Part shown: positions 1-64,000 of the stretch, one piece after another | Layout of the letters: each line of letters begins with the position of its first letter | How positions within the stretch are numbered: position 1 is the stretch's first letter | The notes under the pieces: generated by a model | Told to the model about the DNA's origin: nothing | Database searches by the model: none | The model's input: only the letters and a program-made list of their open reading frames with translations | Position numbers and translations under genes: made by a program | Source of the DNA: an uncultured delta proteobacterium | Lineage (GTDB): Bacteria; Desulfobacterota; Binatia; UTPRO1 | NCBI GenBank assembly: GCA_963761995.1 | Contig: CAVXIU010000006.1 | Span: 3,681,684-3,745,683 of the forward strand | Reading direction: 5' to 3' | DNA: 64,000 nucleotides

Positions 1-360
1 GAGACGACGTACTACATGAATCGCCAGGTGGGCTCCTGGCAGTCGGTGGGCATGCTACTCGCCGTCGGGCACTTCCTGATTCCGTTCTTTTTCCTGATGC
101 CGCGCGCCGTGAAACGCCACGCCGGACTGCTCACGGCGGGGGCGCTCTGGCTCCTCGTGATGCACTTCATCGACCTGCACTGGTGCGTGATGCCGGTGCT
201 GCACCGCGACGGCGTGCATTTCGGCGTCGTCGACGTCGCGACGTTCCTGGCGGTCGGCGGTTTCTTCTTGGCGGCGTTCGGCTGGGTCTCGAGCCGCCGG
301 GCCCTCATCCCGCTCCGCGATCCCCGTCTGCCGGAGTCGCTGTCGTTCGAAAACGTCTGA
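1..360 (+). CDS. Polytopic membrane protein, 3' fragment (gene starts upstream of the window). Possibly a quinol-oxidising complex membrane subunit next to the cox operon; that role is speculative.
   Basis: Frame 1 is open from base 1 to TGA at 358-360. Three hydrophobic helices are visible (LLAVGHFLIPFFFLM, LLTAGALWLLVMHFIDL, VATFLAVGGFFLAAFGW). GC3 is high. Confidence 0.5.
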   Translation, partial: ETTYYMNRQVGSWQSVGMLLAVGHFLIPFFFLMPRAVKRHAGLLTAGALWLLVMHFIDLHWCVMPVLHRDGVHFGVVDVATFLAVGGFFLAAFGWVSSRRALIPLRDPRLPESLSFENV

Positions 361-396
361 TCATCATCCTTCACACTTCCAAGCAGGAGGACAACA

Positions 397-1133
397 TGTC
401 GGGTCTTTCGAAATTGTTCGGGCAGAGCCTGGTCATCGGTGTGGTCGGGTCGCTGGCGGCGGCGTCGATCGCCTTCGCCGGCGCCACGGTCTCGGGAACC
501 GTGACGTACGACGGCAAGATCCCGAATCTGAAGCCGCTCGCGATGGATGCCGATCCCGCTTGCGCCGCCAAGCACGACAAGCCGGTCGCCAACGAGGCGC
601 TGGCGCTCGGCTCGGGCAACACCATGGGCAACATCATCGTCTCGGTGAAGAGCGGGCTCCCGGCCGGCAAGACCTACCCGGCGCCGAAAGAGCCGTTCGT
701 GATGGATCAGAACGGCTGCCAGTACAAGCCGCACGTGTTCGCGCTGCAGGTGGGACAGCCACTCAAGGTCCTGAACTCGGACGGCGTGCTCCACAACGTC
801 CACGCGCTCCCCAAGGTGAACGGCCAGTTCAACATGGCGATGCCGGCGACGCGTAAGGACGCCGAGCACACCTTCGACAAGGTGGAGGCCAACCCCTTCC
901 AGATCAAGTGCGACGTCCATCCCTGGATGACGGCCCACGTGTCGATCTTCGAGCATCCGTTCTTCTCGGTCACCAAGGACGACGGCAAGTTCACGATCAA
1001 GGACCTCCCCGCCGGGACGTACGAGATCGAAGCCTGGCACGAGAAGCTCGGCTCCAAGGTCGAGAAGGTCACGGTCGCCGAGGGCGACAACAAGACGGTG
1101 GACTACAAGTTCACCGCACCGGGCGGAAACTGA
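397..1133 (+). CDS. Secreted cupredoxin-like (type-1 copper) protein, a candidate electron donor to the oxidase.
   Basis: AGGAGG sits 8 nt upstream of ATG 397. An N-terminal signal peptide is present (MSGLSKLFGQSLVIGVVGSLAAASIAFAGA). The ligand pattern is H(LHNVH)...C-x2-H-x2-M (KCDVHPWM) near the C-terminus. The longer ORF from 183 is rejected because its 5' part is an R-rich off-frame artefact. Confidence 0.6.
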
Positions 1134-1155
1134 GCCGCCGAGGAGTCTGAATCAG

Positions 1156-2931
1156 ATGGAAGCACGACACGACGCAAGTCCGGCCCGCAAGCACGCCGAT
1201 CACGCCCACGAGCACGGGCACGGCCACGAGGAGCTCGGCTTCATTTGGAAGTACGTCTTCTCGACCGACCACAAGGTGATCGGCCTCCAGTACGCCGTCT
1301 CCGCGCTCTTCTTCCTCATGTTCGGCTTCTGCCTGATGATGCTGATGCGCTGGCAGCTCGCCTACCCGGGTCAGCCGCTGCCGCTGATCGGCAATTGGTT
1401 CGGCGAGGCCCGCATGCCGGGCGGCGTCATGACGCCCGACTTCTACAACGAGCTCGGCGCCATGCACGGCACCATCATGGTCTTCCTCGGTGTCGTGCCG
1501 CTCGGGGTGGGCGGCTTCGGGAACTACGTCCTACCGCTGCAGATCGGCGCCAAGGACATGGCGTTCCCGCGGCTGAACATGGCGAGCTACTGGTTCTTCA
1601 TCGTCGGCGGCCTGATGATGGTCTCGACCTTCTTCTGGCCGGGCGGCGCCGCGCAGTCGGGCTGGACGTCGTACGCCCCGCTCTCCGACATCAACCCCGG
1701 GCAGACGGGCTGGGTGATCTCGATGATCCTCATCATCACGTCGTCGCTGCTCGGCGCCGTGAACTTCATCGTCACCACCATCCAGCTGCGCACCAAAGGG
1801 ATGAGCTTCTTCCGCTTCCCCTTCTTCGTGTGGGCGCAGTTCGTGACGGCGTTCCTGCTCCTCCTCGCCTTCCCGCCGCTCGAGGTCGGGGCCTTCCTGC
1901 AGCTCATGGACCGCGTGACCGGCTCGAGCTTCTTCCTGCCGAGCGGCCTGGTGGTGAGCGGCACGCCCCTCCCGGTCGCGGGCGGCGGCAACCCGCTGCT
2001 CTGGCAGCACCTCTTCTGGTTCCTCGCCCATCCCGAGGTCTACGTCCTCATCCTCCCCGCCATGGGCATCGTCGCCGAGGTGCTGGCCAACAACAGCCGG
2101 AAGCCGCTCTGGGGCTACACGGCGATGGTCTACTCGATCATCTTCCTCGGCTTCATGTCGTTCATCGTGTGGGCGCACCACATGTTCATGACCGGCATGG
2201 GATCGGCGATCGCCGCCTTCTTCCAGACCACCACCATGATCATCTCGGTGCCGTCGGTGGTCATCCTGGCGTCGCTCTTCCTGTCGCTGTGGGGCGGGTC
2301 GATCCGCTTCACGAGCGCAATGCTGTTCGCGCTCGCCTTCCTGCCGATGTTCGGGATCGGCGGCCTGACCGGCCTGCCGCTCGGCCTCACGTCGGCCGAC
2401 ATCCACCTCCACGACACCTACTACGTGATCGCCCACTTCCACTACGTGGTCGCGCCGGGAACGCTCCTGGCCTTCTTCGCGGGCATCTATCACTGGTTCC
2501 CCAAGGCGACCGGACGCAAGATGAACGAGACGCTCGGCAAGCTGCATTTCTGGCTGACGTTCATCTGCATGAACGGCGTCTTCCTGCCGATGTTCTGGGT
2601 CGGCCTCGCGGGCGTGTCGCGGCGGCTCTACGACGGCGGCGCCAGCTACACCTTCGGCCAGCACGTGCTGTGGCTGAACGGCGTGAGCTCGTGGTCGGCG
2701 TGGATCATGGGCGCCGCGCAGCTGCTCTTCATCTTCAACTTCTTCTGGAGCATGCGCGGCGGCGAAAAGACCGACCGCAATCCCTGGCACGCGACCACCC
2801 TCGAGTGGGAGGCGCCCTCACCGCCGCCACACGGCAACTTCGAGCGCGACCTGGTCGTCTACCGCGGTCCGTACGACTACAGTCCGCGCGGCCACGCGAC
2901 CGACTTCCTTCCCCAAGCTCAGGAGGCCTGA
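1156..2931 (+). CDS. ctaD: Cytochrome c oxidase subunit I (heme-copper oxidase).
   Basis: 591 aa with 12 or more TM helices. It has the conserved His ligands and the WFFGHPEVY-like motif (FWFLAHPEVYVLILP) and HHMF. AGGAG sits 10 nt upstream. Confidence 0.95.
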   Translation: MEARHDASPARKHADHAHEHGHGHEELGFIWKYVFSTDHKVIGLQYAVSALFFLMFGFCLMMLMRWQLAYPGQPLPLIGNWFGEARMPGGVMTPDFYNELGAMHGTIMVFLGVVPLGVGGFGNYVLPLQIGAKDMAFPRLNMASYWFFIVGGLMMVSTFFWPGGAAQSGWTSYAPLSDINPGQTGWVISMILIITSSLLGAVNFIVTTIQLRTKGMSFFRFPFFVWAQFVTAFLLLLAFPPLEVGAFLQLMDRVTGSSFFLPSGLVVSGTPLPVAGGGNPLLWQHLFWFLAHPEVYVLILPAMGIVAEVLANNSRKPLWGYTAMVYSIIFLGFMSFIVWAHHMFMTGMGSAIAAFFQTTTMIISVPSVVILASLFLSLWGGSIRFTSAMLFALAFLPMFGIGGLTGLPLGLTSADIHLHDTYYVIAHFHYVVAPGTLLAFFAGIYHWFPKATGRKMNETLGKLHFWLTFICMNGVFLPMFWVGLAGVSRRLYDGGASYTFGQHVLWLNGVSSWSAWIMGAAQLLFIFNFFWSMRGGEKTDRNPWHATTLEWEAPSPPPHGNFERDLVVYRGPYDYSPRGHATDFLPQAQEA

Positions 2932-2937
2932 CCCGTC

Positions 2938-3531
2938 ATGGAGCTGATCCCCTACATCACCGAGGCGCGGCCGGACACCGGCCTCACCAACGGCAAGATC
3001 GGCATCTGGTGCTTCCTCGCGTCCGAGGTCATGCTCTTCGGCGCCTTCTTCGCGAGCTACATCGTGCTGCGCGTGGGCTCGGTCGAGTGGCCCCACGGCT
3101 CGTCCGTCCTGAACGTGCCGATGGCCACCGCCAACACCGTCGTGCTCATCACCTCGAGCGTCACCATGGTCATGGCCTGGGCCTCGCTCATGCGGAACGA
3201 CCTCGGCCGCTACCGCATGTTCCTTGGCGCCACGGTCGGTCTCGGCGCCGTGTTCTGCGTCATCAAGACCTTCGAGTACGGGGCGAAGTTCGAGCACCAC
3301 CTGCTGCCCCACACCAACAACTTCATCGCGCTCTACTTCATCATGACGGGCCTGCACGCCCTGCACGTGATCGGCGGCATGCTCGTCAACGGCTACTTCC
3401 TGGTCGCCGCCGGCAGCTACTGGGAGCACGACCGCGCGCTGCTCGCCAACCGGGTCGAGAACTCGGGGCTGTTCTGGCACTTCGTCGACCTGGTGTGGAT
3501 CTTCCTCTTCCCCATTCTCTATCTGCTGTAA
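2938..3531 (+). CDS. ctaE: Cytochrome c oxidase subunit III.
   Basis: 197 aa, typical subunit III helices (GIWCFLASEVMLFGAFFASY...). AGGAGG RBS. Begins 7 nt after the coxA stop. Confidence 0.9.
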   Translation: MELIPYITEARPDTGLTNGKIGIWCFLASEVMLFGAFFASYIVLRVGSVEWPHGSSVLNVPMATANTVVLITSSVTMVMAWASLMRNDLGRYRMFLGATVGLGAVFCVIKTFEYGAKFEHHLLPHTNNFIALYFIMTGLHALHVIGGMLVNGYFLVAAGSYWEHDRALLANRVENSGLFWHFVDLVWIFLFPILYLL

Positions 3532-3543
3532 GGAGAACGCTGA

Positions 3544-3864
3544 ATGGAAAGTCATGCCCTGAGCCCCGCCGACATCGACAAGCACGTCCGCGGCTACGTC
3601 ATCGTCTTCCTGACCCTGCTGGCGCTGACGGCCCTCACCGTCATGGTCTCCTATCTGCACGTCGAGGTGCACCTGGCGATCCTGGTGGCCCTGGTGATCG
3701 CCATCACCAAGGCCTCGCTGGTGGCGCTCTTCTTCATGCACCTGATTTCCGAACGGCAGGTGATCTACCTGATCATGGCCGTCACCATCGCCTTCGCGGT
3801 CGTGCTCCTGCTGTTGCCCATCCTGACCAACCTGGACCACATCAGGATCGTCGGGCACTCTTAG
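3544..3864 (+). CDS. Cytochrome c oxidase subunit IV (prokaryotic CoxD/CtaF-type).
   Basis: 106 aa with three TM helices (VIVFLTLLALTALTVMVSYLHVEVH...). AGGAG RBS. Directly follows subunit III. Confidence 0.75.
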   Translation: MESHALSPADIDKHVRGYVIVFLTLLALTALTVMVSYLHVEVHLAILVALVIAITKASLVALFFMHLISERQVIYLIMAVTIAFAVVLLLLPILTNLDHIRIVGHS

Positions 3865-3874
3865 GGCACCATGC

Positions 3875-4078
3875 ATGTCGCTGAAGAACATTCACGTCGT
3901 CTTCATCACCGCCGCGACCGCGCTCTGTCTCTTGTTCGGCGCGTGGTGCTACACGCAGTGGCAGGCGGAGGGAGGCGCGGGGATGCTCGCCGGCGCGGCG
4001 GGCTCGCTGGCGACGGCGATCGGCCTCTTGGTCTACGGCCGCTGGTTTCTCATCAAGATGAAGGACATGGACGGATGA
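3875..4078 (+). CDS. Small 2-TM membrane protein in the oxidase operon.
   Basis: 67 aa, hydrophobic, high GC3. Lies between subunit IV and the next small ORF. Confidence 0.5.
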   Translation: MSLKNIHVVFITAATALCLLFGAWCYTQWQAEGGAGMLAGAAGSLATAIGLLVYGRWFLIKMKDMDG

Positions 4079-4326
4079 CCGTGCGGTTCGGCCTCACGGT
4101 CGCGCTGGTCCTCCTGTGGACGCGCGTCGCCCTCGCCTGCCCCGTCTGCTTCGGCGATCCCAACGCGCAGATGACCAAGGGAACGGAGAGCGGCGTCTGG
4201 TTCCTGCTCGCCATCCTGGTCGGCGTCCAGGTCGGTTTCGGGATCTTCTTTCTCTACTTGCGGCGGCGCGCTCGGGACTTTCGTGATCCCATGCCGCGGC
4301 CGGTGTTCCGCCTCGTGAAAGGTTAG
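4075..4326 (+). CDS. Small secreted/membrane protein with a CPVC motif (possible metal-handling accessory).
   Basis: Its ATG at 4075 overlaps the upstream stop as ATGA. It has a signal-like N-terminus, ACPVCFGD, then one TM helix. 83 aa. Confidence 0.5.
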   Translation: MTVRFGLTVALVLLWTRVALACPVCFGDPNAQMTKGTESGVWFLLAILVGVQVGFGIFFLYLRRRARDFRDPMPRPVFRLVKG

Positions 4327-4337
4327 AAGGGCACTCC

Positions 4338-5150
4338 ATGGACATTCAGAAGTGGCTCTACCTCCCCGACCTGGCGTCCGCGCACGGCGGCGATCTCGAC
4401 CGCCTCACCTGGTACGTCCATTTGCTCATGGCCGTGCTGTTCGTCGGCTGGCTCGTGTATTTCGTCATCGCGCTCTTCAAGTTCCGCGCCTCCGCCCACC
4501 CCGTGGCCAACCCCGACGGCGTGGAGAACCACGTCTCGAGCTACATCGAGGTGGCGGTGGTCGTGGTCGAGGCGGTACTGCTGCTCGGCTTCTCGGTCCC
4601 GTTGTGGGCCGCGCGCGTCGACAACTTCCCGCCCGAGGGCACGGCGACGCGGGTCCGCGTCATCGCCCAGCAGTTCGCGTGGAACATCCACTACCCCGGC
4701 GCCGACGGCGTCTTCGGCAAGACCGACATCAAGCAGCTCGACGCCCAGGCCAACCCGATCGGCCTCGACAAGAGCGACCCGGCGGCCGCCGACGACTTCA
4801 CCACCGTGAACCAGCTCCACCTGCCGGTGAACACGCCGGCGATCGTGTATCTCTCCAGCCTCGACGTCATCCACAGCTTCGGCCTCCAGGAGATGCGCGT
4901 GAAGCAGGACGCCATCCCCGGCCTGGTCACGCCGATCTGGTTCGAGCCCACCGTCACCAGCGACGACATGAAAAAGAAGAAGGGCGACGACAAGTGGAGC
5001 TACGAGATCTCGTGCGCCCAGCTCTGCGGCCTCGGCCACTACCGCATGAAGGGCTTCCTCACGATCGACACGCCCGAGCAGTACGCGAAGTGGACCGGCG
5101 AGCAAGCGGCCGCGGCGAAGGGCTCGGGCGAAGATTCGGGCTGGGACTAG
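4338..5150 (+). CDS. ctaC: Cytochrome c oxidase subunit II (CuA). No fused cytochrome c domain, so aa3-type.
   Basis: Two N-terminal TM helices. CuA ligands are in ISCAQLCGLGHYRM and HSFGLQEM. 270 aa. Confidence 0.9.
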   Translation: MDIQKWLYLPDLASAHGGDLDRLTWYVHLLMAVLFVGWLVYFVIALFKFRASAHPVANPDGVENHVSSYIEVAVVVVEAVLLLGFSVPLWAARVDNFPPEGTATRVRVIAQQFAWNIHYPGADGVFGKTDIKQLDAQANPIGLDKSDPAAADDFTTVNQLHLPVNTPAIVYLSSLDVIHSFGLQEMRVKQDAIPGLVTPIWFEPTVTSDDMKKKKGDDKWSYEISCAQLCGLGHYRMKGFLTIDTPEQYAKWTGEQAAAAKGSGEDSGWD

Positions 5151-5210
5151 TCAAGCTGTGAGCCGTTGATACGGCGGTCGCATCTTCCCACGGCGTCGCG
5201 GTGAGCCCAC

Positions 5211-6482
5211 ATGGGTCGTCGGCTGACGCGCAGGGAGAGCGCCCTCCACGGATCGATCTTCGGCCATCTCGAGGACCTCAATGTCGAGCCGGATCAACGT
5301 CTCCAACGCGCTCTTGAGATCGCGTTCGCCGAGACATCTCCCCTCCTCGACTCGCACGTGTTCCATGCCCTGCTTCGCCTCGACACCCGCGTCGCCTGGC
5401 ACGCGAAGGTAGAGGAAGCGATCGAGCGCATCGGGCGCTCTTCATATCGCTCGTGGCTCTGGCTGCAGGGCGAGGGTCCGCGCCGCAACACCAAAGAAAC
5501 GTCATTGGAGTTGGCGACCGCGAACATCACCTTGGATCACGTACTCACGCGTGCGCTCGCGATACGCCGAGACCCACGGACGCTCGGCTCAAACGACTTC
5601 CTGCGAGCAATCGCGGAGCTCGCCGAGAAGTTTCCCCAGCCGAAGAAGGGAATCAATCTGGCGAGACCCCACACCGTCGATCTGCTGTGCGAGCTTTTGG
5701 ACGGCGAGCGCCACACCGATTTTCGCGATGCGCCGCTCACGCGGGAGGTCGTGGAGTTCTTCTCAACGGCGGGAGGTGCCGACGATTTCCAGTTGCTCCT
5801 GTCGATCGAGAGCGGCCGAATCGTCCTACGGCCGTACACCGTGCTGGGCGACTTCGTCGTACGACAGAGCGATCGTCTCGTCACACCGAACCGTGCGCTA
5901 CTGAGCGACCTAAAGGGCCTCCTGGGAGCGTTCGAGCCAGACGAAGTGGACGAACTAGAGAATCTCCTCAACGATCCTAGCGCTGGGGAGCTGCAGTTCC
6001 AGAGATTCTTCGAGCACCATCCCCACTTCTTCAGGCGCTGGGATCATCGAGAGGTCCATCCTCACGTCGTCCTACAGCGCGAAACAGGCAATTTGATCCC
6101 TGATTTCCTCTTGACCGATCGCGAAGCCCAGAAGGCCGCCATCGTCGAATTGAAATTGCCGACTACGATTGTCCGGCGGCAGCAAAACCGCGATCGTTTC
6201 GCAACCTCCGTCATCGAGGCGCGGGCGCAGCTGCTGCGCTACCGGGATTGGTTCGAAGATCCCGGCAACCGACAACGGCTGTTACCGCAACTCGGAATGG
6301 AGGTCTTTCGGCCACGACTGGCCGTCATCATCGGTCGATCGAGCGACTTCGTCGACGCCATCGATCGCCAGCGTCTCGCATCGGACAATCCCGACATCGA
6401 GGTCGTCACGTATGACGAGATACTGACCTATGCGAAGCGGCGCCGCGTGCTACTGGAGAACGTGCGCAGAGACACGCCCTAG
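5211..6482 (+). CDS. RecB-like PD-(D/E)xK nuclease (Shedu/DUF4263-like candidate defence nuclease) with an uncharacterised N-terminal domain.
   Basis: 423 aa. C-terminal motifs: IPDFLL (D), IVELK (ExK) and QLLRY (QxxxY). The gene is ~55-60% GC against ~70% in the flanks. Confidence 0.55.
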   Translation: MGRRLTRRESALHGSIFGHLEDLNVEPDQRLQRALEIAFAETSPLLDSHVFHALLRLDTRVAWHAKVEEAIERIGRSSYRSWLWLQGEGPRRNTKETSLELATANITLDHVLTRALAIRRDPRTLGSNDFLRAIAELAEKFPQPKKGINLARPHTVDLLCELLDGERHTDFRDAPLTREVVEFFSTAGGADDFQLLLSIESGRIVLRPYTVLGDFVVRQSDRLVTPNRALLSDLKGLLGAFEPDEVDELENLLNDPSAGELQFQRFFEHHPHFFRRWDHREVHPHVVLQRETGNLIPDFLLTDREAQKAAIVELKLPTTIVRRQQNRDRFATSVIEARAQLLRYRDWFEDPGNRQRLLPQLGMEVFRPRLAVIIGRSSDFVDAIDRQRLASDNPDIEVVTYDEILTYAKRRRVLLENVRRDTP

Positions 6483-6898
6483 TTGCGCGGCGCGAGCCTG
6501 ATCTCTCGGCGGAACTCCCGAAGCAGCGCCGCGCCATCCTCGCCGGCGAAGAGGCGCGCGACGAACTCGGCCCAGCGGAGCGCCGGGCGCATGGTGATGC
6601 GGAGACGGACCGGCTGCTCCGTCGGGTTCCAGGCGAGATGCGGCGTCCCGGGCGGAACGACCACCGTATCGCCGGGAGCGGCGGTCGTCTCGGTATCCCC
6701 GATCTGGAACGCCGCCCTGCCCTCCAGGATCTCGTAGCGCTCCTCCATCTCCGGATGCAGGTGCGCGGCGGCGCGGCGGCCGGGGCGCGTCCAGGTGCTG
6801 TGCATCACCAGCAGCGCGGGGCTCTGGTGCTCGAAGACGATCTGCTCACCGGTGCGCGGGTTCTCGATCATCGGTCCGGAGCCCTTTGCCTGTTCCAT
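6479..6898 (-). CDS. Cupin domain protein.
   Basis: Beta-barrel cupin signature (IVFEH..., HLHPEMEERYEILEGRAAF, PPGTPH). The longer ORF reaching 7450 is a GC-rich overrun. The start could instead be 6871. Confidence 0.7.
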   Translation of the reverse strand: MEQAKGSGPMIENPRTGEQIVFEHQSPALLVMHSTWTRPGRRAAAHLHPEMEERYEILEGRAAFQIGDTETTAAPGDTVVVPPGTPHLAWNPTEQPVRLRITMRPALRWAEFVARLFAGEDGAALLREFRREIRLAPRN

Positions 6899-6961
6899 TC
6901 CCCGTCCTGGATCAAGCGGCCTCCTTGACGGAGCGGGGTCGCGGGGCGTAGCCAGCCCGCT

Positions 6962-7423
6962 GTGCTCTCCCTGCTCGTTCACGCCGCGCTCGGCGCGCTC
7001 ACCGTCTGGATCTTCTTCCGTTTGAATGCCCACCTCTACCGGAACGACTGGCCGGGCTCCGGGGCCACGCCGCTCGAGGGCCTCTACTACCTGCTCGCGA
7101 TCGTGTCGGTGGTCGCCGGCTGGTACTTCAACGTGCGCTACGTCTTCGGCTACCCCGCCGAGTACAGCTGGACGCACTTCACCGCGATGCTCTTCGCCAA
7201 CCCGGCGGCGGGGTCGGTCGGGCAGGACATGATCATCACCAACGTGCTGCTGTTCCCGCTCTGGACGATGATCGACGGGCCGCGGCGCGGCCTCCGCGGC
7301 ACCTGGATCTACTTCGTGATGAGCCTGTTCACGAGCTTCAGCTTCGCGATGGGCATGTATCTCGCCGCGCAGGAGCGGCAGGTGCGCTGGCTCGCGGCGC
7401 GGGGGTCCGATTCCCGACCGTGA
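6962..7423 (+). CDS. Hypothetical 4-TM membrane protein.
   Basis: Starts at GTG. 153 aa with four hydrophobic helices and good GC3. Confidence 0.5.
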   Translation: MLSLLVHAALGALTVWIFFRLNAHLYRNDWPGSGATPLEGLYYLLAIVSVVAGWYFNVRYVFGYPAEYSWTHFTAMLFANPAAGSVGQDMIITNVLLFPLWTMIDGPRRGLRGTWIYFVMSLFTSFSFAMGMYLAAQERQVRWLAARGSDSRP

Positions 7424-9026
7424 CGTCATCGTCGTCGGCGCCGGCCACAACGGCCTCGCCGCGACGGCCCTCCTCGCGGCGCGTGGGCTCCGCGTGCTCT
7501 GCCTCGAGAAGAACGCCTACGTCGGCGGCATGGCGGGGACGCGCGAGATCCTGACCGGCTGCCGGAACGACGTCGGCGCGAGCCTGCTCTTCCCGCTCGC
7601 CAAGGGCGTGGCCGAGGAGCTCGAGCTCGCCCGCTACGGCGTCGAGCTCATCGACCTGCCGATCATGGCGTCGAACCTGAACTCGCCGACCTCGCCGCCC
7701 GCGATCTTCTACGCCAACCCGCTCCGCATGGCGCTCTACGTGCTCCGCCACTTCGGCGTGCGCGCCATGGCGGGCTTCGTGCGCCTGATGGCGTTCTGCA
7801 AGTACCCGGCGAGCGTCATGGACCGCTTCACGCCGCGAAGCGTGCCGCGCACGCTCGCCGAGCTGCTGGCCGCGGCACCCGACGACGCGCAAGCGCCGGC
7901 AGCTCGAGCTGGCGTTCACCGGCAGCGCGATGGACCTGATCGACCGCTTCCTGCCCGACCGGCGGCGGCATCGGACGCTCCGCGCACTGGTCGCCTTCGC
8001 CGCCGTGCAATCGACCTACAAGGGACCGTTCACGCCCGGAAGCGCGCTCTGCCTCGTCTACACCTTCGCGCAGAACGAGGGCGGCGGCCTCATGCGGCGG
8101 GTGAAGGGCGGCATGGGCTCGTTGTCCGAGGCGCTCGCGCGCTCGATCGCCGAGAAGGGCGGCGAGGTGCGGCTCGAAGTCGCCCGTCAGGCGCGTGCTG
8201 ATCGAGGACGGGCATGCGGTGGGCGTCGAGCTCCGCGACGGCAGCGCGTCTGACCGCACGCGCGGTGCTCTCCAACCTCGACAAGCCGGCGACCTTCTTC
8301 GGCCTGGTCGGGCGCGAGCACCTCGACGCCGCGACCATCGATCTCATCGAGCGCGTCGAGCAGCGCGGCGCCTACGTACACCTGCTCTTCAAGCTGAAGC
8401 GTCTGCCGCGCTACGGCCCGCCCTTCGAGCACCTGAACGCCGACCCGCGGACGCGCTTCAACACGACGCTGGTCCCCGACCCCGAGCTGCAACAGGCGAG
8501 CTACGAGGCCTGCCGGCGCGGCGAGGTGCCGGAGCACCCGCCGGTCGGGATGCAGATCCCGACGGTGATGGATCCGAGCCTCGCACCCGCAGGCTTCCAC
8601 ATCGCGACCACCTACGGCTTCTTCTTCCCCTGCGAGGCGCCGAAGGAGGAGCGCGGGCGGCTCCGCGACGAAATGGCCGAGCGCATCCTCGACCGCCTCT
8701 CCGAGTTCCTCCCCGACCTCCGCGACTGCATCGTCGAGCGCGCGGTCTTCTCGTCGGAGCACTTCGCGACCATGCAGGGGGCGACGAACGGCGACTTCAC
8801 GCACGGGCTGATCCATCCGGAGCAGATGATCGGCGGACGGCTCCTGGTACCGGGCTCGGCGCACGCGACGCCGATCGCGGGGCTGTATCTCTGCGGCGCG
8901 TCCTGCCATCCGGGTCCGGGCGTGACGTTCCTGCCGGGGTACGGCGCCGCCTACGAGGTGGCGGAGGCGTTGGCGCGCCCGCCGCGCGCGGCGGAAGAAT
9001 CGGTCACTCGGGCGGCGGCGGTGTAG
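7419..9026 (+). pseudogene. Phytoene desaturase family (CrtI-like) FAD oxidoreductase, disrupted by at least 3 frameshifts and lacking an in-frame start codon.
   Basis: The dinucleotide-binding motif DVIVVGAGHNGLAATALLAARG is in frame 0 with no ATG/GTG/TTG upstream. The CrtI-like sequence continues in frame 1 (7930-8190), then frame 2 (~8195-8240), then frame 0 (8214-9026). Confidence 0.6.
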
Positions 9027-10329
9027 GGGCACTCGGCGCCCCCATCATCACCCGACCGAGATACGGCATGAGGAGCGCCGCGATGTCGACCTCCGAGCCG
9101 AGCTGCTTGCTGACCCCCGACAAGAGGCCGATGACGCGGCCGATCAAGAGGATGTCGCCGGGAAGCTCGACGACGGGATTGGCGCGCATGATGCGCGGCA
9201 TCTCGGCGTTGAAGAGCTTCACCATCTCGGGGGTGCCGTGCGAGAGCTTGTTGCGGAGCGCGTAACCGAGAAAGGCCTCCCCGAGCCACCACAGGCTCTC
9301 GTCGGAGTCGTCGCGGGTCTTGAACCCGAGGGCGCGGAAGGCGGCGGCGACCTGGGCGTGATCGCCGCCGACGATGGCGGCGGCGACGCGGCCGATGCCG
9401 TCGGCGAAACCGGGCGGCAGGTCCTTGGCGAGTCCGAAGTCGAGCAGCACCATGCGGCCGTCGGGCCGCACGAGGATGTTTCCGGGGTGCGGGTCGGCGT
9501 GGAAGAAGCCGTGGATCAGGATCTGATCGCAAAAGAGCTCGCCGAGCCGGCGCGCCAGGTCCTTGGGATCCACGCCGATGCGGCGGAGACCCTCGACGTC
9601 GGTAATGCGGACACCCGGCTCGTAGGCCATGACGAGCAGACGCTTGGTCGAGAGCTCGGCGAAGACCGCGGGCACGATCACGTCGGTGCGCGCGGCGAGC
9701 GCCTGGCGCATGCGGTCGGCGTTCCGGCCCTCGTTCTCGAAGTCGAGCTCGCGCGGCACGTACTTCTCGACCTCGTCGATGATGATGCGGAAGTCGAACT
9801 CGGGCTCGAGACGCGCCAGCACGCGCACCAGGAAGGCGAAGTTCCGGAGGTCGATCGCGACCAGGCGCGCGATCTCGGGGTACTGCACCTTGATCGCGAC
9901 CTCGCGCCCGTCGGGGAGGCGGCCCCGGTGCACCTGCGCCAGCGACGCGGCGGCGAGCGGCACGGGATCGATCTCGGCGAAGACCTCGCGCCACGGCCGG
10001 GCGAGCTCGCGCTCGATCGCCGCCGCGATCGCGTGGAACGGACGCGGCGGCACGCGGTCCTGGAGCTGCGACAGCACGGTCACGTAGGCGTCGGGAAGGA
10101 TGTCGGCGCGCGAGCCGAGGAACTGACACACCTTGATCGGCAGCCCCTCCAAGCGCACCGCCATGCGATAGACGGCCTCGGCCGAGCGGCGGTCGTGACG
10201 CGCGTAGCGGGCGGCGGCGTCCGAGCGGCCGAGACGCTTGGTGAGCTGGATCAGCTTGTAACCGCCGTAGACCCGCGCCACGACGGCGGCGACGATCAGG
10301 AAGCGACGGCTGGGGGAGCGCGGCGGCAT
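9004..10329 (-). CDS. ubiB: ABC1/UbiB family kinase.
   Basis: N-terminal TM helix, ABC1 kinase motifs (AIKVQYPE, HADPHPGN, LLDFGL). Start at MPPRSPSRRF. Confidence 0.85.
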   Translation of the reverse strand: MPPRSPSRRFLIVAAVVARVYGGYKLIQLTKRLGRSDAAARYARHDRRSAEAVYRMAVRLEGLPIKVCQFLGSRADILPDAYVTVLSQLQDRVPPRPFHAIAAAIERELARPWREVFAEIDPVPLAAASLAQVHRGRLPDGREVAIKVQYPEIARLVAIDLRNFAFLVRVLARLEPEFDFRIIIDEVEKYVPRELDFENEGRNADRMRQALAARTDVIVPAVFAELSTKRLLVMAYEPGVRITDVEGLRRIGVDPKDLARRLGELFCDQILIHGFFHADPHPGNILVRPDGRMVLLDFGLAKDLPPGFADGIGRVAAAIVGGDHAQVAAAFRALGFKTRDDSDESLWWLGEAFLGYALRNKLSHGTPEMVKLFNAEMPRIMRANPVVELPGDILLIGRVIGLLSGVSKQLGSEVDIAALLMPYLGRVMMGAPSAPTPPPPE

Positions 10330-10330
10330 G

Positions 10331-10498
10331 CTAGTGTCCCGTCCCGGAACATCGCCGCATGATTCTACGGGTCTTTTCAGCCCTGCCCGCGTTGCTCCTC
10401 CTCGAAATATTCGCTGAATATTCCTTCGTCGTCGCGCCTCGGCAGGGCTGAAAATCCCTCGCAGCCTCATGCGGCGATTTTCCGAAACGGGACACTAG
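10331..10498. repeat. Nested imperfect palindrome (~168 bp) between the ABC permease stop and the ubiB start, with a relatively AT-rich centre.
   Basis: The outer 32-bp arms are ctagtgtcccgtcccggaacatcgccgcatga and tcatgcggcgattttccgaaacgggacactag. The inner arms are ttttcagccctgcccg and cggcagggctgaaaa. The central palindrome is gaaatattcgctgaatattcc. Confidence 0.6.
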
Positions 10499-11286
10499 GC
10501 GATCAGCCTGCGCTCCACCCAGCGGACCGCGAGCCCGTAGGTCGCCGCCAGCACGAGCAGCAGGACGGCGACGTGCGCGAGGCTGGCGACGCCGACGGTG
10601 CCGGTGACGCAGGCCCGGCTGAGCGCGACCGCGTGGGTGAGCGGCAGGCACCAGGCGGCCGCCTGCGCCCACGCCGGCAGGCTCGCGAGCGGGAAGAAGA
10701 TGCCGGAGAGGAAGTACATCACCGAGATGACGAGGGTGAAGTAGTAGGTGAAGAAGTCGTAGGCGCGGGCGCGCGACGCCACCGCGAGGCCCATGCTGGC
10801 GAAGACGAGACCGATCAGGAGGGCGACCGCGGGGAGCAGCACCGCCCACCCGCTCCGCACCAGGCCGGCGCCGGTCGCGACCAGCAGCACGGCGGTGCCG
10901 GAGAGCGTCGCCTTGGAGGCCGCCCAGAGCGCGTCGCCGGCGACGATCTCGCGGATGCCGAGGGGCGTCGCCAGGATCGCGTCGTAGGTCTTCTGCTCGG
11001 TCATGCGGGTGAACGAGCCGAAGGTGGCCTCGAAGCTCGCCGCGTTCATCGCCGCCGAGGCGAGGATCCCGGGCGCCAGGAACTGCGCGTACGTCCCGCC
11101 CGCGCCGCTCGGGTCGATGTCGACGAAGCGGCCGAGCCCGTAGCCGATGGCGAGCAGCGACAGGATGGGCTCGCCGAGCGCGCCGACGAGCGACGCTTTG
11201 TAGTACTTCCGCCAGCTCTCCATGTCGCGGCGCCAGACGCGGAGCGCGCCGCCGACGAAACCGATGGGAACGGTGACCGTGCTCAC
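10495..11286 (-). CDS. ABC-2 type transporter permease.
   Basis: Six TM helices. Its GTG start overlaps the ATPase stop as GTGA. The start could instead be at 11223. Confidence 0.8.
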   Translation of the reverse strand: MSTVTVPIGFVGGALRVWRRDMESWRKYYKASLVGALGEPILSLLAIGYGLGRFVDIDPSGAGGTYAQFLAPGILASAAMNAASFEATFGSFTRMTEQKTYDAILATPLGIREIVAGDALWAASKATLSGTAVLLVATGAGLVRSGWAVLLPAVALLIGLVFASMGLAVASRARAYDFFTYYFTLVISVMYFLSGIFFPLASLPAWAQAAAWCLPLTHAVALSRACVTGTVGVASLAHVAVLLLVLAATYGLAVRWVERRLIA

Positions 11287-12230
11287 TCCCGCAGCTCCCG
11301 CCCCGTGAGCGTGAGGAAGACGTCCTCGAGCGTGGCGCGGCGGTGCACCAGCTGCTCGCCCGCGAGCGCCGCCAGCGCGTCGCGCGGCTCGGTGCGGCCG
11401 TTCAGGTAGAGGATGACGTGGTCGCCCACGCGCTCGACCCGGCCCCCGAGGCTCCGACAGGTGGCCGCGATCCGCGCCTCGGCCACGGGATCGCCGGCGG
11501 TCGCGACCTCGATGACGTCGTGGCCGACGTGCTCGGCGATCAAGGCGGCGGGCGTGCCCTCGGCGATGATCCGCCCGTGGTCCATGACGATCAGGCGATC
11601 GCAGAGCTGCGCCGCCTCCTCCATGTAGTGGGTGGTGAGCAGCATCGCGACGCCGCTGCGCTTGAGCTCGCGGAGGCGCTCCCACACCAGGTGTCGCGCC
11701 TGGGGATCGAGGCCGGTGGTCGGCTCGTCGAGGACCAGCAGGCTCGGGCGATTGAGGAGCGCGCGAGCGAGGACGAGGCGGCGCTTCATCCCGCCGGAGA
11801 GCGTGTCGATGCGCGAGCCGGCCCGATCGCCGAGCTCCGCGAACGCCAGCAGCTCGGCGGCGCGGGCGCGGGCGTCGGACCGTGCGAGGCCGAAGTAGCT
11901 GGCGTAGACGAGGAGGTTCATCTCGACCGTGAGATCGGGATCGAGGTTCTCCTCTTGGGGCGCGATCCCGAGCCGGGCCTTGATGGCGCGCGCATTGCCG
12001 GGGGTCACGGGCATGCCGAAGACGGCGAGGCTGCCGGCGGTCGGCGGCGAGAAGCAGGTGAGCATGCGGATGGTGGTGGTCTTGCCGGCCCCGTTCGGAC
12101 CGAGGAGACCGAAGCACTCGCGCGGGCGCACGACGAAGTCCACACCGCAAACGACCTCGTGCTTGTCGTAGCGTTTGCGTAGCCCGACGGCCTCGACGAT
12201 CGGCGCCTCCACCCCGACCTGACGTACCAT
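11283..12230 (-). CDS. ABC transporter ATP-binding protein.
   Basis: Walker A (GPNGAGKTT), ABC signature (LSGGMKRR), Walker B (LLVLDEPTTGLD) and the H-loop are all present. Confidence 0.9.
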   Translation of the reverse strand: MVRQVGVEAPIVEAVGLRKRYDKHEVVCGVDFVVRPRECFGLLGPNGAGKTTTIRMLTCFSPPTAGSLAVFGMPVTPGNARAIKARLGIAPQEENLDPDLTVEMNLLVYASYFGLARSDARARAAELLAFAELGDRAGSRIDTLSGGMKRRLVLARALLNRPSLLVLDEPTTGLDPQARHLVWERLRELKRSGVAMLLTTHYMEEAAQLCDRLIVMDHGRIIAEGTPAALIAEHVGHDVIEVATAGDPVAEARIAATCRSLGGRVERVGDHVILYLNGRTEPRDALAALAGEQLVHRRATLEDVFLTLTGRELRE

Positions 12231-12305
12231 AGAGGTTGACGCGGCACACCTCGGCGCAGAGCCGGGCGTGCTCAACTCCTTCCAAGGGGATGCCGTAAAT
12301 GCTCC

Positions 12306-12959
12306 ATGATGTCGGCCCCCGACCGGTCGACGCGCCTCGCGCGCGCCGCCCTCGCGATCCCATTGCTGTACGCGCTCGGCGGCGAAGCGGCGCTCGCGGG
12401 CGGAACGGCGATCGTCGAGACCTCGCGGCGCCCCGACGTCGCCGTCGTCACCTATCGCGAGGTGCAGGGCGAGATCGGCGACGCCGATCGCGGACCGGTG
12501 CTGCAGATCTTCGGCGACGGCCGGATGGTGACGCACTACCCGCGCTACATGACGCGCGCCGGCGACTGGGAGCAGCGGCTCGCGCCGGGCGAGCTCGACG
12601 GGCTGGTGCGCTCGCTCGCCGCCAAGGGCGTGCTCGAGTTCGACGCCGCCGCGGCACGCGGCGCCAAGCGCGCCGCCCTGACCGCGGCGCGCCAGCGCGC
12701 GCAGGCCGGCGCAGGGCCGGTCGTGGTGTTCGAGGCCACCGACGCCGCCACCACCGTGATCGAGGTCGCCGCCCTGCGCTACCAGGCGGCGAGCCCGGGG
12801 GCGCGCGCGGCGCTCGACGTCACCCGCCGCGCCGTCTGGACCGGGCTCCGCCACGACGCCGAGCATCACCCCGACGTCACGGCGCTCCGCGACCTCGCGG
12901 CCGCCGAGCAGGAGCTGCGCGCGCTGCGCGAGCGCCCGGGCTTCACCCGGGTGCGCTGA
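12306..12959 (+). CDS. Hypothetical secreted protein.
   Basis: N-terminal signal peptide, 217 aa. Its stop overlaps the next ATG (TGATG). Confidence 0.5.
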
Positions 12960-15562
12960 TGGCGCCGGTCCGCCGCCGGCACTCGGCCCGCCGGCGCGCG
13001 CTCGCCGTCGCGCTGGCGGCCGCGCTCGTGATGGCGAGCGTGCCCCGCGCGGCACGCGCCGGCTCCTTCATCTTCGCCGGCGAGGCCAACGGCGTGAACG
13101 TGGTCGCACACCCCACCGGCTACACCGGGAGCGGCGGGACCGTGAGCGTGACCGTCTGCATCGACCCGACCTCGGCCAACGCCGCGTCCATGGAGCAGTC
13201 GGTGCGGAACGTCGTCACGACCTGGAACGCGCTCTCGGCGACGAGTCCCAACCTGCTCTTCGAGGACGACAACAACATCGGCTCGGCCCAGATCGATTTC
13301 GAGTCGACGGCGCTCCACGAGGTCGGCCATTGTCTCGGCCTCGGACACCCCAACATCTCGACCGAATCCCTGCTCTCGGGCAGCGACCTCAATTACACCA
13401 AGTCGACCGACGGCGCCGACAACGTCTACAACCGCAACGCGGGGGCCGACGGCATCATCGGCTCGAGCGACGACGGCCGCGGCGACGACGCGAACCTGCA
13501 CTGGTTCCGGAGGTCCAACGACGACCCCTTCACCCTCGCCGCCACGGTCGACGGCAGCACCTACAGCCGCACCGTCGGCGATCTCCCCGCGGGGCACACC
13601 TTCCCCGCCAACGCCGACCGCACCGTCGCGGCGCTCCTCGGCTACGACGACACCGAGGCGGTGATGCAGCAGGGCGCCTTCGGCGACGAGGACCAGCGCC
13701 ACGTCGCCGCCGACGACGTCGCGACGCTGCGCCTCGGCATGAGCGGCCTCGACATGACGGCGGGCACGGCCGACGACTACACGATCGCGCTCAGCTACGC
13801 CGGGCTCACCACCAGCTGCAACATCGTGCTCGATTTCGACAACGCCCAGACCGGCTTCGCGCAGTGCAGCGCCAACGGCGTCTTCCTGAACGGCACCCAC
13901 ATCGCGATCACGACCGCCAACGTGTACTTCAACGCCGGGTACAACTGGTTCTTCAACAGCGTGGTCGCGCCGTCGCCGACCCCGACGCTGTCGCCGACCC
14001 CGACCCGCACCACCACGCCGACCCCGACCACGACCGCCACCCGCACGGCGACGCCGACCCCGACCCGCACCACGACCCCGACGCCGACACGGACGGCGAC
14101 GCCGACGCGGACCGCGACGCCGACCAGGACCGCCACCCCAACCGCGAGCGCCACGCCCACGCGCACCGCGACCCCGACCGCGACCCCGACGGCGACCGTC
14201 ACCGCGACCGCCACGCGCACGGCGACGCCCACCGTCACGGCGACCGTGACGGCCACACCGACCGCGACCGAGACCGCCTCGCCGACGTCGACCCCGAGCC
14301 CGACGCTCACCACCACGCCGACCCCGACCGAGACCGCGAGCCCGACCCCGACCCTGAGCGCGACGCCGACCGAAAGCCCGAGCCCCACCACGACGCCGAC
14401 GCCGACGGCGACGACCACCACGACGCCGACCCCGACGCTCACCGCCACTCCGACCGCGACCGAGACACCGACGCCGACGCTCACGGCGACCGCGACCCCG
14501 ACCCCGAGCGCGACGCCGAGCCCGACCCCGAGCCCGACGCCGACCGCGACGCCGTCGGCAAGCCCGACGCTGACCCCGACGCCGCACGCCACCTGCACGC
14601 CCGCGCCGACGCCGGCGGCGGAGTCGCCCGTCACGAGCGGCGCCGCCAAGTGCAAGCGCGGGATCGCGAAGCAGGCGTCGAAATTCCTGGCGCTCGAGAC
14701 CAAGGCGCTCGAACGGTGCGACCAGGCGACCGTCAAGCAGGGCGGCGCCGGTCCCTGCCCCGACGCCGCCGCGACGGCGAAGATCGCGCTCGCCGCGAGC
14801 AAGCTCGCGACCGCCGTCGGCAAGGTGTGCGGCGGCGCCGACAAGCAATGCGGCGGCAACCTCGCCGGCGAGGAGTCGCCCGCGGGCCTCGGCTGGCCCG
14901 GCGTCTGCCCGAGCTTCGGCGGGTCCACCGATCCCGCGTGCACGGCCGCGATCGGCGATTGCGCCGACATCGCCGCCTGCATCGCCTGCGTCGGCGGCGC
15001 CGCCGTCGAGGGGGCGCGCGCCCTCGCCTACGACGATCTGGTCCCGAGCGTCGCCGCGCCCGCGCTCAACAAGTGTCAGCGCGCGATCGGCAAGGCCACC
15101 GCCCGCTTCGCGCTCGCCAAGGAGCAGCGCCTGCGCTCGTGCTGGGACGCGCGCGCCGCCGGCAAGCACGGCGAGCGCTGTCCCGATGCCGCCGCGGCGG
15201 CCGGTAGCCCGGCACAGAAGGCCGCGCTCGCGATCGCCAAGGCCGACGCCAAGCGGGTCGTCACCATCTGCAAGGCCTGCGGCGGCGCCGACAAGGCCTG
15301 CGACGACACGGTCGTGAGCCCCGGCGCGGTCACCGTCGCCGGCAGCGGCGGCAGCGACGACCTGACGCCCGCCGCGATCGGCTTCCCCGCGACCTGCCCC
15401 GCCGTGCAGCTGCCCGAGGGCGGCGCGTCCTGCGACCGTCCGATCGCGACGCTCGCCGACCTGATCGAGTGCACCGCCTGCATCGCCGACCACGAGGTGC
15501 TCTGCGTCGATCGCCTGCGGGTGCCGCAATTCACGGCTTACCCCTGCGAGTGCCGCGGTTAG
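12959..15562 (+). CDS. Secreted metzincin zinc metalloprotease with a ~210-aa Pro/Thr linker and a duplicated Cys-rich C-terminal domain.
   Basis: Signal peptide, then [11 protein letters not shown] (HExxHxxGxxH), then the PT-rich region, then two copies of a CKRGIAKQ.../CQRAIGKA... cysteine-rich module. 867 aa. Confidence 0.8.
13960..14610 (+). repeat. Low-complexity coding repeat (TPTPTxTAT)n encoding the Pro/Thr linker of the metalloprotease.
   Basis: Visible ~9-18-bp periodic ccgac[cg]ccgac units. It also produces spurious antisense ORFs. Confidence 0.7.
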
Positions 15563-18500
15563 GAACCGCCCCCAGCCCCCAGTCCGGCGAAACGCGCGCG
15601 TGCGGCGTCGAGGTCCTCGAGCTCGAAGAGCTCGACGCCGGCGAGTCGGCCGCCCTCGGGAAACCAGATGAGGGTGACGAACACCGACTCGAACTCCCCC
15701 CCTTCGGGCAGCATGCCGACGGTGTGGGCGACGCAGAGATGCCCATGCGGCTCGATCGCGAGGTAATAGAGCGGCATGCCCACCGACGCATCGCGCGACA
15801 GGTCGTACAGTGCCCGCAGCGCCGCGAGATACGCGTCGGCTCCCTCGATGCGACCGAGGCCGGTCCGGCGGTGATCGTCGAAGACGAAGTCGGCACGCAT
15901 GCCCGCCCGCATGCGCTCGTGGTCGCGATCGCGAAACGCTCGGGCGGTGTCCGCGACCAGCGGCGGGAAGGCGCTGCGCGCCGAGCGCTCGAAGAGCTCC
16001 GCATCGGCGGCGCGGCGGTCGTGGGGATCGAAGATGACGTTGCCGATGAAACGACCCTCCCCGTCCACCTCGTTGATCTCGAGACACTCGACCTCGGAGG
16101 TCTGGCCTCCATTCCCCGCGACCCAGACCATGCGCTGCAGCGACAATCGATCGCCGGCGGTGGCAAGCACGGTACGCACCGGGCGCACGCCGGACTCCCA
16201 GATGTGGCGGTCGTTCGCGATCGACATCTCGCGGTCGACCGCCATGTGCATCAACTGGCGACGATCCTCTGCCGTACACCCCGGCGCGTACAGCGCCCCC
16301 ACGGCCTCCCAGTCCCCCGCCTTCGCAACCTCGTACCAGCGATCGAACGCGCGCGTCGCCGCGTTCGGCGGGATGCGGAGCGGGTCCGGGCGGAGCTCGG
16401 CGAGGCGCGCCAGGGCGCTGTCGACGTCCTCGAGCTCGAACATCTCGAGGCGCGTCATGCGACCGCCCGTCGCCGTGCAGAGACAGAGAAGGTCGCGCTC
16501 GGCGGAGCGCCGGAGCGTGAGCAGGACGCCATGGCGCTCGATCATGGGCCAGAACCAGCCGAGCTCGAGGCGATGGTCCGGTGAGCGCCCCCAGAGGGCC
16601 GTGATGCCGTCGATGCAGGCTGCGGCGCCCTCGATCCGAGCGATGCCCGTCCGGCCGTGATCCTCGACGACGACGTCGTCGCTGACGAGGGCCCGCAGGC
16701 CGGCCCGATCGTGCGCGTTGAAGCCGTCCGCGATCGTCCCGACCATCGCCGTCCACGGCGCCGCCACGGGATCGATGGCGCTCCACCGCGCCCACGCCTC
16801 GCGTTGCGCGGCGCGGGTGTCCTCCGGATCGAAGACGATCACGGCCGTGGCGCGCTCGCTCTCGTCGACCTCGATCACCGCGAGGAACTCGATCTCGAAG
16901 CGGCCGTCGGCCGGCCCGCCCGACCAGAGTACGCGCTGGACGAGCACGCGCTCGCCCGCCGTCCCCATCACACGGCGCTCGACGCGGGCGCCGGCCTCCG
17001 CCCGCTCGCGCATCGACGAGAGCGCCAGGTCGAGCCCGCCGGCGAGCTGGAAGAAGCGCCGCCGATCCTCCCACTTCACGTCGGGTGCGTAGCCCGCGCG
17101 CAGCGCGTCCCAATCACGGGCGTTGAACGCCGCCTGCCAGCGCTCGGCGAAGGCGGTCGCCGCGGTGGGCGTCACCACGGTCGCAAGCGGATCGGATGCC
17201 GGCGCCGCGCCGAACGCCTCGGCGCGCGCGTCGAGCTCGTCGTAGGCGGCGCTCCGATCGTCGAGATCGAACACCACGAGCACCGTCCGCCGGCCGGCCG
17301 CGTCGACCTCGACGAGGTCCAACGCCTCGACCTCCATCGGGCCGCTGCCGCCGACCGTCGCGGTGAAGCGGACGCGGAAGAGCGCGAGACGCTCGCCGCG
17401 GGTCGCGAGCAGCTCGCCCTGCCATTGGCTCGCGGTATCGTCGAAGAGCATGCGCTCGTTGGCGAAGAAGGCGTCGCCCGCGACCTCGACCCGCATCAGG
17501 CGGCGGCGGTCGTCCATGCGGTGCGCGGGGTGATAGGTCGCGCGGACCCCGTCCCAATCGCGCGCTCGCCAGGCGCGCTCGAACTCGCGGAGCGCGCGCG
17601 ACGCCGCGTTGGCGAAGGGCTCCGGCAATGCGCTGCCGGTCAGGGCCTCGAGGCGGGCCAGGGCCTCGGCCTCGCGGTCGGCATCGAAGGCCTCGTAGTG
17701 GCTCACCCGACCGTCGTCACCGAAGACCCAGAGCGAGACATACGGCACCTCGAAGATTCCGCCGCCAGCGCGGTCCTTGCCCGACATGGTCGCCCGCCTG
17801 ACCAGGGCTCGCGCCTCGAGGCGCAGCACGTCGTCGGTCACCTCGACGACGTCGTCGGCGAGATCGAAGAGCGCGCGTGCGCCGCCGACCAGTGCATCGA
17901 CTCCGCGCCCCGCCCCCAATCCCAGGACGCGATGGTCGTTGAACTCGACCGCGGGCGCCAGCGCCGCCGCGAAGCCCGCGAGGCTCGGACGACGGGCGCC
18001 GATCCCCGCCACCGACCGGGCGACCGCCATCGCGCGAGGACGGTCGGACTCGTCGGGAAGCAGCTCGGCATGACGTGCGTACGAGCGAATGACGGCGTCC
18101 CCCAGGTGGTCGCCGGCGAAGATCTCGATGCGTCGCACGCAGCCGTCGCGATCGACCTCGAAGCCGACGATCTCCTCGCGCTCGTACTCCCCGACGTCGA
18201 AGCGGCCGCCGGCGGTCCCCGCGGCATGGATGCGGCGGCGCCAGAGCACGAGGGACTCCCCGAGCGTCGCCAGCGGCTCGACCCGCAGCGTCGCATCTTG
18301 CATGCGCCGCAGCCTCGCCAGCGACTGGAGCTGCCCCTCGCGCCCGTAGGAGGCGCCGTTCGGATGATCGACCACCTCCAAGGCGTCGCCGAAGAGCGCC
18401 GCGAGGGCGGCCGTATCGCCGGCGGCGAACGCGGCCTCGAAGCGGCAGAGCGTCGCGCTCGCGGCGTTCGGAGCCACCCCACGCCGCACCGGCCGCGGCG

Positions 18501-21500
18501 GCGCCGCCGTCAGCGCCTCGAAGCGGGCCAGCGCCTCGGCCTCGCGATCGCCGTCGAAGACCTCGTTGCAAATCAGGAGGCCGTCGCCGTCGAACGCCCG
18601 GAGCACGAGGCGCGGCACCTCGAAGGCTCCGCCGCCGGCGCGGTCGGTCCCCTCGCCCATTGCACGAACCAACAGCGCGCCGGGCTCGAGCCGGACGAGG
18701 TCGAGGACTCGCACGGCGGCATCGTCGGCGAGCGTCGTCAGCGCGACCGCGCGCGCCGTCGCCGCGGCTCGACGACGCGCCTGGCCGGCGGGGAGAAGCT
18801 CGGCGTAGAGCTCGTAGAGACGGGCGACGGCGGCGCCCGGATGGTCGGCCGCGAACAGCTCGACCCGCCGTAGCCGCCCGCTCGCGTCGACCTCGAGCAG
18901 CGTGAGGTGCTCGCGCTCGACGGCCCCGAAAGGCCCGAACGACTCGTCGCCGAAGGCCGTGAAGGAGCTGGTCTCGCGCTCCAGCAGCAGGGCGTCGCCG
19001 AGGGTCGCGAGGGGCTCGCTGCGGAACTGCAGGTCGCGCGCGCTCGCGATCTGACCGACGAGCGTCAGCACCTCGGCGCGCCCCCACGACGTGCCGGTCG
19101 GATGGTGCACGCTCACGTGGTCGTCGGCGAGCAGCTCGCCGAGGGCGTCGACGTCGGGGGTGACCCTCGCCGCCGCGAACCGCTCGGCGCTGGCAGTGGC
19201 CGCGTTCGGGCGGACGCGGCGTCGCGGCGGCGGCACCCGCGCGCTGGCGTCGCGGCCCGGTTCGCGCGGCGTGCTGCGGAGCGCCCGTTCGACGAGCAGC
19301 GTCGCGCCCTTGATCTCCCACAGCTCCGTCGCCCGCCGCTCCTCGGCATCGGCCTCGCCGCCGCGGCCCGCGGCACGGAGCGCCGCGGCGAGGGCGAGAC
19401 GCGCATCGGCGTGATCGAGAAGCGCATCGGTCGCGGCCGCGATCTCGACCGCCGTGCTCGCGAGCGCGACCGCGGCCGCGTGCTCGCCGCGCCGCGCCAG
19501 GGCCTCGGCGCGGACGCCGCGCCAGGCGATCGCGGCCTGGAGATCGTCGCCCGCGAGCGCCTCGCTCTCGTGGCTCTGCGCCTCGGCCTCGGGCACGCGG
19601 TCCAGCGCCAGCAGCGCCCGCGCCAGCAGCGCCCCGGCCCGTGCCGCGTCGATCCCGAGGCCGATGTCGCGGAGGCCTTCGTAGGCGCCGCGCAGGCTCC
19701 GCTCGGCGGCACGCGCGTCGCCCACCAACAGGTCGACGCGGCCGGCGAAGACCTCGATTTCGAGCAGGCGATGCGTGATGCCGATCTCCTCGACCATCGC
19801 ACGCGCCGACGCGATCATGTGGCGGGCGGCGTCGGTGCGACCGCGGAGCGCCTCGAGCACGCCCTGGCAGCTGAGCGCCACCGCCTCCACCACGGGCGCC
19901 CCCTGCGTGATCCTGAGCACCCGCACGACGTCGAGGCAGCGGCCGCTCGCGCGTGTCACCGGACTCGGTCCCCACAGCGCGGCGAGCGGCGCACCGGCGA
20001 GGACGGCGTTGGCGCGGCGCCGATCACCGGCGCGGCGAGCCGCGGCGAGGGCGCGGTCGAGTGCCGCCTCGGCGCCGCCGATCTGGCCGAGCCGCGCCAG
20101 CGCCTGCGCGTGCACCGCGTGCGCTTTGGCCTCGCCGGTGGCGTCGCCGAGCGCCGTCAGCGTCTCGGCGGCCGCGGCGACCGCGTCGACCGTGGCCGTG
20201 AGCCCCTCGGGAGCGGTGAGCGCGGTACGCTGGCCGGTGAAGCAGGCGTGCCACGCCCGCAGGCGCGCCGAGTCGGCGGTGAAGCGGGCGAGCTCGTCGA
20301 TGGCCGCGCCCGCCGGCCCGACCTCGCCGGCGGCGAGCAGGGCCTCGCACCAGTCGAGGGCGAGGCCGGCGCGGGTCGGGTCATTGGGCTCGACCCGCTC
20401 GATGGCGCGCCCGAGGAGTCCCGCGGCGAGGCGGACATCGTCGCGTGCGAGCGCCCGCCGTCCGGCGGCCGCGAGATGGCGCGCCGCCCGGGCGCCGAGC
20501 AGCCGCCCCTTGTCGTCGAGCGGCCCGAGCTCGCGGAGATGCTGGTGGGCCTGCTCGAAGTGCCAGCCGATGGTCTCGTCGTGCTCGACGGCCTCACCCA
20601 CACGCGCCGTCACCCAGTCGGCGACCCGCGCGTGCAGCTCGGCGCGCGTGCCCTTGAGGAGCCGGCGGTACGCCGCGTCGCGGATCAGGACGTGGTGGAA
20701 GCGCCAGGCCGGCTCGCCCAGGAACCGGCCGGCGTCGCGCTCGACGAGCTCGCCCCGCCGGAGCGCCTCGAGGCGGGCATCGAGATCGTCCGCCTCGTCT
20801 CCCAGCAGCTCGGCGACGGCGCTCCGCGAGAAATGCCGGCCCACGACCGCGGCTCGCTCCAGCACCGTCCGCTCCTCCGCGCGCAGGCGCTCGATGCGGG
20901 CGGCGAGGAGCGCGTGGATGGTGGGCGGCATCGCGAGCGCCGCGAGGCCGGCGCCGACGATCCAGCGCTCGCCTTCGCGCAGCAGCGCGCCCTCGTGGAC
21001 CAGCATGCGGACCAGCTCGCCGACGAAGAGCGGGTTGCCCTCGCTGGTCGCGAGCACCTTGGCGGCGACCGCCGCCGGCAAGTCCGCGGCGCCGATCACG
21101 CTGGCGGCGAGCCGCGTGGCCGCCCCGGCGTCGAGACCGCCGAGCGTCAGCACGTCGGCGACGAGGCCGCCTTGGGTCGTGAGCGCCGCGCGCGCGTCGC
21201 GGAGCTCCGGGCGGGCGCCGACGAGCACGAAGACCGGCACGCCGCCACCCCACTGCACGAGGTGCTCGACGAGATCGATGAGCAGCGGCTCGGCCCAATG
21301 CAGATCGTCGATCACCAGCACCACCGGCCGTACGGAGGCCAGCGCGGCGAGCAGGCGTCGCGCCACGGAGAAGGTCTCCTCCGGCGATCGCGGCGCCCCG
21401 GTGAGCAGCTCCGTCGTGCCGGCGACGATGCGCGCGCGGTCGGCTTCGGCGTGCGGGAGCGCCGCCTCGAGCGTGCTCCGCAAGACGTCGGCACCGGCGC

Positions 21501-21855
21501 CATCGTCGAGGCGGAGCCACCCACGCACGGCGTCGGCGAGCGGCGCGAAGGTCGCCCCGCCGGCCGCTTCGCAGTGCGCGGTGAGCACCGTCGCGGCGGC
21601 GTCGAGACGGCGCGCCAGCTCGCCGATCAACCGCGACTTCCCGAGCCCGGGCGAGCCGAGCACGACCGCGAGCCGGGTGGCGGGAGCGCCGACGGCCGCA
21701 TCGTAGACGGCCTCGAGACGCGCCAGCTCGCCGTCGCGTCCGACGAACGGCGTCGTCGCCGCCCCCGCCGGCGGCTCGAGCGACACCACACGATACACCG
21801 CCACCGCCCCGGCGCGCCCCTTGAGCGTCACGCTGCCGAGCGGCTCGAGCGTCAC
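15559..21855 (-). CDS. Giant signalling protein body: STAND/AAA ATPase, a helical/TPR-like region and about 9 tandem NTF2/SnoaL-like domains. It is the C-terminal 2,098 aa of an adenylate/guanylate cyclase gene.
   Basis: Walker A ([10 protein letters not shown]) follows the tail of the cyclase domain ([15 protein letters not shown]). Repeated ~120-aa units carry the pattern W/F..A...DWDA...Y.PD...D.RR.... Confidence 0.8.
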
Positions 21856-22432
21856 GCAGCGTCGCCACCAACCGCCGCGTCGCCTCGCCGATCAGCACGT
21901 CGCCGTCGCGTCCTTGCTCCTGCAGGCGTGCCGCCACGTTCACCGGGTCGCCGATCAGCTCGGTCGCGTCCTTCGCCACCACCTCGCCGGTGTTGACGGC
22001 GACGCGCAGCCCGGTGGCGCCGACCACGGCGCTCTCCGGCTCGGCCAGTGCGCGAAAGGCCTCTTGCATCGCGACCGCCGCCCGGACGGCGCGGATGGCG
22101 TCGTCCTCGGCGACGCGCGGCACCCCGAAGACGGCCATCACGCCGTCGCCGAGGAGCTTCGCAACGGCGCCGCCGTGCGCGGCGACGGCCGCGCCCATCG
22201 CCGCGTAGTAGCGCTCCATGAAGGCCCGCGCCGACTCGGCGTCGAGGCGCTCGTGCAGCGCCGTCGAGCCCACCAGGTCGGCGAAGACGATGGTGACGAC
22301 CTTGCGGCTCTCGACGGTCGCCGCGACACCCGTCGCCGGGCGGTCGCCGACCCGCGCCCCGCATTCGAGACAGAACTTGGCGCGCTCGGGATTGGCGTGG
22401 CCGCAGGCGCCGCAGGTCATGCCGTGCCCCAC
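21856..22432 (-). CDS. N-terminal zinc-ribbon plus class III nucleotidyl cyclase domain of the same gene, separated from the body by a +1 frameshift at ~21860.
   Basis: CGACGHANPERAKFCLECG zinc ribbon. Cyclase motifs IVFADLVGST and KLLGDGVMAVFG. The reading frame changes within gacgctgcgtgacgctcgag, an apparent 10-bp near-duplication. Confidence 0.6.
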
Positions 22433-22649
22433 ACCGCTGGCATGTCGTCAGGTCTATCCGGGAGGGGACCGTTGCGGCAACGAAGGCGAATGGTGGCGAA
22501 GGGGCCGGTCTCCGTGCCACGTATCCTGGCGCGTGACTCGCCCGTCTTGAAGGCTAGCGGAGAGCTCACATGCCCGAACTCGAGGCACCAGAACCCTGCA
22601 TGACGACTTGCGTATCGCGCGCGCGTCGTAGTCTCGGCGGCGTACCCGC

Positions 22650-23927
22650 TTACCCGGGTGCAATCTCCTCCAGCTCGCGGTGCGCGGTTTCCGGGAGCGC
22701 GAGCAAGGCGATCGGCACCAGCGCGAGCGGCAGCACCATCCAACTGATGGCGCTGCCGTGGCTGCCGGTGAGGGTGTAGAGCGGCCCCTCGAGCGCGAGG
22801 CCCGCGGCGGCGCCGACGGTGGCCGTCACCGCCCGGACGGCGGAGGCCGTGGCACGGTGCGCGGTGGGGAAGAGCTCGCTCCCGAGCGCGCTCAGCATCA
22901 CGTCGAGCCCGAGGTACGCGACCACCATGACGAGCCAACCGACGATGACCCACGGGCCGGCGCCGCGATAGAGCACGAGCGTGCCGGCGGCGGTGAGCAC
23001 GAGCGCGGCGAGCGCCATCGGCTTCCGCCCGATCCGGTCGCTGATGCGACCGACGCCGAGCTGGGCGGCGACGCTGAGGCCGCCGCCGACGAAGTAGAGG
23101 ACCGCGACCGTCGCGGGGCCGTAGCCGTGCGCCTCCTGCAGGAACTTCGACTGGAACGTGATCGCCGGCGCCGTCAGGACGTAGATCGGGAAGATCATGG
23201 CCACCAACGCCAGCACGCGGCCGGGATGCCGTTGCACCAGGGTCACGAGCGGCGCCAGCACGGGGGTGTCGGTGCGCGCATGGCTGGCCTGGTGATCGAG
23301 GAAGCGTCGGGTCTCGACGAGGCTCCGGCGGAGCCACGCCACGATCGCGAGCGGCACGCCGGCCGCGAGATAGAGGAGCCGCCAGCCGAGCGGCCCGTTG
23401 CCGACGAGCGCGAAGCTCACCGCGGCGAGGCCGTGGCCGACGCCGCCGAGCGCCGCCAGCACGCCGAGCCCGAAGCCGCGGCGCGCCGCGGCCAGCTCCT
23501 CCGCCACCACCACGATCGCGAGCGTGTCCTCGGCGGCGATGAAGACGCGCGCGAGCAGCTGGACGGCGATGAAACTGGTTGCGTCGGGCACGCCGGCGGT
23601 CGCCACGGTGCAGATCGTGAAGCCGACGATGGTCGCGAGCAGCAGGCGGCGGCGCCCGTAGCGGTCGGCGAGCACGCCGAGCGCGAGGGCCGGCAGCGAG
23701 CCCAGACGGATGACGGCGAGCATGGCCCCGACGCCGGTCTCGGCGATCCCGAGTGTGGCCTGGATCGCCGGCAGGGCCAGGGTGATGATCGCGAGGTCGT
23801 AGCCGTTGACGGCATTGGCGGTGCCGAGGAGAGCCAAGAGTCGCCACTCGCCGGCGGTCACGTCACGCGGCAGGAGGGCGCGCCACCCGTCGCGCCGCGG
23901 CTGGCTGGTCGAGCCGGCGCGCGTCAC
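22650..23927 (-). CDS. MFS transporter.
   Basis: Twelve predicted TM helices and the MFS motif GVLADRYGRRR. Its GTG start overlaps the rsmI stop as GTGA. Confidence 0.8.
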   Translation of the reverse strand: MTRAGSTSQPRRDGWRALLPRDVTAGEWRLLALLGTANAVNGYDLAIITLALPAIQATLGIAETGVGAMLAVIRLGSLPALALGVLADRYGRRRLLLATIVGFTICTVATAGVPDATSFIAVQLLARVFIAAEDTLAIVVVAEELAAARRGFGLGVLAALGGVGHGLAAVSFALVGNGPLGWRLLYLAAGVPLAIVAWLRRSLVETRRFLDHQASHARTDTPVLAPLVTLVQRHPGRVLALVAMIFPIYVLTAPAITFQSKFLQEAHGYGPATVAVLYFVGGGLSVAAQLGVGRISDRIGRKPMALAALVLTAAGTLVLYRGAGPWVIVGWLVMVVAYLGLDVMLSALGSELFPTAHRATASAVRAVTATVGAAAGLALEGPLYTLTGSHGSAISWMVLPLALVPIALLALPETAHRELEEIAPG

Positions 23928-24769
23928 TCGCGGGCGAGCCTGAGCGCAAGCCGATAGACGGCGCGGCGGGCAAGCCCGCGTTCGCGCACCAGGGCATCGA
24001 CGACGTCGCGGACGCTCTGACCGGCGGCGCGCCGGCGGTGGATCTCCGCCGCGAGCGCGGCGTCGTCGTCGAGGTCGCCCGCCGCCGGCTCCGGCTCGGG
24101 TCTGCCCGCGACGCCGATCACGATCTCGCCCTTGGTCGTCAGCCGATCGGCGCGCGCGGCGAGCGCCGTGAGGTCGTCCCGCACGATCTCCTCGTGGAGC
24201 TTGGTGAGCTCGCGCCCGAGCGCGGCCGGGCGCGGCCCGAAGGCCGCCGCCAAGTCGGCGAGCGCGGCCCCGAGCCGGCGGCCGCTCTCGAAGAAGACGA
24301 GCGTGCGGGGCTCGCCCGCGAGCTCCGCGAGCCGCCGGCGCCGTTCGGCGGCGCGGGCCGGCAGGAAGCCCTCGAAGACGAAGCGATCGGTCGGGAGGCC
24401 CGAGGCCGGGAGGAAGGCGGTGATCGCCGACGGTCCCGGGATCGGGACCACCGCCACACCGGCGGCGATGGCGCCCGCGACCAGGCGATACCCCGGGTCG
24501 GCGATCCCCGGGGTCCCGGCGTCCGAGACCAGCGCCACCGAGCGTCCGGCGACGAGCGCGGCGACGAGAGCGGGCGCCCGCTCGCTCTCGACGGCATCGT
24601 AGTAGCTCCGGAGCGGGCGGGAGATCCCGAGATGCTGGAGCAGGCGCCCGGTCCGCCGGGTGTCCTCGGCGGCGATGAGGTCGACCCGCTTCAGGGTCGC
24701 GACCGCTCGCGCCGTCAGGTCCTCCAGGTTCCCGATCGGGGTCGCCACCAGGTAGAGGGTTCCCGCCAT
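23924..24769 (-). CDS. rsmI: 16S rRNA (cytidine1402-2'-O)-methyltransferase.
   Basis: Tetrapyrrole-methylase fold with LYLVATPIGNLEDLT and AEDTRRT. Confidence 0.9.
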   Translation of the reverse strand: MAGTLYLVATPIGNLEDLTARAVATLKRVDLIAAEDTRRTGRLLQHLGISRPLRSYYDAVESERAPALVAALVAGRSVALVSDAGTPGIADPGYRLVAGAIAAGVAVVPIPGPSAITAFLPASGLPTDRFVFEGFLPARAAERRRRLAELAGEPRTLVFFESGRRLGAALADLAAAFGPRPAALGRELTKLHEEIVRDDLTALAARADRLTTKGEIVIGVAGRPEPEPAAGDLDDDAALAAEIHRRRAAGQSVRDVVDALVRERGLARRAVYRLALRLARE

Positions 24770-24910
24770 CCGACCCCGGCGTAGCTGTCACGGAACGCGG
24801 ATGGTCACAACCGGCGGGCCGCGGCGCGGGGCGCGCCCGAGACCCCCGTTTCGAGCTGACGCACCGCCCCAGCAGAACGCCAAAAACCCACGAGATGCAT
24901 GCGTTTTTCC

Positions 24911-24939
24911 TTGACACTTCGCATGCGGGTTGGAGATAA
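24911..24939 (+). promoter_or_regulatory. Candidate sigma70-like promoter upstream of the giant Cys-rich protein gene.
   Basis: TTGACA at 24911-24916 followed by an A/T-containing hexamer (gagataac) ~17 bp downstream. It is ~70 bp upstream of the RBS GGAGGTGAG and ATG 25008. Confidence 0.25.
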
Positions 24940-25007
24940 CCAGCCCCGCCGTACCCGCCGCGGTTCTGCGGCTCCAAACGTTCCCCTTACGCTGTCGGAG
25001 GTGAGTC

Positions 25008-28000
25008 ATGGTGGCCCCCACCCGCGTTCGCCGTAGCGCCACAGGCGCCCCACTCGTCGCCGTCGCCGTGGTCGCGGGCCTCCTACTCGCCGCCGGACCC
25101 GCCGCGGCCCAATCGATCTCCAGCACCTCCGTCAACACGGCCGGCAGCACCGGCAACTCGGGTGACGGCAACGGCTCGCGCCGCTCGTCGGTCGACACCC
25201 AGATCAACACCAGCACACAGTTCAAGACCCGCTTCGCCTGGAACATCAGCGCCGACGTCATCCCCGCGAGCACCCGCGACACCAACGGCACCGCACAGCA
25301 CAATCTCTCCTTCAACGTCACCGCCCCGGGCGGCTACCGCCTCGACGTCGGCCAGGACCGGGTCGGCATCGTGCAGCGCAACGCCGACATCAGCGGTTGC
25401 GACGGCGCCGCCGACATCTCCAGCTCGAACGGCAGTCAGAGCGGCGCCACCTTCCTCTCCGGCAGCCTGGACCTCGGCGATCCGGGCGGCATCTCGAACG
25501 GCGGGGGCGACTCCAACACGCCCTTCAACCAGTCCACCAGCGCGGCGTTCACCGGCAACAGCAACGGCGGCGCGGTCGGCCACTCGCTCTCCTTCAGCTG
25601 GACCGGCACCACCCGCAGCAACTCCTGCGAGGCCGCCGTCCGCCTCGGTGAAGAAAGCAGCGTAACCGACTGCGGGGCCTGCACCTATCCCGGGACCCCG
25701 AGCCGCACCCAGACCAGCGACGGCCACTTCGTGACCGTCACCCTGACCAACTACTGCGGCAACGGCACCGTCGACGACGTCGGCGTGGTGAACGAAGACT
25801 GCGATCCCCCCGGCGTGTGCTGCACCTCGAGCTGCAAGTTCGCCTCGAGCGCGACGCTCTGCCGCGGCTCGGCCGGCGTCTGCGACCCGCAGGAGACCTG
25901 CACCGGCTCGAGCGCGACCTGCCCCGGCAACACGTTCCTGTCGAGCGCCAACGTCTGCCGCAACTCGAGCGGCGTCTGCGACCCGGCGGAGAACTGCACC
26001 GGCTCGAGCGGGCCCTGCCCCGGCAACACCTTCCTGTCGAGCGCCAACGTCTGCCGTCCCACGGTCAGCATCTGCGACACCGCCGAGAACTGCACCGGCT
26101 CGAGCGGCCCCTGCCCCGGCGACGCCTTCGCCTCGAGCTCGACGCCGTGCCGCGCCTCCGGCGGCATCTGCGACGTCGTCGAGAACTGCACCGGGTCGAG
26201 CGCGGCCTGTCCCGGCAACGGCTTCGCGTCGAGCTCGACGCCCTGCCGGCCCTCGGTCGCCATCTGCGACGCCGCCGAGAACTGCACCGGCTCTGGCGCC
26301 GCGTGTCCGGGCGACGGCAAGAGCACCGCCGTCTGCCGGCCGGTGGGCGGCGTCTGCGACGTCGCCGAGAGCTGCGACGGCGTGAACAACGCCTGCCCCG
26401 CGAACGGCTTCGTGTCGGCCGCGACCGTCTGCCGCGGCGCCGGCGGGGTCTGCGACCTCGCCGAGAATTGCTCCGGCTCGAGCGCGGCCTGTCCCGGCGA
26501 TGCCAAGAGCTCGGCCGTCTGCCGGCCCTCGGGCGGCGTCTGCGACGTCGTCGAGAGCTGCGACGGATCGAACGACAACTGCCCCGGCGACGGCTTCCAG
26601 TCGAGCGCGACGGTCTGCCGTGGCTCCGGCGGCGTCTGCGACCTCGTCGAGAACTGCACGGGCTCGGGCGCGGCCTGTCCGGGCAACGACTTCGAGCCCG
26701 CGACCACCACCTGTCGAACGGCCGTGGACGTCTGCGACACGGTGGAGAGCTGCACCGGCTCGGGCGCGGGCTGTCCGTCCGACGCCGTCGAGCCCGTGAC
26801 GACCGTCTGCCGCGGCGCGGTCAGCAACTGCGACGTCGCCGAGAGCTGCGACGGCGCCGCCACCGCCTGTCCCGCCGAAGCGGTCGAGCCCAACACCACC
26901 GTCTGCCGCGCCGTCGCCGGCGTCTGCGACGTTGCCGAGAACTGCGACGGCACCACGACGGACTGCCCCACCGACGACTTCGAGCCCAGCACGACCGCGT
27001 GTCGCGGCTCGAGCGACGTCTGCGACGCCGCCGAGAGCTGCACCGGCTCGGCGGTGGACTGCCCGGCCGACGGCGTGCAGCCGAACACCACCGCGTGTCG
27101 CGCCTCGACCGGCATCTGCGACGTCGTGGAGAGCTGCGACGGCGTCACCAAGCCCTGTCCGGCCGATGCCGTGAAGCTCGCGACCGACGTCTGCCGGCCG
27201 GCCGCCAGCTCGTGCGACGCGGTCGAGAGCTGCACCGGGTCCGGCGTCAATTGCCCCGTCGACGCCTTCCTCGCCAGCAGCACGATCTGCCGGCCGACCG
27301 CCGGCCTCTGCGACGTCAGCGAGCATTGCACGGGGACGGGCCCGAACTGCCCGGGCAACTCGTTCGTGAGCTCCGCGACCGCGTGCCGCGCCTCGCTCGG
27401 CTCGTGTGATCCGGTCGAGAACTGCACCGGCTCGGCGGCCGCCTGCCCCGCCAACACGCTGACGCCGAACGGCACCGTCTGCCGCGTCGCGGCGGGCGTC
27501 TGCGACGTCGGCGAGGTCTGCAGCGGCTCCAGCCCGACGTGTCCCCCGGACGGCTTCGTATCCAGCTCTTCGCTTTGCCGCGGGCCGGCCGGCGTCTGCG
27601 ACGTCGCCGAGAACTGCACCGGCTCGAGCGCCCTCTGCCCCACCGATGGGTTCGCGCTCAACAGCCAGGTCTGCCGCGGCGCCGTCGGCGGCTGCGACGT
27701 CGTCGAGACCTGCACGGGGTCGGGCGTCGCCTGCCCGTCCGACGGCATCCAGCCCGCGGCGACGGTCTGCCGGCCGTCGGCCGGACCCTGCGACATCGTC
27801 GAGCAGTGCGGCGGCGGCGACGGCATGTGTCCGAGCGACACCTTCGAGCCGTCCTCGACGGTGTGCCGTCCGGACGCCGGCGACTGCGACGTCGGGGAGA
27901 GCTGCACGGGAACCGGCGTGGCCTGTCCTGCCGACGTGATCGAGCCCGACGGAACGACCTGCGACGACACCGAGAGCTGCACCGTCAGCGACATGTGCGT

Positions 28001-28652
28001 GGCCGGCGCCTGCACCGGCGAGTCGTCGATGTGCGGCGACGGCACGCATCAGGGCAGCTGCAACGAGGAGTGCGACGACGGCAACACCACGAGCGGCGAC
28101 GGCTGCTCGGCGACCTGTCAGCTCGAGTTCGGCTGCGAAGCGGGCCCCGAGGTCGGCTGCAAGCTTCCCACCGCGCCCAAGCAGGCGCAGTTCCAGATCT
28201 CGGACAAGAGCCCCGACAGCAAGGACCGCCTGCAGTTCAAGTGGAACAAGGGCGCCGCGACCACCCTCGCCGAGTTCGGCACGCCGCTCACCACCACCGA
28301 GTACGTGCTGTGCGTCTACGACGGCGGGGTGTTGAAGGCGAAGGCCAAGATCCCGCCCGGCGGCCTCTGCGCCGGGAAGCCGTGCTGGAAGGCGAAGTCG
28401 ACCGGCTTCCAGTACAAGGACAAGGACCTCACGCCGGAAGGCATCCAACAGGTCAACCTGAAGGCGGGCGTCGCCGGCAAGGCGAAGATCCAGGTGAAGG
28501 GACGGGGCGACAACCTGTTGACGCCGACCCTGCCCTTCGCACAGCCGGTGGTCGTGCAGCTGAAGAGCAGCGACGGGGTCTGCTGGAGCGCGACCTTCAA
28601 CGCGCCGGCCACCAAGAACATCAGCTCGGTCTTCAAGGACAAGACCGACTAA
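25008..28652 (+). CDS. Giant secreted cysteine-rich repeat protein: ~230-aa N-terminal domain, ~45 tandem ~40-aa four-Cys repeats, a Myxococcus-type CDDGN disulfide repeat and a ~150-aa C-terminal domain.
   Basis: Signal peptide. The repeat consensus is C(R)xxxGxCDxxExCTGxxxxCPxDxFxxSxTx. One CNEECDDGNTTSGDGCSATC module is present. 1,214 aa with no frameshift. Confidence 0.85.
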   Translation: MVAPTRVRRSATGAPLVAVAVVAGLLLAAGPAAAQSISSTSVNTAGSTGNSGDGNGSRRSSVDTQINTSTQFKTRFAWNISADVIPASTRDTNGTAQHNLSFNVTAPGGYRLDVGQDRVGIVQRNADISGCDGAADISSSNGSQSGATFLSGSLDLGDPGGISNGGGDSNTPFNQSTSAAFTGNSNGGAVGHSLSFSWTGTTRSNSCEAAVRLGEESSVTDCGACTYPGTPSRTQTSDGHFVTVTLTNYCGNGTVDDVGVVNEDCDPPGVCCTSSCKFASSATLCRGSAGVCDPQETCTGSSATCPGNTFLSSANVCRNSSGVCDPAENCTGSSGPCPGNTFLSSANVCRPTVSICDTAENCTGSSGPCPGDAFASSSTPCRASGGICDVVENCTGSSAACPGNGFASSSTPCRPSVAICDAAENCTGSGAACPGDGKSTAVCRPVGGVCDVAESCDGVNNACPANGFVSAATVCRGAGGVCDLAENCSGSSAACPGDAKSSAVCRPSGGVCDVVESCDGSNDNCPGDGFQSSATVCRGSGGVCDLVENCTGSGAACPGNDFEPATTTCRTAVDVCDTVESCTGSGAGCPSDAVEPVTTVCRGAVSNCDVAESCDGAATACPAEAVEPNTTVCRAVAGVCDVAENCDGTTTDCPTDDFEPSTTACRGSSDVCDAAESCTGSAVDCPADGVQPNTTACRASTGICDVVESCDGVTKPCPADAVKLATDVCRPAASSCDAVESCTGSGVNCPVDAFLASSTICRPTAGLCDVSEHCTGTGPNCPGNSFVSSATACRASLGSCDPVENCTGSAAACPANTLTPNGTVCRVAAGVCDVGEVCSGSSPTCPPDGFVSSSSLCRGPAGVCDVAENCTGSSALCPTDGFALNSQVCRGAVGGCDVVETCTGSGVACPSDGIQPAATVCRPSAGPCDIVEQCGGGDGMCPSDTFEPSSTVCRPDAGDCDVGESCTGTGVACPADVIEPDGTTCDDTESCTVSDMCVAGACTGESSMCGDGTHQGSCNEECDDGNTTSGDGCSATCQLEFGCEAGPEVGCKLPTAPKQAQFQISDKSPDSKDRLQFKWNKGAATTLAEFGTPLTTTEYVLCVYDGGVLKAKAKIPPGGLCAGKPCWKAKSTGFQYKDKDLTPEGIQQVNLKAGVAGKAKIQVKGRGDNLLTPTLPFAQPVVVQLKSSDGVCWSATFNAPATKNISSVFKDKTD
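25800..28020 (+). repeat. Tandem ~120-bp coding repeats (Cys-rich modules) inside the 25008-28652 gene.
   Basis: About 18 near-identical units in direct orientation. They are the source of long spurious antisense ORFs. Confidence 0.7.
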
Positions 28653-28659
28653 CAAATCG

Positions 28660-28810
28660 AGGGATCTCTCCCTCGCCCCGGACGGGCAAAGCCCGTCCGG
28701 GGCGAGCGCGAGCCGGCGAGTGCGAGATCGCAGACCGCCTTCGTACGACCCACTCCCGGCTCGCTCTCGCTCGGCCGCGCGCTCCGCGCGCGGAATTGCT
28801 GCTTGATTCC
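28660..28810. repeat. Structured intergenic element (three consecutive hairpins), copy 1 of 3. REP- or terminator-like.
   Basis: Hairpins gagggaTCTCtccctc, ccccggacgggCAAAgcccgtccgggg and ggccgcgcgcTCCgcgcgcgg. Stems differ from copies 2 and 3 by compensatory changes. Confidence 0.5.
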
Positions 28811-28860
28811 GTCTTCGTTTCGATTCACCACTAGCCGGCACGAATCGCGGCGAGCGACTG

Positions 28861-30882
28861 ATGGGTAAAAAAGCACGCGAGAAGCGCGAGCGTGGGGAGT
28901 CGCATTCCCCGCCGCTCGCGCGCTCCACGACCGAGTCCGGCCCGGCGCTCCGGCGGCCGGAGGAAACGCGCGCGGCGCGCGCGCGTGCGGGCCTCGAGTG
29001 GCCGGCCTGGCCGCCCACCGGCGAGCCCGTCGTCTGGCCGACGGTCGCGGTCGTGGTCGGCGTCGCCCTCCTCATCCGGGTGATCGCTCTCACCCTGATG
29101 ACGCGCACGCCCTACCTCCAGATCGACACCATCGATGCCAAGGGCTACCAGGTGTGGGCGGCGCAGATCCTGGCGGGCGACTGGCTGCCCGCGCGCCACT
29201 TCTACCAGTCACCGCTCTACGCCTATTACCTCGCGGGCGTGCAGGCCGCCTTCGGCTCCTCGCCCTGGCCGCCGCGCGTGATCCAGATCCTCCTCGGGAG
29301 CGCCAGCTGCGGCCTCTTGACGATCGTCGGCACCCGCCTCTTCGATCGCCGCGTCGGCCTCGTCGCCGGGCTCCTGCTCGCCACCTACGGTCCGATGGTC
29401 CTCGAAGAGACCTCGCTCGGCAAGACGGCACTGCTCATCTTCGGCGGCCTGCTCGGATTCGTCTGCTTCCTCCGCGCGCTCGACCGCCGCGAGGCGCGGC
29501 TCATGGCGGTCGCCGGCCTGATCTTCGGCGTCACCGTCATCGGCGTCGGCCAATGGCTCCTGGCACTCGTCGGCCTCGCCCTCTACCTCGCCTTCGATCG
29601 CGTGCTGTCGCGGCCGCTCGCGCCCCGCTTCGCGGTGCTCTTCCTCGCCGGGGCGCTCACGGCGCTGGCGCCGATCGTGGCCTGGAACAGCTGGTGGGGC
29701 GGCGGCTTCATGCTGACGAGCGGGGACGCCGGCCTGAACCTCTATCTCGGCAACAACCCCCTCACGACCGGTCTCACCGGGCGGCCGAAGGGGCTCCGCG
29801 ACATCCCCGAGTTCGAAGAGAGCGACTCCCGGCGCCTCGCCGAGCGCGACGCCGGCAAGACGCTCACGCCCGCCGGGGTGTCGCGGCACTGGACGCGGCG
29901 TGCGCTCGGCTGGGCGACGTCGCATCCGCTCGACTTCGCGGCCACCACCTGGCGGAAGATCACCGTCCTCTGGAACAGCTACGAGATCCCCGACAGCTAC
30001 CACTTCGCATTCATCCGCCAGCAGTACATCCCCTGGCTCTGGGCCGGCACCACCTTCGCCGTGGTCGGCCCGCTCGGCCTACTCGGCCTCGTGCTGGCGG
30101 CTCGGCACCGGCGCGCGCGTCCGTTGTACGTGCTCTGCCTCGGCTACCTCGGCGTGATCGCCCTCTTCTACGTGCGCTCGCGCTATCGGATGCCGGCGGT
30201 GCCGCTCCTGATGGTGTTCGCGGCGGTGACGATCGACTGGGCGATCCGCATACTGCCGCGCGACGATTGGCGGCCCGTTGCCGCGCTCGGCGCCGGCCTC
30301 GCCCTCATGGGCCTGTTCGTGAACCACTCCTACTGCGAGCCGGCGCGCGAGAACGCGCCGGCCATCTGTCTCGACGGCGACGTCTGGTTCGACAGCGAAT
30401 GGCAGAAGATCGCCGAATGGCACGAGCAACACGGCGAGCTCGGGACGGCGCTCGTCTACCTGCGTCGCGCCGCCGCCGGCGAGTCGCAACGCGGTCCCGG
30501 GCAGACCCAGCTCTGGATCGGCCGGCTCGAGCTCGCGCTGGCGCAGCGCGCCGGCGATCCGGCCGTCGCAGCGCCGCGACTCGCGGCCGCGATCCCGGCG
30601 CTCGAGCTCGCGGTGCAGCACGGCTACCACACGTACGAGGCGAAGACGTATCTGGCGACCGTCTACCAGCTCCGCGGACAGCCCGCGGAGGCGGTGGCGG
30701 CGAGCGACGCCGCCATCCGCGACCGCCCGCGCGATCCCGTCGTGGTGCTGTCCGCGCTCCGCACCCGCGCCGCCCTCGGCCGCTGCGACGACGCCCGCCG
30801 CCTGCGCGAGGATCTTCGCCGCCTCCGCCCCGAGGACCCGCAGGCCGACCAGATCGTCGCGAGCTGCCGGCCGTCGTCGTAG
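28861..30882 (+). CDS. GT39/PMT-like membrane glycosyltransferase (ArnT/dolichyl-phosphate-mannose-type) with a C-terminal TPR-like region.
   Basis: About 11 TM helices followed by helical repeats. 673 aa. Confidence 0.7.
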   Translation: MGKKAREKRERGESHSPPLARSTTESGPALRRPEETRAARARAGLEWPAWPPTGEPVVWPTVAVVVGVALLIRVIALTLMTRTPYLQIDTIDAKGYQVWAAQILAGDWLPARHFYQSPLYAYYLAGVQAAFGSSPWPPRVIQILLGSASCGLLTIVGTRLFDRRVGLVAGLLLATYGPMVLEETSLGKTALLIFGGLLGFVCFLRALDRREARLMAVAGLIFGVTVIGVGQWLLALVGLALYLAFDRVLSRPLAPRFAVLFLAGALTALAPIVAWNSWWGGGFMLTSGDAGLNLYLGNNPLTTGLTGRPKGLRDIPEFEESDSRRLAERDAGKTLTPAGVSRHWTRRALGWATSHPLDFAATTWRKITVLWNSYEIPDSYHFAFIRQQYIPWLWAGTTFAVVGPLGLLGLVLAARHRRARPLYVLCLGYLGVIALFYVRSRYRMPAVPLLMVFAAVTIDWAIRILPRDDWRPVAALGAGLALMGLFVNHSYCEPARENAPAICLDGDVWFDSEWQKIAEWHEQHGELGTALVYLRRAAAGESQRGPGQTQLWIGRLELALAQRAGDPAVAAPRLAAAIPALELAVQHGYHTYEAKTYLATVYQLRGQPAEAVAASDAAIRDRPRDPVVVLSALRTRAALGRCDDARRLREDLRRLRPEDPQADQIVASCRPSS

Positions 30883-30930
30883 CGGCGTTGCGTCGAGGTT
30901 TACGTCGCACGCTCTCACGTTCGTGACGGG

Positions 30931-31064
30931 CGTGGCGGGTGGGCGGGGGTCGTTTCTCCGCTCGTGGGCTTCCGGTCCCCAGCGCCTACGGCCCGCCGCA
31001 GCTTCGTTCGTCCTGCGGATGACGCGAGTTGCTACTCGCTCCGAAACGACCCCGCCCACCCGCC
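30931..31064. mobile_element. MITE-like palindromic element A with perfect 22-bp terminal inverted repeats.
   Basis: ggcgggtgggcgggggtcgtttc ... gaaacgaccccgcccacccgcc, flanking ~90 bp. Confidence 0.45.
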
Positions 31065-31130
31065 GACGACTACGCGACGTCACACGTTCGATGCCTGCAT
31101 CCGAGAGGCTTGGATCCGCGTCCGGCAGCG

Positions 31131-31275
31131 GGCGTCGCTTCGCGGGGGCGGTGGGTCGCTTTGGAGCGAGTAGCAACTCGCGTCGTGCGCAAGACGGAGG
31201 AGATCCGGCGGGCTCTAGGCGCTGGGCACCTGGAACCCACGAGCGGAAAAGCGACCCACCGCCCCCGCGAAGCGA
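31131..31275. mobile_element. MITE-like element B: an inverted copy of element A (~85% identical) with ~29-bp terminal inverted repeats.
   Basis: gcgtcgcttcgcgggggcggtgggtcgcttt ... aaagcgacccaccgcccccgcgaagcgac. The internal sequence is the reverse complement of element A (ccgctcgtggg...cgcgagttgctactcgctcc). Confidence 0.45.
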
Positions 31276-31293
31276 CCGTCTTGGCGAGAGTCC

Positions 31294-31743
31294 CTAGCCC
31301 GGGGGCCAGCGCATCTGACGGCCGCCGAGGACGTGCATGTGCAGGTGGTAGACGGTCTGGGCGCCCAGCGGGTTCGTGTTGATCACGACGCGGAAGCCGT
31401 TCTCGGCGACGCCACGGGCCCGCGCCGTGTCGCGCGCGAGCGCGAGCATCTCGGCGAGCAGCTCGGGCGGCGCGTCGAGCAGCGACGGGACGCGCGTCTT
31501 CGCGACCACCAGGACGTGCACCGGCGCCTGGGGATCGATGTCGTCCACCACGAACGCGTGCGCCGATTCCGCGACCCAGCGGTCGGGTGGAATCGACTCG
31601 AACGGGCTCGGCGCGGCCAGCGCCGCGGACTTGCCGCGCGCGAGGTACGATTCGGCCGCTCTCCAGTAGAGCCACCCGAGCGGGTCCGCCTCACCGAGCG
31701 CGAACGCGATCGCGATCACCAGCAGCAGCTTCCGTCGATCCAT
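31294..31743 (-). CDS. HIT family hydrolase with an N-terminal signal/TM segment.
   Basis: Histidine triad HLHMHVLGG, AFVVDDIDPQAPVHVLVV. Confidence 0.75.
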   Translation of the reverse strand: MDRRKLLLVIAIAFALGEADPLGWLYWRAAESYLARGKSAALAAPSPFESIPPDRWVAESAHAFVVDDIDPQAPVHVLVVAKTRVPSLLDAPPELLAEMLALARDTARARGVAENGFRVVINTNPLGAQTVYHLHMHVLGGRQMRWPPG

Positions 31744-33595
31744 CGGATCCCCCTGGACGCGCCCGGGCGAGCGACGCGCCGAGCAGAGCGGCGACGAGCA
31801 GGAGCGGCAGCAGGCTCCATCGGCTCTCCGGAACGATCAGCTCGCCCGCGTTCAGCGAGTTCGCGCGCGCGAAGCGGCTGCCCGCGGGCGTCAGCCGGAA
31901 GAAGCCGCCCTCGTAGATGCCGATCGGATTCGCCGACACCGGTCCCCACACGCCGGCGAGTGGAATGCGGACGGGATCGCCGCGCGCGATCTGGGCGCGG
32001 AGGTCGGCCTCGAGCTGGACTCGCGCTCGCTCCCGCTCCTCGGGCGGGACGCCCCGCGCCTGGGCGCGCCGTTCGGCCCCCGCCAGCAGAAGCTCCACGC
32101 CCTCTTCGAGCATCGGCCACGGTCGGCCGCCCACGAAGAGCGGCACGAGATAGCGTGTCAGCGGGTCGGCGCTCCAGGTCGAATACGGCGTATGGCCCGC
32201 GAGGCTGCGGTCGCCGATCGGGACCTGCGGATCGACGGCCGTCACCAGCAGTTGGATCGCGATCGCGAGCGCGGCGAGGGTCGCGGTGACGAGGCGCCAG
32301 CGCCGCCAGGCGAGCGCGATCGGGAGGGAGAGGAACGGAACGGCCGGTCCGAGGTAGCGTGGGACGGCCGTGTAGCCGCCGTCCCAGCCGTTGAAGCTCG
32401 CGTTCATGAGCATGAGATAGGCGGCGACGAGCCCGATCATCCACGTCCACGCGTGCGGTCCGCCGCCGCGCCAGAGGAGGACCAGCCCCGCGACGCCCAC
32501 GAGCAGGACGGGCGACGTGAAGAAGAGCCCCCGATACGGCGAGAACAGGACGGTCAGCAGCACGTCGAGGCGCGGCACCGCGAAGACTCCGAGGAGCCGA
32601 CTCTCGGCGACGAACATCTGGTTCTGGTAGGCGTAGTTGGTCGTGAACGGCGTCCCGAAGCACGCCCAGTGGTAGGCGCAGACGAGCGCGAGCGGCACGA
32701 GCACCCCGAGCCCGAAGCCGAGCCCGCCGCGCCACCAGCCGGCCCGTACCATCGCGAAGCAGCCGAGCAGCGCGACCAGCGGCGCCATCGCGTAGTTGGT
32801 GATCGCGGCCCAGCCGGCCGCGAGGCCGGCGAGCACGAGCCACCCGAGCGGAGCGAGCGCCAGATCGGTCTCGGCCGGTGCCGCGCGGGCACGTTCGATC
32901 AGGTAGAAGGCCGCGAGCAGGCCGACCGCGATCACGTTGTGCTCGAAGAGCAGCGTCGCGTGCGGCCAGTGCATGGTCCCGAACGCGAATACCAGCGCGG
33001 TCAGGACCGCGTCGCGCTCGGAGGCGAGCTGGCGTGCCAGGCGCAGCAGCAACACGACCCCGAGCGCGCTCACCAGACCGACGCTCAGCACCGACGCCAG
33101 CCAGGCATTGGCGGTGAGGACCGCGAAGCGGTCGCCGTCGAGCCCGAGCGCGAGCTCGATTGCGTGGACGACGGCGTAGCCCGGGACGGCGAGGAAGGAC
33201 GTCCCGGGTGCCTTGTTGGGATGGAAGTGACCGTCGTGGTACGCGAGGTCTCCGGAGGCCGCGACCGTCTCGACGGCGACGAGCGGCGCGTCGCCGCGTG
33301 CCTCGGGATCGATCGCCGTCGACTCGCCCTGCATGGTGCGCCACGCGAGCGCCCGCCGGGCGCCGTCGCGCTCGAACACGCCGCGCCGGAGCGGCGCGCG
33401 CGCGAGCGTCCCGTCGGCGACGCGCAACCGGTAGACCAGATAGTCGTCGATGGCGAAGGTCTCCTGCTCGACCATCGCCCGCACCAGCGCGAAGCGCACG
33501 TTCTGGCCCCAGCCGCCACCCTGATGGAACCAGGCGAAGGCGATCAGGGTGAGCACGAAGAGCAGACGCTCGACGCGGGGCGAGACCGCGAGCAT
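31691..33595 (-). CDS. GT39/PMT-like polytopic membrane glycosyltransferase.
   Basis: Start at MLAVSPRVERLLFVL (ATG complement 33593-33595). Twelve or more TM helices. Its 3' end overlaps the HIT start by 53 nt. The longer ORF reaching 34969 is an off-frame overrun. Confidence 0.65.
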   Translation of the reverse strand: MLAVSPRVERLLFVLTLIAFAWFHQGGGWGQNVRFALVRAMVEQETFAIDDYLVYRLRVADGTLARAPLRRGVFERDGARRALAWRTMQGESTAIDPEARGDAPLVAVETVAASGDLAYHDGHFHPNKAPGTSFLAVPGYAVVHAIELALGLDGDRFAVLTANAWLASVLSVGLVSALGVVLLLRLARQLASERDAVLTALVFAFGTMHWPHATLLFEHNVIAVGLLAAFYLIERARAAPAETDLALAPLGWLVLAGLAAGWAAITNYAMAPLVALLGCFAMVRAGWWRGGLGFGLGVLVPLALVCAYHWACFGTPFTTNYAYQNQMFVAESRLLGVFAVPRLDVLLTVLFSPYRGLFFTSPVLLVGVAGLVLLWRGGGPHAWTWMIGLVAAYLMLMNASFNGWDGGYTAVPRYLGPAVPFLSLPIALAWRRWRLVTATLAALAIAIQLLVTAVDPQVPIGDRSLAGHTPYSTWSADPLTRYLVPLFVGGRPWPMLEEGVELLLAGAERRAQARGVPPEERERARVQLEADLRAQIARGDPVRIPLAGVWGPVSANPIGIYEGGFFRLTPAGSRFARANSLNAGELIVPESRWSLLPLLLVAALLGASLARARPGGSDGSTEAAAGDRDRVRAR

Positions 33596-33630
33596 CGCGC
33601 CCGCGTGGGGACCGCGCGCGCCCCTCCCGC

Positions 33631-35271
33631 TCACGGCGTCCCCGTCAGGCGTCGGACGTCGTCGGCGCTGACGTCGAAGACGTAGATCGAGCGGCCGATG
33701 CGCGCGCTCGGCTGCAGTCGGTCGAGCCACGACCAGGCACCGGCACGTACGCCCTGGATGCGCGGACCGGGGTAAGTGATCGCGTACCCGTAGCCGGCGA
33801 GGAAGTTCGCGCTCACGGCGCAGCGTCCGGGGGCCGGCGCGCTCGGCGGCAGGGTGTACTCGATGCCGTAGAGCGCCGGGTCGACGTGCCCGAAGTAGCC
33901 GAGGCAGATCCGGTCGAGGTGATTGGCGTCGAGGTAGTCCTTGACCCGCCCCAGGTCCTGGCCCCAATCGAGGTTCGAGTCGAGGAGCCAGCGACGGCCG
34001 GAGTCGCCCGGCCCGGCGAGCGCGTTGAAGTACGCGAGGTGGTGCGGTGCCGTCACCGCGCACGCGACCAGCTGCCATCCCACCAGGACCCCGACGGCGA
34101 GGGCGCCACGACGCCCTGTCCGCATGAGCGCCTCGGCGCCGACGCCCGCGAGCAGGAGCAGGAACGGCATGGCGGGCAGCAGATAGCGCACCCCGTAGTT
34201 TTTCCCGAAGTGGAACGACAGGACGTACAGAAGAAAAAGCGGTGGCAGCACGACCCAGAGATCGGCGCGCAGCCTGCGGCGCGCCACCACGACGGCGCCG
34301 ACCGCCGTGAGCGCGATCGTCGGGAGCGGCGTCTTCAGCAGGAAGGCGACCGCGAAATAGTACCACCAGCCCGTCTGTGACCAGGTGCCGTGGAGGAAGG
34401 CGGGAAACTCGCCGGCGCTGCTCGCGAGCGACTGGAAGCGGATGCCCTCGAGCACCGGCCCGGGAAGTGGGAAGCCCGAGAACTGGTAGACCGCGAGCAC
34501 GGCGACCCACGCCGTGACGGCGATCACTACCATCCCGTCGGCCAGGCGGAGCCAGCCCTCGCGGTCCCACGCCCGCCAGCCGACGGCCGCGAGCACGGGC
34601 ACGAGCGGCAGGAAGACCAGCGTGACCCCTTTGGCGGCGACCCCGAGACCGAAGAGCACGCCGCTCGTCGCGGCCCACGGCCGGAGCCCGGTCGCGGCGA
34701 AGCGCTGGAGGGCGAAGAAGGCCGCGAAGATCAACGCCGTGACGCCGACGTCGAGGGTGGCGAGCGCGCTGTGAGCGAGGATGGTCGGGCTCGAGCAGTA
34801 GAGCGCCAGCACCGCGAGCGCCGCGAGCGGCGGGACGGGCGCCCGCGCCCAGCGCCACAGCACGAGGCCGGTCGCGACGCCGATCGCCAGCACCACCAGA
34901 CGGGCCGCGAAGAAGGCGTCGAGGTAGCGCGCGCGGTTCAGCTCCATGAAGCGGGTGCCGAAGATCCATGGACCCCAGCCGGTGCGGTCGTCGCGCCAGC
35001 GCGGGTCGCGGTCGAGCGCGAGGCCCATCGCCAGGAGCGGCAGCGCGCTCGCCATCTTGAGGAGCGGCGGATTGGTCGGATCGAAGCCGAGGTCACCCGT
35101 CGCGAGGTGGTAGTAGCCGGCCGGCACGTACACGAACTCGTCGACGGTCGGGGTGTGCGTGCGCGCCGCCAGCACGCCGTTCGCGACGAAGAAGGCGAGC
35201 AGCAGCGCGACCGCCACGCGCTCGCGTCCCGGCGTCAGGACCGCTCCGTGCTGGTCGGCCGGGGCGCGCAA
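33631..35271 (-). CDS. ArnT/GT39-like membrane glycosyltransferase.
   Basis: 546 aa with an N-terminal GT-C style DEF..P loop and about 11 TM helices. Confidence 0.75.
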   Translation of the reverse strand: MRAPADQHGAVLTPGRERVAVALLLAFFVANGVLAARTHTPTVDEFVYVPAGYYHLATGDLGFDPTNPPLLKMASALPLLAMGLALDRDPRWRDDRTGWGPWIFGTRFMELNRARYLDAFFAARLVVLAIGVATGLVLWRWARAPVPPLAALAVLALYCSSPTILAHSALATLDVGVTALIFAAFFALQRFAATGLRPWAATSGVLFGLGVAAKGVTLVFLPLVPVLAAVGWRAWDREGWLRLADGMVVIAVTAWVAVLAVYQFSGFPLPGPVLEGIRFQSLASSAGEFPAFLHGTWSQTGWWYYFAVAFLLKTPLPTIALTAVGAVVVARRRLRADLWVVLPPLFLLYVLSFHFGKNYGVRYLLPAMPFLLLLAGVGAEALMRTGRRGALAVGVLVGWQLVACAVTAPHHLAYFNALAGPGDSGRRWLLDSNLDWGQDLGRVKDYLDANHLDRICLGYFGHVDPALYGIEYTLPPSAPAPGRCAVSANFLAGYGYAITYPGPRIQGVRAGAWSWLDRLQPSARIGRSIYVFDVSADDVRRLTGTP

Positions 35272-35277
35272 TGCGCG

Positions 35278-36129
35278 TCAGCAGCCCCAGTCGCGCGCGT
35301 AGCGGAAATCCCGATCGATGGTGCGCGCCGAGACCTTGGCGATCACCGGCAGGCGGCGCTTGAACTGCGAGCGCTGCACCATCCCGCGGATGCGGGCCAC
35401 GAACTCGGGCGTGAAGCCGGCGGCGAAGAGCTCCTCGTCCTCGAAGCGCTCGTCGATCATCAGATAGAGGAGCCGGTCGACCTCGCGGTACTCGAACCCG
35501 AGCTCGTGCTCGTCGGTCTGCCCCTGCCAGAGATCGGCCGAGGGCTGCTTCTCGACGATCGGCGCCGGCACCCCGACCGCCGCGGCGAGCGCCCACACCT
35601 GGGTCTTGTAGAGGTCGCCGATGGGATTCAGCGCCGACGCCATGTCGCCGTGCAGGGTGCCGTAGCCGAGGAGGAGCTCGGTCTTGTTGCTGGTGCCGAG
35701 GACGAGCCCCTGCCACGAGGCCGAGTGGTCGTAGAGGATGGTCATGCGCTCGCGTGCCATCTTGTTGCCGCGTCGAAGGGGAGAGGCGTCGGGAAAACGC
35801 TCGAAATAGGCATCGATCTGCGGCGTGATCTCGATGGTCTCGCTGGCGATGCCGGTCGCTTGCATCACCAGCTCGGCGTGCGCGAGGCTCTCGGGGCTCG
35901 AGGCGCGATAGGGCATGCGGATGCCGAGGACGTTCTGCGGCCCGAGGGCCTCGGCGGCGAGAAAGGCCGCGAGGGCGGAGTCGACGCCGCCGGAGAGCCC
36001 GAGCACGACCCGCTCGACGCCGACCTTGCGGACCTCGTTGGCGACGAACGCGACCAGGATGCGGCGAAGAACCGGCGCGTTGATCGGGATCGCCGGCGGC
36101 GGCGCGGCGCTCGGTCGGGCGACGCTCAC
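35278..36129 (-). CDS. nadE: NH3-dependent NAD+ synthetase.
   Basis: PP-loop SGGVDS plus NadE motifs. Confidence 0.9.
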
Positions 36130-37090
36130 CGACGGGGTGCCGCCTTGCGTGCCTTGCCGCGCGCTGCCGACGGGCGTGCGCGCGTCGCCTTGGCGGCGAC
36201 CGCCGGTCGCGTCGGCAGCGGCTTCACGAGGCCGGCGGGCTCGCGGCCGCGGATACGGGTCAGCTCGTTGATGGTGAGGTCGAGATTCTCGTCGCGCAAC
36301 ATCGGCGCCGCGATGCGCTTCCGGCGGACCGCGCCGAGCGAGATCTCGGCGGCGATCATGTCGGGCTCGTAGTAGGCCGCGCGCGCCAGGGTCTCTCCGC
36401 TGGGGCCGAGGATTTCGGAGCCCCCCAGAACCCGACGCCGTCCTCGAAGCCGACCCGATTCGCGTACACGAGATTCAGCCCGTACGACTCGGCGGTGAAG
36501 GCATTGGCGCGCTGCCAGTAGGCCGCGTTCTCCGGAAGCTCGCCGCGCTCGAGCCCCCAGATCGGGCTCGCCGACGGCACGATCAGGGTGAGCGCCCGGT
36601 CCATGGCGGCGATGTACGCGGTGGAGGGGTGCCAGAGGTCCTCGCAGAGCAAGAGCGCGCTCCGCCCGAAGCGGCAGTCGAACGCCGCGACGCGCTCGCC
36701 CCGTGCCAGGTAGCGGAGCTCGTCGAAGAGGCCGTAGGTGGGGAGATAGACCTTGCGGTGCACGTGGCGGAGCTCGCCGCCGTCGAAGAACATGGCGGCG
36801 TTGTAGAAGCGGTACTCCGGCGTCTCCTCGACCGCCCCGGCCACGAAGGCGACGGTCTCGCGGCTGAGCGCCTTCAAGCGGCGGAGCGCCGGCGCGTCGG
36901 GCCCGAGCGCCACGGTCGAGACCATGTCCTTCAGGAAGTACCCGGTGAGGCTCAGCTCCGGAAAGATCAGCAGGTCGATGCCGCGGCCCTTGGCCTCGCG
37001 GAGCTGGCGCTCGTACTCGGCGAGGTTGGCGGCGACGTCGCCGAGACGAGGGCTCATCTGCGCGACGCCGACGGTGAAGGACGCGGGCAT
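36126..37090 (-). CDS. Carbon-nitrogen hydrolase (nitrilase superfamily, the NadE glutaminase-type partner). It carries a -1 frameshift in a G6 homopolymer at ~36425.
   Basis: Catalytic E (FPELSLTGY) and C ([10 protein letters not shown]) are present. The frame switches at ...GVGFWGG|SEILGPSGE... within gttctgggggg, consistent with either a homopolymer miscall or a true mutation. Confidence 0.7.
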
Positions 37091-37173
37091 GGTCAGCGGA
37101 TTGTCCCGTAGGGCTTGCCCAAAGACAAGGCACGCCTCGCCCGCCGCCCCGCGGCGCGATAGGCTCCGCGCGC

Positions 37174-38067
37174 GTGGGTGACGGACCCGAGCGCCGCGAG
37201 GCATCGACCGAAGACGGCGTTGCCCCGCGACCGGTGCGGCTCGGCAAGCGCGTCCGGCGCGGGCTCGCGGCGCGCGCGATCGGCATCGCGGCGATCGTGC
37301 TGCCGCGGCTCTACATGGCCTACATGTGGCTGGTGCGGGTCACCTCGCGCCACGACGCGCAGCGGCTCGACGACGTGCTCTTCGCCGCCGCCGAGCGCCA
37401 CGATCGGGCGGTCGCCGCGCTCTGGCACCAGGAGGTCTTTTCCGTCGCCTACAACTACCGCCATTTCCACGGCCACACGCTCGCGAGCGTCAGCGACTTC
37501 GGCGAGGTCATCAGCGCAATGCTCCGGCTCTGCAACTTCGTCGTATTCCGCGGCGGCTCGGGCTCGAAGTCGCGCCGCCGTGACGTGCTCGGCGACTTGA
37601 TCGAGCACATGCAGACGACACCGCGCGTGATCTACGGCCTCACCGTCGACGGCTCGCAAGGCCCCGTCTACCGCATGAAGCCGGGCTGCGTCGCGATCGC
37701 GCGCGCCTGCCGGGCGCCGATCGTGCTGGTGCGGACGTGTTACCGGCGCGGCATCATGCTGGCGAGCTGGGACCGCACGCAGATCCCTCTCCCCTGCAAT
37801 CGCCGCGTCACGCTCGCGAGCGGCCCGTACTGGATCCCGCCCGACGCCGACGCGGACGCCTGCGAGGCCTTTCGCGCCCACCTCGAGAACGAGCTGCTCG
37901 AGCTGACGGCCCGCGTGGCCGAGCAGCTCCTGGGCGACCGCGGCCCGTACTGGGGATTTCCCGAAGGCTGGACGGCGCGCTGGCCGCCGGGCCGCCTCGG
38001 CACGCCCCACGGCCCGCACGACCTCCGCCCCGACGACCCGCCGCCGTGGGCCAACCGGCCGGCCTGA
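37174..38067 (+). CDS. Lysophospholipid acyltransferase-like (DUF374-type) protein.
   Basis: GTG start, 297 aa with an N-terminal TM helix. The product call rests on weak recalled similarity. Confidence 0.5.
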   Translation: MGDGPERREASTEDGVAPRPVRLGKRVRRGLAARAIGIAAIVLPRLYMAYMWLVRVTSRHDAQRLDDVLFAAAERHDRAVAALWHQEVFSVAYNYRHFHGHTLASVSDFGEVISAMLRLCNFVVFRGGSGSKSRRRDVLGDLIEHMQTTPRVIYGLTVDGSQGPVYRMKPGCVAIARACRAPIVLVRTCYRRGIMLASWDRTQIPLPCNRRVTLASGPYWIPPDADADACEAFRAHLENELLELTARVAEQLLGDRGPYWGFPEGWTARWPPGRLGTPHGPHDLRPDDPPPWANRPA

Positions 38068-38131
38068 AGGCATTTCCCGAGCGGTGATTTGCCCTTGCAC
38101 GCCCGGCCCCCTCACTCTAAACACCTCCGTC

Positions 38132-38755
38132 GTGACCTCACGTCTATTGATTCGGGTCGCCGGCCTCGTCTTGGCCGTCGGCGTCGTCTGGTACATCACC
38201 CATCTGAACGCCGAGCTGTCCCGCATGCGCACCGCCACCCCGGCGGCGCCCGCGGCCGCTCCCGCGGCGCCGGCCGCTCCCGCCGCGCCCGTCGCCGGAG
38301 CGGCAGGCAGCACCGCTCCTCGCACGCTCACCCCCGAGCAGCGCGAGGCGATGATCGCGCGCCTCACCTCCTCCACCGACGGCAGCACCACGACCGGACA
38401 GCCGGTCTGGTTCGCGACGGTGCCGAACAACCCCGAGGCGGCCGCCTTCCAGAAGACGCTCCAGAGCGTGTTCGAGGATGCCGGGTGGAAGGTGCAGGGC
38501 AATGCCCCGATCCGCTTCCCGATGAAGGCCGGCATCTACGTGTTCGCGGCCGACGAGGATCCGCCCGGATACCTGTCGCAAGTGAACGACGCCTTCGAGG
38601 CCGCCGGGCTCCCCATCACCTCGGGGCGAGGCTACCGCGAGTTCGCGCGCCAGAAGAAAGAGGAGAACCCGTCTTGGGTCGGCCTCGAGCTCGGCCCGGA
38701 CGAGGTCTACGTCATCGCCGTCGGACGACGCCCCGAACCCGACCCGGCGTCGTAG
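38132..38755 (+). CDS. Hypothetical membrane-anchored protein with an Ala/Pro-rich linker.
   Basis: GTG start, one TM helix, (PAA)n linker, globular C-terminus. Structured repeat copy 2 follows the stop. Confidence 0.5.
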   Translation: MTSRLLIRVAGLVLAVGVVWYITHLNAELSRMRTATPAAPAAAPAAPAAPAAPVAGAAGSTAPRTLTPEQREAMIARLTSSTDGSTTTGQPVWFATVPNNPEAAAFQKTLQSVFEDAGWKVQGNAPIRFPMKAGIYVFAADEDPPGYLSQVNDAFEAAGLPITSGRGYREFARQKKEENPSWVGLELGPDEVYVIAVGRRPEPDPAS

Positions 38756-38757
38756 TT

Positions 38758-38860
38758 CAAAAGGGGGATCTCTCCCCCTTCGCCGCCGCGGCAAAGCCGC
38801 GTCAGCTCATCCCCCGGCTCGCTCGCGCTCGGCCGCGCGCTTTCGCGCGCGGAGGCCGAA
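38758..38860. repeat. Structured intergenic element, copy 2 of 3.
   Basis: Hairpins gggggaTCTCtccccc, cgcggcAAAgccgcg and ggccgcgcgcTTTcgcgcgcggaggcc. Confidence 0.55.
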
Positions 38861-38932
38861 TCCTCTTGGGGTCTGGTTCCGAACTCTACGCCGACCGCCC
38901 ACGACACGCCGGAGTCGGATTTACGCCTAACC

Positions 38933-41900
38933 TCACTTGCACTTGATCGTGCCGGGTGGCGCCACGAACGCGCAGGCAGGCGACTGTGGTCCCGGGAAGA
39001 GCGCGTCGCCGCATTGATTGGTGCTCGCGTAGGGCGGATCGAGGATCAGCGTGCCCCGCATGGGCAAGCTCGCCGGTAGCGGATAGCCACCGTTCCGCGC
39101 CTGCACCGAGAACCGGACCTGGCCCGGCACCTTGGTGTTCTTCTTGATGAGGATCTTGGTCACGCCCTCGATGAGCGGGACGCCGCCGCCGAGGTTCTTG
39201 TAGAGGAACGTCGTCCCCTTGCTGTTCGCCTTCCACCCGGCATTCGTCAGCGCGTCGAAGAGACCCGGCGGGATGGCGGCGTCGACGATCGTCGTGCCGG
39301 CGCCGTCGACGAAGATGATGCGCACGCCGTCGCTCGCGGGATCGATCGCCGCCGACGGTACCGTCATGGTGCCCGAGAACTTGAAGCGGTGGTCGCCGAT
39401 CGGCTGCGCCAGCTTCTGCATGCTGAGCTTCGGCTTCACGGCCCGCACGTCGGCGGCGTTGGTGCAGGGATCGCAGGCGTCGCCGAGGCCATCGCCGTCG
39501 CCATCCTCCTGGCCCGGATCGACCACCGTGAGGCACACGTCCTCGAGGTCGCAGGTGCCGTCGCCGTCGCCGTCGGGCTGACCGGTGTCGGCGGGACAGC
39601 CGACGCCGCTTCCAGTGCAGAACTCGGGGACGTCGCAGGTGCCCGCGGTCGGCCGGCACTCGACGCTCGACGATTGCAAGGCGTCGCTCGGGCAGTTGGC
39701 GCCGCCGCTGCAGGTCTCCGCCAGGTCGCAGACGCCGGCCGAGGGACGGCAGGTGACGGCGTTGGTCGCGAACCCGTTCGGCGGACAGACGGACGAGCTG
39801 CCGGTGCAGCTCTCCGCGAGGTCGCAGACGCCCGTCGCCGGGCGGCACGTCACGGCGCTCGACGCGAAGCCGTCGCTCGGGCAGGCGGTCGTGGAGCCGT
39901 CGCAGCTCTCGGCCAGGTCGCAGACGCTCAGCGCCGCGCGACAGACGCTCGAGCTCGACGCCACCGCGTCACTCGGACAGACGTTCGAGCCGCCCGTGCA
40001 CTGCTCGACGGCGTCACATGTCGAGACCGCGGCGCGGCAGACGGTGGACGACGCCGCGAAGCCGTCGCCGGGACAGGCGGCGCTCGACCCGCTGCACTTC
40101 TCGACCGCGTCGCAGGTGGAGACGGCGCCGCGGCAGACCACGGTATTGGCGGCGAAACCGTCGTTCGGACACGTCGCGCTACCGCCGCTGCAGCTCTCGG
40201 CGACGTCGCAGATACCAGTCGCGGCCCGGCACGCCGTCCCGTTCACCACCAAGACGTCGGCCGGACACGACGGGTCGTTGCCGGTGCAGCTCTCGGCCAC
40301 GTCGCAGGAGCCGCCAGCGCCGCGGCAGACGGTCGCCGACGACGCGAACCCGTCCGGGGGGCAGGCGGTGCCGAAACCGGTGCAGGTCTCGGCGACGTCG
40401 CACACGTCGCCCGCGATGCGGCACGGCGTACCGCCGGGCACGACGCCATTCGCCGGACAGTCGCTACTGGAACCGTCGCAACTCTCGACCGCGTCGCAGT
40501 CGTCGATCGCCGGACGGCAGATCGCCGTCGACTTGCCGTCGCTCGGGCAGGCCGCGCCGCCACCGGTGCAGACCTCCCCGTGGTCGCACACGCCGCCCGC
40601 GGGGCGGCATACCGCGCCGTTGGCGGCGAACTGGTTGCTCGGGCAGGCGGCGCTCGAGCCGGTGCAGCTCTCGGCGAGGTCACAGCCGCCCGCAGCCGAG
40701 CGACAGACGGTGGATCCCGACACGAAGCCGTTCGTCGGGCAGGCGCCGCTCGCCCCCGTGCAGGTCTCGGCGACGTCGCAGATCCCGGCCACGGTGCGGC
40801 ACGAGGTGCCGACGGTCACGTACTGACAGCTCGCCGTGCAACACGAGGTCGAGCTGCCGTTGGCCGCGCCCTGATCGCATTGCTCGCCGGCCTCGATTGC
40901 GGCGTTGCCGCAAATGCTCCCCTTGGTGATGACGAGCGTGTCGAACACGGCGTCGTTGTTGTCGATCGACTTCAGGGTGAGCGTGGTGTCGCTGACGATC
41001 CGCACCTCGCTGAACTGGAAGCGCGCGAAGCTGCAGTACTGGCCGTTGACGCCGTTCGAGCAGTTGTTGGCGAGCCAGGGACAGTACTCCTTGGAGTGGA
41101 AGAAGCCCTGGCCGAAGGGGCCGCCGCCGTCGACCTGGGCGGCGCTGTCGAGGCTGGCACCGCCGCCTCCGGTCATGATGTAGCGGGTGGACAGGCCGTC
41201 CGAGCCGCCGGCCCCGCCGATCTGGTAGTGGTCGACGAGCCCCGAGCGCTCGTAGATGTGATCGTGGCCGTCGAAGACGATGTCGACGCCGTGTTGCTCG
41301 AAGATCGGACCCCAGTTGTCGCGCACCGTGTGGTCGCTGCCGATCGAGGCGAAGCCGTTGGCACACGAGTACGGCGTGTGGTGCAGGAACACGAACTTCC
41401 ACTTGCGAGTGGTGGCGGCGAGGTCGGCGGCGAGCCAGCTGTTCTGGAGCGAGACCGCCCCCGGATTGGAATCGAGCACCACGAAGTGGGCGTTGCCGTA
41501 GTCGAACGAGAAGAAGCGCTCCTCCTGGCCCGCCGGCGCGTTCCGCGGCAGCGCGTGCATCTTGATCTCGACCGAGTTCGCCCAGTTACCGGCGCCGACG
41601 TTGTTCAGATCGTGGTTGCCGAGGACCGGAATGAACACCGCGCGCCGCAGGATCTGGTTCTTGAACTGCGAGATGAAGACGTTGTTGTCCCAGTCGGACT
41701 GGGTGCCGTTCTGGTAGGCGTTGTCGCCGACCGTCATCAGGAGCGGCGGGTCGTCGGCGTGGAGGATGTTGCCGAGCTGGCCCTGGGCGCTCGAGCCTTG
41801 GCCCCAGTCGCCGATGACGGTGAAGTAGAGCTCGCTCGGGTCGCTCGTCGCCTTGAAGGTCTGGAAGTAGGTCGTGGCCAGGACCTCGGTGCCGTTGGTG

Positions 41901-42208
41901 AGGAGCCGATAGTAATAGCGCGTCCCCGGAAGGAGGCCGGTGAGCGGCACGGTGTGGCAGGTGCCGGCGGTGCCGACCTCGCAGCTGGCGGCCTGGGCGA
42001 CGGTGACCTGGGAACCGAGCCCCGTCGTCGTCCCGTACTCGACCTTGCTGTCGCCGGCGACGTCGGTCCACCACAGGATGGTCATGGTCGTGGTGAGCGC
42101 GGCCGGGTTCTGGATCAGAGGGCCGCGGGTCAGGGTCTGCGCCGAAGCGGCGGGCGCCAAGTAGACCCCCAGAAGCACGAACACGATCAGCGCACGAACG
42201 ATCTTCAC
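38933..42208 (-). CDS. Secreted calcineurin-like metallophosphoesterase (purple-acid-phosphatase-like) fused to ~13 Cys-rich repeats, a TSP3-like Asp-rich segment and a C-terminal beta domain.
   Basis: GTG start with signal peptide KIVRALIVFVLLGVYLAPAASA. Phosphoesterase motifs GDWGQG, GNHD, HHTPYS and GHDHIYER. The same CRxxxGxCDxAExCTG repeats as in the 25008 gene. DGDGDGTCD...DGDGDGLGDACDPC. 1,091 aa. Confidence 0.8.
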   Translation of the reverse strand: MKIVRALIVFVLLGVYLAPAASAQTLTRGPLIQNPAALTTTMTILWWTDVAGDSKVEYGTTTGLGSQVTVAQAASCEVGTAGTCHTVPLTGLLPGTRYYYRLLTNGTEVLATTYFQTFKATSDPSELYFTVIGDWGQGSSAQGQLGNILHADDPPLLMTVGDNAYQNGTQSDWDNNVFISQFKNQILRRAVFIPVLGNHDLNNVGAGNWANSVEIKMHALPRNAPAGQEERFFSFDYGNAHFVVLDSNPGAVSLQNSWLAADLAATTRKWKFVFLHHTPYSCANGFASIGSDHTVRDNWGPIFEQHGVDIVFDGHDHIYERSGLVDHYQIGGAGGSDGLSTRYIMTGGGGASLDSAAQVDGGGPFGQGFFHSKEYCPWLANNCSNGVNGQYCSFARFQFSEVRIVSDTTLTLKSIDNNDAVFDTLVITKGSICGNAAIEAGEQCDQGAANGSSTSCCTASCQYVTVGTSCRTVAGICDVAETCTGASGACPTNGFVSGSTVCRSAAGGCDLAESCTGSSAACPSNQFAANGAVCRPAGGVCDHGEVCTGGGAACPSDGKSTAICRPAIDDCDAVESCDGSSSDCPANGVVPGGTPCRIAGDVCDVAETCTGFGTACPPDGFASSATVCRGAGGSCDVAESCTGNDPSCPADVLVVNGTACRAATGICDVAESCSGGSATCPNDGFAANTVVCRGAVSTCDAVEKCSGSSAACPGDGFAASSTVCRAAVSTCDAVEQCTGGSNVCPSDAVASSSSVCRAALSVCDLAESCDGSTTACPSDGFASSAVTCRPATGVCDLAESCTGSSSVCPPNGFATNAVTCRPSAGVCDLAETCSGGANCPSDALQSSSVECRPTAGTCDVPEFCTGSGVGCPADTGQPDGDGDGTCDLEDVCLTVVDPGQEDGDGDGLGDACDPCTNAADVRAVKPKLSMQKLAQPIGDHRFKFSGTMTVPSAAIDPASDGVRIIFVDGAGTTIVDAAIPPGLFDALTNAGWKANSKGTTFLYKNLGGGVPLIEGVTKILIKKNTKVPGQVRFSVQARNGGYPLPASLPMRGTLILDPPYASTNQCGDALFPGPQSPACAFVAPPGTIKCK

Positions 42209-42332
42209 GTCACCCTCGTTGGTATTGATGGCGGCCCTGCCAGGAGGCCGGCTCGAAAGGTTGGCGCCGGCAACCATACACGCCCAACCGGCCAGGATGG
42301 AAGGAAAATCTGCACCAGTGTAGAGCAGCTCC

Positions 42333-43433
42333 ATGACCACCTCACGGGCGTCCCTTCTCGTCGTCGCGCTGGTCGTCTCGGGGCTCACGGGCTGTGCCCC
42401 CCGGGCCGCTCGGACCCCGAACCCGCCGCCCGCGTCGGGCCCTTTCCGGACCCTCGCCGGCGCCCCCACCCACCCGGAGTGCGGGCCGCCGAAGCGACCC
42501 GGAGCCCAGGGCACCGCCCCGCGCTGCGTGGTCTCGTTCGGGCGGTCCTTGACGTCCATGGGGACGAGCCCCGACGGCACGCTCACGGTGGTGTCGCTCA
42601 TGGACACCCAGCCGACCACCTGGCGCCTCCCCGCCTTGACCTTCGCCGGCGAGCTTGTCCCCCCGCCCCTCGAGCCCGGGGCCAATCCGCACGAGGAGCG
42701 GGAATCGCCGCAGGCGATCGCCGTCGCGGGCGACGCCCGGACCGCACTCCTCGCCGCCGGCGACGAGATCCTGCGCTACGACCTCGCGAGCGGGCGTCCA
42801 GTGGGAGCCTTCGAGGGTCCGGAGGGCCTCGGCATGGTCGACCACCTGGTGTGGTCGCACGATGGACGTTCGCTCCTGATCGCGAGCGCCGGCGACGGCA
42901 AGGCCAGGATCCTCGATGCCACGAACGGGCGCGTCGTCCGCGAGCTCGCCGTCCCGGGTCGCGCGGCCGAGCTCGCGTTCGATCACGACGCTCGGCGCGC
43001 CGCCGTCGGCACCGAGACCGGCACGGTCGCGATCTTCGAGCTCGCGGCCAAGGGGGCGAAGCCCCGCGTCCTCACCGCCTCGACCCAGGAGATCACCGGG
43101 CTCGCCTTCGTCGGAAACCAGCTGGTCACGGCCGCCCGCGACGGCCACGTGCGGATCTACGACGCCGCCAGCGGCAAGCCGCTCCGCGACGCCACGACCG
43201 GCTTCCCCATCACCCACTTCACGGTCAGCGCCGACGGCCTGCTCGGGGCGGCCTCGGACGACCGGCACGTGCTCCGCATCGTCGCGCTTCCCGGCGGCGT
43301 CGTGCGCGCCAGCCTCGTCTGGCACCAGGCGAGCATCACGGCGCTCGCGTGGGCTGCCGGGCCGACGCTCCTGGTGGCGGACAACGACGGCGAGCTCGCC
43401 GCTTGGGAGGTCCCGAGCGGCACCTCGCCGTAG
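42333..43433 (+). CDS. WD40/beta-propeller lipoprotein.
   Basis: Lipobox LTGC. Repeated strand motifs (LVWSHDG, ASAGDGKARILD, RDGHVRIYD). Confidence 0.75.
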   Translation: MTTSRASLLVVALVVSGLTGCAPRAARTPNPPPASGPFRTLAGAPTHPECGPPKRPGAQGTAPRCVVSFGRSLTSMGTSPDGTLTVVSLMDTQPTTWRLPALTFAGELVPPPLEPGANPHEERESPQAIAVAGDARTALLAAGDEILRYDLASGRPVGAFEGPEGLGMVDHLVWSHDGRSLLIASAGDGKARILDATNGRVVRELAVPGRAAELAFDHDARRAAVGTETGTVAIFELAAKGAKPRVLTASTQEITGLAFVGNQLVTAARDGHVRIYDAASGKPLRDATTGFPITHFTVSADGLLGAASDDRHVLRIVALPGGVVRASLVWHQASITALAWAAGPTLLVADNDGELAAWEVPSGTSP

Positions 43434-44369
43434 CTAACGGCGGCGGCGGCTCACGCGCGCCACGCGGGGCGCGGGCTCCGCCGGGGCTTGGAGCTTCTGG
43501 TTCAGCGCCAGGACGGTGTCGATGTAGACGCCGGAGCGGTTGTAGTGCCAGATCGCGGCGCGCTTCTCCGCGAGCGACGCGCGCTCGCTCCAGCCGTACT
43601 GCGCCAGGTAGCGGGCGCACGAGGCGGCGGCGTCCGCCATGTCGTAGAGGCTGACCCGGCCGTCGCCGTTGCCGTCGACGCCGTGGCGCAGATAGCTGGT
43701 CGGCAGGAACTGCGGGAAGCCGAAGGCACCGGCGGGTGAGCCCTGCATCGCGAGCGGATCGATCCCGAGCTGGTCGGCCATCGTGAAGAGCGCCCGCACT
43801 TCCGGGTAGAAGGTGTCCTCGAGATAGCGCGCGCGGCGCCGCACCTGCTCGGCGATCACCGCATCCTCGGGATCGCCGGCGTGGCGACGGACGTTCCAGC
43901 GCAGGTTCTCGGGGGCGTTCGCCATCGCGAGCCGCGCCAGGCGATGGAAGACGTTGCTCGACCCGGTGTAGGCACCGCAGCCGCTCTCGACGTGGATGAT
44001 CGCGGCCACCAGGCTCGCCGGCACGCCCTCGCGCGCGCCCGCGGCGGCGAAGGTCGAGGCGTAGCGCTCCTGGCAGCGGCGCGCGGCCCCGACGCTCGCC
44101 GGACCCTGCAGGCTACGGTAGGGACCGGCCGCCTCGCGCGGCTCGAGCTGGAATGCGAGCCCGTCGAATGCGGGCACACGCGGATCGGCGAACGCGGCGG
44201 CCGCCCGCATGCGCGCGATGCCGTCGGCCGCGAGCCTGTCGACGAGATGACCCCAGCCGTGCGCGAGCGCCACCGACTCGGCGTCGCCGGCGGCCGTGGC
44301 CGGGGTCGTGAGCGCGATCAGGAGCGCGCTCGCCGCGAGCGCCGAGGTCAGTAGTCGAGTTCGCCGCAT
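43434..44369 (-). CDS. Lytic murein transglycosylase (MltB-like).
   Basis: Signal peptide. HVESGCGAYTG... and FGFPQFLPTSY motifs. Confidence 0.8.
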   Translation of the reverse strand: MRRTRLLTSALAASALLIALTTPATAAGDAESVALAHGWGHLVDRLAADGIARMRAAAAFADPRVPAFDGLAFQLEPREAAGPYRSLQGPASVGAARRCQERYASTFAAAGAREGVPASLVAAIIHVESGCGAYTGSSNVFHRLARLAMANAPENLRWNVRRHAGDPEDAVIAEQVRRRARYLEDTFYPEVRALFTMADQLGIDPLAMQGSPAGAFGFPQFLPTSYLRHGVDGNGDGRVSLYDMADAAASCARYLAQYGWSERASLAEKRAAIWHYNRSGVYIDTVLALNQKLQAPAEPAPRVARVSRRRR

Positions 44370-44720
44370 GGTGCTCTCGGCATCAAGCTCGGCACTCCCG
44401 CCGTCGCGCTTGAGGGGCGGCAGGACGAGACGCGCTCGAGTGGTCCTGGATCGTGTTTGCCGCGGCATCGCCAATCGAGATGTCGTGAGCAGCGATCTTG
44501 CCGCAAGTGCTTCGGAGCTTCAACGAAGAAACGGCCGGATCACGGCGCCAAGTCGGTCCGCGCCTTGGCGAACGCCTGCTCACCCACCTGGGCACCCGCG
44601 ATGCGGCCCGGGAGGTCGTCGGCGGGGACCTGGATGCCGCCGACGAGCCGCGATTTCTCCGACGCACGCACCCCCTACCCTTGTTCACGGCCGCCCTTTC
44701 GTGGCAGCCGAAGCGAGACG

Positions 44721-46355
44721 GTGCAGAAGCGGGCGACCATAACGTGGCCGATCGCCCTCGGCCTCTTCGTCGCGGTCGTCGCGATCTTCCTGCCCGTCCT
44801 CCGGAACGACTTCGTCGACTGGGACGACGACCTCAACCTCACCGGCAACCTCGCCTACCGCGGCTTCTCCACGGCCCACCTGCGCTGGATGTTCACCACC
44901 ACGCTCGGGGGGCACTATCAGCCGCTCAGCTGGCTCTCGTTCGCGCTCGACCACGCGCTCTGGGCCATGGATCCACGCGGCTATCACCTGACGGGTCTGC
45001 TGCTGCACGCCGCCAACGCGGTGCTGGCGTTCGTCGTGATCCGCGCCCTGCTCGAGCGGCTCGAGCTGGCGCCGGCCGCCATCGTCACGCGCGCGGCGGC
45101 CGCCGGTGCGCTCTTTTTCGCGATCCACCCCCTGCGCGTCGAGTCCGTGGCGTGGGCGTCGGAGCGCCGCGACGTGCTCTCGGGACTCTTCTGGCTGCTG
45201 GCGATCGCGGCCTACCTGCGGGCGGCGTCGACCCCGGCCGCCCACCGCCCGCGGCTGCTCCGACTGGCGCTCGCCGCCCTCGTCGCCTCGCTCCTCGCCA
45301 AGGCCTGGGGCATCACGTTCCCGTTGGTGCTGTTGATCCTCGACGCCTATCCGCTGCGGCGTTGGGGCGAGGATCGCTCCGCGCTCCTGCGCGAGAAGAT
45401 TCCGTTCGCGGTCGCGGCCGCCACTGGCGCGGTCATCGCCTTCGCCGCGCAACAGCGGGTGCCGGAGATGCGCTCGCTCGCCGAGCACGGCCTCCTCGCC
45501 CGCGTGGCGCAGGCCGCCTACGGGCTCTCCTTCTATCTCGTCGAGACGGTGTGGCCGGTCGGCCTCCACCCTGCCTATCTGCTCGAGGCCGATCTCGACC
45601 CCACCCGACCGCGCTATCTCGTAGCGTTCGTGCTGGTGGTGACGGCGACGGCGGCCGCGATCGCGGGGCGGCGGCGTTGGCCCGGGCTCGCGGCCGCATG
45701 GGCCGCCTACGTCGTGATCCTGGCGCCCGTCCTCGGGCTCGCCCAGACCGGGCCCCAGCTGGTCGCCGACCGTTACACCTACCTCGCCTGCCTACCGTGG
45801 GTGGTGGTGCTGGCCGGCGGCCTCGCCCACTCGTGGAGCCGCGAGCGCCCGCTGCCGCGCCGCCTCGGCACCGCCGCGACAGCCGCGGCGCTCGCACTGC
45901 TCGCCGCCCTCACGGTCCGCCAGGTCGGGGTTTGGAAGGATTCGCAGACGCTCTGGAACCACACGCTCGCCCTCGACCCGGACAACTGGGTGGCGTTCAC
46001 CAATCGCGGCTTCGCGCGGCGCGACCGCGCCGAGGCAATCGCCGACTACGGTGCGGCCATCCGCGCCAACCCGCGCTATCGCCCCGCCTGGCTCAACCGC
46101 GGCAACGCCCGCCTCGAGCAGGGCGACGCGGCCGGCGCCGTCGCGGACCATTCCCAGGCGATCGTTCTCGCGCCCACCGATCCCGAGGCCTACAACAATC
46201 GGGGTTGGGCGCGTCAGACTCTGGGTGACTGGGCGGGGGCGGTGGAGGACTACACCCGCGCCCTCGAGCTCGCCCCGGCGAGCTGGCCCCATCACGACCT
46301 CGTGATGGGGAATCTTGCCGCGGCGCGTGCTCGGATCGTCGCCAACGGGGGTTGA
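44721..46355 (+). CDS. TMTC-like protein: N-terminal polytopic PMT/DUF1736-type domain plus C-terminal TPR repeats.
   Basis: FVDWDDD, HLTGLLLHAANAVL and FAIHPLRVESVAWASERRD motifs, then TPR repeats (NRGFARRD..., NRGNARLE..., NNRGWARQ...). The GTG at 44721 is chosen because the upstream in-frame stretch (44457-44720) is Arg/Cys-rich with low GC3. ATG 44646 is an alternative. Confidence 0.65.
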   Translation: MQKRATITWPIALGLFVAVVAIFLPVLRNDFVDWDDDLNLTGNLAYRGFSTAHLRWMFTTTLGGHYQPLSWLSFALDHALWAMDPRGYHLTGLLLHAANAVLAFVVIRALLERLELAPAAIVTRAAAAGALFFAIHPLRVESVAWASERRDVLSGLFWLLAIAAYLRAASTPAAHRPRLLRLALAALVASLLAKAWGITFPLVLLILDAYPLRRWGEDRSALLREKIPFAVAAATGAVIAFAAQQRVPEMRSLAEHGLLARVAQAAYGLSFYLVETVWPVGLHPAYLLEADLDPTRPRYLVAFVLVVTATAAAIAGRRRWPGLAAAWAAYVVILAPVLGLAQTGPQLVADRYTYLACLPWVVVLAGGLAHSWSRERPLPRRLGTAATAAALALLAALTVRQVGVWKDSQTLWNHTLALDPDNWVAFTNRGFARRDRAEAIADYGAAIRANPRYRPAWLNRGNARLEQGDAAGAVADHSQAIVLAPTDPEAYNNRGWARQTLGDWAGAVEDYTRALELAPASWPHHDLVMGNLAAARARIVANGG

Positions 46356-46400
46356 CGACGCCCGGGCACGCGCCGCGGGATCACGTTTGCGAGCCTGGTC

Positions 46401-49400
46401 TCAGTGGACCGGTTCGAGGAGCGTCTTGCCGGTCAACTTCCAGCCCTTGGACTGCTGGATCCAGAGGCCGCGCACCACCCACTCCTCGTCGCCGACGTAC
46501 ACGTGGGTCGTCATGTCTTGCACCGACATGCCGAGGTCGCCGTATGCCTTCAGCGAGACGATGAAGTAGCCGAGACCAGCCTTGGTCTTCATCTGGTAGA
46601 TGCCGCCGCCGGCGCGCGCGCCGCGGTTCTTGTACCGCACGGACTTCACGTTCTGCACCTCGAGCGATCCCCGCACCAACGAGGCACGGAAGATGACCCC
46701 GTCGGCCGCGTCGCGGAGCTCGATCACGAAGTGGTTGTTGATGAAGTCGACCGGCGCGCCAATCGGAGTGATCAGCCGGCCATGGAAGTCGAACATGTCC
46801 TGCTGGGTGCCGTGCCCGAACTTGATGCGGGCCGGGTCGGCGCAGATCGGCTCGTTGCAGTTGTTGAGGCACTCGTCGAGCGGCTGCTGCGGCTTGTCGG
46901 TGCGGCAGCCGCTGATGGTGTTGCCGTCGTCGCACGTCTCCGTGTTGTTGGACTGGACGACGCCGTCGCCGCACCTGGTGCAGTCGAGGCGGCACCCGTT
47001 CACGCTCGGGACGACGTCCGGCGGATCGCAGGTTTCAAAGTCCGGAGCGCCGTTTTGGACCACGAAGTCGCCGCAGTTCGCCCCGATGCAGATGCCGTTG
47101 TTGGGGTGCAGGCAGAGGAAGCCCATCGACTGCGAGTCGCACGAGTCGTCGGTGCAGGGGTTCACGTCGTCGCAATCGACGGGATCCATGCCGACGCAGG
47201 TTCCGAAGCCGTCGGCCTCGTCGAGCTGGGTGCAGAAGCTGCCGTCGTTGCAAGGCGTACCCGCCGGCAGGAACGAGTCGGCCGGGCAGAACTTGTTGCT
47301 GCCGTCGCAGCTCTCTTCCTGATCGGCCGTGCTGGCGGCCGGGCGACAGACCGTCGAGTTCGGCTCGACGGAATCACCCGGGCACGACGGGCCGCCGCCC
47401 GTGCAGCTCTCGGAGATGTCGCACACGCCACCGGAGCCGCGGCAGACGGTCGCGCTCGACTCGAAGGAGTCGGCCGGACAGGCCGGGCCGGTGCCGGTGC
47501 AGTTCTCCGCCACGTCGCAGACGTCGACGACGGACCGACAGACGGTCGCGCTCGGCTCGAAGTCGTTCGCCGGGCAATGCGACGTTGGTGCCGTCGCAGT
47601 TCTCCTCGACGTCGCAGACGCCCGTGGTGGCGCGGCAGAGGGTGGCGCTGCTGGCGCGCGCGTCGGTCGGACAGGCCGCCGTGCTGCCGGTGCAGTTCTC
47701 GGCGATGTCGCAGACGCCCGTCGCCGAGCGGCAGGTCGTCGAGCTCGCCTCGAAGGCATCGGTCGGACAATCGTCGTTGGTGCCGTCGCAATCCTCGTCG
47801 ACGTCGCAGACGTCGGCCGCCGGACGGCAGAGCGCCGTGCTCTTGGCGTCGGTCGGGCAGTTCGCGCCGGACCCGGTGCAGTTGTCGGCCGTGTCACAGA
47901 CGCCGACACTGGCGCGGCAGAGAGTCGTGCTCGGCTCGAAGTCGTCGGTCGGACACGGCGCCGTCGAGCCGGTGCAGTTCTCGGCAACGTCGCAGACGCC
48001 GTCTGGTGGCGCGGCAGACGGTCGCCGCCGACTGGAAGCCGTTGGCCGGGACAATCGTCGTCGGAGCCGTCGCAGCTCTCGACCACGTCGCAGATGCCGG
48101 CCGACGGCCGACAGACCGCCGTGCTCTTGCTGTCGCCCGGGCAGGCTACGCCGGATCCGGTGCAATTCTCGACCAGGTCGCAGACGCCGACCGCACCGCG
48201 GCAGACGGTCGCCGCGCTCTTGAAGCCCTCGGCCGGACAATCATCGTCGGAGCCGTCGCAGCTCTCGACCACGTCGCAGACGCCGCCCGACGGCCGGCAG
48301 ACCGCCGTGCTCTTCGAGTCGCCCGGGCAGGGCGCGGTCGACCCGGTGCAGTTCTCCGCCAGGTCGCAGACGCCAGCCGCGCCGCGGCAGACCGTTGCCG
48401 CCGATTGGAAGGAGTTGGACGGACAGGTGTTGGCAAAGCCGTCGCAGCTCTCGGCGATATCGCAGACGCCGGCGCTCGGACGACAGACCGCCGTGCTCTT
48501 CGCATCGCTCGGGCAGGCCGCACCCGACCCCGTGCAGTTCTCAGAGGTATCGCAGATGCCGACGGAGCCGCGGCAGAGGGTCGCCGAGGACTTGAAGGCG
48601 TCCGCCGGACAATCGTCGTCGGAGCCGTCGCAGGTCTCAGTCAGGTCGCAGACGCCGGCGGAGCCGCGACAGAGCGCGGTGCTCTTGTCGTCGCCGGGAC
48701 AGGCGGCAGCGGAGCCGGTGCAGTTTTCGGTCAGGTCGCAGACGCCCGCCGAGCCGCGGCAGACCGTCGAGCTCGACACGAAGCCGTTCGGGGGACAGGC
48801 GTTGCTCGAGCCGTCGCAGCTCTCGGTAACGTCGCAGATGCCGCCCGTGGGCCGGCAGACGGCCGTGCTCTTGGAATCGCCAGGACACGCTGCACCCGAG
48901 CCGGTGCAGTTCTCGGCGACGTCACAGACGCCGCCCGAGCCGCGGCAGACCGTCGAGGACGACGCGAAGCCGTCCGCGGGACAGTTGTTGCCGACGCCGT
49001 CGCAGCTCTCGGCGACGTCGCAGACGCCGGCCGAGCCGCGGCAGACCGCCGTGCTCTTGCTGTCGCCCGGACACGCCGCGCCAGAGCCCGTGCAATTCTC
49101 CTGGAGATCGCAGACGCCGCCGGAGCCGCGACAGATGGTCGACGCCGAGGCGACGCCGTCGCCCGGGCAGGCCGCCGCGTTGCCTGGACAGTTCTCGACG
49201 ACGTCGCAGACGCCGGCCGAGGCACGACACGGGGTCGCCGCCGAGACGAACGCGTTGGCCGGACAGACCGAGTTCGACCCGTTGCAGTTCTCGGCGGCGT
49301 CGCAGACCCCCGCCGAGGCGCGACACGTGGTCGCGGCCGAGGCGAAGCCGTCGCCCGGACAGGCCGCCCCGCCGCCGCTGCAGTTCTCGGCGACGTCGCA

Positions 49401-50591
49401 GAGGTGACGGCGCCGCGACAGACGGTCGCTGACGACGCGAAGCCGTCGCCCGGACAGACCGTGCTCGAGCCGGTGCAGTTTTCGACGACGTCGCAGACCC
49501 CGCTCGAAGCACGACACGGGGTGGACGACGACGCGAAGCCGTCGTTCGGACAGAGGTTGCCGACACCGTCGCAACTCTCGGCCACGTCACAGATCGCGCC
49601 GCTCGACGGACGACAAACCGCGGTGCTCTTGGCATCGGCCGGACACGCCCCGGTACCCCCGGCGCAGTTTTCCAGCGGGTCGCACACGCCGCCAGACGCG
49701 CGGCACAGCGTCCCCGCCGACGCGAACAGGCAGGTCGAGGTGCAACACCCGCCGGGCGGGTCGCACTGCTCGGCACTCCCATCAGTCCCACTCACGGTAT
49801 CTGTTTGGGAATCGCCGCAGATGGACGTGTAGAATGCAAGGTCGACGTGCGACCGGTTGTTCTCCGTAAAGCCGGTGCCCTGTCGGTGGGCTCGCCGTGG
49901 TGCCAAAGAAGGTATTCGCCGGCGAAAAGGGGCCGCCGATGGCAGTGGCCGCTTCGATCAGGACGTTGACCGAAAAGCTGGCGACGCCCGAACCGACGCG
50001 CCAGAGCGAGTGCACGCCCTGGGCGGTACCGTTGCCCGTCAAGCCTCGGATGTTGGCGCCGGTGAGCGCCTGCGTCGTCGCGTCACTCACCACCGTGCCC
50101 GCGCCGCTGAACGTGAGCGTCACCCGCGTGAAGACCGTGCCGGGTCCGCCGTTGATCATCGCGGTCTGCCCGGTATAGCGGATGGTGGTCGCGGTGTCCG
50201 TCGACCAAATGAACATCTCGGTGCCGCTCGGCTCCGTCCCGACGCTGTTCATCTTGAGGCCGAACGGCAGCGTCGTGAGTCGGTTGATCCCGATGTACAG
50301 ATTCGAGAACGCGCTCGCCGTGCCGGCGCACGAATAGTTGCCGCCGCCGGCGAGCTTCTCCGAGCCGGCGACCGGCAAGCTACAGCTCCACCCCGCGCCC
50401 GGCGCAGTCGTGGGCCCGTTGCTGATGACGATCGCGCTTGCCGGCGCCGCCGCAACCAGCAGTCCGAGGACCGCGAGGGTCGCCATGCTGACCAGAGCCG
50501 AGCCGTGCCGTTTTGCGCCTGCCGGTGTCGCAGTGCCGAACGCACGAGTCTGGGCCGCCCAAATTCTCCGCTGTGGCCGAGCTAACGTCAT
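46401..50591 (-). pseudogene. Decayed paralog of the giant Cys-rich repeat protein, with at least 4 frameshifts.
   Basis: Signal peptide plus a ~230-aa N-terminal domain (frame of 49782..50876 from MTLARPQRR, ATG complement 50589-50591). Repeats continue in the frame of 48731..49906, then 46401..49574, with a middle segment only readable in the 47374..48240 frame. The C-terminal domain and a CDDGN module are retained. Confidence 0.6.
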
Positions 50592-50640
50592 CGCGACGCC
50601 TCCGTTGACGCCGAGGTGCACTCTGGCACCCGGCGGATTC

Positions 50641-50967
50641 TCACCACGACCCGTGCGATCCGTGGCTGCCGTGAGACCCATGGCTGCCGTGCGATCCATG
50701 GCTGCCGTGACTCCCGTGGCTGCCGTGGGACCCGTGGCTGCCGTGCGACCCGTGGCTGCCGTGACTCCCGTGGCTGCCATGCGAGGCATGGGAGAGATGT
50801 TGGGCAAGCAAAATGTTCTCGTTGTTGGGTTCGGAGCGCAGCGCCTGAGCCGCCTCGGACGCGTCGAGTCCGACATCGGGCTTCAGCGCCTGACGCGCCT
50901 CGTCCCGACTGAGAAAATCCACCGGCGTCTTCCGCAGTAACGGCAGCCCCTTCTCTTTGTCGCTCAT
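50641..50967 (-). CDS. Small protein: 62-aa leader followed by (His-Gly-Ser)x15-Trp. Candidate His-Xaa-Ser repeat precursor (HxsA-like) or His-rich metal-binding peptide.
   Basis: A strong SD (GAAGGAG) sits 7 nt upstream of the ATG. The N-terminal half is well composed (MSDKEKGLPLLRKTPVDFLSRDEARQALKPDVGLDASEAAQALR...). It lies 40 bp after the Tat-protein gene and 50 bp before the Cys-rich pseudogene. Confidence 0.65.
   Translation of the reverse strand: MSDKEKGLPLLRKTPVDFLSRDEARQALKPDVGLDASEAAQALRSEPNNENILLAQHLSHASHGSHGSHGSHGSHGSHGSHGSHGSHGSHGSHGSHGSHGSHGSHGSW
50645..50790 (-). repeat. Tandem 18-bp/9-bp coding repeat (cgtggctgccgtg[ac]gacc)x8 encoding (HGS)n.
   Basis: Perfect 9-bp periodicity. 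Reads as SHGSHG... on the minus strand. Confidence 0.8.
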
Positions 50968-51007
50968 GTCGGCTCCTTCACCTGAGTTCGCTGCGTGCGC
51001 CCGCCCT

Positions 51008-51595
51008 TTACCGCAACTTGCCGTCGGCCGAGGGGCCGTCCGCCGCCGCGAAGCGACGGACGCGCTCGCGGTGCGGCAGCAGCTCGGCGAACACGCCGTC
51101 CGCTACCTGGGCCTCGTTGGCCGCCACCGCGTGCGCCAGCTCCGCGACCGCCTGCCCGAGGTGCTCCTCGGTCGGGAGGTCTCCGTAGCCCTGATTCATC
51201 ACCACGAGATCGACCCGGCGCGTGTAGACGACGCCCTCGGGGCTCCCGTCGTTCTGGCAGAGATGCACCCGGTGCGAGCGCCCGCGCTCGTTTTGCAGCG
51301 TCACCACCGCCGACCCGTCCTGCACCGACGTGCAGTCGACGAGCCGCCAGCCGTGCGCCACCACGGCGCCGGCGCCGTACGGCGCCAGGAGATCCCAGGG
51401 CGGCGGCGCAGCGGCGAGCCCCGCCGAGTCCGTGCGCGGTGCCAGAGCGTTCGCCCCGTCCCGGTCGCTCGCAGGCTCATCCGTCGGGTCGCCAACAGGC
51501 CGCGTGGCCGCAATCCCGGTCCCCACGGCCCCAACAGCCAATGCCGCAGCCGCACCCACCGCCGCTTTGCCGATCAAATCGCGTCGTGAAAGCAT
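51008..51595 (-). CDS. Tat-signal secreted protein of unknown function.
   Basis: Twin-arginine motif SRRDLIGKAAVGAAAALAVGA. GAAGGGAG RBS. 195 aa with two Cys. Confidence 0.65.
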   Translation of the reverse strand: MLSRRDLIGKAAVGAAAALAVGAVGTGIAATRPVGDPTDEPASDRDGANALAPRTDSAGLAAAPPPWDLLAPYGAGAVVAHGWRLVDCTSVQDGSAVVTLQNERGRSHRVHLCQNDGSPEGVVYTRRVDLVVMNQGYGDLPTEEHLGQAVAELAHAVAANEAQVADGVFAELLPHRERVRRFAAADGPSADGKLR

Positions 51596-52123
51596 CGCCC
51601 GCTCCCTTCTGGAAACCTAACTCCCTCGCGATTCCGGATTCCCGTACCGACAAACCGCACCGAAGAGGCCCCCACCGCGTGAAACGTCATCGTGGACGAC
51701 GAGCCTTTTCGAAAAACCGATGAGCAATTCGTGCTCGAGGTGGGGGTCGGCATTGGAGGACGTGTCCGGGTAGCAATGTGCGGGGCAACTTGTCAATGAA
51801 AAAGTAAAGGAAGGCGGCGAATTTTGACGCTTTGAGATCGCGTGTGTCTCGGATGAGGATGATCGGCAGCGCCATATCAGCGCATGACGCGGTTGCACGC
51901 GCGGGTGCCGCGCGTCCCCTGCCGCCCGCACCATCGCGGAGGTGCACGACGAGCTGCGACGAGACACGACGCATCATGCGGGCGCGGTCGCTGACGCCAG
52001 GTCTCCGTTCCGGCGGCGTTGTTGCCGGCCGGCTCGGAATTGAGCTAGATCCGGGGCCCTTGCCCGTGAAGCGGGCGGTGGCTCATGCCGGCGACCGAGC
52101 AATGACGCGCGAAAGGAAAGACC

Positions 52124-52600
52124 GTGGCACTCGGTGAGGACGACGTTCGGTCGGAAGACCTCGAATCGCGTCTCGGCGTCTCGCTAGGGCGCGATCACGT
52201 GATGTTCGACGTCGACGAGACGGTCTATCCGCTCGAAGCGATCTACGGGGGAGCATATCTCTTCGTCGACCGATGCTTCGTGTTCCTCTCCCGACCGAGG
52301 CCGCAGGTGGTGAACGTCCGTTTGACGTCGCGTGGGCCGGCGACCTCCGCCGAGCTCGACGCGCTCGCGGGCGAGTTCATGAACGAGATCCTGTCGCAGG
52401 TGACGCGGCTGCGCCTGTCGCAAGCCACCGCTCGCATCCGCGAGTACTATACGGCCGCGGCGTTGCGGGCCGCGGCGTCGGCGCCTTCCGTCGACGATCT
52501 CCTGGCCGAGCTCGACGCGGAGGAGCTCGGGGACGACCCGCTCGAGATCTCGGTTCCCTGGGAAGCGAAGCCCGGCGACAAGGGAAGCGAGCCGAAGTAG
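52124..52600 (+). CDS. Small protein family A, copy 1 (paralog of 62665-63123). Possible HxsD-like accessory or peptide chaperone.
   Basis: GTG start after a GAAAGGAAAG RBS. Conserved core YP.EA.Y.AAY.F.DR..V.L......V..R.......AGEF.NE.L.Q. Confidence 0.55.
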   Translation: MALGEDDVRSEDLESRLGVSLGRDHVMFDVDETVYPLEAIYGGAYLFVDRCFVFLSRPRPQVVNVRLTSRGPATSAELDALAGEFMNEILSQVTRLRLSQATARIREYYTAAALRAAASAPSVDDLLAELDAEELGDDPLEISVPWEAKPGDKGSEPK

Positions 52601-52615
52601 GGCCGCACGTCCCGG

Positions 52616-52861
52616 ATGAGCCAGATCATCTTCGACCGATCGCTCTACACTCCCGAAGCCGTCGAGGCGGCCGCCGCGGCCTACGCCGAGTACGCGGACA
52701 TCACGCTCGAGCGCTCCGGCGACGCGGTGATCGCGACCATCAGCGCCGTCAGCGGCGGTGATCGCGAGACGATCGAGCACTCCTTCTGCAACCACGCGTT
52801 GCAGGAAACGGTCGTGCGGATGCGGCGGGCCGCCGCACCCGAAGCGCCGGAGCGCGTGTAG
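52616..52861 (+). CDS. Small protein family B, copy 1 (paralog of 63120-63366). Possible PqqD-like or other accessory protein.
   Basis: 81 aa. Conserved LYTPEA...A and a single-Cys motif (HSFCNHAL versus EFCNFAL in copy 2). The next gene starts right after the stop (TAGATG). Confidence 0.55.
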   Translation: MSQIIFDRSLYTPEAVEAAAAAYAEYADITLERSGDAVIATISAVSGGDRETIEHSFCNHALQETVVRMRRAAAPEAPERV

Positions 52862-54344
52862 ATGGTCGCCGGCGGAGTAGCGCCTTCGCCCTCGACGGTC
52901 GCGATCGACCGGCTGGGATTTTTTCGTTGGGGACGGATCGCCGAGAAAGTCCTGATCACGACGGATGGCGGCGACTGGGCCTTTCTGACCGAGCCGGAGT
53001 TCGCGCAGCTGCTCGCTGGCGAGATCCTGGAAGACCACCCGCGGTTCGCTGAGCTCCAGGGCGGCGGCTTTCTCCGCACGGGCCTCGATCTCGACGCGCT
53101 CGCGAGCAGGGTCGCACGGCAGCGTGGGCCACGTCGCGCGCGGGCCGGAGCTGCACGTCGTGACGATGAGCCGCCGCGCCGGGCAGGAAGCTCCATCGGC
53201 GGCGCCCGGCGCGCCCGCATGGACCTCGACCGCGAGACGGCCGAGAGGATCGTCGAGGTCGCGCTCCAGAGCAGATCGCCGTCGGTCTCATTCGAGCTGC
53301 AGGCGGCACGCCGGCGAGCCGTTGCTGAACGCCGACGGAGTCCGGCATCTCGTCGAATTCGCGCGGACGACGAACGCACGCGCCGAGGGGAAGACGCTCG
53401 GGTTCACGCTCGTCAGCAACTTGAGCGCCATGACGGCGGAGATGGCGGAGTGGCTGATCGCGAACGAGGTCGCCATCCGGACGTGGCTCGACGGACCGGC
53501 ACGAGCTCCACGAGTGGAACCGGAGATACACGTTGGCGGGAGCGCATGCGGACGTGGTCCGGTGGATCGAGTGGTTCGACCGCCGATACCGCGAGCTCGG
53601 GCTCGATCGCCGACGTCTGGCACGTCGACACAAGGATGACGACGACGCGCCGGACGCTGTCGGCCTGGCGCGAGGTCGTGGACGAGTACGTGGCGCGCGG
53701 GATGCGGTCCATCCAGCTCAGGCCGCTGAGCCCGCTCGGCTTCGACGCCGACGCGTGGCAGACGATCGGGTACACCGTCGAGGAATACCTGGCGTTCTAC
53801 GACCGCGCGTTCGGCTATATTGTTGGAGTTGAATCGCAGCGGGGTGCGCCTCGCCGAGAGGACGGCGTCGGGGTTCCTGAACGGCATCCTGTCCTCCGGG
53901 GATCCCGCCCTGCGGGAGATCCGGTCGCCGTGCTCGGCCGGGACGAGCGAGCTCGCATACGACGTCGATGGGCGGATATTCCCGGGCGACGAGGCGCGGC
54001 GCGTCGACGCGTTCGGGGATCCCATCTTCGCGCTCGGCAACGTGCGGGAGCTCAGGATCGCCGACATCGTCCGGCATCCGACGGCCCGGGCGATTGCGGC
54101 GGCGTCGCTCCTCGACGCGCAGCCGATGTGCGCGGACTGCTGGAACAAGCCGTTCTGCGGCATCTCGCCCGTGTCGACGTACGTCCGGGACGGGGACCTC
54201 TTCGGGCAGCGGCCGCGGTGCTTCGAGTGCAAGGAGCATATGGCGGTCTCCCGCACCCTGTTCGCTCGGCTGGCAAACGAGAGCGACCGGGAGACGAAGG
54301 AGATCCTCGAGCGCTGGACGGCCGGAAGCGGCCGCCCGCGCTAG
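52862..54344 (+). pseudogene. Radical SAM/SPASM maturase, HxsB-like, with an N-terminal KVLITxDxGDW extension. At least 4 frameshifts and the Cx3Cx2C motif is lost.
   Basis: The frame order is 2 -> 0 (FELQ|GEPLLNADG, caused by a 7-bp insertion cacgccg) -> 1 (WLDGPA|ELHEWNRRYTLAG) -> 2 (IADVWHVDTR...YDRAFGYIV) -> 0 (SPASM: SPCSAGTSELAYDVDGRIFPG, CADCWNKPFCG, RPRCFECKE). The expected Cys-motif region reads LHVVTMSRRAGQE. Confidence 0.6.
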
Positions 54345-54345
54345 C

Positions 54346-54440
54346 TCAGAAGGGGGATCCCTCCCCCTTCGCCGCCGCGGCAAAGCCGCGTCGGCTCGTC
54401 CCCCGGCTCGCATTCGCTCGGCCGCGCGCTAACGCGCACG
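54346..54440. repeat. Structured intergenic element, copy 3 of 3.
   Basis: gggggaTCCCtccccc, cgcggcAAAgccgcg and gccgcgcgcTAAcgcgcacgg. About 90% identical to copy 2. Confidence 0.5.
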
Positions 54441-54599
54441 GAGATCGTTGTCGTGGATCCCTCTCCTACTCGATCGGGCCAGTCAGGGGGCCAGCGGGCA
54501 GCGAGAACGCCCGGCCCCCTCCCGTCGTTGAGCAGGCGAAAAATGCCTGGCGAATCGGCGGCCTGATGTGGTAACCCCCCGAGACGGACCGTCGCCCAA

Positions 54600-56478
54600 G
54601 TGAACACGAGCCTCCACTGTCCGACGCCGTCGAGCGGAGAACGCGCGCGACGCCGCGTCCCGGTCGCTGCGATTCGGACCATCGATCTCCGTATCTCGCT
54701 GGTTCGCGGTCCGGCCCGGCTGCCGTGGCGAGGCGGTAGGGGGGCGACCGACGAGCTTTCGCTGAGCGAGGTCCTGGATGGCGCGCGCGCCGTCGCCGGC
54801 CGGCCCGGCGCCTTCCTCGTCGGTGGCGGAGATCCGCTTCGCCGCACCGACCTACCGACCCTGCTCCACGAGCTCGCGCGAGCTCCGGCCCGAGAATCTC
54901 GGCCTCTGCACCGGAGGCGCGGGCGTGACGGGCACGATGGTCGATCGGCTGCGCTCCGTCGGGGTGCAGCGGCTGAGAGTGCCGTTCCACAGTGCACGCC
55001 GGGACGCACACGATTGGCTGGTCGGGCAGCCGGGCGCGCTCGGGACGGCGCTGCGCGCGATCCGTACCTGCGTCGATACCGGGATGCCGGTCGAGGCCGA
55101 GGTCGTCGTCACCCGGCCGACGATGCCGCACCTCGAGGAAACGATCGACGTCCTCACGCGAGTCGGGGTGCGCAAGATCGTCGTTCGACGTCTCGCCACG
55201 GTCGACGTCGGACGGGCCCGAATTCGTCCTGCTCTCGCCGCGCCTGTCGCTGCATCGCCGACGACCTGGAACGCGCGGCGACGACCGCGCTCCAGCGACG
55301 GTCCCGTATCGTGATCCGGGACTTTCCGGTCTGCGCCGCGCCGCGGTTGCGACGGCTCTTCGCCCGCTCCGACGCCGAGCTGTGGCTGACGGCGAACGGT
55401 GCGGTCGATGCCCGCGTCGAAGGCGGCCCGGGGTGCCCGGGCTGTCCCGGTGCGCCGCTCTGCGCCGGAGCGCCGGCGCGACTACGTGGCGCGCTTCGGC
55501 TGGGAAGAGTTCGCCGACCCGGCGCCATGCACGGCGCGCATCGAGGAGAACGTCGCGGCGCAGCAGAGCGTTCGGCCCGCGGGAACGATGGTGCTCTCGT
55601 GGCGCGGGCCGCGCCGCGTACGGTGCGACGCGTGCGCGGATGGCCATTCGGCCACAGGTGGTCACCCGACCGGCGACCATCCGACCGCGGGACCCGAGTC
55701 GACGCGCGCCGTCCGCGCCAGGCTGGTCGAGGCCGCGCGTTTCCGGCCGGCGGTCTTGCGGCTCGTCGGCGCCGAGCTGCTCGCCCATCCGAGCGCGGCT
55801 GCGCTGCTCTTCGACGCGGTCCGGCTCTTCCGGCGCGTCGAATGCGCCGGCGAGGGAAGCGCCATCCTCAAGTGGACCGACGTCGATTTGCGCCGCCTCA
55901 AGGATCTCCCGCGCATCGACGTCGCGTTCTACGGGCCGGACGCCGCGAGCCACGACGCCCACTGCGGAATCGCCGGCTCCTTCGCGGCGACCCTGCGCGG
56001 CGTCGAGCGATTGCGCGAGCAGACGTCGATCGCGGTCGGGGCCTACGCGATCGTCCATGACGCGCGCTCCGTCCCGCTCTTCGCCAACGCCTGGAGCCGC
56101 GGCGAGCTGCCGGGTCATCCACGGTTTCGCCTGGCGGCGGAAGGATCTTCCCTGGACGACGTCGTCGAGTGCGCGCGCCTCCTCCCGCCCGGCGCGGTGC
56201 GGTCGGCATTGTGGGCCGTGCTACCGCACTGCCTGTGCAACGAAGCGGGCCTGGGCTTGGACGAGGGTACTGGCGTCGAGTCCGCGGAGGGCAACGGTCC
56301 GGCGTTCGGCGTCGCCTTCGGGCGACGCGTCGAGTACGCGCCCCGCGGCTCGGATCCGGTCGGCGCCTTCGCAAGCTGCGGCGACGACGGGAATGCATGT
56401 ACCGTGATCGGCTGCCCCGGCACGGCAATCGGATGGCAGCGGAACGCGAGGTCGAAACGATGGATGCAGGACAGCTGA
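54600..56478 (+). pseudogene. Degenerate radical-SAM-like two-domain protein, a paralog of 56460-58335. It lacks the Fe-S Cys triad and has at least 3 frameshifts.
   Basis: The frame order is 0 -> 1 -> 0 -> 1. FLVGGGDPLRRTDLPTLLHELA|RENLGLCTGGAGV...VPFHSARRDAHDWLV aligns with VILSGGEGSIHPKFIDFVRYAREIGYSRVQTVTNGYM...SLHGHTPELHDRL of the next gene. TIDLRISLV occupies the place of CNSRCVFC. Confidence 0.5.
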
Positions 56479-58335
56479 CGGAACGGATGTTGGCGCGCGA
56501 GAGCGTGGCCAACGTCCGGAAGCACTGGGTACGGCTCGTCACGGCGTGCAACAGCCGCTGCGTGTTTTGCCTCGACACGGACACGCCGCGGAACATGTAC
56601 CTCTTGGAGCACGACGTTCACCAGGAGCTCAGGCGCGGACGCGAGGAGCTGAACGCCGACAAGGTGATCCTGTCGGGCGGCGAGGGCTCGATCCATCCGA
56701 AGTTCATCGACTTCGTGCGCTACGCGCGCGAGATCGGCTACAGCCGGGTGCAGACCGTCACCAACGGCTACATGTTCGCGAAGCGGGAGTTCTATCTCAA
56801 CGCCGTCGAAGCCGGGCTCGGCGAGATCACGTTCAGCCTGCACGGCCACACGCCCGAGCTGCACGACCGCCTCACGGGCGTCGAGGGCGCCTTCGACCGG
56901 CTGATGAAGGGCATGATACGCGCCCGCCGCGACGGACGCATCATCGTCAACGTCGACGTCTGCATCAACAAGCAGAACGTGGCGTACATCGACCAGATCG
57001 TCGCGCTCTGCCTTTCGGTGGGCGTCAACGAGTTCGACCTCCTGCACGTCATCCCGCAGGGCGCGGCGTTCGAGAACCGCGACGAGCTCTTCTACGATCC
57101 GGTCGAGCACCTGCCCCGCCTGCAGAAGGTCTTCCGTCTGAACCGCCATCCCAACGTCGTGGTGTGGACGAATCGCTTCCCGGTCGAGTTCCTCGAGGGC
57201 CTGGAAGACCTCATCCAGGATCCGCACAAGATGCTCGACGAGGTGAACGGCCGCCGCTTCCAGGTTCGCAAATACCTCGACGAAGGCGTTCCCCTCGAAT
57301 GCCGGCAGCAGGAGCGGTGCGTGCACTGCTTCATCGAGCCGTTCTGCACCACGGCCGATCGCGTGATCGAGCGCCAGAACCAGGCGAGCTGGGACGTCTG
57401 GTGGATGGGCGCCGCCACCGGCATTGGAAACATGCCTGCGGCGAACGAGCTACCCTTCGGGTGCCGTTCCATCGGCCTCGAGGTCGACGATCTGCCGGAC
57501 GTCGAAGGCCTCGGCGTCCATCCGGACGTCGGCATCTACGTCCGCCCGAAGCGCGCCTCCCGACTGGTCGATCGGGCGCGCGTGCCGAACCGCCTCCTGC
57601 TCGCGCTCCGCGAGCCGGAGCAGCTCGACGTCGTGCTCGGCGGCACGCCGCTTCCCGCGGGGGTCGAGGTCGAGATCGAGCTGAACCAGCGCACGGCCCC
57701 CTGGCTGCTCACGCAGCGCGAGCGCGTGCGGACGTACCTCGACGTGATCCGTCTGCATCAGCCGACCTACGAGTTCCTGAAGGACGCGGTCGCGAACGAC
57801 GTGCGCAATCTGAAGCGCTTCTTCACCGAGCTCGCGCTCCCCATCCGAGCCAGCGGCCTGACCGCGTGCCTCGCCCCGGGGACGCAGCTGGTCGAGGCGC
57901 CCAAGGTGCTCGAGAAGAAGATGTTCGACCCGGAGACCGGTCGCATCGCCATCCGCGAGCTGGCACGGACGCACGTCGTCCACGGCTACCAGGCCAAGTC
58001 GCTCCGCTGCCGCGATTGCGTCGTGACCGCCCGCTGCGAGGGTGCGCACATCAATTTCATCCGCGATCAGGGATTCGCGGAGCTCCAGCCGTTGCGCGAA
58101 GGTGCGTGGGCGGAGAACGCGGCGGCGCAGCTGACAGCACTCCGGCCGACGCCGCTCCCGCGCGTCCGCGACGGTCAGCCACTGCAGCCGGTCGGACCGA
58201 GCCTGCCCGGGCTTCGCGCCGCCGCAAGCGGCCCCGGTCGAGCCGTTGATCGAGTTCGCGCAAAAGAAACGCGAGGAGCGCGAGCGCGCGCGCCAGGAGG
58301 CCGCACAGCGGCGCCAGGTCTCGCTCGAAGGATAA
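56460..58335 (+). CDS. Radical SAM protein (~625 aa) with a Cys-rich auxiliary segment and a long C-terminal extension. One late frameshift at ~58195.
   Basis: Cx3Cx2C in VTACNSRCVFCLD. GGEG, TNGYM and SLHGHTPELHD motifs. Auxiliary Cys in ECRQQERCVHCFIEPFC. The frame changes from 0 to 1 at ctgcccgggcttcgcg (a ccc/ggg run). ATG 56433 is an alternative start. Confidence 0.65.
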
Positions 58336-58344
58336 CGACCGACG

Positions 58345-59382
58345 ATGGCGAACCTCGGCTACCTCCAGCTCACGCGGAACTGCTACCAGAAGTGCCACTT
58401 CTGCAGTAATCCGCCGACCGGCGTGCATCTCGACGAGGCCGAGATGCGCCGCAACATCGATAAGCTCGTCGAGATGGGCTACGACGGCGTGATCCTGACG
58501 GGCGGGGAGCCGAGCACCTCCGAGCTCCTCCTCCCGGCGCTCGCGTACGCGCGCGAGCAAAAGCTCTTCAGCCGCATGATCACCAACGGGCAGAAGCTCG
58601 CCGACAAGGACTTCTTCAAGCGCTGCGTCGACGCCGGTCTCACCCACATCCACGTCTCGCTCCACAGCTACCGGCGCGAGGTCCACGACTTCATCACGCA
58701 ATATCGCGGGGCGTGGGACGTGCTCGTCCGCTGCCTGGAGAACGTCCCGGAGATGGGCATCACCTCCGACATCAACACGGTCATCAACGTCTGGAACTGC
58801 GACCATCTCCACGAGAACGTCCGCTGGATCTGCGAGAACTTCCCGTTCATCCGCCACTTCGTCTGGAACAACATGGACCCCGACGGCAATCGCGCCGAGG
58901 AGAATCCCGACTGCATCCCGCGCCACTACGAGTTCCAGGTGTCGCTCGAGAAGGCGATGGACTACCTCGTGAGCACCGGGCGGAGCTTCCGCGCCGAGCG
59001 GGTCCCGCTCTGCTACATGCGGCGCTACGCGTGGGCCTCGACGGAAGCGCGCAAGATCATCAAGGAGGAGGAGCGCTGCATTCGCTTCCTCGACTTCAAG
59101 GGCTTCATCCACCAGAAGGAGTTCCTGCACGGCAAGGGTGACGCCTGCCAGGCGTGCCGCTTCGACCCGATCTGCGCGGGCATGTTCTCGATGGCGAAGA
59201 GCTACGACGAGCGCGAGCTCTCGCCGATCTTCGACGACCCCACCCCGATGATCGCGAAGGTGCTGAGACGCGAACCGTCGCCGGAGCTCATGGCGCGGCT
59301 CATGGCGCGACGTGGGCGGCGCTCACTGACCGAGCAGCCCTCGCTCGAGCGCCGGCAGCAAGCGATGGAGCGGCCTCTGTAG
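58345..59382 (+). CDS. Radical SAM protein with a C-terminal twitch/SPASM-like Cys cluster. Intact.
   Basis: TRNCYQKCHFC (Cx3Cx2C), GGEPS, TNGQKL, and C-terminal CQACRFDPICAG. 345 aa with no frame breaks. Confidence 0.85.
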   Translation: MANLGYLQLTRNCYQKCHFCSNPPTGVHLDEAEMRRNIDKLVEMGYDGVILTGGEPSTSELLLPALAYAREQKLFSRMITNGQKLADKDFFKRCVDAGLTHIHVSLHSYRREVHDFITQYRGAWDVLVRCLENVPEMGITSDINTVINVWNCDHLHENVRWICENFPFIRHFVWNNMDPDGNRAEENPDCIPRHYEFQVSLEKAMDYLVSTGRSFRAERVPLCYMRRYAWASTEARKIIKEEERCIRFLDFKGFIHQKEFLHGKGDACQACRFDPICAGMFSMAKSYDERELSPIFDDPTPMIAKVLRREPSPELMARLMARRGRRSLTEQPSLERRQQAMERPL

Positions 59383-59386
59383 CGCA

Positions 59387-60790
59387 ATGCCGCGTTTCCT
59401 CTTCATCAATCCGCCGCTCGTCCTCGAGGACGACTTCATCGACTACCCCTTCTTCGCCAATCACGGGTTGCTCGCGTGTGCGGGGTTGGCGGCGCGGTCG
59501 GGTGCGGACGTCGCGGTGCACGACGCGTTCGCGTTGCGCGACTCGGGACGTCACCGCCGCGCCGGCGGGGGATGGGTGCTCGGCGTCGGGCACGACGAGT
59601 TCATCGCGTCGCTGCCGCGCGGCCGCTTCGACGTCGTGGTGCTCGGCGGCCCGGTCTTCCTCCGCATCGAGGCCGCCCATGCGGAGACCCGCGCGCTCAT
59701 CGCCGCCCTCCGCGAGCGATTTCCACGCTCCGTCCTGCTGCTCGCCGACGGCTACGTGGGCGGCCAGCACTACGCCGACTACGACGCCGAGCGGGTCCTC
59801 GCACAGTATCCGGAGTTCGACGCAATTCTGAAATACCCCGGCGAGCGCTTCTTCGCCGAGCCGGAATATCTCGCGACCCTCGGCGACGCGCGCGTCGTGT
59901 TGCGCGAGGCGGAGAGTCGCGGTGCCGATCCGCTCGAGCCGTTCTACTTCCTCGACGGCATCGACGTCGGCAACTTCGATCGCTTCCTCGAGCGCTGCTT
60001 CGGCGACGGGACGTGGCAGAACACGTTCGGCGTCGGCGCGGGGACGCGCTCGTTCGTGACCAGCATCGGCTGCCCGCATCGCTGCATCTTCTGCACGAGC
60101 AACCCGGGCTGGCGACGGACGGGACGCAAGCTCTACCGGCCGATCCCCCTGCCCCGCCTCACGCACTGGGCGTATCTCCTGCAAAACCGTATTCGCCGCG
60201 AAAAAGCTGATCGTGCTGGACGAGATGGTGAACGTCCGGACGGACTTCGAGGCGATGCTCCGCATGCTGAACGAGCTGGACTTCACCTACGATTTCCCGA
60301 ACGGCATGCGCGCGGACCATTTGAGCCGCGAGGCGATCGGCGCTGATGAAAGGACGCGTCGGGATGCTGAGCATCTCGGCGGAGAGCGCGACGCAGGAAG
60401 ATGTGAACGGACCCATCGGCAAGGGGCAGCCGCTCGACGCGATCCGACGCGTCGCGGAATGGTGTCGCGAGCTCGACGTGCCGCTGATGAGCCACTACAT
60501 CATCGGCTTCCCCTGGGAGACGCCGGCGCACGTCACCGGCACGCTCGAGATGGCGTGGGAGCTGTACGAACGCTACGGGGCTTGGCCGTCGATGCAGTTC
60601 GCGACCCCGATTCTCGGCACCGCGCTGCACGAGCAGTGCGTGTCCATGGGTCTGATTCCGCCTGAAGGCATCGACCTCAAGGACGGCGCGCTCTTCCAGC
60701 ACCGCCCGTGCTTCGATCCGCCCGGCCTGTCCCCCGGGGTACCTCGAGAAGGCACGCGCCGCGTTCGACATGAAGATCGCGGCCCGTGAG
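59387..60790 (+). CDS. B12-binding-domain radical SAM protein (class B-like), with at least 3 frameshifts.
   Basis: N-terminal cobalamin-binding-like fold (MPRFLFINPPLV...). SFVTSIGCPHRCIFCTSNPGW (Cx3Cx2C). It continues in frame 0 (KLIVLDEMVNVRTDFEAMLRMLNELDFTYDFPNGMRADHLS), then frame 1 (LSISAESATQEDVNGPIGKG...IIGFPWETPAHV), then frame 2 (YLEKARAAFDMKIAAREAQQ). The true stop is unclear. Confidence 0.6.
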
Positions 60791-61705
60791 GCGCAGCAAG
60801 CTCATCATGAACATCACCTACAAGTGCGCCAACCGCTGCGTTTTCTGCGCCACCGGCGATCGCGTGTCGGCCGCGCTCGCGTGGGACAAGATCGACGAGA
60901 TCCTCCGGCAGCACCGCGAGCAGGGCACGGACCAGCTCGACATCGACGGCGGCGAGCCGACGACGCACCCGCGCCTGACGGATGCCATCGAGCTCGCGCG
61001 CGAGCTCGGCTACCGCTCGATCAACCTGACGACCAACGGCCGCCTGCTGCGCGACCGGGATCTCACCGAGCGCCTCGTGAACAGCGGCATCACGCATCTC
61101 CTGATCTCGCTCCACGGCGCCACCGCCGAGGTGCACGAGGCGGCGACGGACGCGCCGGGCAGCTTCGCCGAGACGATCGCCGGCATCGACAACGTCATGG
61201 CTCTCCGGCCGGCCCACGTGGAGACCGGCATCAACGTCACGATCGTCCGCTCCAACGTCGACCATCTCATGGCGCTCACCGCGCTCGCGGTGGCGAAGGG
61301 CGTTCGTCGAAGATCAACTTCCAGTTCACGACGCCGTTCGGCCGCGCCTGGGAGGACGTGGTGCCTCCGCTCGAGGAGGCGGCGAACGCGGTCATGCGCG
61401 TCATCGACCGCTACGCGGACGAGATCCAGATCCACGTCATCAACGCGCAGTTCTGCGTCTTCCCGGGGTACGAGCGGTACGTCGTCGGCGATCTGCAGAA
61501 GATGGGTCGCACGATGGTCTTCGCCGCGGATCCCCGCTTTCCCGAGCAGGTCAACCTCTACGAGTGGCTGGGAGCGCGGCGGGAGAAGCAGGCCGTCTGC
61601 GCGGCATGCCCGTGGACGACGGTGTGCGAGGGCTTCCAGGTGTTCCGCCAGGAGAAGCCCGACATGCGGGTCGAACGGAGCCGGCCCTTGGTGGCGACCG
61701 CATGA
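60786..61705 (+). CDS. Small radical SAM protein with a twitch/SPASM-like C-terminus. One frameshift at ~61300.
   Basis: NITYKCANRCVFCATGD, DGGEPT and TTNGRLL motifs. The frame changes from 0 to 2 after LAVAKGV. C-terminal CAACPWTTVCEGF. Its stop overlaps the next ATG as ATGA. Confidence 0.65.
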
Positions 61706-62659
61706 CCGCGACCGTCGTGAAGCTCGGCGACGAGTGGTTCGAGTACGCCGACGTCCTGGTCGACGTGATGATCGGCTACGCGTGCAACGTGCAGTGCGAC
61801 TACTGCTCGATCACGGACGAGATGCGGAAGGAGAACATGGCGACGCTGCCCGTCATGGCGGCGCTCGCCGATGCGCGCCGGCGGGGGGCGACGAAGGTCG
61901 CGTTCGGCGGCGGCGAGCCCACCATCCGGCGGAGCCTCCTGCCGCTCGTGCGCTGGTGCCGCGACCGCGGCTGGCGCTCCATCAAGATCCCGTCGAACGG
62001 GTTGATGTACTCGTATCAATCGTATCGCGCAGGAAGCGTGCGACGCGGGGATAACCGATTTCCACATCTCGTTCATGGCGCACACCGACGAGCTCTACGC
62101 TCGCATCATGGGGAGACCGGACGCGCTGTCGCTGGTGACCGAGGGAGTGCGCAATCTGCAGGCGCTCGGCCGCAGGCCGGTCGGCGATCTCATCATCAAG
62201 CACGACACGTGGATGCATCTCGCCGACATCGTCGAGCACTGGGCGGGTTTCGGCATCGACACCTTCAACCTCTGGCTGGTGTCGTTGAGCGACCGCAACC
62301 GCGACAATCTCGAGTCGCTGCCGATGGTCTCGGAGATGCGTGACGGGATCGAGGCCGCGTTCGAGCGCGGCAAGCGGCTTGGCGTCACCGTTCGCTCCCG
62401 GCACATCCCGCGCTGCATGCTGCCGGGGTACGAGGACCACGTCGTCGACCTGCGCGAGGACAAGGTGCTCGTCGTGACGCCGCGCGCGACGTTCGCGCTC
62501 TGGGAGTCGAAGATCTCGCCGAACACCTATGCCGAGAAATGCAACGGGTGCCGGTACCAACACGGCGTCTGCCTCGGGCTCCGTCGCGACTATCTGGAGC
62601 GCTGGGGCGACGCGGAGCTCCGGCCCACCTACGACTCCGCGGCGGCTCCGGCGGCGTGA
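61702..62659 (+). CDS. Small radical SAM protein with a SPASM-like C-terminus. One frameshift at ~62015.
   Basis: MIGYACNVQCDYCS (Cx3Cx2C), GGGEPT, and PSNGLM| then EACDAGITDFHISFMAHTDELYARIMG in frame 2. C-terminal CNGCRYQHGVC. Confidence 0.65.
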
Positions 62660-62664
62660 GGACG

Positions 62665-63123
62665 ATGACACGCGTGCAAATCGAGACCTTGGATCCAGCA
62701 ACGGCGACCCTGACGCTCTCGCTCGACGTCGGCCTGTACCCGCGCGACGTTCTGTACGCCGCCGCGTACGTGTTCCTGGACCGCGCCTACGTGCTGCTCG
62801 ACCGCCAGGACTCGCGGTTCATCGTGCACTTCCGCGCCAAGCGCCCCCTCGAGGAGGCGACGTTCCGCGCCATGGCGGGCGAGTTCGAGAACGAGCTCCT
62901 CGCGCAGGCGCTGCGCCATCAAGTCGTCGACGCGAACCAGCGCATCATCGAGGACGTCGTCGCGGTCGCCATCGCGGGCGCGTCGGTCAGCGACGAACCC
63001 GAGGCGGGTTCCGCGGCGGAGCATCCTCCGCTCATCGACCCGACAGACCCGGAGGACGGCTTCCTCGGCGACCCGCTCGGCATCGCCCGACCATTCGAGC
63101 CGGAGAAGCAAGGTACCGAATGA
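62665..63123 (+). CDS. Small protein family A, copy 2.
   Basis: 152 aa. Homologous to 52124-52600 (LYPRDVLYAAAYVFLDRAYVLLDR...MAGEFENELLAQALR). Begins 6 nt after the upstream stop. Confidence 0.6.
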   Translation: MTRVQIETLDPATATLTLSLDVGLYPRDVLYAAAYVFLDRAYVLLDRQDSRFIVHFRAKRPLEEATFRAMAGEFENELLAQALRHQVVDANQRIIEDVVAVAIAGASVSDEPEAGSAAEHPPLIDPTDPEDGFLGDPLGIARPFEPEKQGTE

Positions 63124-63366
63124 CGTCGAGCGATACGGACGTAGTGACGATCCGCCTCCATCGGATGCTGTACACGGAAGAAGCAATCGCCGAGGCCGCG
63201 ACCACGTTCGCCGGACTGGCATCGTTCGCCGTCCGTGCCGACGGCGAGCACCACGTCGTGGACGTCAGCGCGATCACGCGCGACGTCGACGGTGACGTGG
63301 TCGCCGAGTTCTGCAATTTCGCGCTCGCGAACTCGGCGCGCGCTGAGCGGAGCGGTCATGCTTGAC
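63120..63366 (+). CDS. Small protein family B, copy 2.
   Basis: 81 aa. ATGA overlap with family A copy 2. LYTEEAIAEAATTFAG...AEFCNFAL aligns with copy 1. Confidence 0.6.
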
Positions 63367-64000
63367 GCCGAGCTCCTGCCCCACGGGCGCCAGGTCGACT
63401 TCACGGATCTCTCCCCGGAGCGCTGGAAGCCGGGCTTCGCGACGCCCTTCAACCAGCGGATGATTCGCGGCAAGGTCCTCATCACGAACGACTTCGGGGA
63501 CTGGCTGCTCCTCACCCCCGACGATTTCCGATCCTTCGTCGAGGGACGGCCAGCAGCCCGGCGAGCCGCTCTACGAAAAGCTCCGCACGGCGAACTTCAT
63601 CGCGCAGGCGGTCGACGTACGGGCGCAGGCGGAGCGCTGGCGACGGAAGAAGCAGTACCTGTTCCACGGCCCCACCCTGCACGGCCTCGTGCTGACGCAT
63701 CGCTGCAACCACGGCTGCCAGTACTGCCACAGCTCGGTCGTCGGGATGGAGCGGACCGACACCGACATGTCGTTCGAGGTAGCGGAGGGCGCGGTCGACG
63801 TGGCGTTCCAGTCGACCGCATGGGCCATCACGATCGAGTTCCAGGGCGGCGAGCCGACCGCGAACTGGGAGGTGCTGCGGCACGTCGTCGAGTACGCGAC
63901 CCGGAAGAACCAGGACGTCGGAAAGATCCTCTCGTTCGCGCTCGTCACGAATCTCTCGCTGATGGACGACGAGCGGCTCGAGTTTCTCCTCGCCCACAAG
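63358..64000 (+). CDS. HxsB-like radical SAM maturase, 5' part (runs off the window). One frameshift at ~63545.
   Basis: Its ATG overlaps the B2 stop by 8 nt. The N-terminal extension KVLITNDFGDWLLLTPDDFRSFVEG parallels the 52862 gene. The frame then shifts to ...LVLTHRCNHGCQYCHSS... (Cx3Cx2C), FQGGEPT and LVTNLS. Confidence 0.65.
   Translation, partial: MLDAELLPHGRQVDFTDLSPERWKPGFATPFNQRMIRGKVLITNDFGDWLLLTPDDFRSFVEGRPAARRAALRKAPHGELHRAGGRRTGAGGALATEEAVPVPRPHPARPRADASLQPRLPVLPQLGRRDGADRHRHVVRGSGGRGRRGVPVDRMGHHDRVPGRRADRELGGAAARRRVRDPEEPGRRKDPLVRARHESLADGRRAARVSPRPQ

What the first reader, a model, noticed from the sequence alone, without database searches (positions are those of the whole stretch)
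50641..50967. Leader-plus-(His-Gly-Ser)x15 repeat peptide gene with a strong RBS, facing a large radical SAM cluster
The ORF encodes a normal-looking 62-aa N-terminal region followed by 15 perfect HGS repeats and a terminal Trp. The repeats are encoded by a perfectly periodic 9/18-bp DNA repeat. The gene has a canonical GAAGGAG Shine-Dalgarno and is wedged 40 bp behind a Tat-signal protein gene, so it is unlikely to be a translation artefact of the repeat.

The His-Xaa-Ser repeat peptide family (HxsA) is catalogued in TIGRFAMs as the presumptive substrate of paired radical SAM/SPASM maturases (HxsB/HxsC). Here the rSAM genes lie ~1.1 kb away on the opposite strand. The local organisation is therefore non-canonical and possibly a new variant of that poorly understood system.
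Basis: partly seen in the sequence, partly recalled or inferred. Interest (0 to 1): 0.85.

Follow-up and report, generated by a model that had tools for sequence, protein, structure and literature searches.

The report
His-Gly-Ser repeat peptide for radical-SAM maturation
This is a real small gene for a leader-plus-(His-Gly-Ser)n peptide of the already catalogued HxsA4 family, encoded next to a large radical-SAM "Hxs" maturation cluster in an uncultured soil myxobacterium-like genome; its chemistry and role are still unknown.

Summary
Window 50641-50967 (-) encodes 108 aa: a 56-aa leader, then HLS-HAS-(HGS)15-W. It has a GAAGGAG ribosome-binding site and lies 40 nt behind a twin-arginine-signal protein gene. 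The DNA repeat is not perfect: all its variation is synonymous. The same is true across 14 orthologues, so the HGS frame is under protein-level selection.

The peptide passes NCBIfam's curated HxsA4 model (120 bits, cutoff 55) but fails classical HxsA. The opposite-strand cluster holds HxsD, an HxsD-like protein, two HxsB copies and five HxsC-like radical-SAM genes.

In 80 related MAG loci, about 40 carry such a peptide. It is either divergent, as here, or co-directional. Omnitrophota HxsA4 loci have the same multi-rSAM layout. So this is a new member of a catalogued, uncharacterised sub-type, not a new system.

Distinctive points:
- a conserved Tat-signal partner protein
- an almost invariant C-terminal Trp
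- 4 to 49 repeats
- two radical-SAM paralogues that lack the CX3CX2C motif

Caveat: about 19 single-base insertions break most cluster genes in this window. These are probably assembly errors, possibly decay.

Most likely mechanism (inferred): radical-SAM modification of the HxS triplets, then an extracytoplasmic role.

The parts
50641..50967 (-). HxsA4-family precursor gene (108 aa). The leader is codons 1-56. The HLS-HAS-(HGS)15 array is 50647-50799. The C-terminal Trp is 50644-50646 and the stop is 50641-50643.
   Evidence: Translation. NF038313 HxsA4 scores 120.2 bits against a cutoff of 55. There is only synonymous variation, both within the array and across 14 orthologues. The leader motif LPxLxKxPxxFL...AQ|H is conserved.
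50979..50985 (-). Shine-Dalgarno sequence GAAGGAG, 5 nt upstream of the ATG.
   Evidence: Read directly from the sequence.
51008..51595 (-). Tat-signal partner protein (195 aa), 40 nt upstream of the peptide gene and probably co-transcribed. It has a twin-arginine signal, an acidic linker, and a conserved C-terminal domain of about 130 aa with unknown fold.
46401..50591 (-). Downstream secreted protein. A 269-aa ORF with a signal sequence (49782-50591) is followed by Disintegrin-like Cys-rich repeats, which are broken over three frames.
   Evidence: Translation. tblastn hits of the L001 695-aa protein fall in frames -1, -2 and -3. The L019 equivalent (910 aa) scores 108.8 bits on PF00200. No terminator-like site lies between the peptide and this gene.
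51596..52123 (.). Divergent intergenic region of about 530 bp with lower G+C (0.60-0.64), lying between the Tat195-peptide unit and the rSAM cluster.
   Evidence: Composition and sequence. There is no Rfam match and no sigma-70 consensus.
52124..52600 (+). HxsD-like protein, copy 1 (158 aa).
   Evidence: TIGR03976 scores 44.4 bits, below the cutoff of 50. It is 46% identical to the L003 HxsD.
52616..52861 (+). Small HxsD-related protein (81 aa).
   Evidence: NF038315 HxsD_rel scores 59.2 bits against a cutoff of 41. It is 51% identical to the L003 78-aa protein.
52862..54344 (+). HxsB paralogue, copy 1. In this window it is broken by five 1-nt insertions and one 2-nt insertion. Intact orthologues lack the CX3CX2C radical-SAM motif.
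   Evidence: Frame changes. The insertions are seen against four references. The L006 orthologue scores 359.2 bits on TIGR03978, below the cutoff of 370, and has no CX3CX2C.
54600..56478 (+). rSAM-fold protein of about 645-685 aa without CX3CX2C (a pseudo-rSAM that keeps CxxCx5C). In this window it is broken by about four 1-nt insertions.
   Evidence: The orthologue L019 scores 63 bits on PF04055. Cys pattern.
56460..58409 (+). HxsC-like radical-SAM enzyme (about 624 aa). CX3CX2C is present. There is one 1-nt insertion near the C-terminus, at about 58213.
   Evidence: It is 70% identical to the L013 624-aa protein. TIGR03977 scores 83 bits (cutoff 268) and NF038332 scores 90.6 bits (cutoff 500). 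Cys motif and insertion.
58345..59382 (+). HxsC-like radical-SAM enzyme (345 aa), with no indel relative to L004. CX3CX2C is at residue 13.
   Evidence: TIGR03977 scores 98.6 bits (cutoff 267.9) and PF04055 scores 77 bits. It has 95.5% nucleotide identity and no gaps against L004. Cys motif. It was used as the query for 80 related loci.
59387..61705 (+). Two-domain radical-SAM protein of about 770 aa: a B12-rSAM-like N-terminal half and an HxsC4-like C-terminal half, each with CX3CX2C. In this window it is cut by six 1-nt insertions.
   Evidence: Frames. The insertions at about 60183, 60339, 60729, 60796, 61301 and 61306 are seen against both L004 and L005. Removing them restores a stop-free ORF. 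Family hits for the L013 orthologue. Cys motifs.
61702..62659 (+). Radical-SAM protein of about 315 aa. CX3CX2C is present. There is one 1-nt insertion at about 62024. Its start overlaps the stop of the previous gene (ATGA).
   Evidence: Family hits for the L019 orthologue.
62656..63120 (+). HxsD, copy 2.
   Evidence: TIGR03976 scores 59.4 bits against a cutoff of 50.
63229..64000 (+). HxsB, copy 2, N-terminal part. The start lies between 63229 and 63358. CNHGCQYC is present. There is one 1-nt insertion at about 63552. The gene runs off the end of the window.
   Evidence: TIGR03978 scores 164.5 bits over profile positions 3-191 of 466. The full-length orthologue L013 scores 499.8 bits against a cutoff of 370. 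Frames and correction.

Best explanation
The ORF is a genuine, translated precursor protein of the HxsA4 sub-family of His-Xaa-Ser repeat proteins.

Gene organisation (shown):
- It forms a unit with the Tat-signal protein gene 40 nt upstream.
- This unit lies head-to-head with an Hxs-type maturation cluster on the + strand. The cluster holds HxsD, an HxsD-related small protein, a degenerate HxsB paralogue, a pseudo-rSAM, three single-domain HxsC-like rSAM enzymes, one two-domain rSAM enzyme, a second HxsD and a bona fide HxsB.
- In orthologous loci an alpha-KG/HExxH peptide hydroxylase follows.

Proposed mechanism (inferred):
1. The conserved N-terminal leader (LPxLxKxPxxFL...) docks the peptide on the HxsD/HxsB/HxsC-like machinery in the cytoplasm.
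2. The radical-SAM enzymes act repeatedly on the HxS triplets.
   - The most likely chemistry is a His-to-Ser side-chain cross-link or carbon insertion in each triplet.
   - This is by analogy with the +8 Da change on the SHRSS motif of E. coli HxsA, and with His-C2 to X3-C-beta cyclophanes in triceptides.
   - Further tailoring may come from the B12-like rSAM domain and the HExxH hydroxylase.
3. The product then works outside the cytoplasm.
   - The peptide has no signal or membrane segment of its own.
   - The conserved Tat-signal protein is therefore the best candidate for its carrier or periplasmic partner.

The final biological role is not established. It could be phage exclusion as for classical HXS, metal handling, or a peptide-derived cofactor or material.
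For: Identity: NF038313 HxsA4 scores 120.2 bits against a cutoff of 55.

Translation and selection:
- All variation within the array is synonymous, and only this frame is perfectly repetitive.
- In 14 orthologous arrays Ser uses six codons, Gly four and His two, with an invariant HGS protein. Leader substitutions are mostly third-position.
- There is a strong SD sequence.

Link to the cluster:
- The scan was seeded with the 58345-59382 rSAM. About 40 of the 83 loci examined (the 80 retrieved plus 3 fetched through peptide homologues) carry an (HxS)n peptide with the same leader.
- The peptide is divergent in the close clade and co-directional in the distant clade.
- L003 has all parts in one operon, and these map onto the window.

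Hxs components:
- HxsD copy 2 scores 59.4 against a cutoff of 50, and HxsD_rel scores 59.2 against 41.
- The N-terminal part of HxsB copy 2 scores 164.5 bits. Its orthologues score 499.8, 498.1 and 468.7 against a cutoff of 370.
- CX3CX2C motifs are present in six rSAM domains.
- The HExxH hydroxylase orthologue scores 87 bits against a cutoff of 40.

Architecture: an Omnitrophota HxsA4 locus has the same layout.

Extracytoplasmic inference:
- The Tat motif is invariant in 29 homologues and kept in distant clades.
- Myxo-type peptides lack a hydrophobic segment (maximum KD15 of 0.09-0.63). Omnitrophota-type peptides have one (1.4-2.0).
- Classical HxsA is matured by HxsB, HxsC and HxsD and acts in the periplasm (PMC13128918).

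Chemistry precedent: HisC2-to-C-beta cross-links are formed on H-x-x motifs by rSAM/SPASM enzymes (PMC11499958).
Against: - No modification has been observed. The chemistry is an analogy only, and even for E. coli HxsA the +8 Da change is structurally undefined.
- No gene reaches the curated HxsC cutoff (best 98.6 against 267.9) or the HxsC4 cutoff (best 116.6 against 500).
- The peptide and the enzymes are on opposite strands, so co-expression is not shown.
- In this window most cluster genes are broken by about 19 small insertions. The system may be inactive in this genome unless these are assembly errors.
- The Tat-partner idea rests only on conserved adjacency and the signal motif. Its C-domain has no recognisable fold.
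- The peptide lacks the peptidoglycan-binding domain and the basic residues of the defence effector HxsA.
Confidence: 0.8

Rival explanations
1. The locus is an HXS-like antiphage system. The matured (HGS)n peptide would sit in the periplasm and block phage DNA entry, as shown for E. coli HxsA. This rival concerns the biological role and is compatible with the maturation model above.
For: Classical HxsDBCA gives broad phage resistance through an rSAM-matured periplasmic HxS-repeat effector (PMC13128918). Here HxsB, HxsD and HxsC-like genes are present. A Tat-signal partner points to the periplasm.
Against: - The peptide fails the HxsA model, with 18.1 bits against 121.65.
- It has no peptidoglycan-binding domain.
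- Its repeats carry Gly rather than basic residues.
- The cluster has about four more catalytic rSAM domains than the two-enzyme HXS system.
- The neighbouring genes are housekeeping (cytochrome oxidase, ABC1 kinase) and not a defence island.
- PADLOC gives only generic viperin-type rSAM hits.
- 99.7% of classical HXS systems are in Pseudomonadota.
Confidence: 0.2
2. The product is a periplasmic metal-binding peptide or peptide-derived cofactor. The 16-17 imidazoles, modified or not, would chelate Ni, Cu or Zn, or would become a prosthetic group of the Tat-exported partner protein.
For: - The core is extremely His-rich.
- Tat substrates are typically exported folded, with cofactors or partners (established knowledge).
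- The Tat partner has invariant His111, Cys113, Asn115 and Asp116.
- Some relatives (L004, L006) add a QhpG/LodB-like flavin monooxygenase, of the kind that makes Trp-derived quinone cofactors. The peptide ends in a nearly invariant Trp.
- Periplasmic copper-binding RiPPs (bufferins) are a precedent (PMC12452194).
Against: - There is no metal-homeostasis gene or transporter in the conserved cluster.
- Repeat number ranges from 4 to 49, which is odd for a defined cofactor.
- The flavin monooxygenase is absent from this window and from most loci.
- The hits to QhpG are weak: 43.6 bits against a cutoff of 240.
Confidence: 0.2
3. In this particular genome the system is a decaying relic. The peptide gene survives, but the maturases are pseudogenes.
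For: About 19 frame-breaking insertions lie in HxsB1, the pseudo-rSAM, the 624-aa, 770-aa and 315-aa rSAM genes and HxsB2. There are further frame breaks in the downstream Cys-rich gene. Genes elsewhere in the window are intact over 6.3 kb, 3.8 kb and 2 kb. A 1.7-kb flavoprotein gene present in L004 and L006 is missing here.
Against: - Every event is an insertion, nearly all of one base, and there is no net deletion and no nonsense substitution.
- Removing the insertions restores full-length stop-free ORFs.
- Amino-acid identity to orthologues is as high in the shifted segments (81-85%) as elsewhere.
- This pattern fits long-read consensus error better than natural decay, which is deletion-biased (established knowledge).
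- Related long-read MAG contigs (L005, L012) also show sporadic frame breaks.
Confidence: 0.25
4. The ORF is an untranslated by-product of a tandem DNA repeat, or the + strand (AAVxPV)n frame is the real product.
For: The + strand frame across the repeat is also open (ORF 50616-50912). High-G+C genomes carry many spurious ORFs.
Against: - Only the HGS frame is perfectly repetitive. The + strand frame reads SVAAVRPMAAVRSMAAVTPVAAVGPV..., with non-synonymous variation.
- Ser alternates between the AGY and TCN codon families.
- The leader, the C-terminal Trp and the stop are conserved in 38 peptides from distant lineages.
- A curated HMM is matched.
Confidence: 0.02

Closest known systems
NCBIfam NF038313 'His-Xaa-Ser repeat protein HxsA4' and its clusters, for example the Omnitrophota locus L084 (GCA_030681595.1)
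   Same: - The peptide passes the curated cutoff, with 120.2 bits against 55.
- It shares the N-terminal LPxIKKxIKxFL-type motif, the (HxS)n core and the C-terminal G(S/Q)W.
- The cluster grammar is the same: a protein of about 190 aa, HxsD, a small HxsD-like protein, HxsB, HxsA4, then many HxsC-like rSAM genes.
   Different: - Here the peptide has no hydrophobic mid-segment.
- Its partner of about 190 aa is an unrelated Tat-signal protein.
- The peptide and Tat gene are inverted relative to the enzymes.
- HxsD and HxsB are duplicated, with one HxsB copy degenerate.
- None of the rSAM genes reaches the HxsC4 cutoff.
Classical HXS antiphage system HxsD-HxsB-HxsC-HxsA of Gammaproteobacteria (Li et al., Nat Commun 2026, PMC13128918)
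   Same: - It is a His-Xaa-Ser repeat protein with HxsB (rSAM/SPASM), HxsC-type rSAM and HxsD.
- The repeat protein is the substrate.
- The destination is probably extracytoplasmic.
   Different: [quoted passage not shown] Here the peptide is 108 aa with 17 HxS triplets, 15 of them HGS, and a terminal Trp.
- TIGR03979 is not met.
- Classical HXS has two rSAM enzymes. Here there are six catalytic rSAM domains and two pseudo-rSAM proteins.
- 99.6% of classical systems have the order D-B-C-A on one strand. Here the peptide is divergent.
- A defence role has not been tested here.
Triceptides: three-residue cyclophane RiPPs made by rSAM/SPASM enzymes on aromatic-X-X motifs, including the His motifs of HaaB, YhhB and HtkB (PMC11499958)
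   Same: - There are repeated aromatic-X-X triplets with His at position 1, behind a leader.
- An rSAM/SPASM maturase is present. HxsB orthologues give sub-threshold hits to the YhhB, AmcB, GrrM/OscB and XyeB cyclophane-synthase models.
- An alpha-KG/HExxH tailoring enzyme lies in the cluster (PMC12636437).
   Different: HxsB is a separate equivalog family. There are many extra HxsC-like, MoaA/NirJ-like rSAM enzymes. No cyclophane has been shown on any HxS motif. The +8 Da reported for HxsA is not the -2 Da of a cyclophane.
Quinohemoprotein amine dehydrogenase maturation (QhpD rSAM/SPASM, QhpC small subunit, QhpG flavin monooxygenase)
   Same: A small ribosomal peptide is multiply cross-linked by an rSAM/SPASM enzyme and ends up in the periplasm with partner proteins (established knowledge). 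HxsB orthologues hit the QhpD model at 92-101 bits. L004 carries a weak QhpG-like gene.
   Different: All hits are far below cutoff. There are no QhpA, QhpB, QhpE or QhpF homologues. The core is HGS repeats, not Cys/Asp/Glu/Trp. The flavoprotein gene is absent from this window.

Membership tests
HxsA4 (NCBIfam NF038313) | Whole-protein HMM score at or above the curated cutoff of 55 bits | tested here: met
   120.2 bits, E 5e-35, over residues 8-97 against profile positions 2-88 of 93.
HxsA4 (NCBIfam NF038313) | Short protein with an N-terminal conserved motif, a tandem His-Xaa-Ser core and a C-terminal Trp | tested here: met
   108 aa with 17 HxS triplets and a terminal W. The leader motif and the GSW or GQW end are shared with members that NCBI names HxsA4.
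HxsA, classical (TIGR03979) | HMM score at or above 121.65 bits | tested here: not met
   18.1 bits.
HxsA, classical (HXS defence effector) | Peptidoglycan-binding domain plus about five HxS repeats rich in basic residues (PMC13128918) | tested here: not met
   Pfam finds only a low-complexity Collagen hit on the repeat. The repeats are HGS.
His-Xaa-Ser system | HxsB radical SAM/SPASM maturase (TIGR03978, cutoff 370 bits) in the neighbourhood | tested here: inconclusive
   Copy 2 (63229-64000) scores 164.5 bits over profile positions 3-191 of 466, because the window ends there. Its full-length orthologue L013 scores 499.8 bits. Copy 1 is frame-broken. Its orthologue L006 scores 359.2 bits and lacks CX3CX2C.
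His-Xaa-Ser system | HxsD (TIGR03976, cutoff 50 bits) | tested here: met
   62659-63120 scores 59.4 bits. The other copy, 52124-52600, scores 44.4 bits, below the cutoff.
His-Xaa-Ser system | HxsC radical SAM maturase (TIGR03977, cutoff 267.9 bits) | tested here: not met
   The best score is 98.6 bits, for 58345-59382. The other genes score 54-84 bits. TIGR03977 is the top or near-top hit for these genes, so they are HxsC-like and not equivalogs.
HxsA4-type system | HxsC4 radical SAM protein (NF038332, cutoff 500 bits) | tested here: not met
   The best scores are 116.6 bits for the L013 770-aa orthologue and 90.6 bits for window 56169-58409.
HxsA4-type system | HxsD-like small protein (NF038315, cutoff 41 bits) | tested here: met
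   52616-52861 scores 59.2 bits.
Classical HXS system | Co-directional gene order hxsD-hxsB-hxsC-hxsA (99.6% of systems, PMC13128918) | tested here: not met
   The peptide is on the - strand and the enzymes are on the + strand. Co-directional layouts do exist in more distant relatives such as L003 and L036-L082.
Classical HXS system | Confers resistance to phage by blocking DNA entry | not testable with these tools
   This needs phage challenge of a host that expresses an intact cluster.
RiPP-like precursor and maturase pair | Conserved co-occurrence of the leader-core peptide with the modifying enzymes across lineages | tested here: met
   About 40 of 83 loci carry the peptide. Many of the others are cut short by contig ends. 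Two orientations occur, and the leader is conserved.
Tat substrate (upstream 195-aa protein) | Twin-arginine signal: S/T-R-R-x-F-L-K followed by a hydrophobic stretch | tested here: inconclusive
   The motif SRRDLIGK plus an Ala/Val-rich stretch is invariant in 29 homologues. Distant homologues have SRRTFLKK or TRRSVLK. The only HMM hit, TIGR02811, scores 19.5 bits against a cutoff of 48.45. Export was not tested.
Triceptide (three-residue cyclophane RiPP) | Aromatic C to X3 C-beta cross-link (-2 Da per motif) installed by an rSAM/SPASM enzyme | not testable with these tools
   This needs MS or NMR of the modified peptide. The only sequence-level link is sub-threshold hits of HxsB to the YhhB, AmcB, GrrM and XyeB models.

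The most novel reading that the evidence does not exclude
The myxobacterial HxsA4 peptides could be precursors of a new kind of product. Every HGS triplet of a 4- to 49-unit array would be rebuilt by a relay of six radical-SAM domains, plus an HExxH hydroxylase, into a poly-cross-linked imidazole polymer or cofactor. This product has no export signal of its own. It would leave the cytoplasm by 'hitch-hiking' on a dedicated Tat-signal carrier protein with a previously unseen fold.
Probability: 0.15. Interest if true: 0.8.

Novelty: new member of a known kind. Interest (0 to 1): 0.45.

Why it matters
His-Xaa-Ser repeat proteins were predicted to be radical-SAM substrates more than a decade ago. 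Only in 2026 was the classical four-gene HXS system shown to be a periplasmic antiphage barrier, and its chemistry is still unsolved.

The HxsA4 branch seen here is catalogued but has no published characterisation in the literature I could search. It has several features that make it a good target:
- It invests six catalytic radical-SAM domains in the simplest possible core, (HGS)n-W.
- Its repeat number varies ten-fold between relatives.
- In this lineage it always travels with a Tat-signal protein of unknown fold.

These features make it a tractable substrate for working out what Hxs enzymes do to His and Ser, and for testing whether a modified peptide can be exported with a Tat carrier. It does not overturn anything known. 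Its value is as a well-defined experimental target, and about 40 natural variants were mapped here.

Tried and rejected
- An exact look-up of the peptide found nothing. Exact look-ups of the 100%-identical Tat protein (P0121) and its paralogue (P0122) also gave no contig. The cluster listing gave only the contig length, 6,995,498 bp, with no accession. The source genome therefore could not be fetched.
- PADLOC gave only generic viperin-type rSAM hits. That release predates HXS, so it says little either way.
- Rfam at a relaxed threshold on 50.4-52.9 kb gave only a chance miRNA hit on the repeat. There are no tRNAs in the window. No sigma-70 promoter consensus was found, and the terminator-like sites were no more frequent than in shuffled sequence.
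- The literature search found no paper that mentions HxsA4 or HxsC4.
- I first took 52862-54574 (570 aa), 54600-56060 (486 aa) and 56169-58409 (746 aa) as genes. GC3 profiles and tblastn with intact orthologues showed that the first two are frame-shift chimeras and that the third has a spurious N-terminal extension.
- I considered that the 345-aa rSAM gene was truncated, because the L003 homologue is 381 aa and tblastn ran past the stop. I rejected this because 345 aa is the native length in L013 and L019.
- I tried to reconstruct the downstream Cys-rich gene from related loci. This was too noisy in this high-G+C repeat sequence.
Full report
**1. The observation**

The - strand ORF 50641-50967 translates to 108 residues:

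MSDKEKGLPLLRKTPVDFLSRDEARQALKPDVGLDASEAAQALRSEPNNENILLAQ-HLS-HAS-(HGS)15-W-stop

- GAAGGAG lies 5 nt upstream of the ATG.
- The gene upstream on the same strand (51008-51595) stops 40 nt before the ATG. It starts MLSRRDLIGKAAVGAAAALAV..., a twin-arginine signal.
- The + strand cluster begins at 52124.

The one inaccuracy is that the DNA repeat is not perfect. TRF gives 84% matches at period 18 and 93% at period 54.

The variation in the repeat is informative:
- His uses CAC or CAT.
- Gly uses GGC, GGG or GGA.
- Ser switches between the AGY and TCN codon families.
- Every difference is therefore synonymous in this frame. The other five frames give imperfect repeats, for example + strand ...SVAAVRPMAAVRSMAAVTPVAAVGPV....

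**2. Is the ORF translated?**

Comparative evidence says yes.
- In 14 orthologous arrays from related loci, Ser uses all six codons (AGC 68, AGT 26, TCA 10, TCC 13, TCG 100, TCT 5). Gly uses four codons and His two. The protein is always HGS.
- In the leader, differences from the window are concentrated at third positions: 4/3/16 by codon position against L004, and 7/7/28 against L012.
- I extracted 38 peptides from related loci. Nearly all complete ones end ...HGSW* or ...HGSHGQW*. They share a leader consensus LPxLxKxPxxFLxxxE.xQ...A.AL..DP......AQ|HxSHxS.
- The number of HxS triplets ranges from 4 to 49.

**3. Family assignment**

- NCBIfam places the peptide in NF038313, 'His-Xaa-Ser repeat protein HxsA4', at 120.2 bits against a curated cutoff of 55.
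- Homologues that NCBI names HxsA4 come from Omnitrophota and Elusimicrobia MAGs.
- The exact sequence is not in the protein collection.
- A leader-only phmmer search against 1.84 billion representatives finds just 27 clusters, all metagenomic.

**4. The neighbourhood**

A JGI contig that carries a 64%-identical peptide (L003) has everything on one strand:

rSAM(620 aa) - rSAM(381) - 185-aa protein - HxsD - 78-aa protein - HxsB-like rSAM(502) - peptide - HxsD

tblastn maps each of these onto the window. Using intact orthologues from short-read assemblies (L013, L019, L006) as guides, the + strand cluster reads as follows:

| Coordinates | Gene | Evidence |
|---|---|---|
| 52124-52600 | HxsD-like | 44.4 bits, cutoff 50 |
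| 52616-52861 | HxsD-related small protein | NF038315, 59.2 bits against 41 |
| 52862-54344 | HxsB paralogue 1 | see below |
| 54600-56478 | rSAM-fold protein | see below |
| 56460-58409 | HxsC-like rSAM | |
| 58345-59382 | HxsC-like rSAM, 345 aa | |
| 59387-61705 | 770-aa protein with two rSAM domains | B12-rSAM-like N-terminal half, HxsC4-like C-terminal half |
| 61702-62659 | rSAM | |
| 62656-63120 | HxsD | 59.4 bits against 50 |
| 63229-64000 | HxsB, running off the window | 164.5 bits over the first 191 of 466 profile positions |

- The full-length orthologue of the last HxsB scores 499.8 bits against a cutoff of 370.
- In orthologous loci a TPR protein and an alpha-KG/HExxH peptide beta-hydroxylase follow (TIGR04267, 87 bits against 40).
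- Six rSAM domains carry CX3CX2C motifs.
- HxsB paralogue 1 and the 645-685-aa protein lack CX3CX2C but keep C-terminal CxxCx5C clusters. They are probably non-catalytic.
- None of the HxsC-like genes reaches the HxsC cutoff (best 98.6 against 267.9) or the HxsC4 cutoff (best 116.6 against 500).

**5. How conserved is the link?**

A scan of 185,579 species-representative genomes with the 345-aa rSAM returned 80 loci.
- All are uncultured MAGs. They are labelled Deltaproteobacteria, Myxococcota, Polyangiaceae, Ca. Binatia and so on.
- The best is 98% identical. None is identical.

A synteny table shows several layouts:
- Close clade (85-98% identity): peptide< Tat-protein< | pseudo-rSAM> rSAM624> rSAM345> rSAM770> rSAM315> HxsD> HxsB> HExxH>.
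- The window, L004, L005, L006, L009 and L031 have an extra HxsD, small protein and HxsB1 module inserted.
- Distant clade (64-77% identity): co-directional ...rSAM345> Tat-protein homologue> HxsD> small> HxsB> peptide> rSAM770>.
- Three loci have the whole peptide sub-module inverted.

The divergent arrangement is therefore real but clade-typical, and the functional association does not depend on orientation.

The Omnitrophota HxsA4 locus L084 has the same grammar, with at least seven rSAM genes after the peptide. Its HxsB scores 490 bits and its HxsD 55 bits. This is why I classify the finding as a new member of a catalogued sub-type and not as a new system.

**6. The Tat-signal partner**

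- The 195-aa protein upstream of the peptide has homologues in the same sub-module as the peptide in both myxobacterial layouts: directly upstream of the peptide in the divergent layout, and three genes upstream of it (before HxsD, the small protein and HxsB) in the co-directional one.
- In 29 homologues M1, S3, R4, R5, L7 and K10 are invariant. So are residues of a C-terminal domain: W67, H111, C113, N115-D116-G117, DLVVMN, T142/E144, N160-E161, P174-H175.
- Distant homologues keep SRRTFLKK (L053) or TRRSVLK (L003).
- Myxobacterial peptides have no hydrophobic segment (maximum 15-residue Kyte-Doolittle mean of 0.09-0.63). Omnitrophota-type HxsA4 peptides have a signal- or TM-like stretch (1.4-2.0) and no Tat partner.
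- This complementary pattern is the basis for my inference that the Tat protein is the carrier or periplasmic partner of the mature peptide. It is an inference only.
- The 100%-identical protein sits on a 6,995,498-bp NCBI/ENA contig, presumably the source genome. That contig also encodes an 83%-identical paralogue.

**7. Integrity of the cluster in this window**

Relative to L004, L005, L006, L009 and L031, the window carries extra bases:

| Gene | Insertions |
|---|---|
| 770-aa rSAM | six 1-nt |
| HxsB1 | five 1-nt and one 2-nt |
| Pseudo-rSAM | about four 1-nt |
| rSAM624, rSAM315, HxsB2 | one 1-nt each |

- The total is about 19 insertion events between 52.8 and 64 kb, with no net deletion and no nonsense substitution.
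- Deleting the insertions restores stop-free full-length ORFs.
- The Cys-rich gene downstream of the peptide is also split over three frames.
- By contrast, the peptide, the Tat protein, HxsD1, the small protein, rSAM345 and HxsD2 are unbroken.
- Elsewhere in the window there are intact ORFs of 2110 aa and 1280 aa, and a full-length COX1.
- The insertion-only pattern and the undiminished amino-acid identity in shifted segments point to local consensus errors in a long-read MAG. Real recent decay cannot be excluded without the reads.

**8. Mechanism**

Shown here:
- family membership
- selection on the HGS frame
- conserved co-occurrence with HxsB, HxsD and HxsC-like rSAM genes and with a Tat-signal protein

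Taken from the literature:
- In E. coli, HxsB, HxsC and HxsD are all needed to process HxsA and to install a +8 Da change on an S-H-R-S-S motif. The mature protein acts in the periplasm against phage DNA entry (PMC13128918).
- rSAM/SPASM enzymes can link His-C2 to the C-beta of the third residue of H-x-x motifs (PMC11499958).
- Alpha-KG/HExxH enzymes are RiPP tailoring enzymes (PMC12636437).

Inferred:
- leader-guided, iterative radical-SAM modification of each HxS triplet in the cytoplasm
- optional further tailoring
- a periplasmic destination through the Tat partner

The natural occurrence of functional-looking 4-repeat variants next to 49-repeat ones suggests that each triplet is an independent modification site.

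The biological role remains open. It could be defence, metal handling or a cofactor. I give the alternatives roughly 0.2 each, and 0.02 for an untranslated artefact.

**9. Verdict**

The finding is real and correctly recognised as an Hxs-type precursor. Its novelty was overstated: it is a member of the curated HxsA4 family, in a clade-typical inverted layout. It remains a good experimental target because the sub-type has no published characterisation that I could find, and because of the Tat partner, the terminal Trp and the unusually large rSAM complement. Interest is 0.45.

Noticed in passing
window 52862-64000 and 46401-49846: About 19 small insertions, nearly all of one base, break six genes of the rSAM cluster relative to up to five related loci, with no net deletions. 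The Cys-rich gene downstream of the peptide is also split over three frames. The rest of the window has intact ORFs of 6.3 kb, 3.8 kb and 2 kb, so the problem is regional. It is probably a long-read consensus artefact, and possibly decay.
   Followed up: partly
window 54344-54563, compared with L004 4468-6123 and L006 3236-4837: Close relatives carry a 533-551-aa FAD-dependent monooxygenase between HxsB1 and the pseudo-rSAM. It gives weak QhpG/LodB-like hits (43.6 bits). The window and L005 lack this 1.7-kb gene. This is of interest because QhpG and LodB make Trp-derived quinone cofactors and the peptide ends in a conserved Trp.
   Followed up: partly
window 52862-54344 and 54600-56478 (orthologues L006 1721-3205, and L019 5343-7400 or L006 5218-7155): Two members of the cluster have an rSAM fold but no CX3CX2C motif, while keeping C-terminal CxxCx5C cysteines. 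They look like non-catalytic 'pseudo-rSAM' paralogues, perhaps scaffolds or peptide binders.
   Followed up: partly
outside the window: P0122, on the same 6,995,498-bp contig as P0121: The source genome encodes a second, 83%-identical copy of the Tat-signal partner protein. This hints at a second HxsA4 locus elsewhere in the genome. It could not be fetched.
   Followed up: no
L085 (three peptides), L019 and L069 (two each), L002: Some related loci carry two or three tandem HxsA4 paralogues with different repeat numbers, for example 19 and 42 in L069. Repeat number ranges from 4 to 49 across loci.
   Followed up: partly
window 25755-28619 (+), 38933-42775 (-), 46401-49846 (-): There are several large Disintegrin-like Cys-rich repeat proteins in one 64-kb window, one of them fused to a purple-acid-phosphatase/metallophosphoesterase domain (1280 aa). 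One such protein lies directly downstream of the peptide gene here and in L001 and L019. Whether that adjacency is functional is unknown.
   Followed up: partly
window 15559-21891 (-): A 2110-aa ORF has an N-terminal AAA_16 ATPase domain and SnoaL-like/DUF4440 domains. It is an unusual large architecture that I did not examine further.
   Followed up: no
window 931-5150 (+): Cytochrome oxidase subunit I (full-length COX1 match) and subunit II genes lie here, with an ABC1 kinase (9004-10494) and an ABC transporter ATPase (11283-13067) beyond them. This is ordinary chromosomal context, not a defence island or mobile element.
   Followed up: partly

Follow-up and report, generated by a model that had tools for sequence, protein, structure and literature searches.

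The DNA analysed here, a stretch of 64,000 nucleotides referred to as the window, carries between 52.8 and 64 kb a co-directional, translationally coupled run of genes of the radical SAM (rSAM) fold. On the (+) strand the genes follow one another in the order D1, Dr1, g1, g2, g3, g4, g5, g6, D2, Dr2 and g8, forming an operon of 11 genes within the window, and an HxsA4 gene lies upstream in divergent orientation. Profile searches returned Radical_SAM or SPASM matches both for pieces of the window and for intact orthologs. A first-pass annotation of the same DNA had proposed an rSAM array coupled as an operon through ATGA and TAGATG junctions. The junctions are present, TAGATG at 52859-52864 and ATGA at 61702-61705 and 63120-63123, and the array is real, but it comprises seven rSAM-fold genes (both HxsB-type genes counted) instead of eight, because two of those listed separately (59387-60790 and 60786-61705) correspond to a single 770-aa ORF in orthologs. 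Two of the seven genes (g1 and g2) lack the Cys motif, and the motifs of the array predict six catalytic rSAM domains spread over five genes. As annotated, g4 (58345-59382) is the sole rSAM ORF that is intact in the window.

The divergent gene (50641-50967, (-) strand) encodes an HxsA4 precursor of 108 aa, the presumed substrate of the system, which scored 120.2 bits against NF038313 (cut-off 55) and 18 bits against the original HxsA model TIGR03979 (cut-off 122). It consists of a leader followed by 17 His-Xaa-Ser repeats, mostly SHG, with Ser-Trp at the end, and no peptidoglycan-binding domain was detected in it by profile search. A set of 162 loci, collected around homologs of g4 or of two unrelated genes, contains homologs of this precursor at 57 places, with 4-49 repeats. 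Adjoining HxsA4, positions 51008-51616 of the (-) strand encode a twin-arginine-like signal protein whose sole family match was TIGR02811 (TAT-signal, 19.5 bits, below the cut-off); this region has 80% DNA identity to locus L001, and the place of the protein in the His-Xaa-Ser (HXS) system is uncertain. The operon itself begins with D1 (52124-52600, +), an HxsD-like small protein, unbroken both here and in its orthologs, that reached 44.4 bits on TIGR03976, just under the cut-off of 50, and with Dr1 (52616-52861, +), an intact HxsD_rel protein (NF038315, 59.2 bits; cut-off 41). A further HxsD, D2 (62665-63123, +; TIGR03976, 59.4 bits), and a further HxsD_rel, Dr2 (63120-63365, +; NF038315, 60.4 bits), both intact and above the same cut-offs, precede g8.

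The last gene, g8 (63358-64000, +), is truncated by the end of the window and represents a true HxsB rSAM/SPASM maturase with the motif RCNHGCQYC. Its ortholog at locus L006, which shares 72% and 85% identity with the pieces present in the window, scored 507 bits on TIGR03978 (cut-off 370), which supports the HxsB identification made in the first pass for the gene starting at 63358. Downstream of g8, orthologous loci carry an aKG-HExxH peptide beta-hydroxylase (TIGR04267, 88 bits). The other HxsB-type gene, g1 (52862-54344, +), encodes a paralog of HxsB that has a SPASM region, and its L006 ortholog remained under the TIGR03978 cut-off at 325 bits. The CxxxCxxC motif absent from g1 is missing in five of five aligned orthologs as well.

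Between the HxsB-type genes lie five genes related to HxsC. The protein of g2 (54600-56478, +) has two domains and no rSAM Cys motif; the Radical_SAM match of its ortholog (53.6 bits) starts at profile position 25, and HxsC (61.6 bits, below the cut-off) ranks third among NCBIfam models after two non-Hxs rSAM families. It had been described as a Cys-less degenerate paralog. Cys-less it is, at least at the motif position, but the motif is also missing from the ortholog at L004, the single one whose translation was read, and orthologous loci carry the gene unbroken, so that the term degenerate does not apply. Thus, the missing Cys motifs of g1 and g2 are no sign of decay, since orthologs also lack them. 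In g3 (56460-58335, +) an rSAM domain (ACNSRCVFC; Radical_SAM, 63-66 bits) is followed by a C-terminal extension of ~400 aa, HxsC4 and HxsC scoring 90 and 87 bits, both under the cut-off; the gene is in a single frame in 112 of 115 loci. The intact g4 (+ strand) encodes an HxsC-like rSAM protein of 345 aa (Radical_SAM, 77 bits) with relatives of 64-98% identity across 160 loci, whereas g6 (61702-62659, +; ACNVQCDYC) is interrupted in the window and has intact orthologs (Radical_SAM, 62 bits; HxsC4, 82 bits, below the cut-off).

The fused gene, g5 (59387-61705, +), gave two Radical_SAM stretches and is laid out as an N-terminal domain, a class-B-like rSAM domain (GCPHRCIFC) and an HxsC-like rSAM domain (KCANRCVFC). 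By tblastn it falls into six pieces, in frames 2, 3, 1, 2, 3 and 2, with 73-92% identity to the 770-aa ORF of L004 and 81-94% to the ORF of L006; an ortholog at ≥90% coverage was found at 40 loci, in a single frame in 39 of them. From about residue 220 onwards, g5 aligns at sub-threshold scores with HpnJ and AprD4, in their rSAM cores only; we take both to be class-B-like enzymes without proven cobalamin use. The B12 binding proposed for this part of g5 in the first pass is putative: PF02310 gave no match at E≤0.01 in the profile search, and the likeness to class B is one of layout. For all of g3-g6, HxsC or HxsC4 was the top NCBIfam match; however, the best HxsC score of the system was 98.6 bits (g4; cut-off of TIGR03977, 268) and the best score on the 'rare HxsC4' model NF038332 was 115.8 bits (g5; cut-off 500). 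Judged from these scores, g2-g6 are HxsC-like relatives only, with no equivalog-level HxsC among them.

Relative to intact orthologs, six of the seven rSAM-fold genes are disrupted. Within these genes, DNA alignment to the orthologs revealed 18 frameshifting indels that only the window has, all of them insertions of 1-2 nt (20 nt altogether) and none a deletion. Six fall in g1 (53121, 53209 (+2), 53305, 53501, 53609 and 53823), four +1 insertions in g2 (54876, 55210, 55254 and 55479), one +1 in g3 (58212), five in g5 (60183, 60339, 60726, 60795 and 61302 (+2)), one +1 in g6 (62024) and at least one in g8 (+1 at 63552). The changes of frame reported in the first pass are therefore genuine with respect to the orthologs, although the counts given there were too low. 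None of the 18 sites lies in a homopolymer, and homopolymer slippage as the source of the frameshifts was rejected on the sequence contexts of the insertions. Removal of the 20 nt yielded seven ORFs without internal stops, six of them full-length with correct stops (g1, for example, as an ORF of 491 aa) and that of g8 reaching the window end. In 650 kb of orthologous coding DNA from 160 other loci we counted 7 frame switches (0.011/kb), 153 loci having none and the remaining ones one or two, whereas 10 kb of the window contains 13 switches according to tblastn, or 18 according to the DNA alignment (at least 1.3/kb).

The breaks extend beyond the rSAM genes. The first-pass statement that core genes in other parts of the window are free of frame changes is wrong; a 6.3-kb ORF (15559-21891) does have zero frame breaks, but breaks were found in an amine-oxidase-like gene (6962-9026), in a cyclase/ATPase gene near 21870, in a nitrilase gene near 36430 and in a Cys-rich repeat gene at 46.4-50.5 kb. 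Frames were called with a codon-usage HMM penalising stops, as a simple position-composition HMM separated the strands poorly, and 23 switches were located in the last 18 kb against 5 in the first 46 kb, a density ~12 times higher. A homolog search with the amine-oxidase fragment returned three proteins only, at least two of them frameshifted translations themselves, and their contigs allowed a three-way comparison of indels. In this shared gene, the window has two private +1 insertions, contig L161 has six and contig L162 five, all at different sites. Both contigs are ENA entries named 'contig_N', in the style of Flye. At another locus (L002, a Microflora Danica MAG), the frameshift in g3 is likewise a +1 insertion outside any homopolymer. 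No protein on record was identical to that of g4, and the best relative found in the protein database and among contigs of genomes and metagenomes has 98% identity in the g4 protein and ~89% in DNA.

Substitutions on the window branch were also compared. In g3-g6, 40 were synonymous and 14 non-synonymous (p=3e-13 against a neutral 26% synonymous), and in g1 the ratio of synonymous to non-synonymous changes (44:38) equals that of the intact orthologs, so g1 and g3-g6 are under purifying selection on this branch. The first half of g2 showed a neutral-looking pattern, with 6 synonymous versus 22 non-synonymous private substitutions where orthologs range roughly from 1:1 to 1:1.5, and this could reflect a real relaxation of selection.

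We consider it highly probable that the region is an expanded HxsA4-type HXS maturase operon whose frameshifts are spurious insertions in an error-prone assembly consensus. The 18 insertions are most likely errors of assembly, most likely of a long-read metagenome, and the genes would be intact in the organism. This reading is favoured because only insertions and no deletions occur, none of them in a homopolymer; because the window-branch substitutions are mostly synonymous; because the frequency of switches is so much lower at the 160 other loci; because similar frame switches break unrelated genes of the window; and because related Flye-style contigs bear private +1 insertions of their own in a shared gene. 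It corresponds to the fallback offered in the first-pass annotation, assembly from poor-coverage data, which fits the evidence best, whereas the decaying or hypervariable island put forward there in the first place does not agree with an insertion-only spectrum free of nonsense codons, with purifying selection or with the breaks outside the array. Such errors are spread over the whole window, with a patchy excess in the last 18 kb; this very uneven density speaks against the reading unless there is a local cause, which may be a low depth of the accessory island or polishing with a mixed population.

Genuine recent pseudogenisation, with real frameshift mutations having switched the island off, would account for lesions that are, after all, present in the sequence given and much denser at this end of the window, and the neutral-like first half of g2 as well as the frequent loss of defence-like accessory islands are consistent with it. 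Bacterial pseudogenes, however, are deletion-biased, and 18 insertions with neither a deletion nor a nonsense codon are the opposite of that pattern. Moreover, selection on g1 and g3-g6 along the window branch is as strong as in intact orthologs, and unrelated genes and related long-read contigs show similar switches at different sites, which makes pseudogenisation an unlikely explanation. Still more improbable, in our opinion, is that the insertions are real and represent an insertion-only mutational burst (18 events of +1/+2 in 11 kb) that silenced a defence-like HXS island so recently that its genes still look selected. In that case, the locus would be the target of some unknown process, mutagenic or silencing, that favours insertions.

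Since every shift has the same (+) direction, a hypervariable or recoded locus was also considered, in which phase variation, programmed +1 frameshifting or transcript slippage would restore the frame. We give this very little credence: the 18 sites share no motif and lie in neither homopolymers nor simple-repeat tracts, orthologs need no such event and frame switches are absent from nearly all other loci, and non-coding DNA has undergone the same events, at 52070, 52082 and 54589. Finally, a mere neighbourhood of housekeeping rSAM genes such as MoaA, PqqE or NirJ, unrelated to one another, as the generic label 'MoaA/NifB/PqqE/SkfB family' of g4 relatives in public sources and weak sub-threshold matches to those families might suggest, was ruled out by HMM scores and gene context and has a negligible probability: MoaA scored 53-58 bits against a cut-off of 284 and PqqE 43-58 against 381, the best matches were to HxsB, HxsC or HxsC4 for every gene but g2, the usual partners are absent, and the array is flanked by genes for HxsA4 and HxsD, which accompany it across loci.

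The region is a real and widely conserved rSAM operon, predicted to act on a Ser-His-Gly repeat peptide and related to, but larger than, the HXS anti-phage system. The elaborate peptide-modification system next to a repeat peptide that had been suspected from the start is supported by the scores of HxsA4 and of the HxsB ortholog. The operon is conserved in many Myxococcota-like and other environmental genomes, where it co-occurs with an HxsA4 precursor (leader plus (SHG)n), and distant loci share a g2-g3-g4 ... HxsD-HxsB core. An HxsA-family substrate (NF038313), HxsB (via the L006 ortholog) and HxsD or HxsD_rel proteins are thus all found.

The canonical HXS system consists of four genes, HxsD-HxsB-HxsC-HxsA, and acts against phages, its rSAM-matured HxS-repeat effector having recently been found to block phage DNA entry; 99.7% of the systems belong to Pseudomonadota (Li et al., Nat Commun 2026, PMC13128918). 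The families TIGR03976-03979 are credited to Haft and Basu (PMC9062424). Both systems have a His-Xaa-Ser repeat substrate, an HxsB rSAM/SPASM enzyme, an HxsC-type rSAM enzyme and small HxsD proteins, and the canonical order of HxsD before HxsB is kept in both modules of the window. In contrast to the four canonical genes, the window has seven rSAM-fold genes, additional HxsD_rel proteins and the class-B-like fusion, with the HExxH hydroxylase downstream in its relatives. Its substrate is also different, being a short protein with uniform SHG repeats and no detected peptidoglycan-binding domain, and the window type occurs in marine contigs and in genomes that are assigned by their labels to Myxococcota or Deltaproteobacteria, to Binatia and to further phyla. 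No protein of the window system reaches the HxsC or HxsC4 cut-off. An anti-phage role is putative here. The window peptide and both HxsD_rel proteins do pass the NCBIfam models for HxsA4 and HxsD_rel (NF038313 and NF038315), so curators had already delimited the substrate family of this variant; no publication on HxsA4 or HxsC4 was found in the literature collection searched.

By analogy with the canonical HXS system, HxsB and the HxsC-like enzymes would modify the His/Ser/Gly repeats of HxsA4 by radical chemistry, with HxsD and HxsD_rel as presumed partner or adapter subunits and the Cys-less g1 and g2 as putative non-catalytic partners; in relatives of the locus, the downstream HExxH hydroxylase may add a further step. 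A much larger HXS relative, for which we found no publication, is widely distributed and strongly conserved among Myxococcota-like bacteria of the environment. It combines a short (SHG)n peptide as presumed substrate and duplicated HxsD/HxsD_rel proteins with six predicted catalytic rSAM domains and two Cys-less paralogs that are themselves conserved. Once the 20 inserted bases are removed, the operon provides a ready template for expression and for mass spectrometry of the modified peptide. As it stands, gene callers will shatter it, and pseudogene counts will be inflated for long-read MAGs of this kind.

Models of PADLOC (2023) gave weak viperin-core matches only and no defence-system call for the locus. 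Other rSAM/SPASM maturases of RiPPs (PapB, the SCIFF maturase, QhpD, anSME) have the architecture of HxsB and g1 in common and matched them weakly, and they follow a similar logic of leader peptide and repeat core, but the scores were far below the family cut-offs. Thioether chemistry is not to be expected here, since the HxsA4 substrate is devoid of Cys. Pseudo-SAM proteins such as TIGR04347 resemble g1 and g2, at sub-threshold similarity, in having an rSAM fold without cluster-binding cysteines. Likewise, AprD4 (PDB 6fd2) and HpnJ resemble g5, also below threshold, in that the first rSAM core follows an N-terminal domain of ~215 aa.

By NCBIfam scores, the locus at 52–64 kb is assigned to the His-Xaa-Ser (HXS) system. 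In this window of ~70% G+C, a tight one-strand operon (+) runs from 52.1 kb to the window end, with junctions that can be read directly (TAGATG at 52859–52864, ATGA at 61702–61705 and ATGA at 63120–63123). It encodes the HxsD-like protein D1 (52124–52600; 44.4 bits, cut-off 50), the HxsD_rel protein Dr1 (52616–52861; 59.2 bits, cut-off 41), the HxsB paralog g1 (52862–54344; ortholog 325 bits, cut-off 370), the HxsC-like g2–g6 (54600–62659; 62–116 bits, HxsC/HxsC4 cut-offs 268/500), the HxsD protein D2 (62665–63123; 59.4 bits, cut-off 50), the HxsD_rel protein Dr2 (63120–63365; 60.4 bits, cut-off 41) and the HxsB g8 (63358–64000, running to the window end; ortholog 507 bits, cut-off 370). HxsC or HxsC4 was the top NCBIfam match for g3–g6, and HxsC ranked third for g2, behind two non-Hxs radical SAM (rSAM) families, all with scores far under cut-off. 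A housekeeping identity (MoaA, PqqE, NirJ), raised for the first two of these in the first-pass annotation as something to be checked by HMM, was ruled out by scores far under those families' cut-offs.

The proposal of a peptide-modification system beside a repeat peptide was borne out by the HxsB ortholog score and by a 108-aa HxsA4 precursor on the opposite strand (50641–50967, (-); HxsA4 120 bits, cut-off 55). This precursor (MSDKEKGLPLLRKTPVDFL...AQHLSHA(SHG)nSW) has a conserved leader, LPxLRKxPxDFL..., and continues with 17 His-Xaa-Ser repeats, most of them SHG, up to a Ser-Trp end. HxsA4-type precursors were found at 57 places across 162 loci, with 4–49 SHG repeats, and some related loci carry two copies of the gene. 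The stretch 51008–51616 (-), which separates HxsA4 from the promoter region of the operon, encodes a twin-arginine-type signal protein without family assignment that is conserved in the related locus L001.

Catalytic rSAM motifs are present in g3, g4, g5 (two), g6 and g8, giving five genes with six rSAM domains between them. The class-B likeness of g5 rests on the position of an HpnJ/AprD4-like core, and its N-terminal 215 residues gave no B12-binding Pfam match. The CxxxCxxC motif is missing from g1 in 5/5 aligned orthologs and from g2 in the one ortholog inspected; g2 is intact across orthologous loci. As the Cys motif is equally missing in orthologs, g1 and g2 are, judging from these sequences, conserved non-catalytic paralogs and not decay products, so that the description of the Cys-less paralog at 54600–56478 as degenerate does not hold.

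Searching with the intact 345-aa rSAM protein g4 (58345–59382) retrieved 80 genome and 80 metagenome loci at 64–98% protein identity. The nine closest (L001–L006, L009, L017, L028), compared as DNA, showed ~72–90% identity to all or part of 52–64 kb with gene order kept, and the short-read assemblies among them (L004, L005, L006, L028) had one clean ORF per gene. In orthologs g5 is a single 770-aa protein, which unites 59387–60790 and 60786–61705, previously taken for two genes; the window's g5 lies in six pieces (frames 2,3,1,2,3,2) with 73–92% identity to L004 and 81–94% to L006.

Within the operon the coding frame switches every ~100–500 nt, without stop codons at the switches. Since GC3 plots and a codon-usage HMM agree on this, the frame changes first reported for the rSAM array are present in the sequence, as is the array itself. 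The number per gene had been set too low: multiple DNA alignments revealed 18 window-private frameshifting indels within genes, in g1 (53121, 53209 (+2), 53305, 53501, 53609, 53823), g2 (54876, 55210, 55254, 55479), g3 (58212), g5 (60183, 60339, 60726, 60795, 61302 (+2)), g6 (62024) and g8 (63552). All 18 are insertions, none in a homopolymer run; the only window-private in-gene deletions, of 3 nt and 6 nt, keep the frame. Similar small insertions occur outside genes at 52070, 52082 and 54589. Deletion of the 20 inserted bases restored seven ORFs without internal stops, six of them full-length with the expected stop codons and g8 open to the window end.

These lesions had been read as decay or hypervariability, or else as poor-coverage sequence. 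Bacterial pseudogenes are deletion-biased, the opposite of the spectrum seen here (18 insertions, 0 deletions, 0 nonsense codons), and an 18:0 split has a chance of ~4e-6 if insertions and deletions are equally likely. Window-branch private substitutions in g3–g6 were 40 synonymous to 14 non-synonymous (p=3e-13; neutral expectation ~26% synonymous), and g1, with its six insertions, showed 44:38, the same as intact orthologs. The first half of g2 (54600–55600), which holds four insertions, looks neutral (private 6 synonymous to 22 non-synonymous; orthologs ~1:1 to 1:1.5); possible causes are erroneous substitutions in this worst patch, alignment faults around the four insertions, or real relaxation. 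The background rate is 7 frame switches (0.011/kb) in 650 kb of coding sequence from orthologs at 160 loci; in the window, 10 kb contain 13 (tblastn) or 18 (DNA alignment). Natural ortholog indels are multiples of three, occur at junctions between genes or at gene ends, or fall in a hypervariable stretch of g2 (~55640–55690), where neighbouring gaps total multiples of three.

Genes elsewhere in the window had been considered unbroken, and four of them also change frame. An amine-oxidase/CrtI-like FAD gene (6962–9026, (+)) is split over four frames, and its homolog P0003, which like the homolog P0001 comes from ENA metagenome contigs named 'contig_N', reads unbroken through two of the breaks. 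Three-way alignment of this gene with two related contigs of that naming, L161 (9539–11601) and L162 (8868–10884), showed private +1 insertions at sites that all differ: two in the window (8172, 8242), six in L161 and five in L162. Likewise, a +1 insertion outside homopolymers occurs in the g3 of L002, a Microflora Danica MAG. In a giant gene at 15559–22447 (-), which encodes a zinc ribbon, an adenylate/guanylate cyclase and an AAA ATPase, the frame shifts near 21870 within the cyclase domain (the Guanylate_cyc match ends at profile position 156/183); its remaining 6.3 kb form one clean ORF with zero switches. A carbon-nitrogen hydrolase (nitrilase-like) gene (36129–37198, (-)) changes frame near 36430, where the CN_hydrolase match ends at 219/256 and a 13-residue motif carries on in another frame. 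Around five changes affect a gene for a large secreted Cys-rich, disintegrin-like protein (46404–50540, (-)), with many CRxxxGxCDxxExCxGxxxxCP repeats ~65–70% identical to each other at the DNA level.

With selection kept in g1 and g3–g6, insertions only and breaks beyond the island, decay or hypervariability is most likely not real. From selection, spectrum, background rate, off-island breaks and technology signature combined, the frameshifts are best explained by consensus errors of the insertion type in an assembly prone to error, probably one built from long metagenome reads, which bears out the poor-sequence alternative of the first-pass annotation. Frame switches are patchy (23 in the last 18 kb vs 5 in the first 46 kb), possibly reflecting low depth of an accessory island or polishing with reads of related populations that share conserved segments. 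We regard it as highly likely that an HXS-type maturase operon combined with assembly insertion errors accounts for the locus.

Already known were the HXS families, attributed to Haft and Basu in PMC9062424, their role against phages, demonstrated in 2026, and the NCBIfam models of HxsA4, HxsD_rel and HxsC4. In the canonical four-gene system of Pseudomonadota, HxsA, which has a peptidoglycan-binding domain not detected in HxsA4, is matured by HxsB, HxsC and HxsD; among the changes are processing of the N-terminus and a mass shift of +8 Da on an SHRSS motif. HxsC is a binding partner of HxsD, and the effector, once matured, keeps phage DNA from entering (PMC13128918). By analogy, the HxsD and HxsD_rel proteins would present the HxsA4 repeat region to the HxsB and HxsC-like enzymes, which would install several radical modifications on His/Ser/Gly units, with the Cys-less g1 and g2 acting as partners. 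The product may serve in defence, like the effector of E. coli, or may be a natural product that is secreted. Among the PADLOC models none covers this HXS-type system. Four genes are found in >99.8% of HXS systems and 99.7% are in Pseudomonadota (PMC13128918), and the literature searched contained no mention of HxsA4 or HxsC4; hence this multi-rSAM architecture of Myxococcota type counts as a form of HXS not yet described.

In orthologs an aKG-HExxH peptide beta-hydroxylase follows HxsB (L002 17685–18974, L017 16745–18049; TIGR04267, 88 bits) and would fall just past the window end; in L002 another rSAM gene starts near 20746. More distant, mostly marine loci have a smaller core (g2-like, g3, g4, HxsD, HxsD_rel, HxsB-like, HxsA4) and also keep one HxsC-like rSAM. 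At the junction that corresponds to g6/HxsD2 (62659–62665), orthologous loci have an extra 1–5 kb of unrelated DNA (L004 8860–13840, L006 11195–14652, L002 14367–15445), which in L004 encodes an RND/MMPL-like transporter and a KdpD/KdpE-like two-component pair. No such DNA is present in the window, so the two HxsD–HxsB modules are separable units.

Follow-up and report, generated by a model that had tools for sequence, protein, structure and literature searches.

Paired HxsD and HxsD-like proteins in a soil-lineage His-Xaa-Ser locus: probable adaptors of a radical-SAM peptide maturation machinery

Two small-protein genes, here called A and B, lie side by side at two places in the 64,000-nucleotide stretch of DNA that we analysed (the window), each pair standing ahead of an HxsB-like radical-SAM gene, and the question raised by this locus is what the two proteins are and what they contribute to the radical-SAM array around them. 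Because its G+C content is about 70%, the window holds many spurious ORFs; the real reading frames were chosen by third-position GC. All four genes of the two pairs are in the frame that third-position GC supports and are intact, with no frame disruption relative to orthologs in chunked tblastn comparisons. On the plus strand, A1 (158 aa, 52124..52600) begins with a GTG start codon preceded by GAAAGGAAAG and is separated by 15 nt from B1 (81 aa, 52616..52861), whose TAG stop abuts, with an overlap of 0, the ATG of the next gene at 52862. A2 (152 aa, 62665..63123, plus strand) overlaps B2 (81 aa, 63120..63365, plus strand) by 4 nt (ATGA), and 8 nt of B2 are in turn shared with the next gene (ATG at 63358). 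A first-pass annotation had located all four ORFs correctly, save that the end of B2 is 63365 and not 63366, and had described stop/start overlaps with the HxsB gene for both pairs; this holds for the second pair, whereas in the first the codons merely abut. The 528-bp divergent intergenic region upstream of A1 gave nothing meaningful in Rfam and promoter/terminator scans.

Protein families and predicted fold of A and B

As had been proposed, the two pairs are paralogous: A1 and A2 share 34% identity over 141 aa (BLASTP E 2e-18), and B1 and B2 share 31% over 62 aa (E 2e-7), both well above chance. With 59.4 bits, A2 clears the cutoff of 50 set for TIGR03976, the curated HxsD model; its homologs all carry PF27806 (HxsD), and many appear in NCBI and JGI records as "His-Xaa-Ser system protein HxsD". 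A1, whose orthologs are also 158 aa long, scores 44.4 bits on TIGR03976 (E 1.6e-11), under the cutoff of 50, and a protein identical to it from another public contig has a precomputed PF27806 match. Judged by sequence, A1 and A2 are HxsD-family proteins (TIGR03976/PF27806). B1 (59.2 bits) and B2 (60.4 bits) both pass NF038315, "HxsD-like protein" (cutoff 41), and by these scores belong to that curated family. Orthologs of B1, 70-90% identical, occur on many soil contigs, orthologs of B2 share contigs with them, and homologs of B are publicly named "HxsD-like protein", for example in Candidatus Binatia (NCBI and JGI records); a look-up of the exact B2 sequence found none on record.

Because curated NCBIfam models and public names cover both A and B, neither family is novel. 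To the reading that these are two families without known relatives, which the first-pass annotation had favoured, we give practically no credence. One could cite for it that A1, B1, A2 and B2 have no match in Pfam-A at E ≤ 10, but this null arises because the Pfam-A copy used apparently lacked PF27806, a family that we saw only as a precomputed match; against it stand the NCBIfam equivalog models passed by A2, B1 and B2, the precomputed PF27806 on A homologs, and the close homologs that the sources already name HxsD and HxsD-like. As a discovery of new protein families the claim thus fails, both being catalogued and named; the accompanying suggestion that A and B might be HxsD-like accessory proteins was right, as the TIGR03976 and NF038315 matches indicate.

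Among 61 A-type sequences, the invariant columns include Y31, Y35, F37, D39, R40 and G72-E73-F74-x-N76-E77-x-L79-x-Q81, so the motifs of A that had been quoted from the window do mark invariant positions. An invariant Tyr lies in "GLYP" of A2 (Y25), aligned with the Tyr of "TVYP" in A1, with Pro in place of the Trp of the "LYW" of HxsD. The helix motif G-E-F-x-N-E-x-L-x-Q of A, in which the Asn is invariant, is a possible counterpart of the LLNDYxLRE motif of HxsD. The core of A1 spans about residues 26-118 and is followed by an acidic tail ending in DPLEISVPWE; the core of A2 spans residues 4-108, beyond which an acidic, disordered tail runs to a terminal DPLGIARPFEPE. The motif at the end of the tail is common to both, D136, P143, E145 and P146 being invariant in the same 61 sequences, and the profile match extends into the tail (HMM position 145 or beyond) in 49/49 metagenomic A genes. 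The HxsD model, 90 positions long, matches residues 22-107 of A2 and does not extend to this tail.

The B family is large, comprising 771 clusters at 50% identity (E ≤ 1e-3) in a profile search of 1.84 billion representatives, nearly all of them stand-alone proteins of 66-90 aa. Y11, A15, F57, C58, N59 and L62 are invariant in 101 B-type sequences, and of 144 diverse representatives of the family, 143 keep the Tyr, 137 the Asn and 138 the Leu. The conserved Cys motif that had been pointed out in B is accordingly invariant in the 101 B-type sequences, but across the diverse representatives the position is occupied by Cys in only 74 of the 144 (Ala in 36 and Ser in 12). The Cys was therefore rejected as a candidate functional residue, and by this distribution it is a feature of a clade rather than a requirement of the family.

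Similarity between A and B is not detectable by BLASTP. In cross-matches, A2 reaches E 1.9e-4 on NF038315, and B1 and B2 reach E of about 0.01 on TIGR03976; in hhalign, the A and B family alignments match in register across 66 columns (E 9e-4), at a probability of just 23% because both alignments are shallow and low in diversity. The AlphaFold2 model of B1 (pLDDT 92) has the topology b-a-b-b-a (strand 2-7, helix 13-22, strands 27-34 and 37-45, helix 50-73). That of A2, in which 10-residue blocks over residues 11-100 average above 90 and residues 111-122 fall below 50, follows the element order of B1, except that a strand is added at the N-terminus and the second helix is far longer (64-108). 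Both models place the invariant Tyr after the first core strand and just ahead of helix 1, with the invariant Asn inside helix 2. No relatives turned up among PDB sequences in profile searches. Taking the cross-matches together with the models, we conclude that A and B are distant homologs, ancient paralogs that are each predicted to be a small cytosolic alpha/beta domain with the same core (b-a-b-b-a).

The presumed substrate peptide of the array, HxsA4 (108 aa, 50641..50967, minus strand), passes NF038313 (120 bits, cutoff 55) and scores 18.1 bits on the canonical HxsA model TIGR03979, against a cutoff of 121.65. It consists of a conserved leader, 91% identical to the leader at the orthologous locus L001, a repeat run (HAS and then 14 HGS) and a final Trp. 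The first-pass annotation had likened the LYTPEA segment of B to PqqD-type RiPP recognition elements (RREs), and one could thus envision B, and perhaps A, as an RRE homolog that binds the HxsA4 leader through LYTPEA. PqqD-type RREs (PF05402) are, like A and B, small accessory proteins beside radical SAM/SPASM peptide maturases; there is a superficial LY-P-E resemblance, and among NCBIfam models B1 weakly matches MftB2 (E 0.14; 12 bits, cutoff 62). The homology is nevertheless very improbable: none of the four proteins matches PF05402 in Pfam at E ≤ 10, the NCBIfam scan gives no PqqD match at E ≤ 10 either, the search of PDB sequences returned no relatives, and the confident b-a-b-b-a model of B1 is a sandwich and not the winged helix-turn-helix, of three strands and three helices, of an RRE. 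In SPASM RiPP maturases the RRE is usually located in an N-terminal domain ahead of the radical-SAM core, and HxsB carries its own N-terminal domain of roughly 100 aa in that position. A peptide-presenting role is conceivable for A and B too, and leader binding is conceivable for a differently folded protein.

HxsA4 also bears on the suggestion that the radical-SAM array acts on A and/or B as further precursor peptides or leader-like substrates. Both proteins are small, the tail of A is disordered and has a conserved short motif, and the array has many more radical-SAM enzymes than one peptide seems to need. Against this, A and B have confidently predicted globular, folded cores with no repeat or core-like region, the 771 clusters of B show conserved structural residues and no variable core, and the cluster already has its own HGS precursor, which passes the HxsA4 model; we see scarcely any likelihood that either protein is a substrate, and retain their assignment as HxsD-family and HxsD-like proteins.

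The A-B-HxsB triad and the radical-SAM array

The order A-B-HxsB was found in 9/9 loci of the genome collection, under record titles that name Deltaproteobacteria, Binatia, Polyangiaceae, Oligoflexia, Thermodesulfobacteriota and an unclassified bacterium. A further 62 metagenome loci were recruited with a 14-sequence B sub-alignment, and since recruitment was through the FCN(H/F/L) motif, the counts from them cover one part of the B family: A lies immediately upstream of B in 49/49 loci with enough sequence, and HxsB immediately downstream in 50 of the 51 testable loci (the exception being L039). The earlier view of the locus as built from cassettes of the form [A-B-HxsB-like] is thus strongly supported, and the pair does co-occur with radical-SAM genes in other genomes, the point on which the first-pass annotation had let its proposal depend. 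That each pair is directly followed by an HxsB-like gene is likewise borne out by intact orthologs scoring 347 and 507 bits on TIGR03978.

In a natural fusion, HSP99225.1 (P0438, Candidatus Dormibacteraeota), one ORF combines a B-like domain (residues 1-74), an X-like domain and the start of an A-like domain, and a colinear B-like / X / A-like layout recurs at the locus L078. X is a 195-aa neighbour in the window (51008..51595, minus strand) with a twin-arginine-like N-terminus (SRRDLI and then a hydrophobic stretch); it is conserved beside the cluster in L001, L002, L008 and L012, and is 38% identical to the middle domain of P0438 (E 3e-21). The B-X-A fusion protein comes from another phylum.

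Gene order was taken from intact orthologous contigs, one an 81.9-kb JGI contig (L001/L006) and the other a 1.47-Mb MAG contig (L002/L004). The minus strand of the ortholog encodes a Cys-rich repeat protein, HxsA4 and a 200-aa protein with a twin-arginine-like N-terminus. The plus strand runs from HxsD1, HxsD-like1, HxsB1 (492 aa) and a Trp_halogenase-family flavoprotein (549 aa) through radical-SAM proteins of 611, 630, 345 and 770 aa, and then rSAM 319, to HxsD2, HxsD-like2, HxsB2 (506 aa) and a 431-aa aKG-HExxH peptide beta-hydroxylase domain protein (TIGR04267), beyond which lie a minus-strand rSAM 562 and a fusion of radical SAM with a methyltransferase. The window has the same order without the halogenase gene and ends inside HxsB2. 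The pairs had been described as standing at both ends of the array; there are indeed two copies, but on contig L006 the second pair opens a second module that continues beyond the point where the window ends. The modules lie about 30 kb apart in L002/L004 and about 5 kb apart in L013, and are therefore separable units.

Between the two HxsB genes, the plus strand of the window carries a series of HxsC-like radical-SAM genes. By ortholog comparison, the first (54609..56478) corresponds to the 611-aa protein. It is followed by an HxsC/HxsC4-like gene (56433..58332) with a 630-aa protein ortholog, 85% identical to that of L006, which scores 91 bits on NF038332 and 83 on TIGR03977, both under the cutoffs, and by an intact gene for a 345-aa protein (58345..59382), 97% identical to its L006 ortholog, with 98.6 bits on TIGR03977 (cutoff 267.9). 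A two-domain gene (59387..61705), whose 770-aa protein ortholog is HxsC4-like in its C-terminal half, and an HxsC4-like gene identified by ortholog comparison (61702..62659; 319-aa protein ortholog) complete the series. All of the HxsC-like genes fall far below the HxsC cutoff, the best score in the window being 99 bits against 267.9, and although the HxsC4 model NF038332 is the best match for several radical-SAM genes, none reaches its cutoff (maximum 118 bits vs 500).

The two HxsB genes differ markedly. HxsB2 (63358..64000, plus strand), of which the window holds the start, is a true HxsB radical SAM/SPASM maturase with a tblastn identity of 84-90% and one frame change near 63552; its ortholog (L006:10239-11759) passes TIGR03978 (507 bits, cutoff 370). 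HxsB1 (52862..54344, plus strand) is an HxsB-like radical SAM/SPASM gene in seven frame segments, and its intact ortholog (L001:4091-5569) scores 347 bits, just under the cutoff of 370, and has no Radical_SAM match in Pfam. In the alignment, HxsB1 orthologs have lost CxxxCxxC and kept the SPASM Cys residues, and the window reads "GPELHVVTMSRRAGQEAPSAAPGAP" at the CxxxCxxC position. Of 47 metagenomic HxsB genes located behind an A-B pair, 22 retain the motif, whereas it is lost from the other 25.

Relative to intact orthologs, the roughly 11 kb of radical-SAM genes contain about 18 frame changes (HxsB1 6, rSAM611 4, rSAM630 1, rSAM770 5, rSAM319 1, HxsB2 1). If these were real, the cluster would be inactive in this organism, and one might suppose that it is decaying and that A and B persist in it as remnants with no present function, a supposition to which the missing radical-SAM cysteines of HxsB1 would also seem to lend themselves. 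But amino-acid identity is about 70-90% on either side of most shifts and third-position GC stays high, so we read the frame changes as assembly indels and not as the marks of old pseudogenes; A1, B1, A2, B2 and the 345-aa radical-SAM gene are moreover intact, and because the motif loss of HxsB1 is common to 25 of the 47 related loci and to intact orthologs, it is a conserved state and not decay. We thus regard decay as improbable and the frameshifts of the window as probably assembly errors.

HxsB1 and HxsB2 are 37% identical, a divergence similar to that of A1/A2 (34%) and B1/B2 (31%), whereas A has diverged much further from B. Given this pattern, the simplest reading is that an old tandem duplication of HxsD gave rise to A and B, and that the A-B-HxsB triad was later duplicated en bloc.

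Comparison with known systems and a proposed role

[quoted passage not shown] Deletion of hxsD in E. coli, or mutation of Y23 (Y23A) or of D61/R65 within the LLNDYxLRE motif, impairs cleavage of HxsA and abolishes defence; Strep-HxsC pulls down HxsD; and the authors' AlphaFold 3 and docking model places the HxsA peptide at the active site of HxsC in an HxsC-HxsD complex (PMC13128918). Of these HXS systems, Pseudomonadota account for 99.7%, and over 99.8% comprise exactly four proteins (PMC13128918).

The likenesses to the window are several: a His-Xaa-Ser repeat protein and HxsB/HxsC-type radical-SAM enzymes are present in both, HxsD is, like A, small and without a signal peptide, its gene is ahead of hxsB (with B in between in the case of A), and the Tyr of its "LYW", which is Y23 in E. 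coli, is conserved in A. The differences are no less plain. In the window, HxsD is always followed by a second, HxsD-like protein; A is extended by an acidic tail of 45 aa that closes with a conserved DPLxIxxP(W/F)E; the HxsD module is duplicated; and the repeat protein is the 108-aa leader-plus-repeat HxsA4 instead of a five-repeat effector that binds peptidoglycan. The HxsC-like enzymes number 5 or more, the orthologous loci have an additional aKG-HExxH hydroxylase and a flavin halogenase-family gene, the gene order is D-D'-B-(C-like)n-D-D'-B and not D-B-C-A, and the host is of a soil lineage outside Pseudomonadota. With B1 and B2 passing NF038315 and the HGS peptide passing NF038313, the NCBIfam subtype models identify the locus as a catalogued His-Xaa-Ser subtype, by its sequence content, with the paired HxsD and HxsD-like proteins, the duplicated module and a putatively radical-SAM-dead HxsB1 as its variant features; the HxsC4 model of this series stays, as noted, without a passing match. 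A literature search on HxsA4, HxsC4, HxsD-like and HxsA2 found no paper with these terms, and PADLOC 2023, run on the components, gave no Hxs-related match, the hits being generic viperin (pVip) models on radical-SAM proteins and a single weak one to PDC-M02B.

By analogy with E. coli HxsD, we propose that A and B are non-catalytic adaptor subunits, HxsD and HxsD-like, of the radical-SAM machinery that would modify the His-Gly-Ser repeat peptide HxsA4, probably working jointly as a hetero-complex; we consider this a good deal likelier to be right than wrong. That the two would act together is suggested by their strict adjacency, by the abutting or overlapping codons that run from A2 or B1 through HxsB, and by the fusion protein. 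Expression of A and B may be translationally coupled to HxsB, and the adaptor may either keep HxsB and the HxsC-like enzymes productively assembled or bring the peptide to them. The demonstrated partner of HxsD in E. coli is HxsC, whereas the pair in the window is coupled to HxsB. The window would on this proposal comprise two diverged [HxsD, HxsD-like, HxsB] modules, the first HxsB serving as a scaffold and the second as a catalyst: with its SAM-cluster cysteines gone, HxsB1 is likely a scaffold, and HxsB2 would be the catalytic copy.

A more elaborate version may be entertained tentatively, though we rather doubt it. HxsD and HxsD-like would form an obligate heterodimeric adaptor, possibly with X, as a radical-SAM recognition and scaffolding module whose fold is unrelated to the PqqD-type RRE, and the catalytically dead HxsB1 would be a substrate-holding platform that, with this adaptor, hands the HGS-repeat peptide to the HxsC-like series in the soil lineage. 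Pseudo-SAM/SPASM proteins (e.g., TIGR04347) resemble HxsB1 in retaining a radical SAM/SPASM architecture, in having lost CxxxCxxC and in being conserved across many genomes; HxsB1 does not belong to TIGR04347, however, but is a diverged HxsB paralog by its TIGR03978 score of 347 bits.

The His-Xaa-Ser system has only just been shown to be antiphage in E. coli, where the modification amounts to +8 Da. Against that background, a large and mostly soil-borne branch always uses two HxsD-fold proteins and not one, presumably targets a short leader-plus-repeat peptide and not a peptidoglycan-binding effector, and in many of its members includes one HxsB that has lost the radical-SAM cluster site. Natural variants at the locus offer experimenters a means to dissect HxsD function. 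At five loci an HGS-repeat peptide ending in QW or SW lies directly after HxsB (L012, L063, L068, L071 and L072), and in all of them HxsB keeps CxxxCxxC, the last four being among the 22 metagenomic keepers and L012 adding a fifth.

Loss of the radical-SAM motif from the first HxsB

The CxxxCxxC motif of radical-SAM (rSAM) proteins is gone from HxsB1, the first of the two HxsB paralogs, which retains its SPASM cysteines, both in the window (52862-54344, with the lost site at about 53150-53230) and in the intact orthologous loci of an 81.9-kb JGI contig (L001:4091-5569) and a 1.47-Mb MAG contig (L002:10291-11772). The same loss was found in 25 of the 47 metagenome HxsB genes located after an HxsD/HxsD-like pair. 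HxsB1 thus appears to be an HxsB that has been conserved without catalytic activity.

Other enzymes of the cluster and their reading frames

In relatives, HxsB1 is separated from the next rSAM gene by a gene encoding a 549-aa Trp_halogenase-family flavoprotein (PF04820, E = 4e-109; L001:5570-7219, L002:11773-13428); this gene is reduced to a remnant in locus L008 and, on comparison with L001 and L002, is missing from window 54345-54608. A 770-aa protein (window 59387-61705; 6243-8555 in L006, on the JGI contig) joins an rSAM-like N-terminal part to an HxsC4-like radical-SAM C-terminal domain, and the middle of its window copy (60346-60789) gives weak HpnJ/AprD4-type matches.

Between 52862 and 64000, the rSAM genes of the window carry approximately 18 frame changes relative to intact orthologs with about 70-90% amino-acid identity, and these are probably assembly indel errors; the 345-aa rSAM gene and the four small genes of the two HxsD/HxsD-like pairs have unbroken frames.

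Next after HxsB2 in L006 and L004 (the latter on the MAG contig) is an aKG-HExxH peptide beta-hydroxylase domain gene (11756-13051 in each; TIGR04267, 89.5 bits), followed by an opposite-strand HxsC4-like rSAM gene and then an rSAM-methyltransferase fusion. The corresponding place for the aKG-HExxH gene lies just past the window end.

HxsA4 peptides and neighboring proteins

The cluster is adjoined by very large Cys-rich proteins with CRxSxGxCDxxExC repeats, and these and their paralogs in other parts of the window occupy 46401-49906 (-), 25689-27983 (+) and 39587-41014 (-); against the myxobacterial cysteine-rich acidic repeat model, the ortholog reached just 18 bits, short of the 20.8-bit cutoff.

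The leader of HxsA4, the presumed substrate, is highly conserved (91% identity between the window copy, 50641-50967 (-), and that of L001) and the C-terminal Trp is invariant (SW or QW); HGS repeat number differs among the peptides. L057 has two copies (at 8 and 2613), and in compact loci the peptide gene directly follows HxsB (L012, about 5529; L063, L068, L071, L072).

A conserved 195-aa neighbor (window 51008-51595 (-)) has a twin-arginine-like N-terminus and belongs to no Pfam family. A Candidatus Dormibacteraeota protein (P0438, HSP99225.1) carries this neighbor's mature domain as part of a fusion, with an HxsD-like domain on one side and an HxsD domain on the other, and the same arrangement recurs on a second contig (L078:8130-8938).
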